Assembly (NCBI GenBank): GCA_050084515.1
Contig: CM114271.1
Span: forward strand, 42,408,001 to 42,472,000
Direction: 5' to 3'
From: Blasia pusilla
Taxonomy: Eukaryota
DNA length: 64,000 nucleotides
Shown here: piece after piece, positions 1 to 64,000 of the stretch
Layout: each line of letters opens with the position of its first letter
Numbering within the stretch: the first letter of the stretch is position 1
Program-made: the position numbers and the translations under genes
Notes under the pieces: model-generated
The model's input: only the letters and a program-made list of their open reading frames with translations
Database searches by the model: none
What the model was told of the DNA's origin: nothing

Positions 1-609
1 AACGCAGATTTCACCTTTCATGCAGCAAGAATATTTAAGAGAAAAATCCTAAAATTTCAAGTTTTACTAGATGATTCCACCAATCAGGAATCCAAAGTGG
101 TTGTTGAATCCCGTGATCGAGGGATTCAACCACTTCAACAAGTAATTCTAACCAAGAACAATGGGGTGAAAACTAGAGGTGCAATAATTTAGATTCATAC
201 AATGGAGAGGTTATCACGTCTTTTGTTTGTGAACCGAAGAGTATACATATAGTGTATCCAAGGAGGTTGAATGTCGGTTTTGTGAGGTCTAGGAGGCCAT
301 GTTGAGTAGGGTAACATGAGTATTCACGCTACCTCCTATTTTGAGCTCATTTGGAACTATTTGAGGAACTTGTTGTTTATGGTGAGTTTTCTATTAATAG
401 AAACAAAGAAAAATAGGTAAAAACCCTAGTTTTTCCCGAGTAGTCAAATAGTCGGGAGCCGCAGCGGTAGCGCATTCTTGTATGTCGAGTTATCTCCCAG
501 TTCAGGTTCCATCGAAGCTCTTCTGTGAGCGCACGGACGGACTAGGCCACTTTGTATCTCTAAGTTTTGTAAAGATTTCAGTGATTTCGTCACTTTCTGT
601 TTTCTCACA

Positions 610-621
610 TGGTATGAGAGC
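610..621 (+). promoter_or_regulatory. Primer binding site, tRNA-iMet type
   Basis: TGGTATGAGAGC directly after the LTR end; one mismatch to the canonical TGGTATCAGAGC. Confidence 0.85.
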
Positions 622-681
622 AGTAGGTTTTCCAGTATTTTGTATCTGGCGATCTAGTGTGTTTGCACAAAATCTTGAGAG

Positions 682-3600
682 ATGGCTACCTCTTCGTCAG
701 TTCGTGCTCGCCCTCCTCCGCTGGATGAAGGGAAGTTAGATGGGTCTAACTATACGTTGTGGAAGTTCAAAATGAGAACTGTTCTCGAATCATTTGAGAT
801 CTGGGAAACGGCCACAGGGGTCGATTCAAATCCACAAGCTAGTGTGAGTTCTGCATGTTCATCTTCATCTGGGGACATCGATCCTGTTGTATTATTGGCA
901 TGGAGACGCAGAAATGCTGATGCTCTATATGCGATTGTCACGAATGTAACTGATTCTATCATGACTCTCATTCAACATACAACCACTACTGCTGAGGCGT
1001 GGAACATTTTGAAGAATCAGTATGAAACAAGGAATGAGACTCGGATTCAGAATCTGGAGAATCAGCTTACGTCCGAGAAATTTTCAGAAGGAGAAAGCGC
1101 GGAGCAATTTTTGACAAGGATCAAGAATCTTCAAGATCAGATGGCGTCCGTGGGAATTTCAAAGTCTAGCGAAGATTTGGCACGTCGGTGCATAAGGATT
1201 TTGCCTCCAAGGTATGACAGTTTGGTCACTGCACTGAATACTCAAGTAAGACCCACGCCGCTTACTTTTGAACAATTTAGTGCAATGTTGGTAGAAGAGG
1301 AAATGCGCTTCAAAGCAAGAGAGGGAAGTGACGCAGCATTTACTGCCAACGTACAGAGAGGTAGAAATCAGGATTACAGTTCAAATGTCAAAAAGAAATT
1401 TCCAAGAAAAACCTTCAAATGCTTTTATTGTGGTAAGCTAGGTCATGTTATCAAAGATTGTAGGAAGAGGAGTCAGGATGAGAAGAACGGTTGTTTAAGA
1501 CCTAAGAAGGAGTCTGGAAATTCTGTAGAACTGGGAGAACATGAAGTAGATGCTTGGGTAGCAATAGAAGAGTTTTGCACACAGGCAGAACATTCCACTA
1601 AGACAAAGAGTGAAGATGCATGGGTGCTCGATAGTGGAGCATCTAGGCATATGACCAATCATAAGGATTGGTATAGCTCCTTCTGACCTCTCAGAGCCCA
1701 TTGTTATTCTTGTTGGGAATAATGCAAAGTGCCCTGTAGAAGGGAAAGGCACAATTTCTTTAGTCTCACAAAAGGAGATGAAAAGAAGTTAAGCGATGTC
1801 TTCAGACGCACTAGAGTTGAAGCGAAATTTGATTTGATGGCGTATTATGTGATCGTGACCTAGAAGTTCGTTTCAAGAAAATCGAGCGATCATTGAGGAT
1901 GCCAATGGGAAAGTAGTGGGTGAAGGTATACGACGTGGAAATATCTACGAGTTGTATGCTTTCACGACAAGTGTAGGTACATATCTTAGTAGCAGTAAGT
2001 TGTGGCATGAAAGATTTGGTCACCTAAGCTTTCCCTTACTAAGTCAAATGAAGAAATCTGGCATGGTTCTTTGATTTACCAACAATTTGGAGTGTCGATA
2101 CTTGTGAAGCTTGTATGATGGGCAAGCAACACCGACAACCATTTCCACAAGAGTCCAAAGCAATAGGGCAAAGGCTCCTCTAGAGTTGATACATGCTGAC
2201 CTCTGTGGTAAAATGAGAACAGTGGCATTAGGTGATTCTTCATACTTCTTTTTAGTTGTCGACGATTATAGTAGGAAGATGTGGGTGTATTTCCTTTGTG
2301 ATAAGGCAAGTGCTTTTGGAAAATTTAAAGTATGGCACAAGCTGGTTGAGAATGAGACAGGAAAGAAGGTACAAAAGCTTCGCACCGATCGAGGAGGAGA
2401 ATTTTTATCAACGAATTCAACCAATATTTGGGGGAGCATGGAATCAAGCCGAAGGTTAACCACGGCACATACACCACAACAAAATGGAGTTGTTGAGCGT
2501 CGAAACCGTACAGTGGTGGAGATGACAAGATGTATGATGAAAGCAAAAGGTTTGACAGAAGGATTTTGGGCTTAAGCTGTTAATATTGCCGTATACATTC
2601 TAAATAGAAGTGCTACCAAGTCAGTGCAAGGCATGACTCCTCATCAATCATACTCAGGTAAGGTACCATCAATCCAACATTTCAGGACTTTTGGTAGTGA
2701 GTGTTTTGTACATATTCTTGAAGCATCGAGGACCAAGTTGGAGTCCAAGAGCAGGAAGTGCATCTTTATAGGATACAGTGATGAGTCTAAAGCTTATCGC
2801 CTTTGGTGTCCTGAGGAAAAGAAGATGCTTGTGAGTCGTGACGTGGTGTTCTAGGAACAGCCTCGTCAAGTGGCGGATATCAGTGGTCCGTCCACATTAT
2901 CATCAAACAAAGAGATAACCCACCAGAGCACACCACAGATGTTTACACCAGATCATCAAGAAGAAGAATTTGGTGATGATTACAAAGAGCAACCTGCTCT
3001 TCCACTACAGTCGTCATACCCTAAGTAGATAAATCAGCTCTTGGATGGTAAGGATCCACAAGCAACTGATGAAGTTGTTACACATCCAAGGAGATCCAAG
3101 AGACTAGAGGAGCAGAATAGAGCTTCCGTACATCTCGTCAACATGGCCCTGATGATAGAGGTCTTGAAGGTGGAAGAGCCATCATGCTTGGATGAGGCCC
3201 TGGCTCATCCTCAATGGAGAGAGGCCATGCAGACGGAGATGGACGTTATTTAGAGAAATGAAACTTGGACTTTGGTTAAAAAGCGAGAGGACAGGAAGAT
3301 AATACGCACCAAGTGGGTGTACAAGACCAAGTACAAGTCGGACGGTATATTAGATAAATTCAAAGCGAGGTTGGTCGCACAAGGATGCTCACAAATCGAA
3401 GGCTTTGACTACTATGAGACTTTTGCTCCCACTGCAAGGATGACAACCATTCGAATTGTTCTAGCGGTTGCAGGAACAAGACGTTGGCCTGTATACCAAT
3501 ATAATGTGAAGTCTGCTTTTCTGAACGGGAGTCTCAAGGAGGAGGTATATGTTTCTCAACCACCAGGTTTTGAGACAACCGGATCAGAAGAGAAAGTTTG

Positions 3601-4688
3601 TTTACTTCATCGAGCATTGTATGGGTTGAAGCAAGCCCCAAGGGTATGGTATCAACGAATAGATACATTCTTTCGAGAGAAGGGTCTCATGAAGAGTCCT
3701 TCAGAAGCAAATTTGTATGTGTTTTGCGAAGATGGGATGTATATGTTGATAGTCTTGTATGTGGATGATCTGATCATCACATGAGACCACAGTAAGAAAA
3801 TAGAGGAAATGAAGGGAGTGTTGGAATCTGAGTTTGAAATGTCAGATTTAGGTCTTCAGACTACTTCATAGGACTGGAAATTTGGCAACAAATGATTCTA
3901 TTTTTCTCTCTCGTGTATATGCTAGAGAAATCTTGAAGGCATTCGGGATGACCGAGTGTAAGGCGATGGTCTCGCCAATGGAGATAGAGTTGAAACTCGA
4001 TGGAGGATGTTTCACCATTGGTAGATGAAAAGATGTACAGAAAGCTTGTGGGCGTTTGATATTTTTGTGTAAAAGAGACAGACATTTGCTTCATTTGTGG
4101 GAGTATTGAGTAGGTTCTCAACTAAGCCTCGTGAGAACCATTGGAAAGCGAGGATCGTGTGTTGAAGTACATCAAAGGCACTATCGAGCACGGCATCACC
4201 TATGGAGCAGTGGGACGGAAATGACAGTTTATGTGACTCAGATTGGGGTGAGATTGAGATTCTCAAGATCGTTTCGGGTTATTGCTTCTTGGTAGGATCA
4301 GGTGTGGTGTCATGGGTCAGCAAGAAGCAACCTACAGTGGCTCTTTCTTCTACCGAGGCAGAGTACAAGGCGGCTTGTTATGCTTCTTGTGAAGCAGTAT
4401 GGTTGAGATGGATACTAGAGGACATAGGAGAAGCACCAGAAAGTGCTATTGTAATGTGGTGTGACAATCAGAGTTGCATTGCCATAGCACATAATCTTGT
4501 GTTTCATGCTCGTACAAAGCACATAGAGATCCAGTGCCATTTTTTTTGTGAATTGATCGAGAGAGAGGTTTTGAAGGTTAGTCTATTGTCCAACAAAGGA
4601 TAACCGTGCAGACATCTTCACGAAAGCCTTGAGCGGAGATCAGCTTCACCGATATCTGAAGGGTCTTGGCATAGGTCCAAGAAAGTAG
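682..4688 (+). pseudogene. Copia gag-pol polyprotein with stops and frameshifts
   Basis: LDGSNYTLWKFKM; zinc knuckle CFYCGKLGHVIKDC; protease WVLDSGASRHM; integrase HADLCG / VDDYSR / RTDRGGEF / NGVVER; RT KARLVAQG, LYGLKQAPR, LYVDDL; RNase H SSTEAEY, CDNQS, RTKHIE. Confidence 0.95.
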
Positions 4689-4708
4689 TCCACATGAGAA
4701 TGGATATT

Positions 4709-4718
4709 GAGGGGGGGG
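4709..4718 (+). promoter_or_regulatory. Polypurine tract of the copia element
   Basis: GAGGGGGGGG just after the end of pol and immediately before TATTGG (a mutated TGTTGG LTR start). Confidence 0.8.
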
Positions 4719-4998
4719 TATTGGATTCTCAACATCCACTCCTTTGAGCACCATTGATTTGATCGGCCCCCTTGTATGAAGAGAAGCTTAGATTGATGGT
4801 TCCGACTTAGACGTCGAAGGAGTCATAGTAATATGACGTAGGTGGTTTACGGAGTAGCGTTACTAGGTTTATCTAACCCTATATTGCATCAGGGTGCGGG
4901 GCACCCTGAATTTGGTGCAAATTTTTTCTATTAATAGAAACGAAGAAAAATAGGTAAAAACCCTAGTTTTCCGAGTAGTCAAATAGTCGGGAGCCGCA

Positions 4999-5137
4999 GG
5001 GTTGGAACGCTGGTTGGCCGAGACTCGACTAATGAGAGTGCGTGTTTGGGTGCAAATGGGCGATGAGTTCGTGACCTACTGAACGTACGCTTCCGCAACA
5101 CTAAAGATTGACGTTCAAGGAGAGTAGGGGCGCGATA
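4999..5137 (+). repeat. 3'-terminal fragment of the chromovirus-family LTR
   Basis: Closely matches about 59873-60010 (GGGTTGGAACGC...AGTAGGGGCGCGA(C/T)A). Confidence 0.85.
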
Positions 5138-5225
5138 ATCTTGGCATGAGGTGGTGGACCTATGATCCTCCTTGCATCGTGAGTGACCCAAGTCTTTCAT
5201 TAGGAGAGTGGGTTTGGTTTAACAT

Positions 5226-5596
5226 GAGAGAGAGTAGAGTAGAGTAGATTTTTAGTCCACGGGAAGCCGATCTGGCTTATGGGACCCCTTCCACATATGT
5301 GAAATTGACATCACATCCGACATGGCACCTTCACATATAGATTTGGGGTTCTCACTCAGGAGATTTGTTTTTTTTTTTTTGTATTTTTCTTTTGTGAAGG
5401 CTTGGAATTTTATCCAGATTTTTAACCTGGGAGCATAGTCAAGGCACACACATTAAAGGCACACAAGGTGTTCTCTCTCTCTCGAACATGGACGCCACTG
5501 CCCTGGGGTTGAGACCGCCCTCCACTGTCCAAGGGGAGAGTTGAACCCAAGACCTCTTCTAGAGCACCTTATGTTTGTTCAGCTAACCTCTTGGTC
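5226..5596 (-). mobile_element. Probable tRNA-derived SINE
   Basis: Minus-strand head CCAAGAGGTTAGCTGAAC...GGGTTCAACTCTCCCCTTGG has A-box-like and B-box-like motifs and an acceptor-stem-like pairing. It ends in a simple-repeat tail (CTACT)n/(CT)n. Confidence 0.45.
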
Positions 5597-5598
5597 AT

Positions 5599-5600
<2 letters not shown>

Positions 5601-5665
<65 letters not shown>
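5601..5665. repeat. (GA)n microsatellite
   Basis: Perfect GA run of 65 bp. Confidence 0.98.
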
Positions 5666-5669
<4 letters not shown>

Positions 5670-7694
5670 GTTTGTGCGCACATTTGAATGATTATGATTT
5701 ACAAAGAGAGAATTGAGAGCTTTATAATGAGTCTTATTGTTGTTGCTGGTCAAGGACCGTTTTCTTTGTTCAATGGCTCATGGGAGCCAAAGCCACTCAT
5801 TTGAGTGTTATGTTATTCAATTTTTTGCACAAGAGAGTGACGCGCCGAAGCGTTGCTCAATTTTTTAGTGGAATTGAGTGTGGGGGAGGGGTTCTCCTTG
5901 TTGGTGCTCTTGTTTAGCTTGCTTGTTCTCAATTTTTTGTGGAAGAAATCAATGCGGAAGTGATGCCAATTTTTTCCTAGGAGTGGAGGTTGCGGGTTGC
6001 ACGAAAATCACAACCAATTTTAAATGGAAGGTCTGATGACATTTTAGATCTGGAAGTTGTGCACGTTGGCTAGGAAACAATGTGCAATTTGGAGATTTGA
6101 GCATAATGTTTTGGCCAATCTCGCAAGTTGACATAGCCACTATGTCAACTTGCGAGACTATTAAAGAAACTCTAATTTCACTATGTGAGTGAAATTAGAG
6201 TTTCTTTAATAACTCCTTGTATGAGGGGTACAAAAGGAAAAATATACTTTTCATCTTCTAGTGGATGGAATAAGGAAAATTTTGACTTGAGGGTGAAGTT
6301 GAGTGAAAGAGTCAATTGGGAGGGATTGATCCACCATTGATGGAGTTGGTGGGAAATTTTGAGTGTGGGCCTGATTTTTAGGATATGAGTTTAGTTTAAA
6401 AAAATTTTAAGTGGATAGGGGGTGTTACATTTTTTTTGATCAACTATGCTAGGTTTTATGTCCTTCCTAGACGCATTTTGTCCCTCCTCCCAATCATGTC
6501 ATTTTTGTCGTTCTGGCCAGTCTACGGCTAACCAACTATTGTGAAGCCGCGGAGTCAAAGCTCGTGACCGTTAGGAACACGGAGCTCTTGGCCCACAAGG
6601 TTGCATATGGATAAAGTTCGTGTCCACAGACGTCTCCATGTCCGTGGATTTACATCTGTCCTATAGAAGGACTTGTCCAAATGGGCCCCATCATCCCCTT
6701 CTTTCCCATCCCCCTCCTCCCCTCTTGCCTTTGTGATCCGCACTTTCTTATATTTTGCTCCTTCCTCCTCCATCCCCTTCCCCCTTATTATCATATCTGC
6801 CCTTGCCCTGCCTTCCACCATGACTTATAAGTGTGGGCCCTATCTTTTTCAATCCATATCTCTAGACATATCCATACTTGTCCGTCCATATTTGTCCTAG
6901 GGACAGACTTGTCCATTTTTTTGCAACCATGTTGACCTACGTAAGGGAGTGAAGGGACCCAACAACCATAGCCACATCTTGCGGTTATCAAGTTGCTGCC
7001 AACACGCAATCTTGTCCAATGTAGTCTCACTAGGTCCACTCTTTGAAACTTGTTCGTAGTCAACCTATCGCATTCCTGCCGTCGTCATGATTTTTGCCGT
7101 GGGCCACATTGACGCCGCTCGCCTAGCATGCCTATGTCATCACACCTAAACACACCTTTTGGCTCGCGGCTACCGCACTTAGCAGCTACCCTAACTTGAT
7201 AACGGTCGGTCCTCACATCCAAAACCCAACTTCTACCTTGCTGAAGGTGACTACGTAACCTAACGGGAGTTGTGGCAAGTGACCTCCTAACACGACACAA
7301 CTCTTGTTACTTGCCAGCTATTACCGTGGTCAATTCCATTCTCAAAAAAATTTCCCATCTATCTCCGTTATTAGGCCTCATGCATCAACAATGTCTAATG
7401 TTGTTGATCAACGTTCCTTGCCATTCTTACTTAGATGGCTATGATTGATGGGCGTTAATTGTCCAATTTGTGTCACCGCCACGTTGTCATTGAATGATTA
7501 GGTGATGGTTTCCCAACATGGCATGAGATCTTTTGACTGATGGGGTCAAGTTTTGAGGTTTTTCCAACCATGCATAGTGATTGGTAGTTGCTCGAAGATG
7601 ATTTTTCATTGATTTTCACGATTGATTTTCACATCGTGCCGGTCGTGGCCATAGTGTATTGTCTTGATCATTGAGACCCCCCAACACTAAGGAG

Positions 7695-7871
7695 GGGTTC
7701 CGTCCGTGGTGCGTTCTTGCAGGCTTGGGGTGTATGTTGTGTGGTTTCCTCCGTGGTGCAGCCACTATGCTTTTCTGTGATGGGTGTTCGGGAGGATGGC
7801 ATATGGCATGTTTGACGCCACCTCTCACTAGGGTTCTTCAGGGACGATGGATGTGTCCCAGATGTACATAG
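7695..7871 (+). pseudogene. PHD finger, C-terminal module of the element's integrase
   Basis: CMLC...MLFCDGC...WHMACLTPPL...GRWMCPRC gives the C4-H-C3 pattern. It is followed by the same 3'UTR/PPT seen in copies B and D. Confidence 0.88.
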
Positions 7872-8047
7872 AGTAGGTAGTTCTATATTCTGACTTGTGT
7901 GTGTGATATGGATGAAGGCGACTAACGATGGGGCCACATGAGCACCCGGCCTTCTTGCTCTTAGCGTCTGAGAGATGTATGTTATGGTAGGTAGGGATAG
8001 ATGGCTATCTAGAGTTAGAGGGACCTAACCACCAGCTAGGGGGGCGA

Positions 8048-8263
8048 TTGGAGATATTTTGGTACTTCTTCTCTCGTTGTTTGGATGCCATGAGTTAACT
8101 TGGGATCGTGCGTGTTTGTGTGTGTGTTGGGTGACAGCGAAGTATGTTGTGTAGCGATGTGTATGCGTACGACAACTTTCACGTCTTTTGGGATAGATCG
8201 GTGAGATCCAGTAAAGCGCCTTTGTGAGTATAGGAGGACAGACTCACTAGGTCGAGGATGACC
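8048..8263 (+). repeat. B1 (8048-8174), AC spacer and truncated A2 (8177-8263) of copy A
   Basis: Follows the PPT-like CTAGGGGGGCGA. Junction reads GCGTACGACA-AC-TTTCACGTC. Confidence 0.8.
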
Positions 8264-8269
8264 TCACTG

Positions 8270-9520
8270 AGTACCATCAATGTTTGGAAGATGACATTGC
8301 GCACAGTTACCCTCATGGTCCTTCCAAACATACCATCGCGTCCCTCCAATAAGAGAACATCGGATGGCAAAACCTCACGCACTCTCAAGATGGTGCGCAC
8401 TGCAGTCACATCCAACATCTTGTGTACCGTCTACTACAAGTAGACATAGTCTCCCCGATGAAACCTCCAAATAGTAGGTCAATATCCACCTCCATGAATA
8501 GTTGCATACCTCAACGTATCCCGATGTTGCGCAATCGCCAAGTTTTCAAACGCCATGGGCATCACTCTCCGAAACAACTTAGCCCTCTCGGAACATGCTC
8601 GCATCCATATATCAGGGTCATCAAAGTTCAACACCTCACCAGTATCTCAACGAATGGCCTCTGGTAAATGCAGCTCTTGGCCATAAAGCAACAAGTATGG
8701 TGAGAAAGACGCTAAGGATGCTTGCCTACTGAATCTGTATCCCATTGCCAACCACGGCAACTGAAGGTCCCAATCTCCTAGGTGACCTCTCTGCAAGCCA
8801 TACTTGCGTAGTCCTCTCTTCACCGTCTGTACAACCCGCTCCGCTAGTCCATCCGCCTCAGAATGATCTCGCAAAGTAGGGTGGTGGTCGATCAGTGCCT
8901 GATCACACAAGGCCTGAAACTCCCTGCAGAACTCTGTACCCTGGTATGTCAACACCTCAACTGGTGCGCCGTAATGACTCAACACTCGATCTAGGAAGGC
9001 ATACGCAACTCCCTCACTCACTTTGTCAGGAAATGCAACCAACTCTATCCACTTTGAGAAGTGCTCGACCATCACCAACACATCATGACTATGACGCACC
9101 GTTAAAGGCAGAGGTCCTACAAAATCCAAACTCCACCTATAACCTAAACCCATGATCTGAAGTGGATGCAATTGTGGAGTTGGAACATTGAACGATGCTC
9201 GAACTCGATCACACACCATGCATCTGGCAAAAAATTTCTGAACGTCAGTCTGCATGCCTCGCCACCAATACTGAATTTGGAGCAAGTTATACGTCCGCTT
9301 CACTCCAAAATGATCTAACTCCTCGTGGGCATGACGCACCAAACATGCTCTCTGCACAGGATGAGGCACTACACGCACTCTACCATCCTCCCATACTCGC
9401 AATACATGTGTGCCCTCCCACCGAAACGGTCTGGCTCGTTGTAGGACCCGATCCCGCTCTCTAAAACCCACTGTGCTTACGACGCTGCCAGTACGCAGAT
9501 AGTCCAAGACCATTCCATCG
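8270..9520 (-). pseudogene. Gypsy-type DDE integrase, copy A
   Basis: HHCC motif (HAHEELDH...CMVC), WSLDFVGP, LTYQGTEF (second D mutated), GLAERVVQT, SPYLLLYG; the C-terminal extension ends ...HLPNIDGT at the breakpoint. Confidence 0.92.
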
Positions 9521-9531
9521 TCGTGAATGTC

Positions 9532-11170
9532 TCAGCCACCTATCGTCTCCTCACCGGCCTCTGGATCTAAGGACTCTCCATCATACCTCCCCATTGAAGT
9601 CTCAGTAATCTGGCTCTCCATAGCCAACAAGCCAAAATAGGTTGACGCATGCCATCGTGGCACCAACTCCCCATCACTCTCACGATGCCAACGAGCTCCA
9701 GTCGCATCTCGCTGACTCGGGCATGGGTTACGGCTCAAACCATCTACATCCTGGTTGAGCGTCCAAAGTCTATGCACCACGTGGAAGTTATACTCTTGCA
9801 ACAAAAGAGCCCACCTTGCCAGCTTCCCTGTAAGCTTGTCGGACTCCATCAACCACTTAAGTGGTTGATGATCAGTAATGATGGTAAAGGGATTGCCGAA
9901 TAGATAATATTTGAAATGTGCGATAACCCACATTGCAACCAAGCACTCACCCTCATACGAGCTAAACTTCGCTTCTACAGCATTGTTTGAGCGACTAGCA
10001 TAAGCCACCACAAACTCTCTACCATCATCGTCATGATGGGTGAGCATGGCTCCAAAGCCTCAACATGCTCCAATCGGTATGCAACTCGAAAAGAAGACCC
10101 CTGATCGGTCTCCTCAATATGGGCGTGGACGTCAATATGTCCTTGAGCATCTGAAATGCTCTCTCTTGCTCATCCCCCCAATGCCACTCTTGATCCACCT
10201 TGGTCATCAAGGTTAGCGGCTTCGCAATCAAACTGAAACCCTTGACATACCATCGATAGAAGTTTGCCAATCCCATGAATGCACGTACTTGACTCACATT
10301 TGTAGGGCGTGGAATGTGTGAAATAGCTTCTACCTTCGTCTATTGCACACCAAGGCCCCAAGGGTATATCATATGACCCAAGTATTCAATCTGGTCGTAG
10401 AAGAAATTGCACTTGCCTGGATGTAGCTTCAGCCCATGTAACTACAATCGTCGAAACACCTCCTCTAGATGTCGCTCATGCCCCTCAATCGTGGCGCTAA
10501 AGACTACGATGTTATCAATATAATACCTAGCAAAATCTAGACCTGCCAAGATCCTATCCATGACCCTCTAAAACTCAACTGGGGCGTTCTTCAACCCGAA
10601 TGGTAAGAACCGCCACTGGTACAAACAATCCTTCCCGTGAGGATCGATGTCCCAAAATGCCATCTTTTTCCTGTCCTCCAATCTGATAGGCAATTGATGG
10701 TATCCGGCTCGCAAATCCAATGAACTAGAGACCTTTGCATGAACAATCGCATCAAAGATCTCCTCAGGGGTGGGCATGGCATACCTATCGGCCTTTGTCT
10801 GCCGATTGATAGGTCAATAATCTCCATACATTCGCTTATCCGTCTAGTTTCCATGCACATCCTTCTTGGCGGGCATGACAGTGGTAGATGCATACTCTCC
10901 ATGCGACATATTCAGTAGTCCTACTCCAACCAAGTCCTACTGGCTCCTACCCTGAATTAGAGCTCTCTCCATATCACTGTACCTCTAGGATTGTCGGAAG
11001 ATTGGCGTATCACTCAACAACTCAATGCGGATCTCCGGTCCCTTCAGAATACCCAAATTCTCCATGCTAAACGCAAAGCAGCTCCTATAACTCCTAAGGA
11101 ATTGATGTATTTGGCGCCGCTCTCCTCCTGTCAACTTAGGGCCCATATCTAGTTCCCAAGTCTCCATCGT
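9532..11170 (-). pseudogene. Reverse transcriptase and RNase H, copy A
   Basis: LDLRAGYHQ, PFGLKNAP, YIDN (YxDD mutated), RAFMGLANFYR, LHTDWS, VAYASRS, ITDHQPLKWL, LARWALLLQEY. Confidence 0.93.
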
Positions 11171-11659
11171 GACTACGATAGGACTCTCTGGCGCGGATGT
11201 CGGTGGTTGCTATGGTGCAACCCCATTCTCAATATCCACATTGACATTGTCTTGAAATACTTCTTCAATAGAACTCCCATCTCCACGTGGTCCAAATACG
11301 GAAGAGTGAGATTCTTAAACCACACTTGTTCCCCAACTTGGCTATCATCTCACGGCGCATTTCCACTACATGCAAAACATCCCAAGAAGTCCAAGGTGTC
11401 TCTCCGGAAAATCACCCGAGAATGCTTCTTAGTCGGTGTGTTGATCTCCTCTTTGGGTCTCGTAAGTATTGGAACCGAAGTTTACTTTTTCCGTTTGCCC
11501 ATCCGTTTGAGGATGGAAGGCCGTACCCCGATCGGACCTCAACTAGGCAATCCTCAAACGGATTTGCCTTGATCACCAACCATCCAGGAATAGTCTCGGT
11601 AGGCATGGAGCTCACCAAAGCAACAATTGTGAGCTATCGCATCCTCAAACGACGTTGCT

Positions 11660-12348
11660 CAGCTACTCCTAAGCTGAAAATCCATGTGGGTAGCTTGAAG
11701 ACAAAGTTCAAGTCCATCGCTTAGCATAAAGAAGAGTGCTCACCGACATCCTCATCCGGCGTTGTGGAGCTCACTCTCAACAATTGTGACCGTTCAAAGA
11801 CATGACGTCGTGATGCCTCCAATAGTGACGGCATTGCCCTCACTCCTGTGGGGAATCCCATCACTCGCTCTCACTCATCGGCGTTGGGCTCCACCACCCT
11901 CTGCACCTGGTCATCCCAAGCCAAGCCAGGTCCGACCTCCTTGAATGCATAGTAAGCAGGAAAACTCACCAATGTGGGAAAAGCGGCTCGTGGCATGCCA
12001 ATCATGTTGACCATAGTCAACGGCGGTTGTCATCGTGCCTCACTGCCTGTGATCGATGGCCCGGATCCAATATAGAATCCACCAACAAATCGGAGAGACG
12101 CTCCACTCTCGCATAAGCCCTCCGCAATACCTCATGTGGTACCAAGTTGGTCCACCAAAGATGCGGGCGATGTGCTCGTGAACCCACACTCGCTGCATCT
12201 AACAACCTTGCCGGGCCGATCCATGCGCGCACTTGATGTGCACTGGTCACCACGCGGGACCTCGAATCGCCCAAAATTGGCATATTCTCCAAAATGTATG
12301 TTGGAGAACGAGACCGATGCTCATGTAAATATCGCACGATCCGCATCA
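11660..12348 (-). pseudogene. DNMT3-like C5 methyltransferase, motifs VI-X, copy A
   Basis: YILENMP...LLDAASVGSRAHRPHLWWTNL, followed by a degenerate EREMGF...MDLN region homologous to ERERAMGF...LGQAMDLNCL in copy B. Confidence 0.85.
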
Positions 12349-13303
12349 CACTAGTAGAAAATATGCCATTTTTAACCCATATGTTTGTGACTTATGTTAC
12401 TACGAGTCATTTGAATTACACTTAGTTACTCCAAAACTGGTCAACTCGCGAGTTACTCACAAGATGGTTTAGTCACAAAAAGTTAGTAATGTAAACTTAG
12501 AGAGGAAAAAGAGTTTTGGATCAAGATGGGAAGATCGAAAAAAGAGAAAGAAAAAAAATTAGAAAGATAGAATTTCTTCAACACATCTAACTTGGCTTAA
12601 GAAAAATTTTCAAAAATTTTACTTTATTAATTACGGAAAAAATAATTTACCCCTTTTCCAATCCCCGTCTTCCAATAAGTAAAAGAAAATTTCTTACTTG
12701 ATGATTTTTTCCCAAAAGAGGGATTAAATTTTTCTCCCAATCTAGCTTGAAAATTAAAATAATATAGATATAATATTTCTTCCATTATTTTTAAGAATAA
12801 ATTTTGTCCCATTAGCATACTATTATCCTTTTCCTTTTTTCCCAAAAGGCAAAGTAATTAACTAAACTTTAAGTTGTTATTTCTCATAACTTCATTGGCA
12901 CGAACCTTGAGAATAGAATTTTAAATTTTCTAATGAAAACAGAGAATAAAAATGAAGGAGAATCTAAAATATTTCATGTTTGAAATTTGAGTCAATTAAA
13001 ATTAATTTTTAAAAATTAACCTAATTATTAAAAGCTTCCCATTCTTGTTTTTTTCGTAGTATAGGGTAGAATCAAGAAAGCTCCATGAATGAATTGGCTT
13101 CATGGAAAAATCTCAAAGGTATCATTTATTTATTGGTTCTCAAAATGAAGTAACGCACTTAATAACAAGATGATGTCTATTATTTTTCAAGTAAAAAATT
13201 CCCGCGCTTTGGCTTGATGTTATCCTTATTTGCGCCTAGGTTTGTATCTCGGACATTCTTCTCTTCTCTACTCTTGCCCAATTAAGCACAGATGTCCCAC
13301 TAG
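12349..13303 (+). mobile_element. AT-rich insertion beginning with a CACTA-like terminus
   Basis: Starts CACTAGTAGAAAA; no matching inverted right end seen. Positions 12550-12875 are similar to 35680-36015. Confidence 0.45.
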
Positions 13304-13304
13304 A

Positions 13305-13975
13305 TCAATCATCGTGCCTCACTGCCGGTGATCGACGGCCCGTATCTAATATAGAATCCACCAACAAATCGGAGGGACGCTCCACTCTCGCATAAGCCCT
13401 CTTAAATACCTCATGTGGTACCAAGTTGGTCCACCAAAGACGCGAGCGATGTGCTCGTGAACCCACACTCGCTGCATCTATTAACCTTGCCGGGCCGATC
13501 CATGTGCGCACATGATGTGCACTTGTCACCACGCGGGACCTCGGATTGCTCGAAATTGGCACATTCTCCAAAATATATGTTGGAGAACAAGACTGATGCT
13601 CATGTAAATGTTGCAAGATCCGCATCATCTCCCAAAACAACGTGGATCGAGTGTCAGCTAACCCGTTGCCTTGTCCAGCACTCGATTGGCCCTAACATGG
13701 CGAACCGGAAATGACCAAATCAATGGTCCCTACCCGCTCTAAGTCCTGCGCCCCGAGCAACGAAATATCCCTTGGTAGGGAACTCTCGTACTTTGACAAT
13801 AAATCGGGAAAACGTATGCATAACTACGCCATATGTCATAGTGAGACGCGCCTCGCAACATCATCACTCTCCATATACAAGTAGTGCTGCACTCCCACTC
13901 CTGCCTGCAAAACAATAGCTAACGTAGTGCTAATCCCTCCAAATAGATCTAACACTCAAATACCCTCCTCCGGGA
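13305..13975 (-). pseudogene. DNMT3-like C5 methyltransferase, motifs I-VIII, copy A
   Basis: VLDLFGGIST (motif I), YLYMESD (II), IDLVISGSPC*G (IV, catalytic PC), LFWEMMRIL, YILENV (VI), AHRSRLWWTNL (VIII). Confidence 0.9.
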
Positions 13976-14129
13976 TACACCACACAATGGGTGTGGTATC
14001 CAAGGGTGTCATTGTAGCACTCCCTGCTACCTCGGGTTCCTCAAACCCATCACGCTCCGGTGCAAACACCTCGCTCCACGTAGTCTGCACGTGCTCATCT
14101 GCTAATCGTCGAAGGTCCTCTGTCGACCC

Positions 14130-16500
14130 CTATAACGGCACCTCTCCTCCACGGAATGATGCGGCTACCATAACACTCCTCTCCATATAAATTTCAAGAA
14201 CGGGAGTATCCTCTGCATGGATATGTCCCTCAATCAAATCACTAGGCCAAGTGATAGCACTTCTAAATGCTGCTAAGGTCGCCACCTCTCCTGGCCTTCC
14301 CTCGATCACTGCACCTGTGAATCGAACGAGTAATGAGCTAAGACGCCCATCACCTGAATACCATCCTGGTCTATAAGACGCTGATTCCTTCAAGTAATCC
14401 CATCGGATATAACACTGCTCCACCAACCAAGACGTCGTAGGACTCTGCATTAGTCACTATCGCCTTGGTTGGCACGACGGACTCATCTGTAGGATGTCCC
14501 GCGTGAATCCTCACCACGATCTCATATCGGGTGATATACTATGTGGTACTCGCTCCACCAAAGGATGTCTATATCCAGAATGGAAAACGCTCCACATCGG
14601 CTCTCGTCAAGACCAATCCTCTGAATGACGCTTTCCCCAACATGAGGGGTTGCGCTCTTGAATCCAACAAGATGCGCTGCCGACTAAAAGCTCTCCCTCC
14701 GGGACTCACCAACTGGAAGACCTCTCCTCGGTTATCCAGCAACAAACACCAGGAAAAGCCATGGCACGCCGTATCATAGGTCTAGCGGGCATCTCCTTCA
14801 TCCTAGCAGCCGCAGCTTGCTATGAATCTGATGTGGACGGCGCGAGCATCCGCTCCAAGGGTAGGTCCATCACCTCCTCTGCAATCACCTCTGAATATGA
14901 TGCAAGAACTCCAACTCCATGCTCATATATTGAAGTGGCCAGCCAAAAAGCCTTGGCCGACATACCCCCCAACGTCATAACATCAAAAGCAGAAAATAAA
15001 GGAGTGCGGTACACAACGGTGGCCGCCCCCAACAACGTGCTCTACACATGCCCCTCCTTAGCATCAACAACAGGAGTCATTGCACTTGCTTCTCCCATCG
15101 CCCTCCGTACCTGCACACCAACAACATCACCAACTCTCCAGAACTTTGATGAGGACCCATCGATGGGGTCCTCATCTCTTTGGGCAACGTGTAAGACTGT
15201 AAGACTGGATCCAACTTTGCGACTTCTCCACGCGTCACAATCTGCGGCGGCCTCCATCTTGGCAACCTCGCACATCCAACCAGGACCCTCTATATCTCTG
15301 GCTCCTCCATATGATGTCGATGCCACGGATCCAGCATCGGGTAACCTCAATGCCATAGCGGCAATCTGCTCCTCTAGCTGCTGTATCTGAGCAGCCATCC
15401 CAGCCTCTCGTTTGGTATCTCCCTCGGCGCGTCTAGGTGGTGGTACTCTACCTCCTCCATGGGCAGCTCCACCACCTTGTCGGGCAACTCCAGCTCCTCG
15501 TCCCCCAACGGGACCACCTGGTGCGTGATCTCTATGCCCACCCGGACCGGCTACTCGCTCTGGTGCCCTCTTTGGCCCTTGGTCCGGACGTAACTCATGA
15601 TGTAAATTAAAACACCTGGGGATGAACTTGGGACAAACCCGATAAGATGGTGCAATTGCTCCAGTGCGAGTGATCCCTCCTAAAATATCACTAGTGGAAG
15701 AGGAAGTAGCCTCTCTTGACTCGTCCTCGTCATCTGGGAACGGCTCCGTCCATGAAACATAGTGTGGGTCATAGTAGAGTCACCATGCCTCAATCTCCAA
15801 GGCACATTTGTGGGAGAACTCATGGTAATCGTCCATGAGCGCCCCCTCTAAATGCTGGAACATACCATTCCACGTTGTAAACGGGTTGAACTCTCTAGAG
15901 TTTGTAGCCCTCTATGAGTCATACCAACTCCTAAACTCCACAATGAAGTCATGTAGCTCTATAGTGCCTACATCACCCGAAAACCTACGTGATCCTCTAC
16001 CCCGGTCGTCCATCTTGTACGCCCAACTAATAGGACCACTCAATGTGTAGGGTGGATAACTAACACACTCCTCTATACACTCAATCTCGTCTGAATACGA
16101 CACAAAAGGAGATCGAAGTGGTCTCTCACGTGGAGACCCTCAAAGCCTCGCACCAATCCGGATAAACCCTCCAGAGCTACTCTCAAGTCCACTACCTCGC
16201 CTCTCAAAAACCCGAAAGGACGCCGTGATGGCCCTCGTGCCCCTCTCACACGATCACTCTCATTCTCGTGAGTAATCCCTCAATCACTCAAACTAAACAT
16301 GCGGCATTCAATCTACACTCTCTCACTCAAACATGTGTTGTGCGGCAACAAGCAACGTGGTGCATATTTGGGAAATCCCTCACACGTGCAGGGTAAGAGA
16401 CCAAAATGGGTAACCTGATAATAATGTCGATATCGCTCCTCGGCAACTGCAAATCTCAACCCCAACTCGGTTGTGAAGACAACCCCTCCAATCAGCAAGT
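14130..16500 (-). pseudogene. gag and aspartic protease, copy A
   Basis: The gag segment FQHLEG..MDDYHEF is shared with copy B. Protease reads LLDSRAQPLMLG...SYDVLVG at about 14420-14740. Confidence 0.75.
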
Positions 16501-17658
16501 CGTACTCATCTCGTTTTGACGTTGCTCAAACCTCCTCGATGTGCGATGCAGGTCCAACGGTCCGGTGTGGTAGTGGCGGCACAAAACGGCTACAAATGGC
16601 ACGGCACTCGGTGGCATACCCTCCTCAATTAGAAATTCATATGCTTTTCACCTTAGTGAAGGAGCGGCTTTGCGATCAAGACGGTGCGGTGCGGCCACAT
16701 GCGGCACGGTGCAACAATCGGTGGCGCATTGCGGCTACGGGCGTCACGGCATGAGATTGATCATCGTCGAGCGGCTAGCATTTCAATCCCAACATAGCAA
16801 CATGAAATAAAAACCCAAACGCCATAACCCGAGGTTACCTGCCATCACTGGTTGATGATGAAACTACGATGACGGTGGCGGCCAAACCAAAGTATGTGGT
16901 GGCGGCGCAAGTGAGAGAATCAACGGTGGTCGTGGAAGACCTTCCACTCTGTAATGGCGGCAATGGCAACCAAAGGGTGGACAACAGCCGAATGCGGCTC
17001 TGAGCACCGCTAGGCGACGGCAACGGCCGATGGTAGATGATGGACCGTTGACGATGATGGTTGACCATGGATGGTGAAGGTTGACCGTTGACCGTTGATG
17101 GTGACTATGACGGCGACGGCTGGTTTAGGGTTTGAACAATTTAACCCTAAAAATTGCCTACAAATGGAAATTTTGCAAGATTGACCATAACTTTTTGCTT
17201 GCAACTCCAAATTGCACACCATTTATGGCATAGCATGCACAGCTTTACGATCTACAGGAGTATCAAAAAATATTTGGAATTAAACATTCAAGTAAAAAGT
17301 GACAGGGATTGTCATAAAGCCAAATGTCTCTTTCTCCTACACATAATTCAACAATTCGTCCGCATTGATTTCTCCCAACGAAAATGTAAAACATGTGAGA
17401 ATACAAATTAGCAAGATTCATGATGCTCTCAAGAGCACCGGCATGGGGAAACCTACCCACATACTCAATCCCTATCAATAATTGGGCAGCACTTCCGCGC
17501 GCCACTCTTCCACACGAAAAATTGGCAAAGGAAACATCACAAGTAAGCGGCTCTTGCTCCTGTGAGCACTCCCATGAACCGCTGAATGGGGAATACAATC
17601 CCCGACATGCAAAACCAGCAAGTGACTTGCAAGCTCCCCCATGATCATCTCTTACTCA

Positions 17659-18189
17659 CTCATTCTCCATTTGTAAAATATGATCAAATCTCTCTCACAA
17701 CACTATAATTCTCACATGTGTGCACTCTCAGATGTGTCTCTCAATGTCAAACCAAACCCACTCTCCTAATGAGAGGCTTGGGTCATACACACAAGGCCAG
17801 CAAGACCATAGCTCCCCCACCTCATGCCAAGAGGTTCAACAAAGAGAGAATGAGCTCTCAAGTTCTCTCTCCTTGAGGTATACCCCTCCCCTCTCCCAAG
17901 CTCTCTCCATGGTAACCTATGCTCCCAAGTCACCTCCTTGGCTCTTGACCTGATGTAGGAGGTCAAAGGAAACTTACCAAAAATAGAAAGTTGATCACAT
18001 ACTCAAAATGATACCGACCTAAAATATACGTTCCCCAATATGGCTCCAAATGAGCCGAAACGAAGGGGAAACCTACTCTCTCAGGTTTCCCGCGGCCCTA
18101 ACGGTCATCCTCGACCTATTGAGCCTGTCCTCCACTACTCACAAAGGCACTCTACTAGATCTCATCAATCTATCCTAAAAGACGTGATA
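17659..18189 (-). repeat. 5' repeat A1 of copy A, with promoter and putative self-priming site
   Basis: Positions 18189-18103 match A2 at 8177-8263. TATA-like motif at 17882-17879. Positions 17674-17659 are complementary (14 of 16) to 17854-17839. Confidence 0.7.
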
Positions 18190-19972
18190 CTGTTGATCTT
18201 GTAGTAACTTGCACATCTGAGCGTTCTTCACCGTTACTTTCTTGAATTCCGTTTGCAGAAGAGCCACTTGGTGTTGATACTATCGAATCAACTACGAAGC
18301 CTACTTTACTTGCGCCACCAACTGATCCATCCCAAAATTGATATTGATGGCCAAACTTTCTCATTGTTTTTTATTTCGGGATTCATACTATGCTTGTACC
18401 AACTCGGTTTGAGCTTTCTGAAGCATCACCTTTGTGTCGTCCAACTCTTGATTGCAAGGCTCGAGCTGTTGTTGTAGCAGACTTCGCTACGTTTCGTTCT
18501 CTGAGGAAGACTGTGCATTATTATCCAGATCATTGAGCGCCTGGATATTCTGGTTTGCTTCTACCTCATCATCCAAGTGTAATACCCTCTGTAGGTGGTT
18601 CATGACTGGAACATCTAGATTAAGAAACCACACAAGATGCGTTGAAGTCCTTGTCATGTGACGAAGAGTGTGGGAGTTCTCGTGAGTGTTGGGTGTCTCA
18701 ACTGGATCTTTGCCTGGTCCATGTCTGAAGGCATCTCAAAGTTTACCCTTCCATTATTTGGTCTTGGCAGCTCGGCTCGATCCTCGTCTTTGCCCAAAGA
18801 AGAAGTAAGTGGGTGTTGCCTTCGACCTGCTTCGTGAGTTGGCGTGACTTTGCGGCTTCTTGAAGTTGAAGTTTCACCCATCTTCGGCAAGCGCACAAGA
18901 GTCACTTGCGTCCAATCCAATGCCTCATCCGCCGTCACTTCCTGCTATGAATGTAAAAATGGATTAAGAAAGGTGATAAGAAAGACTTCGTGCTCGAATG
19001 AAGCTCGTCTATCATCCCGCGCACTTGGCCATCAAGGACACCATCGAAGTCTACACCTGGGGCTTCGGGCTCCTAGTGTTGATTCCACAACACATAGCAC
19101 ATCTTGACAAGTTTGTTGGTCAAGTAGTAAGATTGGGCAAGATAGAACAAAGTCATCAAATTCTTGCAGAATTGTCCAAACAAGAGTGGGGACAAAGAGG
19201 TAGTTTTATAGCCATTCATGCCTAAGCGATCCAACGTCACACAGCCCAATGCCAACAAATCTTCATGCTTCACCATCAAGTCGGTGTCATATTTATACTC
19301 AAGGGCATCAGGAAGCATATAAGTTGCTCTCTAGTCATCGGGAGTCCAATGTTGTGGCAGGGCGCGGAACCGGAACCCTCGCTTCTTGAATTTGGCAGCT
19401 GCGACCGAAGAGCAAACCTCCTTGAGAAGGTTGCTTGAAGTCAAGGTCCAATTTGATTGGAAATGCGTCACCTGTGATCGTTCTTCGAGCACTTCGACTA
19501 ACTCGGTGCATAAGCTTAATAAGTGGCATGGCCGCACTTCGCATGGTGGGCGTTGAGTCTTCCCGAGGCATCGTCGGTGTCGAGCAAAGTGCCGTAGGTT
19601 GGTCCCTATGTGCTCCGCCCTTTGGCCTACTCTGCAACTTGGTGGGCTCTCCATCCATGAAAATGAATGCGCGGGTAGTAGCCAATGCCTTATGTCGACG
19701 CATTCCTTAACAATTTCTTGGTGGTGGCGGCGCAGCTATAACAAAACTTCCGGCAGCGGCTAGAGCGTGGCGCGTGAGATAACGGCCAGATCATCTCGGT
19801 CTTGATTGACAAACAAAGTTTGTCTGCCTCTTCGCGCTTTGTGTAAGTCCAAAGCAATCCCCTCTTTTTCTTCGTAAAATCCCAAAGCCCGGCACCGCAC
19901 TTTGTTCCTTGTGATAACGCGAAGCACCTTGTAACAAAGGGCCTAAACCTCCTTCCCCCCCCCCTCCAGATT

Positions 19973-22900
19973 TTAGTCAGGGTAGGGTTGCGGCTGATGA
20001 TACCATCGAACATGTATGCCATTGACGCGAGTCGGCAGTGCCTCTCCATTTAATGTTTCCAACTGCACTGATCCATTATCATATATTGCTAATACACGGT
20101 AGGGTCCCATCCAGTTCAATTTTAACTTCCCGCAGAACTTCAACTGGCGGTTACCATACAGCAACACCACGTCCCTAATACTTATAGATTGCGGCCTTAG
20201 ATGTCGGTTGTATTGTTCTTTCCGTTCTCTCATGTAGGGCTATGACCCGTGCTTCCTCCAACGCCATTAAGATCTCATTCCTCCCTTGGAGAACCCCTAT
20301 GGCATCCTCCGTTCTATTCTCCTCCAAAACGCGATAAGTGGGTAAATCCCATTCAATAGGAATCAAGGGTTGAACTCCATAAGTAAGGTAAAATGGGTAT
20401 ACTTGGTGGTAACCTTCTTTGTTGTCCAATAGGCCCACAACGCCATTGGGATTTTTGCGTCCCAATCATAAGAATATGAAACCGTCAAGCGATTCAGTAT
20501 CCAACAGATAAGTCCATTAGATTTTTTGGTTAACCCATTGGCTTTAGGATGGGTGGGATGCTTGATTAAAAAGTGGGAAGTCAACGACTCAATAGTCTTG
20601 TTCAAGAAGTGAGTGCCATGATCACTTACCAACTCCAATGGGTAGCCATACCTGGTGATAATCATTTTGTTTAAGAATTTGGCCACGGCCTCACTATCGT
20701 CTTTGCGTGTTGCAACGGCCTCGACCATCTTAGTACAGTAGTCGGTGGCTATAAGAATATATTTCCACCTTGTTTGGTGATTAGTTGAAGAAATAGGCCC
20801 CACAAAATCAATGCCCCATTTCTCAAAAGGAGCTAAGGGCAGGATTGGCACCAAAGGCCAGCGAGAGGTAGCAGTTGGTCTTCGTGCTCTTTGACATGCA
20901 TCACAACTCTCAATAAATTTTTCTACATCCATGTACATGGTTGGCCACCAGTAATGTGCCACCAAGATATTCTTGACCATGTTCTTAATGGCATAGTTTC
21001 CTCCCGAATTGGCTGCATGCATGGCCCTAATAACGCGAGAATTTTTCTCTGCTTCCAAGCATCTTTGATACTCTTTATTAGCACCTAATTTGAGTAATAC
21101 TCCGTGACACAACTCATACGGGCCTATTTAATGTAAAAAAATTGCCCGCTCCTCCGTCGTCATACGGACAAGAAGTTGTAAGGTTATCAAAAAATTCAAA
21201 ATTTCTTCATACAGGGACTAGCATAGTTGGTCCTCAGTAATCTGGAATAGGTGCTTGTCAGGGAAGGTGTCGTCCAAAGTCTGTGTAAGGTCCGCCTTTG
21301 TCATCCGCAACCTTGATAAGAAATTTGTGTTGGTATGTACCTTTCCTGCACGGGTAATTACATCGAATGTGAATTCTTGAAGTAACAAGATCCACCGCGC
21401 AATTCTTTCGAAAAGATCCGCCTTGACCATTAATGGTTGGAGAGCAAAATGGTCCACATGAAAGACAAACTCATACCCTAAAAACTAATGACGGAACTTC
21501 TTACAACAGAATACCATTCCGTGCGCTTCCCGTTTGATAGTGGTATATTTCTGTTCGGTCGTAGATAATTTCCGACTTGCGTAATAAACCGGATAATCAT
21601 GTTTGTTATCATCAAGTTGGCTGAGCACCACCCTTATGGCAAATGACAATGTGTGCACGTACAAGTGGAAGGGTTTCGTCATGTTAGAGGGCCAAAGTAC
21701 GGGAGTTGCAAGCAACGCTTGTTTTAATTCTTCAAACGCTTCTTGGCAGGTGGGGGTCCAATCCCATTCGATGACCTTAAGCAAAGCGGTTAGGGCTCCT
21801 GCTTTTACTGCATAATCCTTAATGAACTGTCGATAATATTCGATATGGCTTAGGAATCCCCTCAGTTCTTTGAGGTTTGTGGGAGGTTCCAATGCTACAA
21901 TAATATCCACTTTGGCCTTGTCAACCTCAATCCCCTGGGAGGACACTCGGTGTCCCAACAAGATAGATACCTTGTCTCATGGAAATATACGACTTTTCAG
22001 GATGGAGGGATATATGCCAAGGTTAACTTTAATTTGTGCAAATGCTCCGCCTCCGAACTGAAAATACAAAAAATATGGAGGAAAATTTTGATGAATTTCC
22101 GAGGATACTCTTTGAAGATGGAGATCATTATCCGCTGGAAGGTTGCCGTCCCATTACACAGCCCAAACGACATCACTTGATACGCGAAGGTGCCCCATTT
22201 GGTGGTAAATGTTGTGAGGGGCCAATCTTTTTCCCTAATGGATACGTGTATATAACCCGAGTACCCGTCCAAGAACGTATAATGCTTGTGGCCAGCGACT
22301 TTTTGTCCAAAATGATGTCGATGAAGGGTAGGGGATGATGGTCCTTCAAGGTGACCGCATTCAACTTGCGATAATCTTGGCATACCCTGATCTTCCTCGA
22401 TTGCTTCTTTGGTACAATCACAATGGGAGATACCCACTCGCTGCTCAACACGGGGTAAATAACTCTTGCTTCGAGATGCTGGTCTATCTCGTCATTGAAT
22501 AACAACGAGTATTTGGGATTAAGGTGGTATTGCATCACACGCATTGAGATGATGCCCGATTTTAGATTGATTCGGTGTTCACCATACTTCGCGGGAACAA
22601 CATTCATTTCATCCATGGCATACGTGAAGATATCCAAGTACTCAAGCAATACATTTTTATAATTAGTGAGTTATGTAGGGGACAAATCCGCCGGAAGGGA
22701 TAAGGATTTCTGACTTGTAATTAGGACTTGTACATAGTCCTTTTCTTGAACCATATTTTCCGTAAACGGGAATGTGCTATGGCCTTGTTTTTCTTCTCGG
22801 TTGACCTTTGTTCTCTAGACGTCGAATCTTCGTCGACTTCATAGCATTCTAAATAATATACATTAGAGGAGGACTCAACAACTTTTGTTTCCTCCTAGTT

Positions 22901-23340
22901 GACGCATAGCCCTCGTCAGTCGCGGGAATTTCTCCTTGAGTCGGAGGTGATTTCCATGAAAGCTTGATCAATCTTGTTGGGACTTGGTCTGGAGCTTGGA
23001 ACATGAACCGTCTTCTTTTCCATTTGGTGATCACTTGTGCATCGTAGAGCGAAGACTGCCCAATCAGCAAGGGGTATCTTGTGGCTGTCAATGGCTGTAA
23101 CACTAAGTAATCCGGAAGAAATAATACACTCCCCACCATTTTCTGGAATCAGAGTGAGCTTTCCGAGTGGTCACTTTCGGGACTGATCCGCATGCCGCAG
23201 ATATTTTTCTATGGGCTGGTACTTTGTGTATCCCAAAGCATGGGCTGTCTATTCTGTCACAATGTAGATCCCACTCCCGGAGTCAATGGGGACTTTCTTA
23301 ATGGTTTTTCCATCAATCTCGACTTCTACTTCTTGGGCTC
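19973..23340 (-). pseudogene. pol (PR-RT-RH-INT) of the non-chromoviral gypsy element
   Basis: VPIDSGSG; FLDGYSGY; SFGLCNGTATFQR; PVYYASRKL; RIARWILLLQEF; CDACQR; KWGIDFVGP; LVSDHGTHF; WMGPYRV. Confidence 0.92.
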
Positions 23341-23428
23341 CCAAATCTTCCACTTCAATACGAAATAAATCCATAACTAGTAGATGCTTTGGGGACTTTT
23401 TGTGTTTTCTCCGGCTCACCTTATACTA

Positions 23429-24950
23429 TTACAAAATCTTACCGTAGACCAGGTTATCCATTAGCATTTGTAATAAGGTGATATTGGCTAATATTGATGC
23501 CAAGTCCCTAAGTAAGTTGTATGCTTCTAAAACGAGTAGTGAGGTCACGGTGATGGCTTGTATAGTTGGCGCCTTTTCTGCCCTCGGTCTTTCTGTTGTC
23601 CTTTGTGCCACTAGTTCTTGGCCTCGGTCTTGGCAGACTTGAGCATGAATCTGGTCCTCGACATCCTGATGAAAGTACTTGGGATGACTTCGGTCAAAGG
23701 CCCGGTCCAAATCTCCTTTAAGAATGGCCTTCCTTGCCCAAAAGGTGTCTGTTCTTTTCTTCTTGGAGTCTTTGACTTCGCGCAAAGACAAAGCCCCTAC
23801 CCTCATCTTGGTTATCTCAATGGTCTTGGTCTTTGACCTTGTGGTGATAACGAGGGCTTTGTTCAGGAGATCCTCGGGCCATTCCGAGGATTCTTCGGAT
23901 GCCTTTCTGTCAGACTCCTCTTCCCTAATGGTAACTTTTCTTATCTTGGGAGATGCTAATTCCTCCACTCGGACGAGCTAAAAATTCACCATTCTCGGAC
24001 TCTGCTTGTGCTGCTAGGGTTGCTATAGACTTGACCAACAATCGTGGAACCTTGGGTTCTGGGCACTCCATTGCAGTGTGCCCACCCTTCTTGCAATTCC
24101 CGCACAAAGGATTGAGTCCTACTGGCACCTTGGGGATTGGGCAATTTTTGGCCTAATGGTTTGTTGCCCCACAATTGTAGCAGCTGTTTATTTTTTTTGG
24201 TGGAGTGAAGGCCGTAGGGTCCATAATCGGTCTCAAGGGTCTCAGTTCCCTGTGTTTTGGAGGCACATACCTTGGGATCCAATTTCGTTTGGGATTAGAG
24301 GCGGGCATGGCCTGAATTGCATAACAACCTTCCCATTTTTCGGCTTCATACCACCCTTCTTCTATAGTTGGGTCTTCCTGCATCCAACGTAGATCTCTCT
24401 GAAGGTGACACTCCTGGGCAGTATGCCCTTGGTTTCCATAGGCACTGCACCATACGTTCGGCCTCATAAGACCTGGTCTTCTTCTCGGGTCACTCTGGGC
24501 CCCCATACGCACCTTCAACTCTGCCATTTGTTTACTTAACTCCTCCATGGCTGACTTGCTTGCCTTCCTCTTGGTCCCTTGTACTGGACTTAGAGACTTC
24601 TGGGTGACATGCTTTGCATGCCTAGTTTTCCACCCAAGCTTGGAAGAGCGGTGGTGTGTGCCCTTTTTCTTCCGCTTGGACTTTGAGTCTTCTTCAAAGT
24701 CTGAGGACTCAGTGGTATTGTGAGTAGAAGCTTCAGTGTCTGTAGAGGACGCTTCGTCATGGGGCAAAGAACTAGTCTGCAAAGCGCCTTGTCGTTGGTG
24801 ATGTCATCTTCGTGTCTTGCAAGATTTCTCAAAGGCTTCGTACGCCTCCGCGGATGCAATGACCGTTTCCAGCGAGTCTCCTTGGCCTCGGCGGCAGTAT
24901 TGGTCCATTTCCTTGGATAGTTGAGACACAAACCAATCTACCAATTGCGA
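23429..24950 (-). pseudogene. gag of the non-chromoviral gypsy element
   Basis: Zinc knuckles CSAYGNQGHTAQEC (degenerate), CYNCGATNH..KNC and CGNCKKGGHTAMEC; ITTRSK motif. Confidence 0.8.
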
Positions 24951-24960
24951 GGTAGTGGTG

Positions 24961-26985
24961 TGTGATACCCAAAATTTTGTACTTTTAGAGATTTATACAT
25001 TTTGATTCAAGGAATGAAGACTCTATGAAGTGAAGATTGTACATATAAGATTGTTTTAGATATTATGTTTGTGAATTGGAAGAATGAGTAATATTGAAAT
25101 GGATCACAAAGCTCCTAGGACAAGGCAGAGAGGTGGAAAATCAAGGATTTGCCTTAGAGGAGATGGAAATGGAGTAACGAAGTCTAAAGACTAAGAGAAA
25201 AGCTTGGACAAGACAACGAAGCCTTATTAAGAGCTTGTTAATGAAGTGCTTTGCTCTTGAACAAAGCATGATGAAGATGAAGAGGAAGAAGTACTTCGCT
25301 TTTCAGCGAAGCACAAAGCACTTGGAAAAGAGCGAAGAATGCAGCGCTTCACCCTCAGGAAGAGCTTCGTCCTCAAGGGAAGAAGAAGAAGTTGAGACTT
25401 CACAGCGAAGCGAAGCTAAGACTCGAAGTGATTTCAAGCATCACATTGTTAGAACAGTTAAACTAGGAAGAGGCGCAACTTTTTGGACTAGATAGGAAGT
25501 AAGGACAGTTACTCCCCGCAGATTCATAGCAATCATAGGAAAAGATAAGAGAATCGTAGATCAAAGTAGTTACAAACTCTCAATAGACACTAGATTCGTA
25601 AGAGACGCTTCCTACTACTGCCTCAGAAGATATTTAAGAAGCATGAAAGTAGCTATCATCATCATTCTTTCACGAAGTCCTTATGTTGTAGGAATGGTCC
25701 AAGCAAGGGAGTAGTACCCTCTCAAACTTGTATACACTTTGAAGCTTTCTCATTCTTGATGGAGTAGTAAAGCCTTCATTTCTTCATTCTGATGTGCGAT
25801 GCATATGTCTAAGAATTCTTATTGGGTCTGCAAAGTGAAGAGTGAAGCAGGAGAACACTTTCATCATTAGAATAATCAACATTGAGTCGTTAGAAATTTG
25901 TTCGACAACGAGTAGCCTGCCTAGACGGATTGAGTTTCGAAAGTATGAGAAGCCAACTTCTTGTTGAGGTCTCTGTGAGGTTCTTTGATGTTGAGTGAAG
26001 ATCTACATGAGCGTGAATTCAGTTCCACTCGAGAGAATCGAGGAAAGAAATGTTGGTACTAAGGGAGAGAAGAATACATTGATAAATGATTGAATCCGAA
26101 TTATAAACACTTAACTACATCTATTGCAAGATAAATGCCATCTTGAACTCTCCTTTCACATAACCATGATCCTCTTGGGGATCAAACTCATTAAATAAAT
26201 GTAAAAAGATCCATTCTTAATCTTCTGATACATTACATATAACCACAAATTTTTGGCGCCGCTGCCGGGGATCATAAGATTTGCTCGAAAGAGAGACACT
26301 GATGGGTAACCCCGGGCCGGGGAAGAAGCATCGTTGCCTAGGAGACCCAACCATCTAGTTCTCACCAAAGATCATCTCCTATCTCTAGGTATTCCCTTAA
26401 GACAATGGATGGAAGAGGATAGCAATCTTTTTGCTGCATTAGTACTAGAGAAGATAGAATAGTTAATTATTATTGTCAAAGAACCCGTCACAAAAGGATG
26501 CTTCGCCCATGAACCTCAGTTGTACTTGGTGATAACCCGCTACTTCTGTTTATGGGAGGAAAACCTGGCTGGTAGATTGAGGGCACATTCACACTTCCAT
26601 AGGAATTAGGAAGACCCAACTTTCTCTCCATGGATTGATATCCTGCAGGAGGCTTGGGTGCGCAACCAAGCTCATGAATCCTAGGAGGGACTCATGGAAG
26701 CCTTTTGGCCACCCGCTTGAGAACAGCAAGCTGACCGAGGTAATAAGCAACAAGAAGATCATCCGTCTTGGAGACCGCCGGGTGTATCTCCGAGACTTTG
26801 TCCTCGAACGAAGCCAAAGAGCAAGAAGAGGGACAGGAGTGCGCTCCGCGGCACGTCTCCTGCCACTTCGTAACTTCGGAAAAAGAGTCAACCTAGAATC
26901 CCTTTGGGGACTCGAGGGACGAGGGTCCGGCCAGACCAACCAAATCAAAACCTCTATCACCTCCTTCCGGAACATCAAGTCTGAA
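24961..26985 (+). mobile_element. Athila-like 5' LTR (24961-26247), PBS and leader, truncated
   Basis: TGTGATACCC...AACCACA, followed by TGGCGCCGCTGCCGGGGA at 26254-26271 (tRNA-Asp-type PBS characteristic of Athila). Confidence 0.8.
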
Positions 26986-26989
26986 AAGA

Positions 26990-28247
26990 CGTGAGAAAGA
27001 GTTTAAATTGGTGGTTATCTTGCAATAGTTGTAGTTAAGTGTATGAAGTTTGGATTCAATTAGGTACCATTGTATTCTTCTCTCCATTAGTACCAAGATT
27101 TCTTTCCTCAATTATCTCAACTGGAATTGAATTCTTGCTTAGGCAGACCTTCACTCAACACCAAAGAACCTCACAGAGATCTCAACAAGAAGATGGCTTC
27201 TCTTACTTTCAAAATTCAATCCGTCTTGGTAGGCTACTCTCTGTTGAAAAAATTTCTCACTTCTCAATGTTGATTATTCTGTTGGTGAAAGTTGCTCTCC
27301 CAATAAGATGATTCATAAATACATGTCGCACATCTAAATGAAGGAAGGGAATTCTTTACTATTCCATCAAGAATGAGAAAGCTTCAAAGTATATACAAGC
27401 ACAAGAGGGTACTACTCTCTTGCTCGGACCATTCCTACAGCATAAGGACTTTGTAAGAGAATGATGAAAGTAACTACGTTTATGGTCTTTAAATATTCTT
27501 CCAAACAATAGGAGTCCTAAAGATCTGAAGCGCTTCTTGTGAAGCTAGTACCTAATGGGATCTTGTAACTACTTTGATCTACCGTTCTCTTGACTCTTAC
27601 TGTGATCCCTATGAATCCGCTCATCTTAAGTGTCCTATCTTCCTATCTGGTCCGAAAAGTCATGCCTCTTCCTAGCCTAACTACTCTAATGGTGTGCCAC
27701 TTGAAATCGCAGAACAGTCTTATCTTCGCTGTGAAGTCTGAACCTCTTCTTCTTCCTTTGAAGAAAAAGCTCTTCCTCTTCTTCTGAAGACAAAGGGCAA
27801 CATTCTTCGCGCTTCTTCCAAGTGCTTTGTTCTTCCCTCTTCATTCTTCCGCGAAGCATTATTGCTTCTTCTTGGTGCTTCGTTGAAGAGCAAAGTACAT
27901 TTGCTTCTTCTTCTTCATCGTGCTTTGTTCAAGAGTGAAGCACTTCATAAAAAAGTTCTTTATTAGGCTTTGTTGTCTTTGCCAAGCTTTGCTCTTGGTC
28001 TTTAGACTTCGTGAATTCATTTCCTTCCCCTCCAAGGCAAATCCTTGATGTTCCACCTCTCTGCCTTATCCTAGGAGCTTCATACTCTACTGCACTACTT
28101 TTATAATATCCAATACTCAAAAATAATATTCATATAGTCTTATATCTGCAAACTTTACTTCAAATAGTCTTCATCCTTGAAGAGATCCATACTCAAGTTG
28201 AATGAAAATGTATTAATCTGAAAATTTACAAAATTGCGGGTATCACA
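26990..28247 (-). repeat. Second LTR of the same Athila-like family, inverted, lacking about 90 terminal bp
   Basis: The reverse complement starts TGTGATACCC and follows 24961-26160 colinearly. Confidence 0.88.
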
Positions 28248-29117
28248 CTTGGTCAATCAACATTCTTACTTTTCGAGTTTGTGAGTCGACCTCTCATCAA
28301 GCTCAACCTTCCTAGTTTCCTGGTTTACAACATTGGCAAGTCTTTCAAGACTTGGGACATACTTTCTGGTCGGTTCAGGAACCTCAAACATCGTTTGCAC
28401 GCCTAGCGGTCCCAACTGTCTAGTGGACATCCAATGAGTCCCTAACTTTGACTCAAAAAAATGAGTTGCGGGTTGGAATCCAAGTGTGGCTTAAGAAATC
28501 CACTCCCTTGGTTTAAGTTTGGATTTGGAGTTCCAACCCCAAACTCCCGTTCCATTTGATGTTCAGGGTTCAAGAATCCTTGGAGATACTTCCCCTTACT
28601 AGTATTTTTGGGGATCTTCGCCCTCTCCCTAACTTTGGGGAAAGAAAATTGGGCCCCCATTTTGGCCCTTAATCTAACTCCTCTTACAATTGTTTTCGGA
28701 AAATATCTCAACCTTTGCTTCAGCGTTTTTTGAGATCTTTGATGCGTTGTAATCGTCTTTGTATAAGATTTCCAATACCAACTTATTTGTCCCAAATGCA
28801 TCTTGGGACTAGACATTATGGTCCGAAACATAGTCAAAATCCCCAAACACTAGTCATGTTCCAAATATAGTTCTTACCTCTTTGGCAACCAACCTTCCTA
28901 GACTCAACTCATCTCAAGTCTTGGTTCACGTTTGGTCCAGGTTTCCTGGTCGCCAAACATAAATATTTGAAATGCACAAAATACATTGCCCATTTAGTCT
29001 CTTGGACTTTTCCAAGAGACCTCTCTAAAGCGCAACCATCCTAGCGTGAGCCCACTAAAGTTCTAATGTTTTGCTTGGCGTTTTTTGGGTGTTTGTTTGA
29101 TTATGAGGGTCTCGACT
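28248..29117 (-). repeat. Chromovirus-family LTR, 3'-truncated
   Basis: The reverse complement aligns by eye with 55974-56890 and with the 59011 solo LTR. Confidence 0.82.
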
Positions 29118-29119
29118 AC

Positions 29120-30200
29120 TCCATTGAGGAGTTTCAATGCTAGGACGATGAGCATGTTCAGATGGCCTAGTACGAGGCATTAGCACTAGAGTGTGATGGG
29201 TCACGGAATCCAAGGTAGCCTAGAGTGCTAAGATATCATCCTTGGATACCATGGTCATTGTGTGGTACATCTCAGAAGACGGTATTAGAGTGTTGGATCT
29301 CTTTGGAGGGAAAAACAATAGGTTGGTTGATTTTTTTGCAAGTTGGAATCCGTGTGCAACAATCCTTATACGTGGAGCTTGATGAGGTTGTGAGATGTGC
29401 CTCACTTCAACATATGGTGGAGTTATGCCTTTGTTTCCTTGTTATTTGTGTCGACCCTGTTAGGCTACTAGAGTTGCCTACCAAGGGACATTTCCTTGAC
29501 GGGGGGACAATACTTAAATAGGGTGGGGACCATTTATTTGGTCATTTCTGGTTGGCCATGTTAAGGCCAATCGAGTGTTGGATAAGGTAGTGGTTTAGTT
29601 CCCACACGGTCCATGCTATTTTTGGAGATAATGAGGATCTTGCGATACTTGAACCGTTCTCCAACTTGCATTTTGGAGAACATACCAATATTGGGCAATT
29701 TGCGGTCACGAGTTATGATGACTGCACATCATGTTTGTGTATGGATGTACCTTACAATATTTTTGGACGTGGCAAGTGTGAATTCACGAGCACATCACCC
29801 GCATCTATGGTGGACCAGCTTGGTGCTACATAAACTGTTGTGGAGGGAGCGCACGAGAGTAGAGCGCCCCTTCCATTTTTTTAAGGATTCCATTTTAGAG
29901 GTATGATGATTGACCTCCCTTGATATTGGTCAAGAAGATTGGCATGCAACATGCAATGTTTCCCATATTTTTCAATTTTCCTTCTTCATGTGCATATAAG
30001 GAGGTTGTTCCTGACGTGGTTTGGGATGACCACACACATCTATTGGTAGAGTCAAACGCCAATGAGTGAGAGCGGGAGATGGGATTTTCTAGAGGATTGA
30101 TGGTAGTACTATCACTCTTATAGATATCATGATGTCATGTCTTGGATCATGCGATGAGCTTGAATTGCTTGACATGGATGCAAGGATGTTCTTAGAGGGT
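29120..30200 (+). pseudogene. DNMT3-like methyltransferase fragment, copy C, heavily decayed
   Basis: GIRVLDLFGG; LVISGWPC*G; LFLEIMRIL; CILENIP; SRAHHPHLWWTSL; NANE*EREMGF; MSLNCLTW. Confidence 0.85.
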
Positions 30201-30719
30201 TGAGGTTTTTGGAGTGTTGTGCCCATGTGATTTGAGAACTTGGTGGTTGTGCATCATCAAGATAAGTTGAGGTATGTGACAATTTGGGGAGTTTGTAATG
30301 GACTAACGATGGAGAGGTTTCATCAAAGAGATTACGTCTACTTGCAATAGACAACATTTATGATGTTAGATATGACAAAAGAGTGGACCATCTTGAGAGT
30401 GAATGAGGTATTTCCATGTGGTTCCTTGGGGATGATGGATGTGCCTGAGATGTTTATAGAGTAGGTACCAAGTAGTCACTTGCATTAAAGATATGAATGA
30501 TAAGAAGGCGATTAGAGATGGGATCATATAAGCACCAAGCCTTTTTGCTCTTAGCATTTTCGTTTAGTAAAATGAACCACTATGTATCTTCCATTCTTAT
30601 TAGTATTAGAGAGAGTTTTATAAGTATTAAATAAATTAGCTTAAGGAAATTAATTTTCATGTTTAAACGTCTTAATGATGCCTCATTTGTGATGGCCCAA
30701 CTTTAGGGAAAAAGGTAAT

Positions 30720-31352
30720 AAGTGAGACATGAAAGCTTTTCATGTCTTAGTGAGCGCAACAAGCTTATTGCGGAAGGAATCTGGGCTGGATCTATTGAAA
30801 AGAACTCCACGTGCATCAGCGAGGCTTTCCCTAAGATCATAGATAATGAGAGCATCGGGCGTGTTGCCCATCTCTCAATCATGATGTGCGTAAAATTGTC
30901 ATGCTGGCTTACACAAACAGAGTAGACGCCTATTTGCGACTGGAGCAGTGTGACGAAGCGCTCGATGATGCAAACGAACTCTTGTGCTTGATCCTACATA
31001 CTTGAAGAGCTTTTCCTGCAAAGCCAAAGAATTTCGTAGCCTAGGTCAATACGAGAGGGCTTGTCAAGCTTTCCAAGTATCTCTCGAAGCACATCCACGA
31101 AAGCAAGCAATCCTAGACATACTGAAAGTGAGTCAAATTTTCCTAGAGCAGTCACAAAGTGGAGTCTACCATCTCTAAAATTTTTTCCAAGGTACATCTA
31201 TAATGGCACCTCAAAACTCCGATTAGATTGGCCCTATCAAGATTTAGCGAGTCACCTACTGCCGTGAAAAGCGTGGTCTATTCGCCACTAAGGATATGGA
31301 AGCCGGCGATTTGGTGGTTGTGAGTAACCCTCTGGCGTTCCACACCAACGCT
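30720..31352 (+). pseudogene. TPR + SET-domain protein fragment (ATXR1/SDG35-like architecture)
   Basis: TPR-like EALDDANELLVLDPTYLKSFSCKAKEFRSLGQYERA, then IGPIKI...RGLFATKDMEAGDLVVVSNPLA (SET N-terminus); contains stops and is truncated. Confidence 0.7.
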
Positions 31353-32652
31353 TCAAGCACAAAGCAAGGCCCTTACACTACTAACATGGTAGAAAGAACA
31401 ATGATATAAAGAAGTCAAGGCTAGGGTAGTTGGGATAGATGGGAGGATATGAAGGGATTTATGAGGATATTTTAGGAGATAAAAAAATAATCTAGTTTTT
31501 TCAAAATGGGATTTGCTAAGCCTTGAGAAGAAACCATGTGGCATAACATAAGATAAACCTTATTTTTTTCTTTTGTGGATCCCTTGTGAGTATATAAAGA
31601 GGATCTCGAGACCTTCAAGGCTTGGTCACCTTAAATTTCATTTCTCGAGTGTCTCTTGTGACTCTTGAGTGGATGGCATTGGGTTTGTTTGATCTTCCAA
31701 TGAGAGTGTTTGCTTTTGGGAGATTGACTTGGTTATAATCTATTATTTGAGAGTTTTGAAGATCTAATATATGGAGATAATTATTTAGAGAGATTTGTTT
31801 TTATCTTAGAAGAGTTCCCTTTATCATTCTAGGGATTTGGACTTGTTACTTTTCTAATGAGAGTGGATTATCTCTCTTGGGAGAGTGATTCCACCATAGC
31901 CCATTCTTGAGGCGAATAAAGGATGTCCATCAATCATGGATAGGGATAGAGCGTGGGTGGTATTCAATTTCCCTTTTCTTTATCCATATTACGTAAAGGT
32001 TCTCTTCATAGATAAGAACTACTTTACTTGTTATATAATCTATCTTTTTGGAGAGGCATGAATAAGCTCGTGCAATCACCAACTCAGATGATACTTCCTA
32101 TTGTCTCGTATAGGAGGACTTGGGATTGTATTTTGTATGTCCTTATTTAGCAATCTATGTATGTAAATAGGTCTGCTCGAGCAAGATTCAATACTAGTTG
32201 TGCCATTTTTCTTGTTTACAAGAGTAAAATAGTTTATAGAGACTTCGTAGTAAGGAAATTTGGAATGACATGTTATGAAGAAGTCCTTGTCTTGACACTA
32301 CCATTCTTGATAACTATTGTGAGAGGATGGAGAGTGTATGTAGTGATTATAGATTAGAAAAAATATTATAGAATTTAATCTTACGTCAATGACTATTGCA
32401 ACTAGAAGATCCGCCCTAACTCAAAGAAAGCTCTCGACACGACAATATCTTGGAGATGAGTGTTATGATAGGTAGGAATAAATGACTATCTGGAGTTAGA
32501 GGGACCTAACCACCAACGAGGGGGTTAGTGGAGATATTTTGAGAAAGAAGGGGGAGATAAGTCCCATATGGATAAGTCCTTCCACAAGACGGACGTAAAT
32601 ATACTAACATAGATATATCGGTGGAAACATAATTTTTCCATATGCGACCTTT

Positions 32653-33990
32653 TATCATGCGCATACACATCGCTACACAACCCACACCACTGGTCACATT
32701 TACATACCATAAAACACCGATTTTCCCCAACATACGGATAGATCCACACATAAATGAAACATACTCACGCATATACACCAGGACCCCACAACCGCCGCCC
32801 TAAGATCATGAGTAGTAAAAATGGCTTACCCGACCTAAAACTCCATTTATGAATCTACATCGGCATATCAAACCACATCCACCCTCCTCTATGAGGAAAT
32901 CCGGACGCTAGCACCCTAACACACGTCTATGCAACAGAGGCGCTCCTAAGGCTCAACATGAGAAAGATGGCCTGGACAAGCCATCTTCCTCATGCGTTGA
33001 TTGGGTCAATGGGTCACGTGCTAGACTAAAACCAAAATAGGGAAATTTTCATAAATGACGTTTCCGACATAACAGACCTGTCGCCAACCTCATCCGACAT
33101 CTCGGGACGAAGTTCCACCCGAACAACCCAGTGACTCTCTATTTCATCGACGCGATAGAACTCTACCTACATCGAAATAAGATGTGATAGCTGTCGTGCA
33201 TATACACATTGCTACACAATCCACATCGGTGGTCACATCTACATACCATACAACACCGATCTTCCCCCACATACGGGTAGATCCACACATAAATGCAACA
33301 TCTTCACGCATATACACTAGGATCCCACAACCGCCCCCCTAGCTGGAAGTTGGGTCCCCCTAACTCTTGTAGGGTAACCCTATCCTATACGCATCTAGCA
33401 CCATCAGGGCCGTCATCCCTCCAACACTACCACATTACAGCAAGTCGCCGTGTTGATTCCTCCAAAGAGATTTAACACTCTCGTACCCTACTCCAAACAT
33501 AGACACGGATCCACTCATGCCATACAAGCTTGTCTGCACTCCACGCATCTCAACGTTCATCCCCAACAATAATAATGAAGCCCCGGACCATGGGAAGAGA
33601 CACCCACCCTAGCATGTCTCTCCATGGGATTATCCACTATGGGAATGTCCTCCGCATGTGTGATCCTCTCCCCAAACCCTCCTGATCAGCGAACACCACA
33701 TGTGAATGCTGCCAACGTGGTCACCGTATCCTCACGTGGTTGACCACCACTACTCCCTGTAAACAACACCGGTAGATGGCTCACTCGTCCATTACCTGAT
33801 CGCCACCCTGGCGGAAAGGAAACCGTCTCCTCCCAAAATTCTAGAATGAAACCAAGGGGATACACGACTGTACTCCCTACCAACATATCATACGACTCTG
33901 TTGGTGTCGTAATCGCCCGAGTGCGCACAATCGCACTATCCGACTCATGCTCTAGTTGGAGTCTAACTACCAACTCCTATCGAGTCATGT
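32653..33990 (-). mobile_element. Internally deleted copy D of the DNMT family, with a complete B1-A2-B2 end
   Basis: Protease C-terminus (ESYDMLVG...PGW); MTase motif I RVLNLFGGINT at about 33440-33490; deletion to the 3'UTR; PPT; B1 33329-33192; GC spacer; A2 from 33189; B2 32790-32653. Confidence 0.82.
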
Positions 33991-34129
33991 ACTGCGTGGG
34001 TGATATGCCCCCAATCTATTGGTTGTTGATTCAACATATTCTGACTGAATGTTGGATTGCTTATACTTAAGGTTTCACCGCCGTTGATGCAATAAGAATA
34101 AAAAATTAAACTTATGTGGTGAGAAATAT

Positions 34130-34232
34130 GATTGATGGATTTATCCTTTTTTTGGTGGAAGTTTTTGGACACATACATATGTCTTTTGATATTGTTTTGT
34201 AAACATGTGTTCACCATTCCCTCGAGATTCTT
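34130..34232 (+). repeat. Short fragment of the CRE-type non-LTR element
   Basis: Similar to 40702-40800. Confidence 0.7.
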
Positions 34233-35679
34233 CTTGTAATTCCTACGATGGAAATTCAGCATCTAGTTCCCATGTAACAACATTAATTTAAATGGCCTCA
34301 TTGTGTGAGGAGAAGCCTAGATAGATGGTCTTGAATTTAAAACTTTTATGTGGAAGGAGTCATAATTGTATGATATAGGTGGCTTTTAGAATAGAGCGTT
34401 ATTAGGATGATCTAAACCCATCTTGTATCTTCGCATCCTAATACGACCTAAGGGTCTGGGGGTGCAAATCTTGGAATTTATTATTCAGAAATATAATTAA
34501 AGAAAATAAGTAACAAATCTTAATTTCTTGATACGAGAAATAGTTGGTGACCTATCACGATAACGTAATCTTGTATGTCGAGTTTTCTTTGTGTTTAGGT
34601 TACATTGAAGTTTCACCATGACCGCACAGATGGACTAGACTACTTTGCATTTTCAAGATTTGTTCTATATTCAGCGATTTATTTGTATTATGTTTTCATA
34701 CACCTTCTCTCTCCGTTGTCACTATTTATTATAGAAAAGCCATTTGGGTGGTTAGCGACCTAAACCGACCACATCTGTTATCTATATCTATATTATAATG
34801 GGTGACCCTACATGTAAAATAAGACAAAATAGTGGGATAATAAGACAAAATAGCAACATGTTTGAATTTTTTTCCTTGACTTACATTAGAATCTTGCATT
34901 AGATGGGTAGAGAGAATGAGTTTGAGTGGAAGAGGAAAATGGTTTTATTGATTAATAATATAATTAATTTAAATTATAATGGGTAATCTTAGATGTACAA
35001 TAAAAAATAGTGGGATAATTAGAAAATATTTCAATTTTCCCTTTATTCATATTTGATGGGAAGGAAACTAAATTTTAATGGAGGAATAGATAGTGTTTAA
35101 ATTTTATTCAAGGGTGGAATTACTTAGTTGATTGGGATATGATTTAAATTTTAATCGAGGAGTAGAATTACTGAAAAGAGTGGAATGTTATTACTCTTCA
35201 AAGAATATCTAAATTATATCAAAATTTAAGGAAATTAAAAAATATTTTTTAATAAAATAATCATTAAAATATTTTCTATTTTTGAAAAATATTTTAAATA
35301 GAAAATATAAATGGATTAAAACTACTATTACTTTAATTAGTAGATGTAATTTTGGTGGAAAGAGTGTAAGAAGAAAAAATATTATTCAAATATTTATGGA
35401 GTAATGGAATTACTTAGGGTAGTTGGATATTAGATAAAACTCAAATTTGATTACTCTTTTGATACTTTAAAAAGATAAATTATATTTGAATTTTGAATTT
35501 AAAAAAAATCATTTTCTAGGGTCTGCACGATCATCCTTACTTTGTAATGAGTACATACGTGAAATTGGAATGTTTTGCTCCTCCTATGCACCGGTGAGAT
35601 GATTGGGAATGAATATGTGGAGGCTAATAGTGTGAAATTAGTGGACTCACGATAAATAAAGTTTAATCTCTAAGAAGAT

Positions 35680-36015
35680 GAAAAAAAATAAAAGCGATAG
35701 AATTTTTTTTAGAATACATCTTACTTAGCTCAAGACAAATTTTCATATATTTTCCTTTATTAATTTTGGAAAAATAATGTATCCCTTTCCAATCACGATA
35801 CTTCAATAAGTAAAAAAGTTCACTTATTTTGATGATTTTTTCCCAAAAGAGGGATTCAATTTTTTTCCCTAATCTTACTTGAAATTATTTTTAACAACAA
35901 TCTATCCTCAATTATTTTGAAGAATAATCATTTTCCCATTAGTGTCCTATGATCCTTTTCATTTTTTTCCCAATAGGAAAATTAATTTCCCCTCAAAACT
36001 AAACTTTAGAGTTGC
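35680..36015 (+). repeat. Dispersed AT-rich repeat
   Basis: Similar to 12550-12875, for example GATGATTTTTTCCCAAAAGAGGGATT in both. Confidence 0.75.
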
Positions 36016-36504
36016 TCGCCCTACCTAGCCGCCTCTGCGACCTGAAAGACCCTCCTCGACGCTGCCTCTGTGACCTAACCTAGCCCGCCTCCGCCTCCTG
36101 CTCTTTCCCGACCCACCCGCTTGCATACACTCGACGCCACACCGCGCGCTACACCCAAGTGTCGTCCCACGTCACCCCGCACCAAAGAAATCTGTGAAAA
36201 ATGGACAGCGCTTCCGCGCATGGCCTTTCAAACACAAAATGACCAACACAATGCCAACGAGCATCTCCAAGGGCTACCGACCGAGGGAACTCGCTTGCCT
36301 ACCTGCAAACAACGAATTCCCACCATCCCCCTAACATCTTTCTCATGTAAAAAAAAAGAGTAGTAAAAACGGCACACCCGGCCTAAAACTCCACTCCTCA
36401 ATCTACATTGGCATATCGAACCTTGTCCACCCTGCGCTATCAAGGAATCCATACGCTAGCACCCTTGTCCTATCTCACACCCATACAAGAGAGGTGCTCC
36501 AACG
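36016..36504 (-). mobile_element. Distal half of an A1 repeat (TGTCACATCT subfamily) running into the 5' leader
   Basis: The reverse complement matches 39847-39974, then continues into non-B sequence containing the putative self-priming site (36348-36335). Confidence 0.78.
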
Positions 36505-38690
36505 TGTCATGACCATACGGATTATGTCGTAGAGTATAGTGTGCTAGTAGAGGCCATACCTTATGTAGGGCCATAGTGTCCAAGTAGAGATGCGGTTTCA
36601 TACATAGGGTTGGGGGTTACTCACTTGAGGGTGACTTTTCCAGTAGGGCGTGCTCTTAGGTTGGAGGATATAGTATGGAGTGCACTCAAAGAACAGTTAG
36701 TTCTTTGAGTTGAGCCTGTTGCGTTGGGAGTTAGCCTTGGTAGTGAGTAGAGCTCTTGGCTATGGTGGTTCCCGCAAGCTTCGACTTGGATTCTTCCATC
36801 GTGGAGTGGATTTGGCTCGATTGTATGTGATTATATACATGTTTTATGACAGTAGGTCTTCCACGGATTTCACTCAAAGAACTAGAGTAGATCGATGGTA
36901 GCTTCCATCGTGGATCAGTAGAATCTGGTTAGGGCTGATTGTGTACTCAGCCGTGGATCTTCATGGCTTGTGGCCTATGTTGGAGGTGTGAATCTGGTGC
37001 GTGGTTGGTTGGGAAAGAAGCACCTTGCTGAGAGCTTTCCAATGCTTTTTAGACCGCCAGATTTCGTTAAGGGAGTTGGAAGTTATCAAGGATTGAAGAT
37101 TCTGGTTCGTGTTCGACGGTTTTCTGATGTGGAGAACTTGGAGTGAGGGAGCTCTGTTGAAGTTCATCCAGATTGGGTGAGAGATTCCTCTTGCTACATA
37201 TATTGTTATCTCATATGAAGCAATCTGCTTGAGTGTGTGGAGCGTTGCGGATTTCTGTGTGCATGAATCTGGGCGGAAGCACTGTCGGATTTGCGATTGT
37301 GGAGGTGTATGGACAACAAGTTTTTCTGATTTTTAGCTCCAAGTACAGAGCTCGGTTGTAGCTGATTTTTTGTGGAGAGATAGCTATGGTAGCCAATTGA
37401 ATTTTGGTTGAATTTTGGTGGAGGGTTTGTGGAGTAATTGTTGATCGAAATTGCGGACTAGCTCAAGGTCTGGCTATGGTGGACAACAGATCGGAGGGGT
37501 GGTTGGTTGGTGATTCGTCTGTTGTTGGAGACGCCTATCCCGTTGGGGGCGCCCTAGTTGGGCCTCTCTCCATAGCGAAGCATGGCGAAGCCTGGAAAAT
37601 GGGGCATGTCTCAAGCATTTTGAGGCTTCAAGGCAACTCGTGGTAGCTCGGGGCGAGTGGGCGTGAGAGGCGGAGTAAGGAGCAAGGAGCAAGCAAGCAA
37701 GCTGCTTGCTTGGGCGTGAGGCAATTTTTGCAGGATTTGTGGGTTGAGTGTTGCAAACTAGTCACCTATCTTTGGGCTATTATGCCTGGAAGACGCTTAA
37801 CTGCTGAGTTCTTAACTATGTCAGTGTACACACTGGTGTAGCTCATTTGGTGTTGTTCGGAGATGTGTTAGGCGCTTTATGCATCTCGGGTTTTCGGTTG
37901 ATGGACCTCTAGCACATAGTATGGTGTAGCCTCTCCATGTAGGTAATATTTTCAGGGGCTGTGAGTGCGATTAGCACGTCATCGACCAGCGGCAGAGTAG
38001 CTATTGCGTTAGAATTGTGCGATGGGTTATGTGGATTCAGGGGGCGCCATGTTTGGTGGATTGTGTTACCTTGATTTCCATTTGCGATTGGAGGGTTGTC
38101 GTTGGACTTCCTGTGTTTGGATCCCCTCCATCATTGCTTCTTGCTTTTGCGCCCAATATTAGGGTTGACGCTGATTTCCTGAGTAGTTTTATCCATGTGT
38201 GCTATAGGTAGTGAGGCTAGAGTGATGACCAGTAGATTGTGGGAGGCTTCTTGTGGTGATGACAGGTTAGGTTGCCTATACCTATAGCTAGTAGAGCTAG
38301 AATAGTACAGTGACATCGACATCACTTGGTTACTTAGTGGTGGTGATTTGGTGGTGGTGTGGCATCGGCGCTGGTCATCACGGAGCTGTCTGTTGGTCTG
38401 GTTGGGGACCGTGGTGCGGACAGTGGTGGTTTTACACGGAGTGGATTGAGGTATCGGCTACCTTTTCCACTTCCAACGGTTGATGAAGAGGAGGAAGAGG
38501 GTGTTCCAAACACCGAGTCTTCTACGTTGTTATCGAGTGTTGTAGCTCCATTGATTTGGGACATGGACGGGAGATATGGGGCCATAAAGGGCCCATCTGG
38601 ACCGGTTGCAGGTTTCGCAGGTTGGGTCATCCAAGCTCTCGTACGTTGCATTTTAGTGACTGGAGTCATGCAGCTCAATAATTAGTTATT
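36505..38690 (+). mobile_element. 5' end of a DNMT-family element: A1 (36505-36872), leader and possible gag start
   Basis: TGTCATGACC... is nearly identical to A2 of copy B (53801-53435) and continues into unique leader instead of B. The downstream extent and the gag start (TRSGLRYR ORF at 38359) are less certain. Confidence 0.75.
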
Positions 38691-38819
38691 TGGGATCACT
38701 TACGTAGATGATCTCATAAAATTTGGACCAAAGGCCAATATGGAAGAGACTTTATTCTTATTGGAGAGTGGTTTTTAAAAAATTTCAGCAGCTTTCCTTT
38801 TTGGAGTTTGCCTTATTAG

Positions 38820-41000
38820 GAATATGATCCTCGATTTAAATCTTAAAGTCCAACCTAGTAAATGTCGAGTATGGTCTCCTTCATGCCTTCCCTCAACATT
38901 CACTCCATCTACTCCTCATTTTCCCATCTACATTGAAGGGGTTAGAGTTCTTGGGGTCCCAATTGGTTTCATCGACCATGTCTCAAAGTTCTTGGATGAG
39001 GCCCTTTTGAAAGACGTGAAATAACTTCATTTGTTATCTCATCTATGGGATCCCCAAGTGGCTTATGGGATTCTCTCCCAATGTTTTCTACGACGTCCTT
39101 CCTACCTTCTTCGCACTTGTCCTCCCACTTCAAGGTTCTTACATCGTTTGACCTCTTTTGATGCTTCTATCTTGGCAACTTTTGGTCAACTTCTTAGCCC
39201 GAATACCTTTGAGAAAGAGGATGGTGTCTTTGCTTCACGACAAGCTATCTTGCCTATTTCTTTTGGAGGGGTGGGACTGTCCTCCACAGTCGCATCTGCT
39301 CCCGCAGCCTTTTTGGGGAGTTGGGCGTTGGTGGCACCAATTATGGCTTCAAGGTTTCTCCAAGGAGATACACATATCTTGATGGATCATATCGCCCATG
39401 TAGAGGAGGGGGACTTTTTATTTCAACAACAACTGAGATCTGTACGAGCTCTTCTTCCTCTTGCTACACAAGCAATTCTACCCCCTTTCAGTCAACTAAT
39501 TACGCAAGGGCTTGATCGACTTTGTCACATCTGAGTAGCCGATAGGCCGAGATCTATCGTGGATAGGGCGTAGGAGCCAGCGGACTATCTTGAGTGTAAC
39601 TTTGTCCCACAGTGTCGGATGAGGTTGAGGATAGGTCCATTGTGTCAGGAACGTCGTTTCTGAAAACATTCATGTTGAGGTCTTTTCCAGCCGGATGACT
39701 TGTTGATCAGGTCACCCGCCCTTGGTAACATGTGCGCGCAGGTTACCAAGGAAAGGGCTATTTTTAGGGGAAGAGACTTTTGGCTCTTCCCAACCTATAT
39801 AAGAGAGGAAGATGGCTTTCCTAAGCCATCTTTCTCATGTTGGGCCGTTGGAGCACCTCTCTTGTATGTGTGTGAGCTAGGACTAGGGTGCTAGCGTCCG
39901 GATTCCTTGATAGCACAGGGTGGACGAGGCTCGATATGCCGATGTAGATTGAGGAGTGGAGTTTGAGGCCGGGTTGTGTGATCTCCATGTATATGTATGA
40001 GTTGATTTTTGTACATGTGTGGATCGACCCGTGTGTGGGGAAGATCAGTGTTGTGTGGTGTAGATGTGACCAGCGATGTATGTTGTGTAGCGATATGTAT
40101 GCGCACGACAACTTCAAGAGCATATCTCCGAGAATTTACATCAAATCAACTTTCCCAGCATTCTCTCCAAGGCATCTTCTAACGCTAATCGAGCTCGTCT
40201 ACGTTCATGTGCGGGTAACGGAGCGGGGGCGTGGCTTACTGCAAATCCTCTTATTCTTCCATTTTGTCTTCCTCGAAGTATATTCTCGACAGCTTTGCGG
40301 ATACGTCTTGGACTTCCCCATCCTTCTCTCTTAGGAGTGCCCAATTGTGTATGCGGGAATCCCATTGATGCCAAGGATATCCATATTCTCCGATGTGCAC
40401 ATCGTGGAGAACGAACGACCACACATGATGTCATTAGAGAGGGGGTAGCATCGGTGGCTCGTACTGCAAGATACACCGTTGGGCAAGAGCACCTCCACGT
40501 CCTACGTTCAACCACACAAGCAACCTCTCATCGGAGAGTGGATCTTGTTATGTCTCGAGATGGATTCCGGACACTAGGTGATGTGGTGGTTGCTGATCCA
40601 ACACGTTCTGACTTGGTGTGTCGAGTCGCACCTACCAAAGGCTTGGTAGCCGAAGCTGCAGCAAGAATCCATGAGTTTAAGTTATGCTGTGAGACATGCG
40701 ACTGATGGATTTATTCCTTTTGCAGTGGAAGTATTTGGTTATTTACATGTGTCTTTTGATACTTTCTTGAAAACATGTGCTCACCACTCCCTCGAGAATC
40801 ATCACCTTGCCCTTTCCCGTAGTCCTTCTCTCTCGGTAGTTACTACTTATTTTCGGCAATGCATCTAAGTGGTCTTACAACGTGCACAAGCCTTGGCATT
40901 GATACGTCGTGCGGAGGTGGTGGAGGGTTGCTGGCCTCGTCGTCCATTCACGTATGACCAACCACTCGTGTTCTTGTCATATTTGTTTCAAGCTATCAAT
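38820..41000 (+). mobile_element. 5'-truncated CRE-clade (restriction-like endonuclease) non-LTR retrotransposon
   Basis: RT end (SKC..W, VLGVPIG); LPISFGGVGL; AFLGSW; GAGAWL; ALRIRLG; CVC...HILRC zinc motif; THD; VDL...GDVVV endonuclease core; FIPFAVEVFG; VLQRAQA. Confidence 0.85.
39523..40110 (+). mobile_element. Solo A-B unit of the DNMT family (588 bp) with 4-bp TSD ACTT
   Basis: ACTT-TGTCACATCT...GCGCACGACA-ACTT. Removing it and one ACTT restores the CRE reading frame LDRLQEH. Confidence 0.9.
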
Positions 41001-41381
41001 CGTGTAGCTCGTTGAATCGGTGTTTGCGTTGGCTTGTTGCCATTTTCTTTTTGCATTCTTGTATGCATTTTTTGACTCCTCTTTCGAGTTGTTATTACCT
41101 TTCTTTGTCCTCTTCTGAGGTTTATTTTATAATAAAGTGGATAAATGATTTGAAAGCTCAATTGATGAGAAACTTGGATATTAGTAAAATCATTAATTAA
41201 GTATAATTTTATAATTAAAAATATATTATCTTAGATTGCACGAGCATGTGCTAAGCTAGTATAAATCATTATTTGGAAATCTAAATAGAGTACTAGAAAA
41301 GGGAAAACATCCTAAAGAGGATAGAACTGAAACAAGACAAAAAATAACAAAAACAACCTCAATAAGCTACACAAAAACTAA

Positions 41382-41580
41382 TCTATATAATTAAATGAGG
41401 ATTGGTTAGAGGAAATCTCCTCGGGTGTTGACAATTGTATTTTTAGGGTCTTTCTATTGTTGACACATGTCTTCTTAACGTCTTTCTATTGTTTATCAGT
41501 GTCATTTTAAGGTAATTAAATTAAAGGAAAAATTTGTAGGCTGTAGCCCATGCATCGCACACGAAACATACTACAACTAG
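41382..41580 (+). mobile_element. Possible small non-autonomous Helitron
   Basis: A|TCTATATAATTAAA start, degenerate CCCATGCATCGCAC hairpin and CTAG end. Another hairpin plus CTAGT end lies at 41238-41260. Confidence 0.3.
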
Positions 41581-44239
41581 AAAAAAGATTAATAATTTGA
41601 GAAAAATTAAGATACAAATACCAATGGTCGATTATACATGGAGCTAGGATGGGTATTTTTTATTTAGGCATTCATTACATACTCTTCCTTATTCCATGAA
41701 GGCCAGGCCCAAATATGTTTCTTCCAATGATTTTTAAAAGGCAATGAAAGGACTTTAATTGAACAAGGCATAATTCAAATATGGAAAATTGTACATGAAA
41801 ATAATTGAAAATTCCTCTAATGATATTGAAAATAGATTAAAGAATTGACAAAAAAAAGAAGATAAGATTTCACATTCCAATACAATCTTATATGTATTGT
41901 GACAACACTACATTTTGATAGTAAAATAATAAGAATACATTAGTAGAATAATTCAATCATATGAATTGGAAAAAAATTCCTGTTATTAAGTGACTTAATT
42001 CAAGAAAAATTGAACACATGCAAGATAAATCCGAATTTTCATACTTTCACCCAAAAGAAACAAATAAAATCACATGAAGATCTTTTTAAAAATTTAACTA
42101 TCTACAAAGAAGTATGGTGAAAGACTTTCAACATATGGAAGTGAAACATGGAATACGCTCATGACTTTTAACCTAACAAGGGCTCCTCATACTATATATT
42201 GTCCATTTAAAAAATTCTTCCACATGTATATAAATAAATCTCATAATTTTTTTATTGAAGAGAAAAAATAAGAACTTCAAGAATGATGAAAAAGATGATG
42301 GCAACAACTTCTAACAAACCAACATTAAAATAAATTCGATGTGATAAGTGATTGATTGTTTGAAACAAATCAGACATGAACTTTAGTGCTTAACATGAGA
42401 ATATGAGTGGCATCTTAGTGGCTACCACCACTTCATAAGTTTAACGATTTATCATGCATGAAATTATTATATTGAGAATTTTTCATTTTAAAAAGGAAAT
42501 TTCAAAGCATGAAAAAAATTGTGTGAATCAATTTATGTAAGTAATAGCAACATAGTTGAATTGAAATAAGTTTAAAATTTGGAAAAAGAAACCCAATCAT
42601 GACCAATAATAGCAAAGAACATCAATATGTGAAATCTCACCCAGTAGTTTAAATAAAATAAAATAATTCCATTCAATCTTATTTTCAATCTCATATAACA
42701 ACCTCTATTGTTATTTTTCAGTTTCTATCATATTGAATTTCCATGGGAAGGGTTTGAATGACATACCTAGTTGAATTTTCATTCAATGCATAACACAAAT
42801 TTTGAGTCGTTAATTTATTTTCAATATTATTACCTTCTAGGATGGTATTCAAATGGATTATGGATTCTCTCACTCCTAAGATGTTACATGCCACACCTAG
42901 AATCATGGCTTGTATACCCCAAAGTTTGGGCTGGATTCTAAACGTGCTACCCGATTCCCCCTCCCATTTACTATTATTCCTTCTTCGATGGGTTAATAGA
43001 ATGTGAATTCTTATTTATCCGGAACGTGAGTCGGATGAATGGGAGGTTGGTCGCCTTATATTATATCAATTTGCATGTCCGTGGGACTTTGTGTTTGTGG
43101 ATCGCATGCAAAGTGAGTTGACGGCATTGGGTTGCGAGTCCGGGGCCTTCCTTTTGTGGAAGACGAAGAGGAGGAGCCTTTAGTTGAATTTGGCGGTTCC
43201 GATGCCAAAGTATCGAGATAGAGTCGATGAACTGGTCTGCAATGCGTGAGTCCGAGCTTGGAATAACCCTACCAGTGGGTCCGGAAACTCCATCCTTGTC
43301 TTCATTCGCGCGGCTGGAATCCAGGGCTGTGGATGCCAAAGTACGGTTTCGTTGTGGCAGGTTTCGTTCTTCTGTACTTCTTCTTTGCTGATGAACCAAA
43401 TGTATTCAATCCGTCTGCCTTGCAAGCACCCGCAGGGTCAAAAAAAAAGATCCCTATCTAGTTAATCAGGATCCTTATCACAAATGCATCCACTCTCGAC
43501 GGCCAAACTCATCCAAATTGCGTTGACCATGAGGATATTAGGGCACCTGAAAATTTTGTTTGTCTCTACGGGGACGTCCTGTCCTTGCTCTTTTTTAATG
43601 GACTCACGGGATGTTGGGTGAGGGTGCAGAATGTCGGGTGCGAGGGTGTAGGAAAGGTTGGCATTCCATTCACGTTCAGATAGTTTAAAAAATCGTATAA
43701 CTTTGAATTATCCGTTCTGAATATTTAACTAGATTGGAAAATTTTTATTGGCTAAAAAAATATGTGGATATCTCGAAAGGAAAAGAGACTTAAACTCAAA
43801 AGATATTCTCCAATAATAATATAATATAACTAACCCTACGACGTGTAGTTGTTTCCTTTGCCATGATGACATGTATCATACGTCCATCCATTGTAGTCCG
43901 TCCGTCCAAAAGTTTCATAAGTATTCGGGCCATGCGCAACACTAGACTGGAGCTCGCGTGCTCACGGTTCGGTGCCACCGAGATGTGGGCTTGGACGGAC
44001 CAAAGCTCTACAGTGGGCCAGCGAGAGGCCGAAATCGAGGAAGAGGTAGTGTGGATTCATTTGGCTCGAGGGGAAAGAAAAAAAAACTGGCTCCCCTCAC
44101 GTCCAAAGGCATGGAGCGAATCGGCATGAAGAGCACGAGTTTCATGCCGTTGCTCTGAGCTTAGGTGGGACCCCCCGCAAAGGCCTCCCTGCCACCAACT
44201 GCACAGCATCCAAGCGTTGGATCCAATGATAGGGGAGAT

Positions 44240-44437
44240 CCGGGTTACGAGTATTGCTAGCCGATTAAATTTGGGAATTTTCGATTAATTTAAAAGTTGC
44301 CTGCGAAAACCGGCTGGAGTTTGAGTAGGTCCTTTGTAGTTTGTATCTGACAACTGGTTCAAAATCCGGAATTACCGTTTCCGATTGGACATTCCCGGCG
44401 ATGGACCGCGTCCCGCGAAAAAACTCCCCAAACCCTG
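44240..44437 (-). mobile_element. Isolated hAT-family terminus
   Basis: Reverse complement CAGGGTTTGGGGAGTTTTTTC resembles CAGGGTCCGAGGAGTTTTTTC at 45357, with shared CGGTAA subterminal motifs. Confidence 0.5.
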
Positions 44438-45704
44438 GTTGGATCACCCTCTAGCAATCGAAAGCATCACAACTCCTGGTCACCGCGAATATATATGTTC
44501 CGTAATACGGAACCAGTATGCGGCACGCTGGTTTGAGTTTTTAAATTTAAGTATTAGGTTTATTTTGACTGCTAAGATTTATTTTCTAAGATTTTTGAAA
44601 GACATGACTATTTTGGAATAAGACCGCCACAAGAATAATGGTAGCATTACCACTAAAATGGAATCTATTTCATCGAAAAATTCATATCCAAATGTCAGAA
44701 TATATGCGTTCCAAGGAACCGCGTATTGTAAGGGCTGTAAACCACGCTATGATGCTAGAAGGGAAGATATAACAATTCATATTACCATTGATGGGAGGAT
44801 TGAATTTTCCAGATGTTTGATTTTGCTATGACACGTGTCTCGCGTGACCCATTTTAATCGTAAAAAATGATTTGAAAATGTCGACAGGCACTTTACTAAT
44901 TATAGGAAGATTACTCCGATGGGGCACCACATGTAAGACATGCCTTCTCGACACGAAAAGGAAGAGAAGGCCGTTCGATCCCGAGGACATTTAGTGAAGT
45001 TTCTTTTTTCTTTTCGGTGCTTAGGAGAGAGTGTTGTGCTTTGTTTTCCCATTCTATTCGCCATGGATCCATTGTCAACCATCCTAACGCACACGTGTAG
45101 ACACCTAAAAAAGAGAGAAATAAAATATATGTAGGAAGAGGATGGGAAACAAGAAATAAAAATACCTAGAAAAAGGGGGAAAGGTATGAAAATACGCGGG
45201 AGAGAAACAGCCGACGACGTCCATCGGTCTAGTCTAGTCACTTACAGTACTGTAATTTGCTTGGAAAGAGCGAAGTTCCCACTTCCATCCTAGGGTTCTC
45301 CATCACCCTTTTATTCAGTCTTTCTTCTTCGTCTTCCATCCACCCTCTCTCCCATCCAGGGTCCGAGGAGTTTTTTCCCCGGTACCAGCTACTTACCGTT
45401 TTTCCTAACTGGAATCGGATTTTCCCAGATTTTAATCGGTAATGGAAGATAGTTTTTAAAACAGGCGGTAGATTTCTGATATTTTAATTTTGTTACAGTC
45501 AATTTCTGAAAATAAAAAAATTTTAAGAGCACATTTCCTATTCTTTTGAAAGGCGCTAGCCAATTTCCGGCTCAATTTCAAAATAACCGGCATTGGGGAC
45601 ATAATCCGGGCATTGGGGGACATAACGCAACTTGGGCCACTCTTGGATAGCCACTCCTTATCTGGACAAACAAAGCTCACATCTAAGGGACCTAGAAGTC
45701 AGAC

Positions 45705-45809
45705 CTGATGACCAAGAAGCTCGTGTGTCCGGAGAGCAACACATTCAACAGCACCTTCATCAAAAAAGGTTACAAAGCCGAAACCCCTGTGTGACTGTTT
45801 TTTTGCATC
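45705..45809 (-). pseudogene. Single captured exon of an RRM (hnRNP/Musashi-like) RNA-binding protein
   Basis: TGCAG|GAT...CAG|GTCTGA; 35 codons DAKKQSHRGFGFVTFFDEGAVECVALRTHELLGHQ containing RNP1 (RGFGFVTF). Confidence 0.8.
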
Positions 45810-46285
45810 CTGCATGAGAGCACAAGCAAAAAGTAATGAATTTCTTCTTTGACATTGGCATACCACGAGTCTAAAGCACAACTTACAGATTTTAATCGGT
45901 AATGGAAGATAGTAATGGAAGATAGTAATGAATTTTTTTCCTCTGCATAACTTGAATGCTATAGAAACTTCACCAACCAAACATCCTAACTCTCCAAAGT
46001 CACCATCTCAACTTTCTTCCTTGGCAAGGTTTGAACCTGGCAAGCCTCCCACCACTTGGGAGCCAAGGATCATCCATTTGACATTTTTCTTAAGTCCCGG
46101 TACTCCTGTCTTCACTCCCCCTATATCCCACATTCACATCCTTGGCAGGAATTGAACCTGGCCAGGCTTCTTACCAATTGGGAACCAAGGATCCAACCCC
46201 TTCATAGTACATTAAAGGTTTTCACACAAAACCTTTAATGTACTAGAAAAGGGACCCTAACCTCTCATCCCTCCATCCCCACCTA

Positions 46286-48533
46286 CTAAACATTTGAAAT
46301 TGGTGTAGTTGGACAATCTTCTATACTTGGAGCCTCTATTGGAGTGTCCACATCATTCACGTATTTCTCAGGATTAGAATACACATATCTAAAGTGTGCA
46401 GAATTTTTCCAAAGCACTACCGATTCGACCAAAAGATCCTCATAGTCAACAATCTTCCCCTCCAATGCTATCCTTAGAACAGCATCTAAATGCTTAGTCA
46501 TTAATCTATTACGACACTTTGTCTTAATCATATTCTGCACAGAGAAAGCTCTCTCACAAATTGCAGTACTCACACATTGTACCCTAGCAATGTTAGCTAA
46601 TACAAGCAAATTTGAGAACTTATATTGCAAGGATGGACTCCAACTTACCATTGCCCACAGATCTCAAAAGTTCATGTCTTCCCATTCTGTCGTGGCCATG
46701 AGCTTAAATGACAGAAACTCTAGTTTTATTGCTGCTGGATTCACAACAGCTGGTTGCAATTGACCCCTCACAGGAGAATCTCTTCCAAAATGTGTACAAA
46801 GATCATCAACATCCTTGCAACCCCAACTATTCAACCCCACAAGCCTTGAGGGCATATGCAGAGGATTCAAAATCCTCATTGCACCTATCAAATTATTGTC
46901 CCTGAATCGATCTTGTAAGGCCGCACATACATTCTCAGCATAACTTTTCTGGAAAGTTAGAGCAACAAGTAAATCCTTTCCACTAGGATCCCTCAACATT
47001 TCAATACAATGATACTTTCTACCCCTGATCTCAGATTGCAATCGTTTTAAATAACCACCAGGGGGTCCAAAATCAGGTAAGAGATGGTAACCTGTTGCCT
47101 CCGAGAATGTAGAAGCATTCAAGTCATGACTCTCCATCACAAAGTTCATTGTAATAGAGGCAATTTCAGAATTCACAATACTACCAATGGTACTAACATC
47201 TACAAACTTGTACTGGAAAACCTTACTCAAGTTAGCAAGTATACATAAAATGTCTGCCAAAAAATACAACTAGTAGATCATTTGAAATGATCTCAACTTG
47301 TTGTACATATTAGCAACATTACCATCGTCTTCAGAACGGGGAATATCCCTGAAGTATGTAAGGACAGACTCCAATGAATCACACAAAGTAGTCACGGATT
47401 GCCATCGCGACAACCAACGAATTTTATGATATCTTTTCATGACCCTCTGAGAATCATTCAACTTCTCCTACAAAGCTGCAAGACCACACTTCCTCTTTGA
47501 AGACCTTCTAAAGTATCCAGCTATAGTATTCAAGATAGAATCTATTTCTATAGATACATCTTTGCACCCTACTCCTTTGGCTGTTGTCAAAGCAACTAAG
47601 TTAGTTCTATGCGCAACGTAATGCACAGATAGCAGAAAAGGATTCACCTTTTGCTTCAACTGAGAAGCTACTCCATTTTGACTACCTACCATAGTGGAGG
47701 CTCCATCTGATCCAAAAGCCACCATCTTAGAATTATCTAGTCCACAATCCTTGATCAACTCTATAAGATGGTTAGTAATTGAATTGGAACACTTCTCTGG
47801 ACATTGCAGCAATCCTAGATAAGAATTCTCCACTTGCCCCTCTTGTATGTATGTTGCAAATACTACAAGATGACCCGTTACTGAAATATCAGTAGATTCA
47901 TCAATCATGATCCCAAAAAAAGGGGATTGTTGCACTCTCAGAAGGGTTCTTCTATATAGCACTTCACTAATATAATAACACATTTCAGCACCACTCTTCT
48001 CATCCTGGTATAAATCTGGCATTCACAGAAAGAAGCAACTTACACAGATTCGGAAATTTGGCAAAAGCCATGGCTTCCTTCGCAATAAAATATGCGCACT
48101 TAAACAAAGTCAAAAAAGAAGTGTCACGGGTCCTATTAGTAGTGGCAATGGCCTTGACCATGGACTTGTTTCCTATATTTGCAGCCCAAGAAAGCTTCAC
48201 ATGTTCATTAGATTTACCATGATCTGTAAAGGCCGAAACCTTACAGTTTATGGCACCATCTCTTGCAAAGGAATTCTTGCCCTTCCCTTGTTTACAAACT
48301 TTGCAAAATATTTTACCGGATTCTACATGAAATTCTATCCAATCAAATAACGTGTACAATACATCCTTCCAAGCCAATCGATTCTTCTCGACTTGACTTC
48401 CGGAAGGAGCACTAGATTTGTCATTTTCCTGCCCATCCGATGATCCCGACTCGACCGACTTACTGCCCTCTGGAAAATCTTGGCTTACTTCTTTGTTTAA
48501 CATCTCGCTCATAGTTCGCTGTCTCTTAGCCAT
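46286..48533 (-). pseudogene. hAT transposase (ZNF862/DUF4371-like); one frameshift and several stops
   Basis: TTF-type finger FCKVCK...H..S..H; IMIDESTDIS; GSDGASTM; HYVAHRTNL; RWLSR; STAICERAFS dimerisation motif. Confidence 0.92.
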
Positions 48534-49129
48534 CTATGACAGAACAATAATGTCCAAGCAGATAGAGGTTGGAACTGACCTAGTGTAGTTTAGGTCAAGG
48601 AACTTTAAGACCTTTTTAAGTCACAAGTTCCCACCCTTACTCGAAAACAAAATTCTGTTTGCAATCACGAAAAGTAAATAATAACGAAAAGGAAAGAAGG
48701 GCATCAACTCAAATTCTAAAGCCTGTGAAAGAGCAAATCGAAAGCCTCGGAAATTGTGATAAGAAACCTGTCAAGTTCTAAATTCTGTCTAAACACATAG
48801 CATGCTAAAGGCGATCGTGAGTACTGTAATACTCTCGTTGAAATGGAGTATCCAAAGGCTTGACTAATGTGCAAAAATGTTGTGCAACCGGAAGTGGCTC
48901 AACAGAAAAATCAGAAGATTTCCGAGCAGACAGACAAATCGGATCCTTGACAGACTACGGAGCTGAATACAGATTTCTAGGAAGAGCAAATTTCATAGCG
49001 TTCGAGAGAGATCCGGACCTCAGGTGATGCGGCTACTCCACTGTTTCAATGCGGCGAGATTCGTCGTTGATACGCAACAGCATTGTAGCAGGCTAGTCAT
49101 GAAAGGAAAGAAAGCGTCAACAGAGTCAA

Positions 49130-50117
49130 CATAGCGAGACTTTGAGCGAGACACAGAGCGAGAGCTATAACCGCGCAGCCGCAGTGCCTCAAAATGAAAG
49201 TCGAGACTCAACTCGAGAGTCCCCCGTAGTGCCGCACTATCTTGCACAACAAGAGCAAGAGTCCGGACAGAGCGAGCTGGGAGAGTCCCCCGTAGTGCCG
49301 CACTATCTTGCACAACAAGACCAAGAGTCCGAACAGAGCGAGCTGCGAGAGTTGACGGTCGAAAGTCGAGAGAGTCACACGTTCTCAACTTCCCACTGTC
49401 TCACACCCGTGTCCCGTAGAGCCGCTGCTGCAGCACTGTCTACACAATGTGAGCAACAAAGAGACGAGATGAAGAGACGTTGCTGCCACACTGTTTCGCA
49501 CAATGTGAGAGCAACAAAGAAACGAGACAATGTCACGAAGCGACGAGACAAAGAGATGATAGTGGAGACTCGAGACGCGCGCGCTGAGAATCCTGAGAGG
49601 GAAATGGCATCCCTCAGCTTCACTGGACCCACTACCCACAGTAGTCATTCATTGACAAGTCCGAGCTGTAGAGCAAGAGTCGATAGTCGCAGCCACATAG
49701 CGAGACTCCAGACACAGAGCGAGAGCTATAGCCGCGCAGCCGTAGTGCCTCAAAATGAAAGTCGAGACTCAACTCGAGAGTCCCCCGTAGTGCCGCAATA
49801 TCTTGCACAACAAGACCAAGAGTCCGGACAGAGCGAGCTGCGAGAGTTGACGGTCGAAAGTGAGAGTCACACGAGATCAACTTCTCACTGTCTCACACAA
49901 GGGTCCCGTAGAGCCGCTGCTGCTGCACTGTCTCGCACAAAGTGAGATCAAGAAAGAAATGAGACGAAGCGACGAGACGAAGCGACGATGTCACAAAGAG
50001 ACGATGTCACGAAGCGACGAGACAATAGTAGAGAGTTCTAGAGACTCGAGACTCGAGCGCGGGCTGAGAATCCTGAGAGGGAAATAGCACCCCTCGGCTT
50101 CACTGGACCCACTACCC
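49130..50117. repeat. Two imperfect long direct repeats inside the hAT 5' region, with a nested 66-bp duplication
   Basis: 49130-49637 and 49696-50117 both start CATAGCGAGACT and end CTTCACTGGACCCACTACCC. Confidence 0.85.
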
Positions 50118-51038
50118 CCTTGGAGTCTCGGACCCTCCGGAGTCTGGAATCCGGATTCCGGATGTGCATCCGGACATCACTACCCCGCATCACTACCCCA
50201 CAGGCGGCTTGCCCTAGAGCGGACGCTTAAAATGCCCAGAAAGAATCTAACGGACGTCACGAAGTGGTCAGGGTCCATTCAAAAGCTGCCACCTTGCCCT
50301 CCCGTCTTCTCAGTTTGCCGACGCTCGGTTAGTACCCCGGTGATAACCCCGGAAAATGATAATCCGGCTCCGGAACGGACATTTCGAAAATTCAAAACAA
50401 CAAACACAGATAATAATGCAGCCAGCCACTTTCCGGAAGAAGGTAGGCGACCCTCGGAAATGCTGCCGGTAATTTCCAATTCGAGTCGGCCAGCTCTACT
50501 CGCAGCCCCGGTTCTCCCCGGACGTTGCTCCCGTCCTCTCCTGGTGCAGATTCGTGTTCCAGAAAGAGCGAAGTCCATCTGCATCGACGGTGGATGTGGG
50601 GCGCTGTGACGTTGGAGCGTTGGGTATCACTCGATCATGAGAGACGGAGGTCTGCACTGGGGAAATATTCCGAAGGTTCGAATGAATGAAGGGTCGGCAT
50701 GCGAAATATGTGGAACTTTAATGTGGACCCTCTGGGCCTCGCTTTAGCGTCAGCACGGTAAAGCGGTGATGACGGGTGAGGCCTCTCGGGAGGAAGATCA
50801 CGGTCAGCAGGTTTCGAGCTCCCCGGTTTTTCCCCACACTCCAAGAGTGTTTGACCGGTAATTTCTAAATATCAGCCGGCTTTTTTCAATTTTTACAAAG
50901 AAACTGTAGTTCCCGGTTCGGTTGTTTGTGGAGACTTTGCTGGTCAGATCGGTAATTTTTAAATTTTACTGGCTGACATTAGAAATAATGGCGGTTCTTG
51001 GCGCCTGTATATCACGGTCACCTTATTAGGAACTTAGG

Positions 51039-51241
51039 ATTGCCTTATCTCCATTTAGGGCGGCCTCCTTTATCGCCGGATCCCATGGGCATCTTGACTT
51101 TTAGCGGCCTTACCCAACAACTAGGAAAATAAGAAAGTATTGCCTCATCTCCGTTTAGGGCGGCCTCCTTTATCGCCGCGTCCCATGGGCATCTTGACTT
51201 TTAGCGGCCTTACCCAACAACTAGGAAAATAAGAAAATATT
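51039..51241. repeat. 100-bp tandem duplication
   Basis: Units start ATTGCC at 51039 and 51139 and are nearly identical. Confidence 0.93.
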
Positions 51242-51799
51242 TGAATATTTTTTTACTGCCGGCAGTGTAAAGAAAGGATCAATGATGTTGCACAAATTTT
51301 TTTAAAATTTGTTATAATAACATGTGAAATTTTTGTTCCTGTCAGATTGTCATATGTCAAACACACAGGAGTTTGCAAGTCAAGAAAGCATTCTTCGATA
51401 GTAATATAGATTCGAATAATTTTAGCTATCTTATCAAAATAATAAATCAATGTTGAAAACCTCATCGATTAGTATTCTCCACCAGTCATACTTTTAAGGG
51501 CTTTAGTTCATTTTGGGACCAGCTCATCAATTTTTTTTCCTTTGATTTTATTTTATACTAAGCAGAAAACAATGTTTTAATAATTATGTTATTTACGGCC
51601 CCAGTTTTGTTTAGAGGCTGTGCTAGAACAAAATCTTTTCCGACAATATAATCTTCCATCATTATTTCTCCATATTGTGATTGGAGAAATACTATAGGAA
51701 GAGTAACTTCTCACAAGAAGGTTAGACTTTCAACGTATCAGCTGTCACTCTCTATTGGTTGTAATTATGTGTCACAATTGGGTGGGTTCGAATTGACTA

Positions 51800-51990
51800 T
51801 TGTCTTTAGCTACTACGATTCTTTATTGTAAGCACGGGTCTCCATAGCTTTGCAGCGTGCCCAGGAAAATGAGCCTTTGCGTCCGACTCTGGCGGTTGGA
51901 GACGCCAATGCTAGAGGCTCGCTTAGTAGTAGCCATAGTTCTGTACGTCTTGTTGATATTATCTCTACTGTTGGTGAGTTTGGTCGATAG
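51800..51990 (+). mobile_element. 3'-terminal fragment of another CRE-like non-LTR element
   Basis: RVSIALQRAQ motif, as at the end of the 38820-41000 ORF, followed by a T-rich 3' region. Confidence 0.5.
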
Positions 51991-52999
51991 GGGGAGAAGG
52001 CCCCTTCTTTCTTTTTAGAGCCAGTTTTGGCCTGCAGATTTTTGGCTCTTTATACCCCTCTCCTTTGTATCTCTGATGGGTTTTCCATCAAACGTTTTAT
52101 TGAAGTTTATCTCTCTCTTGTGTAATAGATGGACTTGGCTTCTTGTATTGAATCCTTTAGTCCCTTTTCCTCTTCCTATATGTTGTATCTCATTGTTACA
52201 CTCTGTATCGGGTTAGCTCTTATGGCATTTTGCACTCTTGATAGGATTAGCAATTATAACATTAGCACCATTAGTATTTAATATAGTTTGGATTCATGTA
52301 TGTGGTTTGGTGTATGCACCTTTCGTATTCAATATATTTAATATTCATGTATGTGGTTTATTGTATGCACCCTTAGTATTCAATCTATTTTGTATTCAAT
52401 TGAACACCTATGTATTAATTTGCTCTATATTTTTCACTATTCTGTAACTTTTCAACCTAGATAATGTTTTCACATTTACATTAAAATTGAGATATATATT
52501 TGTAAAATTAAAAAAAACTTATTCTAAACCCATAAGTTTGTATGGGTTGAACCCTCCATTCTAAGAAAACATCCAAACACGACGAAAGCCCTTAAGGGAA
52601 CGATGGGATAACTTTTTTTACATAATCCCAGTTTTGGACCCTAAAGGGCGTAAAAGACTGAGGGACTAAAAATTAATGTCTGAGCCTTCGCCCACTCTCT
52701 TCATCAACTAGCCTTGGCCCTCACATTGGACATGCACTCACTCAAAGGAGAGCAAACACGAAGAAGAGACTCATAAGTTCGTATTCTGAACTTATTCGGA
52801 TTGTATAGACCGTATTTTTGGGATGGCACACTAGTTTTTATTTTTTATATTAATTTATTATAATTTACTATAATCAACTCAAATTCAAACATCTTCCCTT
52901 GTGCAATCTTCTAGAGTCTCTTTTATTTTTATTCATTTGAAAATTTAATTTATTTAAGGTTCATGCCAACCAAATCATGAAAGTTGGTTTGCTCATCAA

Positions 53000-53327
53000 T
53001 GTCACATCTGAGTAGCTGATAGGCCAAGATCTATTGTGGATAGGGTGTAGGAGCCAGCGGACTATCTTGAGTATAACTTTGTCCCACGGTGTCGGATGAG
53101 GTTAAGGATAGGTCCATTATGTCAGGAACATCGTTTCTAACAACTTTCCAGTTGAGATCTTTCACAACCGGGTAACTTGTTAACCAAGTCACCCGCCCCT
53201 GCTAACCTATGCGTGCAGGTTACTGAGGGGATAGCTATTTTTAGGGGAAGAGCCTTTTGGCTCTTCCCAACCCTATATAAGAGAGGAAGATGGCTTTCCT
53301 AAGCCATCTTTCTCATGTTGGGCTATT
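53000..53327 (+). repeat. Proximal half of an A repeat (TGTCACATCT subfamily), interrupted by copy B
   Basis: Matches 39523-39850; contains TATATAA at 53274. Confidence 0.9.
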
Positions 53328-53920
53328 TGTCGTGCAAATCCACATCGTCATACAACATACATCGCTGACATACCATACTCACATACATACATAATATAGA
53401 CGAGAGCATCCACAAACACAAGTGTACCACAACTGAAATCCGTGGAAGACCTACTGTCATAAAACACGTATAGAATCACATACAATTGAGCCAAACCCAC
53501 TCCACGATGGGAGAATCCAAGTCGAAGCTTGCGGGAATCACCATAGCCAAGAGCTCTACTCACTACCAAGGCTAACTCCCAACGCAACAGGCTCAACTCA
53601 AAGAACTAACTGTTCTTTGAGTGCACTCCATACTATATCCTCCAACCTAAGAGCAGGCCCTACTGGAAAAGTCACCCTCAAGTGAGTAACCCCCAACCCT
53701 ATGTATGAAATCGCATCTCTACCTAGACACTATGGCCATACATAAGGTATGGCCTCTACTAGCACACTATACTCTACGACATAATCCGTATGGTCATGAC
53801 AACTGTCGTGCGAATCCACATCGTCATACAACATACATCGCTGACATACCATACTCACATATATACACAACATAGACGAGAGCATCCACAAAGACAAGTG
53901 TACCACAACTCGCCCCCCTA
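53328..53920 (-). repeat. PPT (53920-53911), B1 (53910-53804), GT spacer, A2 (53801-53435), B2 (53434-53328)
   Basis: B1 and B2 are near-identical 107-bp repeats ending GCACGACA; A2 matches 36505-36872. Confidence 0.92.
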
Positions 53921-54356
53921 ATTGGCGGTTAGGTCCCTCTAACTCCCAGGTAGCCCTATACATCTACTACATGCTATAGGGCTACCTGCTAGGTTGCCCC
54001 ATCGTTAGTCGCACATCTGTAATCCATATCATTAAAGAACACGGTCTCACTCCTTGGCACTCACTATGCCTGGCACCCTGCTGGTCCGTAGGAACTCCAA
54101 CACCAATGCATCATCATGAATATCATGCTGATCCATACCACCATCTCCAACCTTAGGATCTGAAGGCTGGCCATCTACCCTCTGACTAGAGTAAGATGTC
54201 ATGTGGTCCTCCATACTAGAGTCCACCCCTAACCAACATAAAAAGGCAGATGCATGCCAACCTGACACCATCTCCTCATCAACCTCGCCATGCCATCTAG
54301 CCCCAGTTGCATCCTCTTGGCTAGTACACGGGTTCCTAGTCAACCCATCAGCATCA

Positions 54357-57004
54357 ATGATGGATGGTTGGTGGCGAGCTCACGGATTGCCTAGGAGCAT
54401 TGTGTCCGATCGAGATCCAAAGTTTACCAGTGCCTTTTGGAAACATCTATTCAGGAGGTTCCGGACCAAACTCAGCTTTAGTACGGCCTTCCATCCTCAA
54501 ACGGATGGGCAAACGGAAAAAGTAAACTCGGTCGTAAACCAATACTTACGGAATTATGTGAGTGCAGACCAGAGAGATTGGGCCAAGTGGTTAAGTATGG
54601 CTGAGTATTGTTACAACTCGACTAAGCATTCTGCAATCGGAGAATCTTTGTTTCTTCTTGCGTATCAAAGAGAACCAAAAGGGCCTCTTGACGTAGCTCT
54701 TTCAAAGGGCGCTACATTGACACACACTCGTCAAGCAACGGCGGAATGTTTGTTAGTGGAAATGCAGGAACGACAAGAGCGAGCAAGGAGAAGTCTCGCC
54801 AAGGCTCAACTAAGATACGTGAAGCATGCTAACAAAAGTCGGCGCCAAGTGAGTTTCCAAGTTGGGGAACAAGTGTGGTTGAGTGTAAAGAATCTCACTC
54901 TTCCGAAGGAATTGTCAGCCAAGTATGCTGGACCATATGTGATCAAGGCAAAGCTGTTTGAGGATGTGTACACATTGGAGCTACCAAACGAGTTCAAGAT
55001 TCACCCGACTTTCCATGTGTCACTATTGAAGAAGTGTCTTCAAGACAATGTGCGTCCGGAGCAAAGGAGGATGTTGAGACCACAACCGGTCAACAGAAAT
55101 GATGAACCAGAGTTCGAGGTTGAGACCATTCTACGTTCCAGACGTAGAGCCACCAAGTACGAGTACTTGGTCAAGTAGAAAGGCTACCGTGTGAAAGAGG
55201 CGACTTGGATTGCGGAGGCGGATCTTCAACACGCGCAAGAAGCATTGCGTGACTTCAGATTGATGCAAGAGAGGCACGTGCGTTAGTACATGGTGAAGCA
55301 ATGGACATAACTTGTGACTGGAAAGCTTGGGTCGATAACCCGGTGTAACTAGAAATGTTAAGTTGTTGCAATAAAGAAGACATGGATTTGGAGATTCGAT
55401 TCTTGTATTGTAATTTTGAGTTTGGTTTGTGCAAGGCAATGAGTATTTCTTCATATGCTTAGGATGTAAGTCAAGGGGACCAAACAATGAGTATTTGAGG
55501 TGAGAGCTTGTATTCAGATAAGGCATCTAGATCATGACCAAGTGTTGAAGTACTAGCATTTGGGCTCGCCCTAACGTCGGCGGGGCAGATGAGTCTGTCT
55601 CGGGGTTTGTGGTGATCTCATTCATGTTGCATGACTGAACTTAGTGACGCGCCTAGGTGGAATACAAGTGACCCAAAAGTAGTACGAGTTGGCTAGGTTG
55701 ACAGGAGGTTGTTTACAAATAGTGAGTGAAGTGTTAAGTTGCAGACTTAGTGAGCTTATTTTGATAGTTTAGATTAGTTCTGCAGAATTGGTCTAGCCTC
55801 ATCGAAAAGAAGAAGCTAATAATTCTAAGTGCTGCAAGCGACAACCTAAGACTTAAGCCAAAAGAGGAATTGCGGGTTAGCTACCAAAACGCGATTCAGT
55901 GTTAAGCTTCCCAGAACTTAACATTAATAAGGTTTGCGTTGATGAGGACATCAACCTTCTAAGGAGGGGTGAGTGTCGCAAACCTCATAACCAAACAACA
56001 CCAAATATGCACCAAACGAAACATCAGAACTCAAAGGAACTCACGCTGCGAGGTTTGCGCTTTGGAGAGGCGTTTGGAAAAGTCTCTTGGAAAAGTCTAA
56101 GAGATGAAACGCGGAACAGAGTTGTGCGATTCATGCGTTAGTGGTCGCGACCAGGAAACCTAGACCAAATGCGAGCCAAGACTTGAGATGAGTTGAGTCT
56201 TGGGAGGTTGGTTGCCAAAGAGGTGAGAACCAGTTTGGAACACGACTAGCGTTTCAGAGAATCTGACTGTGTTTAGGACCATAACCTTGAGCTCCAAGAT
56301 GCGTTTGGGACAAGTAAGGGCGCATTGAAAAGATGATCTTAAGACGCTTTCGACGCACCAAAGATTTCAGCGAACGCATAAGTACAGGCTGAGATATTGG
56401 CCGAAAATGATTGACAGAGAAATCGGGTTGAGGGCCAATTGGAGAGGCCCGAGTGTCTTTCCCTAAATGTAGGGGGCCCACGGAGATCCCCAGAAGTACT
56501 AGTAAGGGAGGACTCTCTCCGAGATATCTCCGAAAACGAATCCCCACTTTGGGCGCCAAACGGCGTTTTAGAGGCACGGGATGGAACGGGAGTTTGGCGT
56601 GGGAACTCGAAACCCAAACCTGATCCAAGGGAGTGGACTTTGTACGCCACACTTGGATCCCAACCCAAGATTCACTTCGTGCAATTCTTGATGAGGAACT
56701 CATTGGATGTCCATCGGACAGTTGGAACCGCTAGGCGCGAAACGCCGTTTCAGGTTCCTGAACCGACCAGAAAGTCTGTCCCAAGTCTTTCGAGATTTGC
56801 CCATGTTGTAAACTGCGAAACTAGGAAGGTTGAGTTTGATGAGAGTCCGAGACGAGAACTCGGAAATTAATCCCGCTGATTGATCCAAGACCCGACTAAC
56901 CAAAGTGCGTGTTTGGATGCAGATCAACGTTGAGAGCGTGACCTATTGAACCCATGCTTCTGCAACAAACAAGATTAACGTTCAACGAGAGTAGGCATAC
57001 GACA
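54357..57004 (+). mobile_element. 3' part of a chromovirus (Tcn1-like): integrase, chromodomain, PPT, 3' LTR (55974-57004)
   Basis: IVSDRDPKF; HPQTDGQTE; YAGPY; HPTFHVSLLK; chromodomain FEVETIL...YLVK*KGY...ATW; PPT AAGGAGGGGTGAG; LTR TGTCG...CGACA. Confidence 0.92.
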
Positions 57005-58037
57005 CTTGATCATCTCCCCAGTGCCACTCCTGATATGATTTCAGCAATTGGTTCAAAGGCTTTGCCATAGCACTAAATCCCTTCACATACCTCCGATAGT
57101 AGTTCGCCAATCCCATGAATGCCCGAACTCTACTCACATCTACCGGACGAGGAATACATGCAATAGCCTCCACCTTTGCTTGTTGAACTCCCAAACCACC
57201 TGGATAGAGCACATGACCCAAATACTCAAAATCCTCATGGAAGAACTTATAGTTTCTTGGATGCAAACGTAGACCATGAGCTTTCAACCGCTAAAACACA
57301 ATCTGCAAATGTATCAAATGCTCCTCCACCGTGTTACTGAACACCAAGATATCATCAATGTATCACCGAACAAAATCCAACCCTGCTAGGATCCTGTCCA
57401 TCACTCTCTGAAACTCGGCATGTGCATTCTTCAACCCAAAGGGTAAGAATTTCCACTGGTACAAACAATCCTTGCCATGAGAGTTGACACCCCAAAATAT
57501 TGTCTTGGCCTTGTCACTCTCTCAAATTGGCAACTGATGGTATCATGCCTGAAGATCCAAAGTTCTGAAAATCTTTGCATGTCTGACCACATCAAAGATC
57601 TCCTCAGGTGTAGGCATGGCATACCTATCGGCCTTGGTCTGCCAATTGATAGGACACTAATCTCCACACATCCGCCTATCCATGTAGTTGCCATGCACAT
57701 CCTTTTTAGTACGCATGATAGTGGCTGATGCATACTCTCCATGCAAAAACTCCACTAATCTAGCCTCCAAAAGGTCCAACATCCTACTCTGAATCAAGTC
57801 CCTCTCCATATCACTATATCGGTAGGGACGACGAAAGATTGGCGAATCACTAGCCAAATCAATCCGTACACCAGGTCCAACCAAAGCACCCAACTCCTTC
57901 ATGCTAAAGGCAAAACAACTCCTATAAGCACGTAGGAATTGTGTCAAGCGTCGTTTCTCACCTCCCCTAAGCTTGGGCCCAAGTAATGGCTCCCAAGTCT
58001 CCTCCACTGGCACACAAGAGGGAGAAGACGACGCCAT
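57005..58037 (-). pseudogene. Reverse transcriptase, copy B
   Basis: FRRPYRYS; MPTPEEIFD; YHQLPI; PFGLKNA; *YIDDIL; EYLGH; RAFMGLANYYRRY. Confidence 0.93.
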
Positions 58038-58269
58038 TGGCTGCTATGCCACCCCTCACAAGATGGTACACCCTTAGCTACACCACCATCTGAGCAAATA
58101 AATCCTCCACCAGCATGAGCAACCAACTCCACATGCCGAGTGATTACATCCCATTTACTCCAAGGATGCAAAATACTATTCTCCTCGGCCCCAGCCGATG
58201 TCTCTACCGTCCTAGTAGCCATCGAGCTCATCACAAGGGGTGGAAGACCCATAGACATAGTCCGAAGTC

Positions 58270-60250
58270 GACGTTGCTCGGCCATACCAAGACTCAAAAT
58301 CCAGGTCAAACAGTTCAGGTCCATGGCCTGACCCAACACATGACGTCGGGAAGCCTCAGAAATGGAAGCAACCGTTGTCACACAAGGAGCAAATCCCATC
58401 GCACGCTCTCTCTCATCAGCATTAGGCTCCACCAACTGTCGCACATGAGAATCCCATACAAGCCCAGCACCACCTTCCCTGTAGGCATGTGACGAGGGAA
58501 AACTCACAAATGTGGGTAGTGCCATCCTAGGCTGGCCCACATGGTTCATCACTACCATGGGTGACCAATCAATAACCCTCACCACCTGAGAAAGTCATCG
58601 AGTATCCAAGATACTATCCACTGTTAGGCAAGGATCCCGCTACACTGCATCATATGCTCGACGTAGAACCTCCCTAGGCAACAAGTTTGTCCACCACAAG
58701 CGTGAACAATGTGTACGCGAGCCAACTCGCGCTGCATCCAACAACATCGCTAGTCCAATCCAAGACCGCACCTCATGAACACTTGCCATCATCCGGGTCA
58801 GAGTGTCACCCAACAATGGAACATTCTCTAGACTGTAAGCTAGAGCACGTGCCTGATGAACTTGAAGATGTCCTAACACCCGCAACATCTCCCAAAACAA
58901 TCGAGGCCTAGAGTCGTGTAATCCCTCACCACGACCAGCACTTGTATGACCCTCACATGGCCATCCAGCAATCACCAAATCCACAGGACCAACCCTCTCA
59001 AGGTCCTACGTGTCACGACCCTCATGACCAAACAAGTGCCAAGCGGAACATCGGAACATTAGCGGGCTCACGCTAAGATGGTTTGCGCATCGGAGTTGTC
59101 TCAAAGAGGAGACAAGAGACGAGACGCGAGCGAGGAGTCGCGTTTCGGGTGTTATGGTCGCGACTGAGAAACCTGGACCAAACGCGGAATGAGACTTGAA
59201 AGAAGTCGAGTCTAGGAAGTGGGTTGCCAAAGGAAAGATCCGGATTTGGAACGCCACTAGCGTTTGAGAGTTTCCGACTGTATTTATGGCCATAACTATT
59301 AGCGCCGAGATGCGTTTGGAGCAAATAAGAGTTCGTTAGGAAGATTATGGAGAGCCGGTCCAAACGCACCAAAGATCGCTGCAAACGCATAAGCAGCGGC
59401 CGAGATACAACCCGAAAACGACTGTAAGTGGAGTCGGGTTGAGGGCCACAATGAAGGGCCCGACCCTCTTTTCCCAAAGGGGAGGGGTTATTGGAGAACC
59501 CCAGAAGTACTAGTAAGGGGGAAGGTCACCGAGAGTGCTTGGAACCCAAACCCCACTTTGGGCGCCATGGGCGGCTCAAGGGCATGGAACGGAACGCGAG
59601 TTTGGGGTTGGGTTGGAAAACCTGCACCAAGTCCAGTGAGGCGATTTTAGACATCCCTCTTGGATTCCACCCCGCGACTCAATTACTTGGATCTCGGTTC
59701 GGAACTCACCCGAGGACCGTTGAACAGTTGGGATCGCTAGGCGCGCAAGTGCCGTTTCAGATCCTTGGACTAACCAGAAAGTCTGTTCCAAGTCTTGAAG
59801 GACTTGCCATGTGTTGGAATCTAGGAACTAAGGAAGGTTGAGCTTGATGAGACGCCGAGTGGAGGACTCGGTGGGTTGGAACGCCGGTTGGCCAAACCCG
59901 ACTAACGAGAGTGCGTGTTTGGGTGCAGATCGGCGATGAGTTTGTGACCTACTGAACGCACGCTTCCGCAACACTAAAGATTGACGTTCAAGGAGAGTAG
60001 GGGCGCGACACTACGCCCCCAACAATGCAATGTGTGACCGCAAAGCAGGCTTGTACCCATGAATAGCTGATGGCGGCAACAACTCAAGATATCTCCACAT
60101 CAAGTGATCAATATGTTGGGATGAGACTCTCTAGGCCATCTCATCTCGCTCCATATACACGTATCTCCGCACAGGAATACCGGCCTGCAACACTGCAGCC
60201 AAACCAGTGCTAATCCCACCATAGAGATCTAACACACAAATGCCCTTCGG
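58270..60250 (-). pseudogene. DNMT3-like C5 methyltransferase, copy B, split by a solo LTR
   Basis: VLDLYGGISTG; YVYMERD; GPVDLVIAGWPCEG; RLFWEMLRVL; YSLENV; LLDAARVGSRTHCSRLWWTNL; ERERAMGF...SRRHVLGQAMD. Confidence 0.92.
59011..60010 (+). mobile_element. Chromovirus-family solo LTR (1000 bp) with 5-bp TSD CTACG
   Basis: CTACG-TGTCACG...CGCGACA-CTACG; homologous to the LTR at 55974-57004. Confidence 0.95.
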
Positions 60251-60567
60251 CGGATACTGCCATACAATGGGTGTAGTATCCAAAGGGGATAACTCAACTG
60301 GACGAGAAGTAGGTGTGCACCGTGGGGCCTCCTCTTCCTCGTGAGGTATAACAGCCTCACACCAAGCCTCTTGCATTAGGCGATCAGCCTCCTGCCGTAG
60401 TGCACCGCTTGAACTCCAAAGTGGCACATCCAACGATGACGATGCCTCTATTGCAAAACTAGGGACCTCCTCTACCTCCTCATGCACAGGAGAATCCATA
60501 GCAAAAAGATTACCCTCCAAAAAGTCTCATGGCCAAGTGACTACTCCACTAAAACCAACCACATATG

Positions 60568-62925
60568 CTAACACCGTTGGGGAAGACCCTCTGGTCGAGC
60601 CCCAAAAATAAATCTTAGAGGAACCTGGCTCATATGTCCATCCTCGGACTGCCAACCAGGTCTATAAGACGTTGTCTTAGTCCAGTAGTCCATCTGAAAA
60701 CCCATCGGGTACAATAATGCTCCTCCAACTAGTACATCATACGACTCCCCTGATGTGACCACTCCAGGTACTCCCAACCTGGAGCTATCAGTCACATGAT
60801 CTGGTCTCAATTGTATAGACAACTTCTCCCATGTCATGAATTGAGACCTATCATTGGCTCCTCCAAGTGATGTTTGAATGTGGAATTAATGGGCAAGGCT
60901 CATGCTCTGACCTCCGAATACCCAAACCAATACATGCCGCCTTTCCCAACATCAAAGGTTGGGCACCAAAGTCTAACAAGACTCTATTTGGTCTATACAC
61001 CTGTCCTGTAGGACTCACCAATCGGAATATCCCACTTCGGTTGTCCAACATATATACACCAGATGTAAGCCTCCACGATCAATGGCTGGCCGGGTTGGTA
61101 ATGTATCCATGTTCGCCGCTGTTGCCTGCCAAGTAGCACTGGTACTCAATGCTACACCTGACATAGAGGGTCACTCCACCGCAACACCCTCATCCACCTC
61201 AACACGTCTAGCAATAATACCCCCACGTTCATACAACGTGGTTGCTAGCTGAAATACAAGAGCTAAGTCAACTCCTAAAGCCATAAGCTCCGTGGCCGAA
61301 AACAATGGGGATCCCAACACTGAAGTTGCCATCCGCAATATTGCACTGGATGTTGCATCCGTGTCTACTACACGCAATATAGATGCCTCAATCCCCACTG
61401 TAGGATCAATAGGCTACGTAGGAACCATGGATGGAGTCCTAAGCACCTCAGACAACAAGAATGACTGGGGAAGCCTAGCCTGCCTCCCTGCCTCACCCTA
61501 TTGTGGGTCCAACTCCACAATAGCACCACGTGGCTCTGACGCTCAAGTGGCTCCTCTCGTAACTGGAGTTGATGCCTCAATCTGTGTTGCACTCCCCATA
61601 TAAGAGAGATCATCCCCTCCATAAGAGGTGGAAGCCCGTGCTCCCGAACGTGCTCTATGCTGGATACCAGCCATAGTAGCTAACTTATGCTCCACCTGCT
61701 CAATCCTGGCGGCCATAGCTGACTCTGTCGTAGTGGTAGGGGTAGCCACCGTAGGCTCTCCAACCACTGGTCCACCTCTACCACCCCGGCCTCTCGGAGC
61801 TACTCCACCACGGCCGCGGCCTTATCTCAACTTTGGATGAAGATCAAAGCAACGCTCTCGAGGATGACCTGGTCTCCTGCAATGATCACACTTCGTTGGG
61901 GCTAACTGAGGTCCATCCTCCCAAGTCCATCTCCCATCCTCTTGGGGACAAAACCTCCTAACATGATCACCTCCACATGTCCAACATGATTCTCCTTCCT
62001 GCGGGGCAACAAATGAAGGCAATGGTCTTTGCAAAAGTGTCCCTCTAGGACCTGACTGAGGTCGTGTGTACCCCCACGACTCCCACTACTACTACCACCA
62101 CCACTACTAGGAGATTTTGAGGTGGACTGCTGAACACGAGAAGTAGTAGTTGTATCCCTACTGAATACGGATGTCACCACTCTCTCCTCCACCATGTCAA
62201 GCTCAATCTTCTCAAATAGAGCAAACACATGGGTCAATGTGGGTGAATCATCACTCATAAGAGTAGCATCACGTACCCTACGGCGCAACTCTCTGTTCAA
62301 GATCCCATACCAAAACTGGACTGTCTGAGCCTCAGTCACACCCTGGGTAACTGAAATCAAGCGTCGCATACGAGTTTATGCCTCATGAAGACTCTCACCA
62401 ATCTTTCGCTCAAATTCGTGAAGACTCCTCTACTTCTCTGTCTTCACTCCCTGATAGTTCTTCTTCAACCTCTTGAAGAACTCTGCAACCGAGCTGAATG
62501 ATGGTGGGGCAATAGTACCTCCACTAGTACCCCCACTGGTACCTCCATGGGTACCTCCACTCGTACCCCCACTACGGCTCGTACTCGTACCACTCAACGT
62601 CGGGCTGGCTGGCATAGTAAAAGCACTACTACCAATACCACAAAGGTGATAGACATATAGCCTGGAGACCAATATTGTCTCCACGCCTCAATCTCAGCAA
62701 CATGGTCCTTCCTGAACTCATGTTAATCATCCATGGGTGGTCCGTCCAAGTGCTGAAACAACCCCTTCCAAACCAAGAAAGGTGTAAACAACGTGGCGTT
62801 CCGCAACATCTGCATATCACACCACGTATCAAACTCAATCGTGCCCAGTGCACTCGAGTATCAACCTCCTCGATCAATCCATACTTTTGGTATCTACACC
62901 CATCAAGTGCCAAACTCACCGTCAT
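60568..62925 (-). pseudogene. gag and protease, copy B
   Basis: Zinc knuckles at about 61850-61990; protease LLDFGAQPLMLG...SYDVLVGG...SYRPGW, colinear with copy A. Confidence 0.82.
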
Positions 62926-64000
62926 TATAGAGCGGCTGGCTGGCTTCGCAAATCAGAATGGAATGGATTACTGGCGGACGCAAAATGATTCATAACATGC
63001 CGTATTTCCATGCCGATATTCAAACGTCGAAAGACATAATTTCCTGCCGCGTCATGAACATCTAGCGAAGTTTCGGACTTGTATCGGACCCTAGAAATTT
63101 ATTGACGTTTCGAATCTGAATCACTCCGCCAGAGATGTTTCTTGACTGGAACAAGATCCACCTCAATTCGTGTAGTGGGAGGAATGCATATGGTGGTGGC
63201 GGTGGCGGTGGCCTTGCGTTTCACGAGTGCAACCTAAACTCGATCCGTTTCTGTTGTCCTTGCAACCAAGCATAGATGCAATCCAGACTTATGGATTGTA
63301 TCTGTCTAGAATACCAACCTTGATTCGATAACAATAATTGTCCTCAGCTGCTTCCATGCATGCATAGCTGGAGTCCAGACTCGATAGAAGCAACTTTTTC
63401 GTAATCAATACTCGCGATCAGCCAGGAGGAAACCTACAGCAAGGTCGATCGACGGCAGCAGCGGAGTGGAAAGAGGAATGTGAAACAGTTGGGAATGAGC
63501 CTACATTGCTGAAACTGGAAGTGTATGGCTCCTGGACTCGATCGACTCGTGTTCTTAGCTTACTTTCGTGCACGAATGGCTGGGATCCAGACTCGGTGGA
63601 TGCCCGCTCTGTCTAGTGGAGACTCTCATTCCAACCTGACGAACCATTCCACCGCAAGTTCGATCGAGTGAGCTGCTCCACAGACGGTTTTTCAATTGGA
63701 CGGAATCCAGGCTTCGTAGACGCCCACTCAGTCTACCGTAGGTCTGGCGGGCACTCTCGTTCCGACCCATGCACCGTTCCCACAGCGATGTCGGTCGTGT
63801 GAATGTCTGGGCTGCACTGGCGGCACTGCAAAGCAGCTGCAGCGTTTGCACTCTACATACAAGTGCCACGGACACCTAGTGCATGCCCAATTCCGAGCAC
63901 TCGCTACTCTCGTTTCCCACAGACTGTCCTCGAATCCTCCCTCGCTGGCTGCCCGCCATGAACCGCGTGCAAATATCCGATTCAGCAGTTTGGCATTCGC

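Follow-up and report, generated by a model that had tools for sequence, protein, structure and literature searches.

The window, a 64,000-nt stretch of the Blasia pusilla genome (contig CM114271.1, positions 42,408,001 to 42,472,000), contains the rearranged retrotransposon copy summarized in Table 1. A full C4HC3 PHD finger with the expected ligand spacing, all eight zinc ligands intact and a Trp ahead of the final Cys pair is encoded on the + strand and is followed by a single Thr and a TAG stop codon at 7869-7871. It matched the Pfam model PF00628 with an E-value of 3.1e-11 (43.5 bits, cut-off 24), and the C4HC3 pattern appeared in 0 of 50 shuffled windows. The 3'UTR, a purine tract and terminal repeat B come downstream, so that the full PHD, stop, 3'UTR and polypurine tract described in the earlier note were all recovered. 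Family homology on the + strand starts at 7713, the preceding 18 positions (7695-7712) being non-family bases. The inverted piece therefore spans 558 nt (7713-8270) and comprises the PHD, the 3'UTR, the purine tract, repeat B and the start of repeat A. The integrase, on the opposite strand, terminates at ...HLPNIDGT near 8271-8293. This end had been correctly noted before, except for its position beside the PHD: what it abuts is the far end of the inverted piece, at 8270/8271. Since 22 nt are lost between the integrase piece and the PHD piece, and the remainder of the 3' repeat (the rest of the second A and the second B) is absent at this locus, the rearrangement is interpreted as an inversion plus a deletion. 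The methyltransferase (DNMT) region of the same copy has a stop in motif IV, a 319-nt duplication and a foreign insertion at about 12350-13307, and the copy is therefore considered dead. The overall reading, given moderate confidence, places the stretch in a high-copy Ty3/Gypsy family of the Gypsy-Dnmt3 kind, as the inverted 3' end of one of its dead copies.

Table 1. Features of the rearranged element copy in the window.
Feature	Position	Strand	Remarks
End of integrase-PHD linker, C4HC3 PHD and stop	7713..7871	+	Inverted piece; PHD at 7731-7865
3'UTR with polypurine tract	7872..8046	+	Tract at about 8038-8044, just 5' of repeat B
Terminal repeat B, first copy	8047..8174	+	128 nt; CA end
2-nt linker and first ~94 nt of second A repeat	8175..8270	+	Right inversion breakpoint
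Integrase: H2C2, DDE core, C-terminal domain	8271..9531	-	Stops and frameshifts; HLPNIDGT end
RT and RNase H	9532..11209	-	Broken
Conserved in-frame TAG, then CAA-CCA	11210..11212	-	Readthrough-type context; end of ORF1
DNMT3-like C5 methyltransferase and ORF1 tail	11213..13960	-	Broken
Gag and aspartic protease	13961..16253	-	LLDSGAQP-like motif near 14670; gag upstream limit approximate
Self-priming candidate site	17659..17673	-	Right after repeat A; degenerate in this copy
5' terminal repeat A	17674..18189	-	516 nt; TG start in other copies

Other elements were recognized in the window: a decayed Ty1/copia element at 679-4603 (+; gag, integrase, RT and RNase H by eye), an unrelated Gypsy element at 20363-24937 (-), a large fold-back at 24960-28248 with two 1.2-kb arms that are 74% complementary, a non-LTR retrotransposon remnant with a restriction-like endonuclease end at 39025-40705 (+; by eye), a hAT-like transposase in pieces at 46286-48533 (-; by eye) and, at 54195-55178 (+), a Tf2-like integrase with an SH3 domain (PF24626) whose end resembles the start of a chromodomain. 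No tRNA genes were found in the 64-kb window. Two further copies are relatives of the element in Table 1. Copy B, from a related family (28900-30555 and 32453-32541, +), has a DNMT followed by deletions, and its integrase end is joined to the last PHD residues and the 3'UTR in the same orientation. Copy C (53804-62860, -), from a second family, has gag, protease, DNMT, TAG-CAG-CCA, RT and RNase H; its integrase and PHD are deleted, and other elements interrupt it.

The fusion of integrase and PHD, which the earlier note had drawn across the inversion, was examined in uninverted copies. Of the 8,668 first-look candidates in the genome search, 150 were scored, every one with at least 77% identity; these figures do not represent a copy number. 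Family-A copies, the family of the window copy, were picked by PHD similarity, which biases the PHD counts upward. Integrase DNA was directly upstream of the PHD on the same strand at 29/29 other loci, and at 25 of these the integrase C-terminus and the PHD shared one open frame, confirming the fusion. The spacing between both domains was in frame in 15 of 19 copies, and one copy has 584 open codons running from the end of RNase H through the integrase to the PHD. In the second, divergent family (family C), the PHD follows the integrase at 22 of 24 loci. All eight ligands are kept in 40/45 family-A and 16/24 family-C copies. No chromodomain was found after the integrase: in 27 of 28 matched copies the stop comes one residue past the PHD. 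The PHD is the C-terminal domain of the integrase. Among the database matches listed, 86 of 120 homologs carry PF00628 (manual count), including proteins named from Calypogeia, Marchantia, Sphagnum and Klebsormidium, and ESM Atlas matches were to PHD clusters from Streptophyta and Chlorophyta. Both families cluster with liverwort proteins in a tree built from 114 integrase-core sequences, and their 65-tip group (support 0.935) also contains the Klebsormidium integrases, a placement that concerns the integrase.

The complete element has the layout TG[A]-gag-protease-DNMT3-like-TAG-RT-RNaseH-integrase-PHD-UTR-PPT-[B]CA-NN-TG[A][B]CA, with CCHC knuckles in the Gag of other copies. All ten extended copies show the ends TG[A]-coding-PPT-[B]CA-NN-TG[A][B]CA and a perfect 4-bp target duplication. 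The protease-RT-RNaseH-integrase order, the TG..CA ends and the 4-bp duplication (range 4-6 bp for the group) are those of Ty3/Gypsy elements, and the second family follows the same A-coding-B-A-B plan with shorter repeats. The 2-nt linker (n=14) was AC in 8 cases, GC in 4, AT in 1 and GT in 1, and in nine copies the divergence between the two A repeats (A1 and A2) is 1-5%. An A-coding-B arrangement, flanked by perfect duplications, was seen in two copies. Solo A-B units at L046 (with upstream flank) and L090 are the family's equivalent of solo LTRs, one of them with a near-perfect 4-bp duplication. Two named groups were rejected as candidates: Troyka has CG..CG ends and a 3-bp duplication, while here they are TG..CA and 4-bp, and the NCGN target preference of Phygy (REXdb) is not reflected in the duplications, with a central CG in 0/15.

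Pairing between the sequence immediately downstream of A1 and the interior of A extends over 15 nt in 9 of 17 copies and over 10-12 nt in three, and is absent in five (a count made with no shuffle control, after one spurious row was dropped), which suggests self-priming. The order of the repeats could correspond to a permuted LTR, in which the reverse-transcribed LTR would be B-NN-A and integration would cut a two-LTR circle inside one LTR. If the circle were cut at random, A-B-A-coding-B copies would be expected; none were present among the 10 extended copies and 14 further upstream regions, of which five lacked the 5' end.

The presence of a DNA methyltransferase in the PHD-bearing element, also claimed before, held in both families. 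Among 20 ten-kb loci picked for long open frames, 15 have a DNMT on the strand of RT and upstream of it; of the other five, four lack the DNMT region and one forms a join with an inverted copy. In the second family, the DNMT is part of the same element at 7 of 8 loci. Motifs I, IV, VI, VIII, IX and X occur at fixed spacing. A related Calypogeia DNMT is 59% identical, and its nearest solved structures in the PDB are those of DNMT3A/B (DNMT3A, E 8e-11). Pairwise dN/dS between the two families was 0.16 for the PHD (45 codons), 0.14 for the DNMT (294 codons), 0.11 for RT and 0.09 for the integrase core, rough ratios with the between-family dS near saturation (1.3-2.1). Within the second family, the values for PHD and DNMT were about 1, as expected for decay after insertion. 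By codon comparison, both the PHD and the DNMT prove to be under purifying selection; the DNMT3-like domain, intronless and with its catalytic motifs, is in this respect as in Gypsy-Dnmt3 elements. A genome search for PHD-integrase relatives devoid of a DNMT, using a relative with an acidic PHD as query, gave 12 loci; the best matches were about 60% identical, and the position-matched ones belonged to the two known families.

An in-frame TAG separates the DNMT from RT at all 26 family-A sites found, with CAR-YYA next in 23 of them. In the second family, TAG-CAG-CCA is present at 6/8 loci and in window copy C. A run of 1,254 open codons for Gag, protease and DNMT leads up to the TAG in one copy, with another 934 open codons continuing in frame after it, and several Marchantia and environmental proteins likewise end shortly after the DNMT. 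The DNMT and the PHD are about 1,100 codons apart. Protease processing of Gypsy polyproteins is established and would part the DNMT from the integrase-PHD. As CAR-YYA after UAG is the readthrough signal of TMV (PMC2754532), the stop is predicted to be leaky, and it would probably put DNMT and PHD on separate proteins with separate jobs. The position of the DNMT shifts between lineages: in some environmental relatives, a single open frame has it after RNase H and before the integrase. The PHD, in contrast, keeps its place on the integrase.

Among the environmental proteins, P0152, P0153, P0162 and P0163 are single open frames of the type RT-RH-DNMT-INT-PHD. These four and about a dozen relatives have a tail of 200-470 aa after the PHD. 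Some tails contain LDPW and xxPP motifs and look like adenine methyltransferases by eye; the Pfam D12 match was weak (E 0.11) and in P0101 only. It is possible that these proteins with post-PHD tails represent PHD-type EpiLTRs.

The distribution of the scored copies did not support the histone-guided targeting proposed in the earlier note, since they are spread almost evenly along the chromosomes. At chromosome scale, per-contig counts and relative positions fitted a uniform distribution for family A (142 hits, p 0.73 and 0.67) and for family C (149 hits, p 0.12 and 0.30), in a test that dropped the hits on small contigs. Mild clustering was seen in family A only (p 0.007). Three of ten insertions, a count with no control, were in tandem repeats (64-bp, short telomere-like and 180-bp repeats in the flanks of L032, L035 and L039). 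Regarding expression, 5,295-5,578 reads per 10-12 million records matched one copy at 88% likeness or more in three RNA-seq runs of one study with the same species label, covering 30/30 bins and mostly 90-95% alike. The signal was strongly one-stranded, in the sense direction assuming a standard library type. These reads show that the family is transcribed, with many decayed copies as the probable source; they do not demonstrate activity.

Regarding what the PHD may read, the nearest solved fingers are those of CHD4, PHF12, KAT6A, KDM5-PHD1 and BHC80. The Trp of the K4me3 cage is located two residues before the His ligand. It was found in 0/45 family-A and 0/24 family-C copies, and Gly occupies the position in 61 of 66 homologs; given the role of this Trp in H3K4me3 reading (PMC3241642), recognition of K4me3 is unlikely. 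Readers of unmodified K4 use acids before Cys1 (PMC3241642) or, alternatively, an acidic wall (PMC5415848). The wall before beta-1 is missing in all 45 family-A and all 24 family-C copies, and among database members 0/9 in the clade have either feature vs 53/56 keeping one outside it, a contrast that counts as one evolutionary event and makes a Fisher test invalid. With neither the cage Trp nor the K4me0-type acids (missing in 45/45, 24/24 and 9/9), the earlier proposal that the PHD reads the H3K4 state is doubtful and not supported. The Asp after Cys3, which belongs to the Arg2 pocket, is conserved in 69/69 own copies and 62/66 homologs, and the P-x-G-x-W Ala1 pocket is kept (Pro in 56/66 and Gly in 53/66 homologs). 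Because the equivalent Asp is also fold-stabilizing in UHRF1 (PMC3214078), its conservation is no proof of H3 binding. From these residues, binding of H3 via Ala1/Arg2 appears plausible, and K4 selectivity is doubtful.

The PHD is neutral to basic, with a median net charge of +4 in family A and +3 in family C, and a nearly invariant Asp is found 16 residues before Cys1. The positive charge of the own copies, together with the absence of acidic features inside the clade and the continued conservation of the domain, would fit a PHD that has changed its ligand and no longer binds the H3 tail. It could bind DNA, RNA or protein, the internal CA-NN-TG attachment site or the integrase itself being examples, or only stabilize the integrase C-terminus. 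However, the Ala1 pocket and the Asp after Cys3 are retained, UHRF1-type fingers bind mainly through Ala1/Arg2, and the nearly invariant Asp before Cys1 might supply charge, so a change of ligand is taken as a possible but tentative alternative. A joint version is judged unlikely: a DNMT made at Gag level before the leaky stop would methylate the element's own cDNA, this cDNA would be joined into a two-LTR circle, and the DDE integrase would cut the circle inside one LTR (at CA-NN-TG), guided by a PHD with a new ligand instead of H3K4.

The earlier note had also compared the element to DNMT3, with a PHD that reads the H3K4 state and couples the DNMT to chosen chromatin as the ADD domain does. 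Coupling could take place in the readthrough precursor, or through a DNMT that stays on the intasome and methylates the insertion site. PHD and DNMT do occur together in two families here, the environmental single frames have the DNMT beside the integrase, and the nearest solved PHDs are readers of unmodified H3. Nevertheless, in this family the Gag-protease-DNMT product ends at TAG-CAR-YYA with RT-RH-INT-PHD behind the stop, and the analogy fails on anatomy because of this stop, the codons that separate the two domains, and a DNMT that moves between lineages with the PHD fixed on the integrase. Moreover, the K4-contacting acids are missing in the clade, and a PHD is also found on Gypsy polyproteins with no DNMT listed, as in the legend for Gypsy-7a_cRei. 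Such coupling is thus regarded as improbable.

The last alternative concerns the window locus, where PHD and integrase might derive from separate copies in a tail-to-tail join: neither the remainder of the 3' repeat nor a target duplication is present, the A pieces are only 88% alike vs 95-99% for A1/A2 in nine fuller copies, and inverted joins are present at other loci too, but the pieces are nearly complementary, with the integrase stopping 22 nt short of the PHD-piece start, which would be unexpected for independent copies and favors a single copy with inversion and deletion, so that a two-copy join is quite unlikely and would not alter the family-level result. Inverted or tail-to-tail joins within the family were observed at loci L024, L033 and L050, and such rearrangements seem common.

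The reading we lean towards is that of a Gypsy-Dnmt3 element whose DNMT acts on cDNA and whose PHD serves as an intasome tether, in separate steps. ORF1 would be translated in bulk into Gag-protease-DNMT, and occasional readthrough of the TAG, at a few percent, would add RT-RH-INT-PHD. Since the DNMT would come from the bulk ORF1 product, it may be packed into particles at Gag-like amounts, where it would most likely methylate the element's own new cDNA. Methylation of cDNA has been suggested by De Mendoza et al. 2018 for the DNMTs of DIRS elements (PMC5890265). The PHD on the integrase would loosely tether the intasome to chromatin, most likely via the free H3 N-terminus in the Ala1/Arg2 pocket. 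It would disfavor K4me3, as it has no cage, and show weak K4 selectivity. DNMT and PHD would then act at different steps, and the PHD would not steer the methyltransferase. The DNMT of KnitGypsy showed no activity in yeast, a result called inconclusive by its authors (PMC5890265), and this counts against the preferred reading.

With these results, Gypsy elements that carry a DNMT3 are known from a very large family of a land plant as well as from a charophyte alga, and the wiring of the parts becomes apparent, with the writer made with Gag and the reader with the integrase. The wiring predicts methylated cDNA inside particles, by which the role of transposon DNMTs becomes testable, and the clade-wide loss of PHD acids offers a natural pair for comparing reader specificity. 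For annotation, such elements inflate the DNMT3 and PHD gene counts of bryophytes, and element ends of the A-coding-B-A-B type would escape two-LTR finders.

PHD-bearing Gypsy elements, among them REM1 of Chlamydomonas, are already published, as are Gypsy-DNMT3 elements and the reader-plus-writer idea (chromodomain EpiLTRs). Chromoviruses have ordinary two-LTR ends. What is new is the predicted split by readthrough, together with a loss of acidic PHD residues that is specific to this clade. A PHD and a DNMT3 in one Gypsy element were not found described in the literature searched, subscription journals and Repbase reports being outside its reach.

On the best reading, the element would be a land-plant variant of Gypsy-Dnmt3, of the kind of KnitGypsy-Dnmt3 from Klebsormidium nitens. 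As far as the latter has been described, both combine Gypsy domains with a DNMT3-like domain under purifying selection, DIRS-like A-coding-B-A-B repeats and a streptophyte host (PMC5890265), and Klebsormidium integrases of this group carry PF00628, as here. In KnitGypsy-Dnmt3, the Pol ORF that encodes RT and RNase H also includes the DNMT, while here they are in the same frame with the conserved TAG between them; "PHD" occurs 0 times in the main and supplementary text of the paper, figures being outside this count (PMC5890265). Its host is a charophyte alga, whereas here the family is very large and the closest named proteins are from liverworts.

PHDs on retrotransposons have been called widespread (PMC6673714). 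Gypsy-7a_cRei of Chlamydomonas likewise has a PHD in its Gypsy polyprotein, for which an insertion bias was proposed, with intergenic insertions 2.6-fold above chance; compared by description only, it has two LTRs and no DNMT is listed (bioRxiv 10.1101/2022.06.16.496473). EpiLTRs also unite a chromatin reader with one or more DNA methyltransferases in one LTR retrotransposon, but as reported their reader is a chromodomain, their DNMT is sister to DNMT4 and accompanied by an adenine methyltransferase, and their hosts are Cymbomonas and Euglena (bioRxiv 10.64898/2026.05.21.726589). Chromoviruses share the reader domain at the integrase C-terminus, with a chromodomain instead of a PHD and with targeting experimentally shown, while here the reader is known from sequence (PMC6673714, PMC12440569). 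Finally, animal DNMT3A and DNMT3L, as described, also have a PHD-like zinc finger encoded together with a DNMT3-type catalytic domain, but their ADD adjoins the methyltransferase in one mature protein, whereas here a canonical PHD is on the integrase, behind a stop codon (PMC3241642).

What the first reader, a model, noticed from the sequence alone, without database searches (positions are those of the whole stretch)
53328..53920. Gypsy-like element with split direct repeats and an internal att-att junction: candidate circle-mediated integration by a DDE integrase
Seen: 3' ends read PPT-B1-nn-A2-B2 in copy B (53920-53328) and copy D (about 33342-32653), and PPT-B1-nn-A2 in copy A (8037-8263). 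5' ends are A alone (18189, 36505, 53000). The B1/A2 junction is always GACA + 2 bp + T(G/A/T)TCA, with spacers GT, GC and AC, i.e. two abutted integrase-type ends. Established: A1...B1-A2-B2 is the layout of PAT/Ngaro tyrosine-recombinase retroelements, and abutted ends with a 2-3 bp spacer are the reactive circle junction of IS30/IS3-family DDE elements. Inference: the replicative LTR is B-nn-A (PPT before it, primer site after it). The linear cDNA is end-joined into a 2-LTR circle, and the integrase opens it at the internal CA-nn-TG, giving A...B-nn-A-B. This predicts a variable A2/B2 seam, which is seen: clean in copy B, retaining a PPT-like TAGGGCGGCGG in copy D, trimmed in the 588-bp solo. 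I cannot tell here whether this is already described; compare with the Repbase Troyka group.
Basis: partly seen in the sequence, partly recalled or inferred. Interest (0 to 1): 0.95.

Follow-up and report, generated by a model that had tools for sequence, protein, structure and literature searches.

The report
Gypsy retrotransposon with permuted, split repeats
A plant-type Gypsy retrotransposon with an ordinary integrase carries its two integrase-cut ends back to back inside its repeat, so inserted copies read A...B-A-B; the layout has been noted once in print, but how it arises is still untested.

Summary
Copies B and D read PPT-B1-2bp-A2-B2, copy A reads PPT-B1-2bp-A2 and is then truncated, and four A starts have no B before them.

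The element is Ty3/Gypsy-like: gag, PR, C5 DNA methylase, RT, RNase H, DDE integrase, PHD finger. No tyrosine recombinase was found.

In 80 related metagenome loci the layout recurs. I counted 15 independent PPT-B-2bp-A-B ends and 16 PPT-B|flank ends. One of the latter is a B1xB2 deletion of the former at the same site. Eight of 10 full-length copies have perfect 4-bp target duplications placed at the A start (TGTCA) and the B end (CGACA). The spacer is 2 bp in 21 of 21 junctions and sits in the palindrome GACA-GC-TGTC.

RNA-seq covers B1 and A2 but hardly B2, so B2 must be rebuilt in every cycle.

The circular or tandem-LTR intermediate itself is inferred, not shown.

The layout was already noted for KnitGypsy-Dnmt3 of Klebsormidium (de Mendoza 2018, one figure-legend sentence, no mechanism). 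Troyka is unrelated.

The parts
53910..53921 (-). polypurine tract of copy B (TTAGGGGGGCGA)
   Evidence: read; the same motif precedes B1 in every related locus
53804..53909 (-). B1 of copy B, ends CGACA
   Evidence: 95% identical to B2; RNA depth 92-168
53802..53803 (-). 2-bp spacer (GT) between the B end and the A start; centre of the palindrome GACA-nn-TGTC
   Evidence: exactly 2 bp in 21 of 21 junctions
53434..53801 (-). A2 of copy B, starts TGTCATGACC, ends GGATTTCA
   Evidence: 97% identical to 36505-36872
53328..53433 (-). B2 of copy B, ends CGACA at 53328
   Evidence: RNA depth only 2-16
53324..53327 (.). decayed target-site duplicate next to B2 (sense AATA, against AACG at the other end)
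   Evidence: compared with the uninterrupted solo at 39839-39850; 2 of 4 bases match
36505..36872 (+). A1 of copy B (5' end, A alone)
   Evidence: preceded by the host-element sequence, followed by non-B sequence
36873..36884 (+). primer-site candidate CTCAAAGAACTA immediately after A1
   Evidence: conserved after A1 in related loci; complementary to 36698-36709
36698..36709 (+). TAGTTCTTTGAG inside A1, exact complement of the 12 nt after A1 (self-primer candidate)
36501..36504 (.). target-site duplicate AACG next to A1
53922..62800 (-). internal region of copy B: gag, C5 DNA methylase (58984-58811), RT (57590-57210); integrase region missing; about 1 kb of foreign repeat at 55971-57006
32653..33340 (-). 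3' end of copy D: PPT, B1, GC, A2, seam with PBS-like and PPT-like remnants, B2
8037..8263 (+). 3' end of copy A: PPT, B1, AC, first 87 nt of A2, then truncated
7731..7865 (+). PHD finger at the C-terminal end of the pol frame of copy A
   Evidence: Pfam PF00628, E 2e-8
8264..18189 (-). separate, nearly full-length copy: A1 from 18189, DNA methylase 13769-13539, RT 10846-10367, RNase H 10059-9790, Integrase_H2C2 9351-9196, rve 9141-8878; 3' end lost at 8264
39523..40110 (+). 588-bp solo A-B (TG..CA) flanked by ACTT on both sides
53000..53323 (+). first 323 nt of the A of a D-like host element into which copy B inserted; the rest is at 36504-36376 on the minus strand

Best explanation
This is a Ty3/Gypsy-lineage LTR retrotransposon of the green-lineage 'Gypsy-DNMT3/PHD' clade. 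Its order is gag, protease, C5 DNA methylase, RT, RNase H, DDE integrase, PHD finger.

Its integrase recognition ends are out of register with its reverse-transcription LTR. The LTR defined by reverse transcription runs from the polypurine tract to the primer site and reads B-GC-A. In its middle, the right end (..CGACA) and the left end (TGTCA..) of the integrated element abut across 2 bp and form the palindrome GACA-GC-TGTC.

The transcript starts inside A1 and ends inside A2, so it contains B1-GC-A2 but not B2 (shown). Reverse transcription therefore yields cDNA with B-GC-A LTRs (inferred).

The integrase does not use the cDNA tips. It cuts 3' of the two CA dinucleotides of an internal palindrome, leaving recessed CA-OH ends with 2-nt 5' overhangs, and inserts with a 4-bp stagger. 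The TSDs and the termini are shown; the cleavage itself is inferred.

Getting A-PBS...PPT-B-GC-A-B requires two LTRs joined head to tail (A end | B start), that is, a 2-LTR circle or an equivalent tandem-LTR molecule opened at the junction nearer the primer site (inferred).

Plain A...B copies arise at least sometimes by later B1xB2 deletion (shown once). They could also come from 1-LTR circles, or from cutting both LTRs of the linear cDNA (not distinguished).
For: Domains:
- DNA_methylase 9.9e-10, RVT_1 1.2e-23, RT_RNaseH 1.9e-26, Integrase_H2C2 1.9e-13, rve 6.3e-8.
- the same order plus PHD in the full-length locus L013.
- the PHD finger in the window.
- D136 and E231 in 14 of 14 aligned integrases, and the middle D in 12 of 14 (Y in the window copy).

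Structure in independent copies: 15 unique PPT-B-2bp-A-B ends plus one truncated variant.

TSDs: perfect 4-bp duplications at the A start and last B end in 8 of 10 full-length loci.
- L013 AAGG, L014 TCTC, L057 AATC
- L007 TACA, L022 TGTT, L028 ATTA, L036 TGTG, L040 TACA
- L037 matches 3 of 4, L045 matches 2 of 4
- In the window, the solo has ACTT/ACTT.

Spacer: 2 bp in 21 of 21 junctions (AC 8, GC 7, AT 3, GT 3). The junction is present down to 52% integrase identity (L076).

Seam: it equals the exact A1 end (before the primer site) joined to the exact B1 start (after the PPT) in 12 of 14 unique seams, allowing transitions. L002 has +1 nt and L014 has +17 nt. Copy D, of another subfamily and outside these 14, keeps PBS-side and PPT-side remnants.

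B1 and B2 show no paralogue-specific difference: 0 columns, 12 B1 against 12 B2.

RNA-seq (three runs, reads at least 90% alike): depth is 92-168 over B1, 136-199 at the A2 start and 2-16 over B2.

Primer site: the 11-13 nt after A1 are an exact complement of a site inside A in L013, L022 and the window.

Precedent: retroviral integrases cleave the palindromic LTR-LTR junction of 2-LTR circles (PMC1180852, PMC1905944, PMC4372172; titles and abstract starts only).
Against: - No circular or tandem-LTR DNA was observed. All evidence comes from integrated copies and RNA.
- A 2-LTR circle has two identical internal junctions. Opening the other one predicts A-B-nn-A-PBS...PPT-B, which was seen at 0 of 12 independent 5' ends. 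Only 4 elements bear on that contrast (window copy B, L013, L014, L057), so p is about 0.06. Such copies could also collapse by AxA recombination.
- 2-LTR circles are rare by-products in retroviruses (recalled), yet about half or more of the copies carry the tandem form. A deterministic route may therefore exist.
- The transcript start and poly(A) site were not mapped. Only one weak 'begin' peak appeared, at 53640 in one run.
- The RNA reads come from many family members (only 45-61 of 798-985 laid reads were at least 99% alike), not necessarily from this locus.
- Copy B's own target duplication matches in only 2 of 4 bases.
Confidence: 0.55

Rival explanations
1. Same out-of-register LTR, but no ligated circle. 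Reverse transcriptase itself makes the extra piece: at the end of plus-strand synthesis it switches end to end from the A end onto a B start and copies on. This gives a linear cDNA ...B-nn-A|B-nn.., which the integrase trims at the left-LTR junction and at the added junction.
For: It explains why only the 3'-extended form is seen (0 of 12 5' ends carry A-B-nn-A). It also fits the mostly precise seam (12 of 14 seams) and the occasional PPT or PBS letters at the seam.
Against: No data here show such a switch. The extension would be single-stranded until copied. It is an ad hoc step with no precedent that I could cite from a call.
Confidence: 0.2
2. The unit-length A...B is the only primary product: the integrase cuts the internal junction in both LTRs of the linear cDNA, or the single junction of a 1-LTR circle. 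A...B-nn-A-B then arises when such a unit lands beside, or recombines with, a solo A-B.
For: There are 16 unique PPT-B|flank ends. Seven full-length A...B copies were found, 5 of them with perfect 4-bp TSDs.
Against: The TSDs flank the whole A...B-nn-A-B composite in 3 of 3 cases. The spacer is always 2 bp, not a 4-bp duplication. B1-nn-A2 is co-transcribed. An A...B copy lacks a 3' A and so has no terminal redundancy for strand transfer. L036 is demonstrably L030 minus one B, the spacer and A (453 nt) at the same site, which shows the opposite direction of change.
Confidence: 0.08
3. A DIRS/PAT/Ngaro-type cycle: a tyrosine recombinase, encoded elsewhere or missed here, integrates a circle, and B1-A2 serves as an internal template like the DIRS internal complementary region.
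For: The repeat layout is the same as in PAT/Ngaro elements (PMC7192593 passages; PMC5890265 Fig. 1e legend).
Against: No Phage_integrase hit in any scan. A conserved DD35E integrase is present. Perfect 4-bp duplications of target sequence are a DDE signature. TG..CA termini. B2 is absent from the RNA.
Confidence: 0.03
4. There is no special element. It is a conventional Gypsy whose ends look split because of nested insertions, inversions or misassembly in a repeat-rich window.
For: The window is heavily rearranged. The halves of copy B are inverted, copy A is truncated at 8263, and copy D sits inside another copy.
Against: The same layout, nucleotide for nucleotide at the junctions, recurs in 15 independent metagenome sites and down to 54% integrase identity. 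It is also reported for Klebsormidium.
Confidence: 0.02

Closest known systems
KnitGypsy-Dnmt3 of Klebsormidium nitens (de Mendoza et al. 2018, PMC5890265); 'streptophyte Gypsy-DNMT3' in bioRxiv 10.64898/2026.05.21.726589
   Same: Gypsy domain set with a C5 DNA methylase inside Pol. The Fig. 4c legend says the repeat structure is that of a DIRS element (A-coding-B-A-B). The window integrase hits K. nitens KFL_009030040 (RT, RNase H, PF00145, integrase) at 51% identity, E 3.5e-82.
   Different: Here the hosts are bryophyte-like: the nearest named hits are the liverworts Riccia (80%) and Calypogeia (74%). The paper gives no TSDs, termini, junction palindrome, transcript extent or mechanism in the text I read (section 9 and passages; the word 'circular' occurs 0 times). 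Its supplements could not be opened and may hold more.
PAT-like / Ngaro / DIRS tyrosine-recombinase retrotransposons
   Same: Split direct repeats A1...B1-A2-B2. An internal copy of the abutted outer ends. A circular intermediate is proposed (PMC7192593 passages).
   Different: Those encode a tyrosine recombinase and, from recall, are not expected to make target duplications. This element has a DDE integrase, TG..CA ends and 4-bp TSDs.
Integrase cleavage of the palindromic LTR-LTR junction of retroviral 2-LTR circles (PFV, HIV-1: PMC1180852, PMC1905944, PMC4372172)
   Same: Two integrase ends abutted as a palindrome and cut internally by a retroviral-type integrase to regenerate integration-competent ends.
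   Different: In retroviruses the junction exists only in the circle and is a side route. Here it is built into every LTR and appears to be the regular site. I saw only titles and abstract starts of these papers.
Circle junctions of IS3/IS30-family insertion sequences (recalled, no call)
   Same: Abutted inverted ends separated by 2-3 bp serve as the reactive substrate of a DDE transposase.
   Different: Those are DNA transposons of bacteria with no reverse transcription. This is a resemblance of logic only.
Tf1/sushi-type self-priming Gypsy elements (recalled, no call)
   Same: The 11-13 nt directly after the U5-like end are complementary to a site inside the repeat, as in self-primed elements. 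There is no tRNA-type TGG primer site.
   Different: The transcript start was not mapped, so it is not shown that the complementary site is the RNA 5' end.

Membership tests
Ty3/Gypsy (Metaviridae) LTR retrotransposons | pol order RT - RNase H - integrase, with a DDE (rve) integrase | tested here: met
Ty3/Gypsy (Metaviridae) LTR retrotransposons | the same complete LTR at both ends of the integrated copy | tested here: not met
   the 5' end is A alone and the 3' end is B-nn-A-B or B
Ty3/Gypsy (Metaviridae) LTR retrotransposons | TG..CA termini and a 4-6 bp target duplication | tested here: met
   TGTCA..CGACA; perfect 4-bp TSD in 8 of 10 full-length loci and in the window solo
Ty3/Gypsy (Metaviridae) LTR retrotransposons | polypurine tract before the 3' repeat and a primer site after the 5' repeat | tested here: met
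   the PPT abuts B1 in all copies. A conserved CTCAAAGAACT abuts A1. It is not tRNA-like; its priming role is inferred.
DIRS order (DIRS, PAT, Ngaro) | tyrosine recombinase gene | tested here: not met
   no PF00589 hit in six-frame scans of the window elements and of L013
DIRS order (DIRS, PAT, Ngaro) | split direct repeats A1...B1-A2-B2 | tested here: met
Gypsy-DNMT3 clade (KnitGypsy-Dnmt3) | C5 DNA methylase domain within the Gypsy Pol | tested here: met
   PF00145 between protease and RT
Gypsy-DNMT3 clade (KnitGypsy-Dnmt3) | sequence relationship to the K. nitens elements | tested here: met
   integrase 51% identical to KFL_009030040, E 3.5e-82. No tree was built, so clade membership in the strict sense is not tested.
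Troyka | 3-bp TSD, CG..CG termini, reported from animal phyla | tested here: not met
   abstract of PMC12440569, against 4-bp TSD, TG..CA ends and green-lineage hosts here
Self-priming (Tf1-type) elements | the RNA 5' end is complementary to the primer site | tested here: inconclusive
   the complementarity is present, but the RNA 5' end was not mapped (one search gave no clear start)

The most novel reading that the evidence does not exclude
A whole clade of DDE-integrase LTR retrotransposons in streptophytes and green algae integrates obligately from a head-to-tail LTR (circular) cDNA, by cutting an att-att palindrome that lies inside the LTR. A 2-LTR circle, a dead end in retroviruses, would then be the productive intermediate. 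The split-repeat layout of tyrosine-recombinase elements would have been reached independently with a retroviral-type integrase.
Probability: 0.4. Interest if true: 0.85.

Novelty: new variant of a known kind. Interest (0 to 1): 0.62.

Why it matters
Textbook LTR retrotransposons and retroviruses integrate the tips of a linear cDNA, and the LTR boundaries and the integrase sites coincide. Here they are out of phase by about 110 bp. That cannot be reconciled with tip integration and calls for a joined-LTR intermediate.

If confirmed, this would be a natural system in which a retroviral-type integrase regularly works on an internal palindromic junction. It would also explain why a Gypsy element shares the repeat layout of DIRS/PAT/Ngaro elements.

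There are practical consequences. LTR finders that expect two identical terminal repeats will miss or mis-bound this clade. The family is also transcribed in available RNA-seq, so the mechanism can be tested experimentally.

Tried and rejected
- Whole-genome search: no genome is held for this window, so the planned census of all genomic copies could not be made. I used 80 metagenome loci instead.
I repeated it with X at the stops.
- tRNA search of the window: 0 genes, so no tRNA could be matched to the primer site.
- Troyka: read and rejected as a relative.
- Pairing the 3' end at 8037-8263 with the A at 18189: rejected, because they lie on opposite strands and belong to two copies.
- Looking for copy B's gag in 36873-39522: no protein similarity and no DNA similarity to other 5' regions. 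The 5' untranslated regions differ between subfamilies.
- Spacer variation as a mark of de novo joining: rejected. The four spacers (GC, AC, GT, AT) are what C-to-T decay of a palindromic GC would give (inference).
- A1 versus own A2 identity as a test of common origin: uninformative. Identity within L013 is 92%, similar to its identity to other copies.
- The look-up of sequencing runs: no RNA holder listed. The raw RNA runs were laid anyway.
- B2 could not be confirmed in L041, L042 and L076 because the contigs end too soon or A is long.
Full report
**1. What is in the window**

The window is eukaryotic, plant-like and full of nested retroelements. No genome is held for it.

The finding's region on the minus strand reads as follows (repeats):
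- PPT TTAGGGGGGCGA, 53921-53910
- B1, 53909-53804, ending CGACA
- spacer GT
- A2, 53801-53434, from TGTCATGACC to GGATTTCA
- B2, 53433-53328, ending CGACA

B1 and B2 are 95% identical. A2 is 97% identical to 36505-36872.

Copy D (33340-32653, minus strand) and copy A (8037-8263, plus strand, truncated 87 nt into A2) have the same order, with spacers GC and AC.

A-type starts with no B before them lie at 36505, 18189, 53000 and 39523. The last opens a 588-bp solo A-B (39523-40110) flanked by ACTT on both sides.

**2. Corrections to the pairing of ends**

The A at 18189 is on the minus strand. It is the 5' end of a separate, nearly full-length copy that runs down to 8264. The 3' end at 8037-8263 is on the plus strand.

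Copy B's A1 (plus strand) and its 3' end (minus strand) are inverted relative to each other. Their flanks, 36504-36376 and 53000-53327, are the two halves of one D-like A, as comparison with the solo at 39523 shows. The target CGTT is present once in the solo. At the copy B insertion it appears as CGTT on one side and TATT on the other, 2 of 4 bases. This is one insertion later split by an inversion of at least 23 kb, or by a misassembly. I could not tell which.

**3. What the element encodes**

I ran six-frame Pfam scans with X at stop codons.

In the copy 18189-8264:

| Domain | E-value |
|---|---|
| C5 DNA methylase | 9.9e-10 |
| RVT_1 | 1.2e-23 |
| RT_RNaseH | 1.9e-26 |
| Integrase_H2C2 | 1.9e-13 |
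| rve | 6.3e-8 |

A PHD finger lies just before the PPT of copy A (2e-8). Copy B has gag, the methylase and RT but has lost the integrase region. Copy D is an internal-deletion derivative. No tyrosine recombinase family appeared in any scan.

In an alignment of the window integrase with 13 relatives, D136 and E231 are invariant. The middle D is present in 12 of 14; the decayed window copy has Y.

**4. Relatives**

The integrase has 113 hits among longer proteins. Most carry rve, H2C2 and PHD, and some carry PF00145. Named sources include:
- the liverworts Riccia sorocarpa (80%), Calypogeia fissa and Marchantia polymorpha
- Sphagnum fallax
- Pleodorina starrii
- Klebsormidium nitens KFL_009030040 (51%, with RT, RNase H, PF00145 and integrase)

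A scan of metagenome contigs gave 284 confirmed relatives, of which 80 loci were kept (integrase identity 45-79%).

**5. The layout is a property of the clade**

Using the B and A of locus L013 as queries against all 80 loci and the window, plus self-comparisons, and after merging loci that share a 3' flank, I found:
- 15 unique ends of the form PPT-B-2bp-A-B|flank: L002, L011, L013, L014, L019, L024, L025, L029, L030, L031, L032, L056, L057, L073, L077
- one 5'-truncated variant, L069
- 16 unique ends of the form PPT-B|flank: L003, L007, L008, L009, L021, L023, L028, L036, L037, L040, L045, L049, L055, L060, L061, L071

L041, L042 and L076 (integrase identity 64%, 64% and 52%) show PPT-B-(GT/GC)-TGTCA, but their contigs end before a B2 could be seen.

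The spacer is exactly 2 bp in 21 of 21 junctions: AC 8, GC 7, AT 3, GT 3. All four are what C-to-T decay on either strand of a palindromic GACA-GC-TGTC would give (inference).

A full-length element, L013, has the order methylase, RT, RNase H, H2C2, rve, PHD, with no recombinase at E<=0.1.

**6. Target duplications**

Ten loci hold both ends.

| Locus | Form | 4-bp flanks |
|---|---|---|
| L013 | A...B-nn-A-B | AAGG, identical |
| L014 | A...B-nn-A-B | TCTC, identical |
| L057 | A...B-nn-A-B | AATC, identical |
| L007 | A...B | TACA, identical |
| L022 | A...B | TGTT, identical |
| L028 | A...B | ATTA, identical |
| L036 | A...B | TGTG, identical |
| L040 | A...B | TACA, identical |
| L037 | A...B | 3 of 4 match |
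| L045 | A...B | 2 of 4 match |

In every case the duplication sits directly outside TGTCA (or TATCA/TCTCA) at the A start and directly outside CGACA at the last B end. This is the signature of a DDE integrase acting on those two ends.

**7. Where reverse transcription starts and stops**

The PPT abuts B1 in all copies.

The 11 nt after A1 read CTCAAAGAACT:
- exact in 6 of 12 unique 5' ends
- 1 change in 4 (L020, L037, L040, L057)
- 4 changes in 2 (L036, L045)

These nucleotides are the exact complement of a site inside A: 13 nt in L013, 11 in L022 and 12 in the window at 36698-36709, with co-variation. This is not a tRNA-type site. A Tf1-like self-primer is my inference.

**8. RNA**

Three raw RNA-seq runs with the same species label as the best DNA holder were laid on 52950-54449 at 90% likeness or more. 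Reads lie almost entirely in one direction. This is sense to the element if the library is of the usual stranded kind, which I did not verify.

| Region | Coordinates | Depth |
|---|---|---|
| internal region | | 80-138 |
| B1 | | 92-168 |
| first 50 nt of A2 | | 136-199 |
| late A2 | 53450-53499 | 42-51 |
| seam bin | 53400-53449 | 8-16 |
| B2 | | 2-11 |

The transcript therefore carries B1-nn-A2 but very rarely the seam or B2. B2 cannot be inherited through the RNA.

In agreement, 12 B1 and 12 B2 sequences from unique sites show no column where their majorities differ.

Caveats: the reads come from many family members (45-61 of 798-985 were at least 99% alike), and no clear start or end of the RNA was resolved.

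**9. The seam**

Fourteen seams from unique sites of the L013-like family were read. They are the 12 complete forms, the truncated variant L069 and window copy B.
- 12 read as the exact A1 end joined to the exact B1 start (..TTTCA|GTTGTGG.., allowing transitions).
- L002 has one extra base.
- L014 has 17 extra bases.

In another subfamily, the seam of copy D keeps about 25 nt that match the sequence just downstream of the A of its relative at 36375 and below, plus 11 nt that look like its own PPT. The solo at 39523 lacks both.

The seam thus looks like the two tips of a B-nn-A-LTR cDNA joined end to end, mostly precisely.

**10. Plain A...B copies**

L036 is L030 with one B, the spacer and A2 (453 nt) removed, at the same site with the same flank. 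B1xB2 deletion therefore does convert the long form into A...B. I could not decide whether all 16 arose that way, or whether some are primary products of 1-LTR circles or of cutting both LTRs of a linear cDNA.

**11. Mechanism**

Shown:
- the two integrase ends
- the 4-bp stagger
- the PPT and primer-site boundaries
- the transcript without B2
- the homogenisation of B1 and B2

It follows that the integrated ends are not the cDNA tips. The long form contains one unit plus a second LTR joined head to tail.

Inferred:
- The integrase cuts 3' of the CA on both strands of an internal palindrome. This would leave exactly the recessed CA-OH ends with 2-nt 5' overhangs of a processed retroviral end.
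- The substrate is a 2-LTR circle or an equivalent tandem-LTR molecule.

Against a simple circle opened at random: the sister product A-B-nn-A-PBS was seen at 0 of 12 unique 5' ends. Only 4 elements bear on that contrast. Such copies would also have 340-bp repeats 116 bp apart and could collapse to A...B. I put the circle/tandem-LTR model at 0.55 and an RT-made extension at 0.2. The other readings are low.

**12. What is known**

De Mendoza et al. 2018 (PMC5890265) describe KnitGypsy-Dnmt3 of Klebsormidium. In the Fig. 4c legend they state that its repeat structure is that of a DIRS element while its domains are those of Gypsy. I read section 9 whole and passages found by term search, but not the supplements. 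No TSDs, termini or mechanism are given there, and the word 'circular' does not occur.

A 2026 preprint (10.64898/2026.05.21.726589, passages) refers to 'streptophytes (Gypsy-DNMT3)' without discussing the repeats.

Searches for 'split direct repeats' with Gypsy and integrase, for KnitGypsy-Dnmt3, and for Klebsormidium/Gypsy/DIRS/integrase/DNMT found no paper that proposes a mechanism. This covers only the held library.

Troyka (PMC12440569, abstract) is a different group: 3-bp TSDs, CG..CG ends, reported from animal phyla.

Retroviral integrases cutting the palindromic junction of 2-LTR circles are in print (PMC1180852, PMC1905944, PMC4372172; titles and abstract starts only). The DIRS model with an internal copy of the abutted ends is summarised in PMC7192593 (passages).

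These statements are from memory: IS circle junctions, Tf1 self-priming, and PBS or PPT remnants at retroviral circle junctions.

**13. Verdict**

This is a real, conserved structural variant of a Gypsy retrotransposon. The layout is already noted in print. The anatomy found here is, as far as my searches go, new:
- 4-bp TSDs at TGTCA/CGACA
- a fixed 2-bp palindromic junction inside the RT-defined LTR
- B2 absent from the RNA
- the deletion route to A...B
- a self-complementary primer site

Noticed in passing
window 36698-36709 and 36873-36884; L013, L022: The 11-13 nt directly after A1 are the exact complement of a site inside A, and they co-vary between copies. This suggests Tf1-like self-priming rather than a tRNA primer. 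A also holds a local hairpin, CTCAAAGAAC-nnn-GTTCTTTGAG.
   Followed up: partly
window 53768 joined to 53480 (RNA reads): In all three RNA runs, 6-10 reads join A position 322 to A position 34 ('goes back 289', 4 nt shared). No such joint appears in the DNA contigs of run X1. It could be an expressed variant copy or a library template switch. Unexplained.
   Followed up: no
window 36376-39522 versus 53000-64000: The two halves of the copy B insertion, and of its host element, lie in opposite orientation. This is consistent with one inversion of at least 23 kb, with one breakpoint inside copy B, or with a misassembly.
   Followed up: partly
window about 680-5000 (+): A Copia element: Retrotran_gag_2, zf-CCHC, gag_pre-integrs, rve, SH3_retrovirus, RVT_2.
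   Followed up: no
window 20447-21913 (-): RNase H and integrase of a different Gypsy family, 29-36% identical to the element studied.
   Followed up: no
window 55971-57006, 59027-60012, 28248-29121 (inverted), 4999-5135: A repeat of about 1 kb (67-93% alike). Two copies lie inside copy B, between RT and the 3' part and inside the methylase region. It is probably another mobile element.
   Followed up: no
window 24960-26151 and 26998-28248: A large inverted repeat, 1.2-kb arms at 74%.
   Followed up: no
window 49129-50117 and 51036-51241: Tandem repeats with periods of about 490-565 nt and 100 nt.
   Followed up: no
window 12030-12348 and 13309-13627: A 319-nt direct duplication (92%) inside the methylase region of the copy 18189-8264. 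An AT-rich insert between them (12542-12876) also occurs at 35672-36014.
   Followed up: no
window 32453-32541 (+): A further PPT-plus-B-start fragment of the copy A subfamily. Copy D's B2 abuts sequence about 110 nt beyond it, so copy D may have landed inside another copy's 3' end.
   Followed up: partly
L057 6476-7282 and 10286-11076: An 0.8-kb internal direct duplication (76%) in a full-length metagenome copy.
   Followed up: no

What the first reader, a model, noticed from the sequence alone, without database searches (positions are those of the whole stretch)
58270..60250. DNMT3-like cytosine methyltransferase built into the retrotransposon polyprotein between protease and RT
Seen: ordered C5-MTase motifs in copies A, B and C, and motif I alone in copy D. 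The motifs are I (LF/YGGIS), II, IV (GW/SPC), VI (ENV), VIII (AHR.RLWW.NL) and IX-X (ERAMGF...RR.VLG). They are intronless, on the same strand as pol, and in the same slot after the protease. Established: this wording parallels the DNMT3 catalytic domain (VLSLFDGI, DLVIGGSPC, RLFFEF, FENV, AHRARYFWGNL, EMERVFGF...RQRLLG). DNMT-carrying retrotransposons have been reported in dinoflagellates and the charophyte Klebsormidium. Inference: this is a stable, inherited component of the family in what looks like a land plant. It may methylate its own cDNA or circle, or seed methylation at insertion sites.
Basis: partly seen in the sequence, partly recalled or inferred. Interest (0 to 1): 0.9.

Follow-up and report, generated by a model that had tools for sequence, protein, structure and literature searches.

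The report
Retrotransposons carrying a DNMT3-type methyltransferase
Four decayed copies of a plant jumping gene in this window carry their own DNA-methylating enzyme, a kind described before in an alga and here traced to mosses and liverworts, where relatives are intact and transcribed.

Summary
Four copies of a Ty3/gypsy retrotransposon (A 57027-62860 -, B 8273-15998 -, C 29227-30428 +, D 33449-34015 -) carry ordered C5-methyltransferase motifs after the protease. The domain hits Pfam PF00145. Its best solved relatives by sequence and by predicted fold are DNMT3A/B/C. All window copies are dead: the reported stretch itself holds a 1000-bp solo LTR with a 5-bp target duplication, plus stops.

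The family is real and constrained. Intact relatives occur in Marchantia, Calypogeia, Sphagnum and metagenome contigs, with methyltransferase dN/dS 0.12. RNA-seq from the same species label shows transcribed paralogues that lack the LTR insertion.

New details:
- The methyltransferase is the C-terminal domain of a Gag-protease-methyltransferase ORF.
- That ORF ends at a conserved in-frame stop (21 of 21 junctions; UAG-CARYYA in 6), followed by RT-RNaseH-integrase-PHD.
- Sphagnum-type relatives have A-coding-B-A-B split repeats, as reported for KnitGypsy-Dnmt3.
- A second architecture (RT-RNaseH-DNMT-integrase-PHD) forms a separate clade and occurs in Scenedesmus.

Verdict: a member of the known Gypsy-DNMT3 kind, extended to land plants. 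I found no bryophyte report in six literature searches. What the enzyme methylates is inferred, not shown.

The parts
60527..62860 (-). Copy A: gag (CCHC) and protease, with frameshifts
   Evidence: tblastn with Marchantia P0005 residues 14-765 in four pieces in different frames
60014..60292 (-). Copy A: methyltransferase N-part with motif I (LDLYGGISTG, 60206-60232)
59011..60010 (+). Solo LTR inserted into copy A's methyltransferase. It has TG..CA ends and a 5-bp target duplication CGTAG at 59006-59010 and 60011-60015.
   Evidence: Sequence read. Related LTRs lie at about 56000-57006, 28286-29090 and 4999-5135. RNA and DNA reads of paralogues skip it.
58106..59005 (-). Copy A: methyltransferase motifs IV, VI, VIII, IX and X, with two in-frame stops
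   Evidence: PF00145 hit on 58640-59005; translation; motifs
58044..58046 (-). Copy A: conserved in-frame TAG between methyltransferase and RT, followed by CAGCCA (matches CARYYA)
57027..58043 (-). Copy A: reverse transcriptase, cut off at 57006 by an LTR
   Evidence: RNA reads of paralogues run on past 57007 into other sequence (table 7).
8273..15998 (-). Copy B: gag-PR-MTase-RT-RNaseH-integrase, nearly full length but with many stops. MTase is at 11589-14024. A 319-bp internal duplication (12030-12348 and 13309-13627, 92% alike) brackets about 960 bp of foreign DNA. The conserved TAG is at 11210-11212, followed by CAACCA.
29227..30428 (+). Copy C: methyltransferase fragment (to 30183) joined directly to an integrase C-terminal fragment (30207-30428). 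It is internally deleted.
33449..34015 (-). Copy D: protease fragment (33620-34015) and motif I only (33449-33475)
7710..7868 (+). PHD-finger fragment of the family's integrase C-terminus, on the strand opposite to copy B
   Evidence: tblastn with L001 ORF2 C-terminus, 57% identity over 53 aa

Best explanation
SHOWN. These are dead copies of a Ty3/gypsy-type retrotransposon family that encodes a DNMT3-type C5 cytosine methyltransferase.
- In intact relatives the first ORF is Gag (CCHC), aspartic protease, then methyltransferase.
- That ORF ends at a conserved in-frame stop codon about 90-155 residues after motif X.
- The same frame continues into RT, RNase H, integrase and a C-terminal PHD finger.
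- The catalytic motifs are invariant or nearly invariant across the family, and the domain evolves under purifying selection.
- Paralogues in the source species are transcribed.

INFERRED.
- RT-RNaseH-integrase is made by read-through of the leaky stop. The context matches or nearly matches the plant-virus type I signal UAG-CARYYA.
- The methyltransferase would then be produced in Gag-like amounts, cut free by the element's protease, and carried in the virus-like particle.
- Its most likely substrate is the element's own newly made DNA, before or at integration. I put this at about 40%.
- The effect could be to pass as host-like methylated DNA or to set the new copy's chromatin state.
- The integrase PHD finger suggests chromatin-guided integration.
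For: Identity as a methyltransferase:
- PF00145 hits: copy A piece, 28.4 bits; L001 ORF1, 51.1 bits.
- DNMT3A/B/C are the best solved relatives by sequence and by fold.

Architecture:
- Window map.
- L001 has ORF1 976-5082 (1369 aa; protease hit below Pfam's cut-off, plus DNMT), then TAG, then ORF2 5086-8226 in the same frame (RT, RNaseH, integrase, PHD).

Conserved stop:
- 21 of 21 junctions have the stop. These come from 19 of 79 metagenome loci plus window copies A and B. 14 are TAG and 7 are TAA.
- All 21 are followed by CAR then two pyrimidines. 6 are exact TAG-CARYYA.
- 19 of 23 long database proteins of this architecture end 30-157 residues after motif X.
- The CARYYA rule comes from passages of PMC5382211.

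Constraint:
- dN/dS between L001 and L003: MTase 0.12 (321 codons), RT-RH-INT 0.06, protease side 0.20.
- Window A versus B: 0.09-0.40. B versus its own post-insertion duplicate: 0.96.
- Invariant in a 16-protein alignment: F and G of motif I, GWPCQG, ENV, AH.R..W. The ERERAMGF motif is 90% or more conserved.

Transcription:
- Three RNA-seq runs give 20-120x strand-biased cover of 56900-62983, by reads mostly 90-95% alike.
- Cover is near zero over the LTR insertion.
- 16-17 reads per run join 59007 to 60014.

Spread: Marchantia, Calypogeia and Sphagnum gene models.
Against: - No window copy is intact, so nothing here shows activity of these loci.
- Read-through is not demonstrated. 15 of 21 junctions have CAACCC rather than CARYYA, and 7 have TAA, mostly in decayed copies.
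- One relative (P0087, 2188 aa) has no stop at all.
- Enzyme activity, substrate and sequence context are untested.
- CpG depletion of the elements (o/e 0.28-0.77) is what any methylated plant transposon would show, so it does not discriminate.
- Only 3-4 of 1620-2191 laid RNA reads per run are 99% or more alike. The transcripts therefore come from paralogues, not from copy A.
- The strandedness convention of the libraries is assumed.
- Copies B and C share a stop right after the catalytic PC. If that stop is ancestral, an element with a broken methyltransferase still multiplied.
Confidence: 0.8

Rival explanations
1. The methyltransferase is a passenger. It would be a captured host DNMT3/DRM fragment, or a chance nesting next to a host gene, carried by one duplicated lineage and decaying neutrally.
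For: All four window copies carry stops. B versus its internal duplicate evolves neutrally (dN/dS 0.96).
Against: - The same slot is used in four copies that fall in at least two subfamilies.
- It lies in one continuous ORF with gag and protease in L001.
- dN/dS is 0.12 between intact relatives.
- Catalytic residues are invariant.
- The family is present in three bryophyte genera.
Confidence: 0.03
2. The domain is functional but does not methylate the element's own DNA. It could act in trans on host chromatin or on other transposons. It could methylate RNA. Or it could serve mainly as a DNA-binding or tethering module.
For: - The Gag-side position gives high dosage, which could also fit a trans-acting role.
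- In passages of de Mendoza 2018, a LINE-borne DNMT failed to methylate DNA de novo in yeast, and an RNA role was discussed.
- Integrase carries a PHD finger, so chromatin is part of the element's biology.
Against: - Catalytic Cys, ENV and the arginines of motif VIII are invariant or nearly so. That argues against a purely structural role.
- The fold and closest relatives are DNA-specific DNMT3 enzymes, not DNMT2.
Confidence: 0.3
3. The stop between methyltransferase and RT is a plain terminator. RT-RNaseH-integrase would be expressed from a spliced or subgenomic RNA, or by re-initiation, not by read-through.
For: TAA in 7 of 21 junctions and CAACCC in 15 of 21 depart from the type I signal. 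No expression data bear on it.
Against: - ORF2 is in the same frame as ORF1 in all three intact loci (L001, L003, L004).
- No ATG-led restart is needed.
- The codon after the stop is always CAR.
- No RNA joint near 58044 was listed among the best-supported joints. Eleven further joints were not shown.
Confidence: 0.2

Closest known systems
KnitGypsy-Dnmt3 of Klebsormidium nitens (de Mendoza et al. 2018, PMC5890265; passages read, figures and supplements not seen)
   Same: - Gypsy-type pol domains.
- An intronless, non-permuted Dnmt3-like domain inside the polyprotein.
- Ka/Ks below 0.2.
- 'A-coding-B-A-B' repeats instead of plain LTRs. I find these in Sphagnum-type relatives L014, L044, L053 and L065 (A about 340 bp, B about 115 bp).
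   Different: - The host is a land plant (bryophyte relatives named), not a charophyte alga.
- The paper presents the acquisition as specific to the K. nitens lineage.
- I could not obtain a K. nitens sequence or see its domain order, so direct kinship and the position of the stop are untested.
- Split repeats were not found around the window's own copies.
Green-algal gypsy elements with RT-RNaseH-DNMT-integrase-PHD (for example 'pol' of Scenedesmus sp. PABB004, P0115)
   Same: A homologous DNMT domain (about 35-42% identity), gypsy pol, and a PHD finger at the integrase C-terminus.
   Different: The domain sits between RNase H and integrase, not between protease and RT. In the domain tree these form their own clade of 66 rows (49 typed, 17 untyped, none of the other architecture; SH-aLRT 99).
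SymbioDIRS-Dnmt3 of dinoflagellates (same paper)
   Same: A Dnmt3-like domain in a retrotransposon polyprotein, and A-coding-B-A-B repeats.
   Different: DIRS elements use a tyrosine recombinase. This family has a DDE integrase (Pfam rve).
Host DNMT3A/B catalytic domains
   Same: Fold (TM-score about 0.8 normalised to the target), motif order, and catalytic residues.
   Different: - About 20-22% identity.
- About 45 residues longer.
- No PWWP or ADD domains in the same ORF.
- Embedded in Gag-protease.
Type I stop-codon read-through of plant RNA viruses (UAG-CARYYA; PMC5382211, passages) and Gag-side protease of some retroviruses (recalled)
   Same: An in-frame UAG followed by CARYYA in 6 of 21 junctions, including both window copies.
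   Different: Not shown to be leaky here. The stop lies after protease and methyltransferase rather than after Gag.

Membership tests
C5 cytosine DNA methyltransferase (Pfam PF00145) | Profile hit above the curated cut-off | tested here: met
   Window 58640-59005: 28.4 bits against a cut-off of 22. L001 ORF1: 51.1 bits. Two other pieces of copy A gave no hit alone.
C5 cytosine DNA methyltransferase (Pfam PF00145) | Ordered motifs I, IV (PC), VI (ENV), VIII, IX, X with the catalytic Cys and Glu | tested here: met
   Copy A carries all of them. They are invariant or nearly invariant in 16 relatives.
C5 cytosine DNA methyltransferase (Pfam PF00145) | Methyl transfer to cytosine | not testable with these tools
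   Needs an enzyme assay.
DNMT3 clade | Closest solved relatives by sequence are DNMT3 | tested here: met
   The first 29 PDB matches are DNMT3A/B/C (best E 2.3e-11). The next, 4onj, is at 5.7e-5. DNMT1 is absent up to E = 1.
DNMT3 clade | DNMT3-like fold | tested here: met
   Model pLDDT 91.7. All 33 rows printed for Foldseek ranks 1-50 are DNMT3A/B/C, with target-normalised TM about 0.75-0.81 for the catalytic-domain chains and 0.39-0.54 for longer chains.
DNMT3 clade | Placement inside DNMT3 in a tree with host DNMT3, DRM, DNMT1 and bacterial references | not tested
   No named host references could be brought in. Nearly all of the long proteins among the top 150 profile hits are transposon-borne.
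DNMT3 clade | PWWP or ADD reader domains N-terminal to the catalytic domain (animal DNMT3A/B) | tested here: not met
   No such Pfam hit in L001 ORF1. A PHD finger lies at the integrase C-terminus instead. Algal and protist DNMT3s also lack companion domains, according to a passage of PMC12344493.
Gypsy-DNMT3 retrotransposons (KnitGypsy-Dnmt3 kind) | Gypsy pol order RT-RNaseH-integrase, with a DNMT in the polyprotein | tested here: met
Gypsy-DNMT3 retrotransposons (KnitGypsy-Dnmt3 kind) | A-coding-B-A-B repeats | tested here: inconclusive
   Present in 4 complete cases among 23 relatives' loci examined, plus one locus cut at its end. Not found around window copy B. Copy A is cut at both ends.
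Gypsy-DNMT3 retrotransposons (KnitGypsy-Dnmt3 kind) | Purifying selection on the DNMT domain | tested here: met
   dN/dS 0.12.
Gypsy-DNMT3 retrotransposons (KnitGypsy-Dnmt3 kind) | Sequence kinship with the K. nitens elements | not tested
   No protein named Klebsormidium appeared, or in the cluster look-ups. The paper's supplements are closed.

The most novel reading that the evidence does not exclude
Gypsy elements with their own DNMT3-type enzyme may be an old lineage across green plants rather than a Klebsormidium oddity. There are two fixed architectures. The land-plant form places the methyltransferase on the Gag side of a leaky stop, so each particle would carry it in structural amounts and methylate its own cDNA before a PHD-guided integration. 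Because such elements are transcribed in bryophytes, transposon-borne de novo methyltransferases could contribute to the methylomes of model bryophytes such as Marchantia.
Probability: 0.3. Interest if true: 0.8.

Novelty: new member of a known kind. Interest (0 to 1): 0.62.

Why it matters
Transposons that bring their own de novo DNA methyltransferase invert the usual picture of methylation as a host defence. The only streptophyte case I found in print is an alga. Finding the same kind in liverworts and mosses, transcribed and under selection, puts the question into genetically tractable land plants. There, knock-outs, methylome maps and read-through reporters are routine. It also warns that DNMT3-like gene models in bryophyte annotations, several of them in Marchantia, are transposon genes. 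The Gag-side position behind a conserved stop gives a concrete, testable idea of dosage and timing.

Tried and rejected
- Whole genome of the window: none held.
I used ORF pieces instead.
- The search for related loci with the single protein P0087 found no relative. The alignment query worked.
- Terminal repeats of window copy B: no direct repeats. There are only scattered inverted matches (8179-8263 with 18103-18187; 5139-6126 with 17832-17173), which look like pieces of other elements.
- Whether the roughly 1-kb LTR family belongs to this family or to the chromodomain gypsy at 54375-55178 stayed unresolved.
- Link to Klebsormidium: no named hit.
- A tree with host DNMT3 or DRM outgroups was not possible. 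Nearly all of the long proteins among the 150 best profile hits are transposon-borne.
- CpG observed/expected does not discriminate.
- The look-up of sequencing runs: no RNA holder listed by the index. The RNA evidence comes only from laying raw reads.
- One search was an empty script.

Full report
**What is in the window**

The region is a nest of transposons. Besides the elements discussed here it holds a copia element (679-3784 +), another gypsy (20363-22649 -) and a hAT-like fragment (47468-48022 -).

A tblastn map with full-length relatives and motif scans show four copies of one gypsy family with a C5-methyltransferase domain after the protease.
- **Copy A, minus strand.** gag and protease run 62860 to 60527, and the motif I part is at 60292-60014. 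A 1000-bp insertion follows, then motifs IV-X at 59005-58106. RT runs 58043-57027 and is cut off at 57006 by another LTR.
- **Copy B, minus strand, 15998-8273.** It runs gag-PR-MTase-RT-RNaseH-integrase.
- **Copy C, plus strand, 29227-30428.** It is an internally deleted fragment.
- **Copy D, minus strand.** It keeps a protease fragment (34015-33620) and motif I only (33449-33475).

**State of the copies**

None is intact.
- The insertion in copy A (59011-60010) has TG..CA ends and a 5-bp duplication (CGTAG). It is therefore a solo LTR, not an intron.
- Copy A also has two in-frame stops in the methyltransferase and frameshifts in gag.
- Copy B has stops after motif IV, in motif I and in motif IX. 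It also has a 319-bp internal duplication around about 960 bp of foreign DNA.

**What the domain is**

- One of three ORF pieces of copy A hits Pfam PF00145 above the cut-off. The intact relative L001 scores 51.1 bits.
- The domain of the Marchantia relative P0005 finds DNMT3A/B/C as its first 29 PDB sequence matches (best E 2.3e-11). The next match, 4onj, is at 5.7e-5, DRM2 is at 0.013, and no DNMT1 appears up to E = 1.
- An AlphaFold model of the intact domain of L006 is confident (pLDDT 91.7, pTM 0.90).
- All 33 rows printed for its Foldseek ranks 1-50 are DNMT3A/B/C, with TM about 0.75-0.81 on the catalytic-domain chains and 0.39-0.54 on longer chains.
- The motif order is the ordinary one, not the DRM permutation.
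- A tree against named host enzymes could not be made, so 'DNMT3-like' rests on similarity and fold.

**Relatives**

- Protein searches find the same Gag-PR-MTase arrangement in many gene models of Marchantia polymorpha, in Calypogeia fissa and in three Sphagnum species. They also find it in many metagenome contigs.
- Copy A is 71-73% identical to Sphagnum-type proteins over the C-terminal part.
- Nearly all of the long proteins among the 150 best hits of an exhaustive profile search are transposon-borne.
- Two architectures exist. The window's type has the DNMT between protease and RT. A second type has RT-RNaseH-DNMT-integrase-PHD, and one named member is 'pol' of Scenedesmus sp..

I built a quick maximum-likelihood tree of 116 domain sequences.
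- They were kept from 195 after removing rows 80% or more alike and rows with more than 12 X.
- The tree has no outgroup and uses LG+G4.
- The second type forms one clade of 66 rows with none of the first type (SH-aLRT 99).
- The window copies fall in a 22-row clade with Marchantia, Calypogeia and Sphagnum (support 100).
- Copy A sits apart from the pair B+C.

The domain is therefore not confined to one clonal lineage.

**One frame, with a conserved stop**

- In L001, ORF1 (976-5082, 1369 aa) holds the protease and the DNMT. The protease hit is weak and below the Pfam cut-off.
- A TAG follows, and ORF2 (5086-8226, 1047 aa) continues in the same frame. It holds RT, RNaseH, integrase and a PHD finger.
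- L003 and L004 show the same arrangement.
- I scanned all 79 loci and both strands of the window for the start of the RT-side region. This gave 21 junctions, from 19 loci plus window copies A and B. All 21 have a stop 22-29 codons upstream.
- 14 stops are TAG and 7 are TAA. All are followed by CAR and two pyrimidines.
- Six are exact TAG-CARYYA, including window A (58046-58044, CAGCCA) and window B (11212-11210, CAACCA).
- 19 of 23 long database proteins of this type end 30-157 residues after motif X. The four that continue are spliced gene models.
- UAG-CARYYA is the type I read-through signal of plant viruses (passages of PMC5382211).
- Read-through here is an inference. One relative (P0087) has no stop at all.

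**Selection**

| Comparison | Region | dN/dS |
|---|---|---|
| L001 vs L003 | methyltransferase (321 codons; dS 1.4, near saturation) | 0.12 |
| L001 vs L003 | protease side | 0.20 |
| L001 vs L003 | tail before the stop | 0.43 |
| L001 vs L003 | RT-RNaseH-integrase | 0.06 |
| Window A vs B | methyltransferase pieces | 0.09-0.40 |
| Window A vs B | RT | 0.28 |
| Window B vs its own internal duplicate | duplicated segment | 0.96 |

The L001 vs L003 values come and the window values. The duplicate pair serves as a neutral control. Catalytic motif residues are invariant or nearly so in 16 relatives.

**Expression**

I laid three RNA-seq runs, labelled with the same coded species as the best DNA holder, on 56900-63900 at 90% likeness.
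- Depth is 20-120x on 56900-62983, strongly biased to one read direction. That is sense for the element under the usual stranded-library convention, which I assume.
- Depth is about 0-2x over the solo LTR and zero beyond 62983.
- Most reads are 90-95% alike. Only 3-4 of 1620-2191 per run are 99% or more alike, so they come from paralogues.
- 16-17 reads per run join 59007 to 60014, and DNA contigs show the same joined form.
- Transcribed family members therefore have an uninterrupted methyltransferase, and the join exists as DNA rather than as a splice.

**Ends of the element**

- Sphagnum-type loci L014, L044, L053 and L065 are independent insertions with unrelated flanks. L006 shows the same pattern but is cut at its end.
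- They share the arrangement A (about 340 bp), internal region, B (about 115 bp), A, B. Total length is about 9.1-9.2 kb.
- The termini read TGTCATG...CACGACA, and a polypurine tract lies before the first B.
- This is the 'A-coding-B-A-B' arrangement that de Mendoza et al. describe for DIRS elements. They state it also holds for KnitGypsy-Dnmt3 (passages).
- I could not find it around the window's copies.

**Literature**

- The kind is known from Klebsormidium and dinoflagellates (PMC5890265).
- Later papers still cite only 'streptophytes' for Gypsy-DNMT3 (passages of PMC12344493; bioRxiv 10.64898/2026.05.21.726589).
- Six full-text searches and term look-ups in PMC6453930 and PMC11982613 found no description in bryophytes.
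- The library lacks most subscription journals, and supplements were closed, so this is not proof of absence.

**How it most likely works**

Shown: the architecture, the constraint, the transcription of paralogues and the conserved stop.

Inferred:
- The stop is leaky. Gag-PR-MTase would then be the abundant product and RT-RNaseH-integrase-PHD the rare one.
- The protease releases the methyltransferase inside the particle.
- The methyltransferase methylates the element's DNA copy before or at integration (about 40%).
- Alternatives are action on host chromatin in trans, on RNA, or a tethering role (about 30% together).

**Verdict**

The finding is real and correctly read. It is a new land-plant member of a known kind, with added anatomy: the Gag-side position, the conserved stop, the PHD finger, the split repeats in relatives and a second algal architecture.

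Noticed in passing
window 13695-13709 (-) and 29550-29564 (+): Copies B and C both read PC* where intact relatives read PCQ (CAG to TAG at a CHG site), right after the catalytic cysteine. They are sisters in the tree. Either this is a parallel deamination, or a methyltransferase-dead element still multiplied.
   Followed up: partly
window 12030-12348 and 13309-13627: A 319-bp direct duplication (92% alike) inside copy B's methyltransferase brackets about 960 bp of foreign DNA. Part of that DNA (12542-12876) resembles 35672-36014. The duplication is too long for a target-site duplication.
   Followed up: no
window 4999-5138, 28286-29090, about 55985-57006, 59011-60010: A family of LTRs about 1 kb long. 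At 5136-5160 an LTR end is followed by a PBS-like TGG and a leader (5139-6126). That leader is homologous, in inverted orientation, to the region upstream of copy B's gag (17832-17173). At 56000-57006 the LTR follows a chromodomain-type integrase (54375-55178 +). Which gypsy family owns this LTR is unresolved.
   Followed up: partly
window 24960-26151 and 26998-28248: A large imperfect palindrome: arms of about 1.2 kb, 74-84% complementary, about 850 bp apart. It lies next to the LTR that precedes copy C.
   Followed up: no
L001 8053-8187 (ORF2 residues 990-1034); window 7710-7868 (+): The family's integrase ends in a PHD finger rather than a chromodomain. 15 of the 21 loci that matched the integrase C-terminal query retain it. 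In the window the only PHD fragment lies on the strand opposite to copy B.
   Followed up: partly
L014, L044, L053, L065 (B1|A2 junction): The internal B|A junction reads ...CACGACAA|TGTCATG..., a palindrome like an LTR-LTR circle junction. The integrated form therefore equals a two-LTR circle opened inside one repeat. This is odd for an element with a DDE integrase.
   Followed up: no
protein P0314: One family member is filed in a public database as 'DNA cytosine methyltransferase' of a Candidatus Obscuribacterales MAG. It is probably plant or algal DNA binned into a bacterial genome.
   Followed up: no
window 679-3784 (+), 20363-22649 (-), 47468-48022 (-): Other transposons in the window: a copia element (gag, RVT_2), a second gypsy without a methyltransferase, and a hAT-like DUF4371 fragment.
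   Followed up: partly
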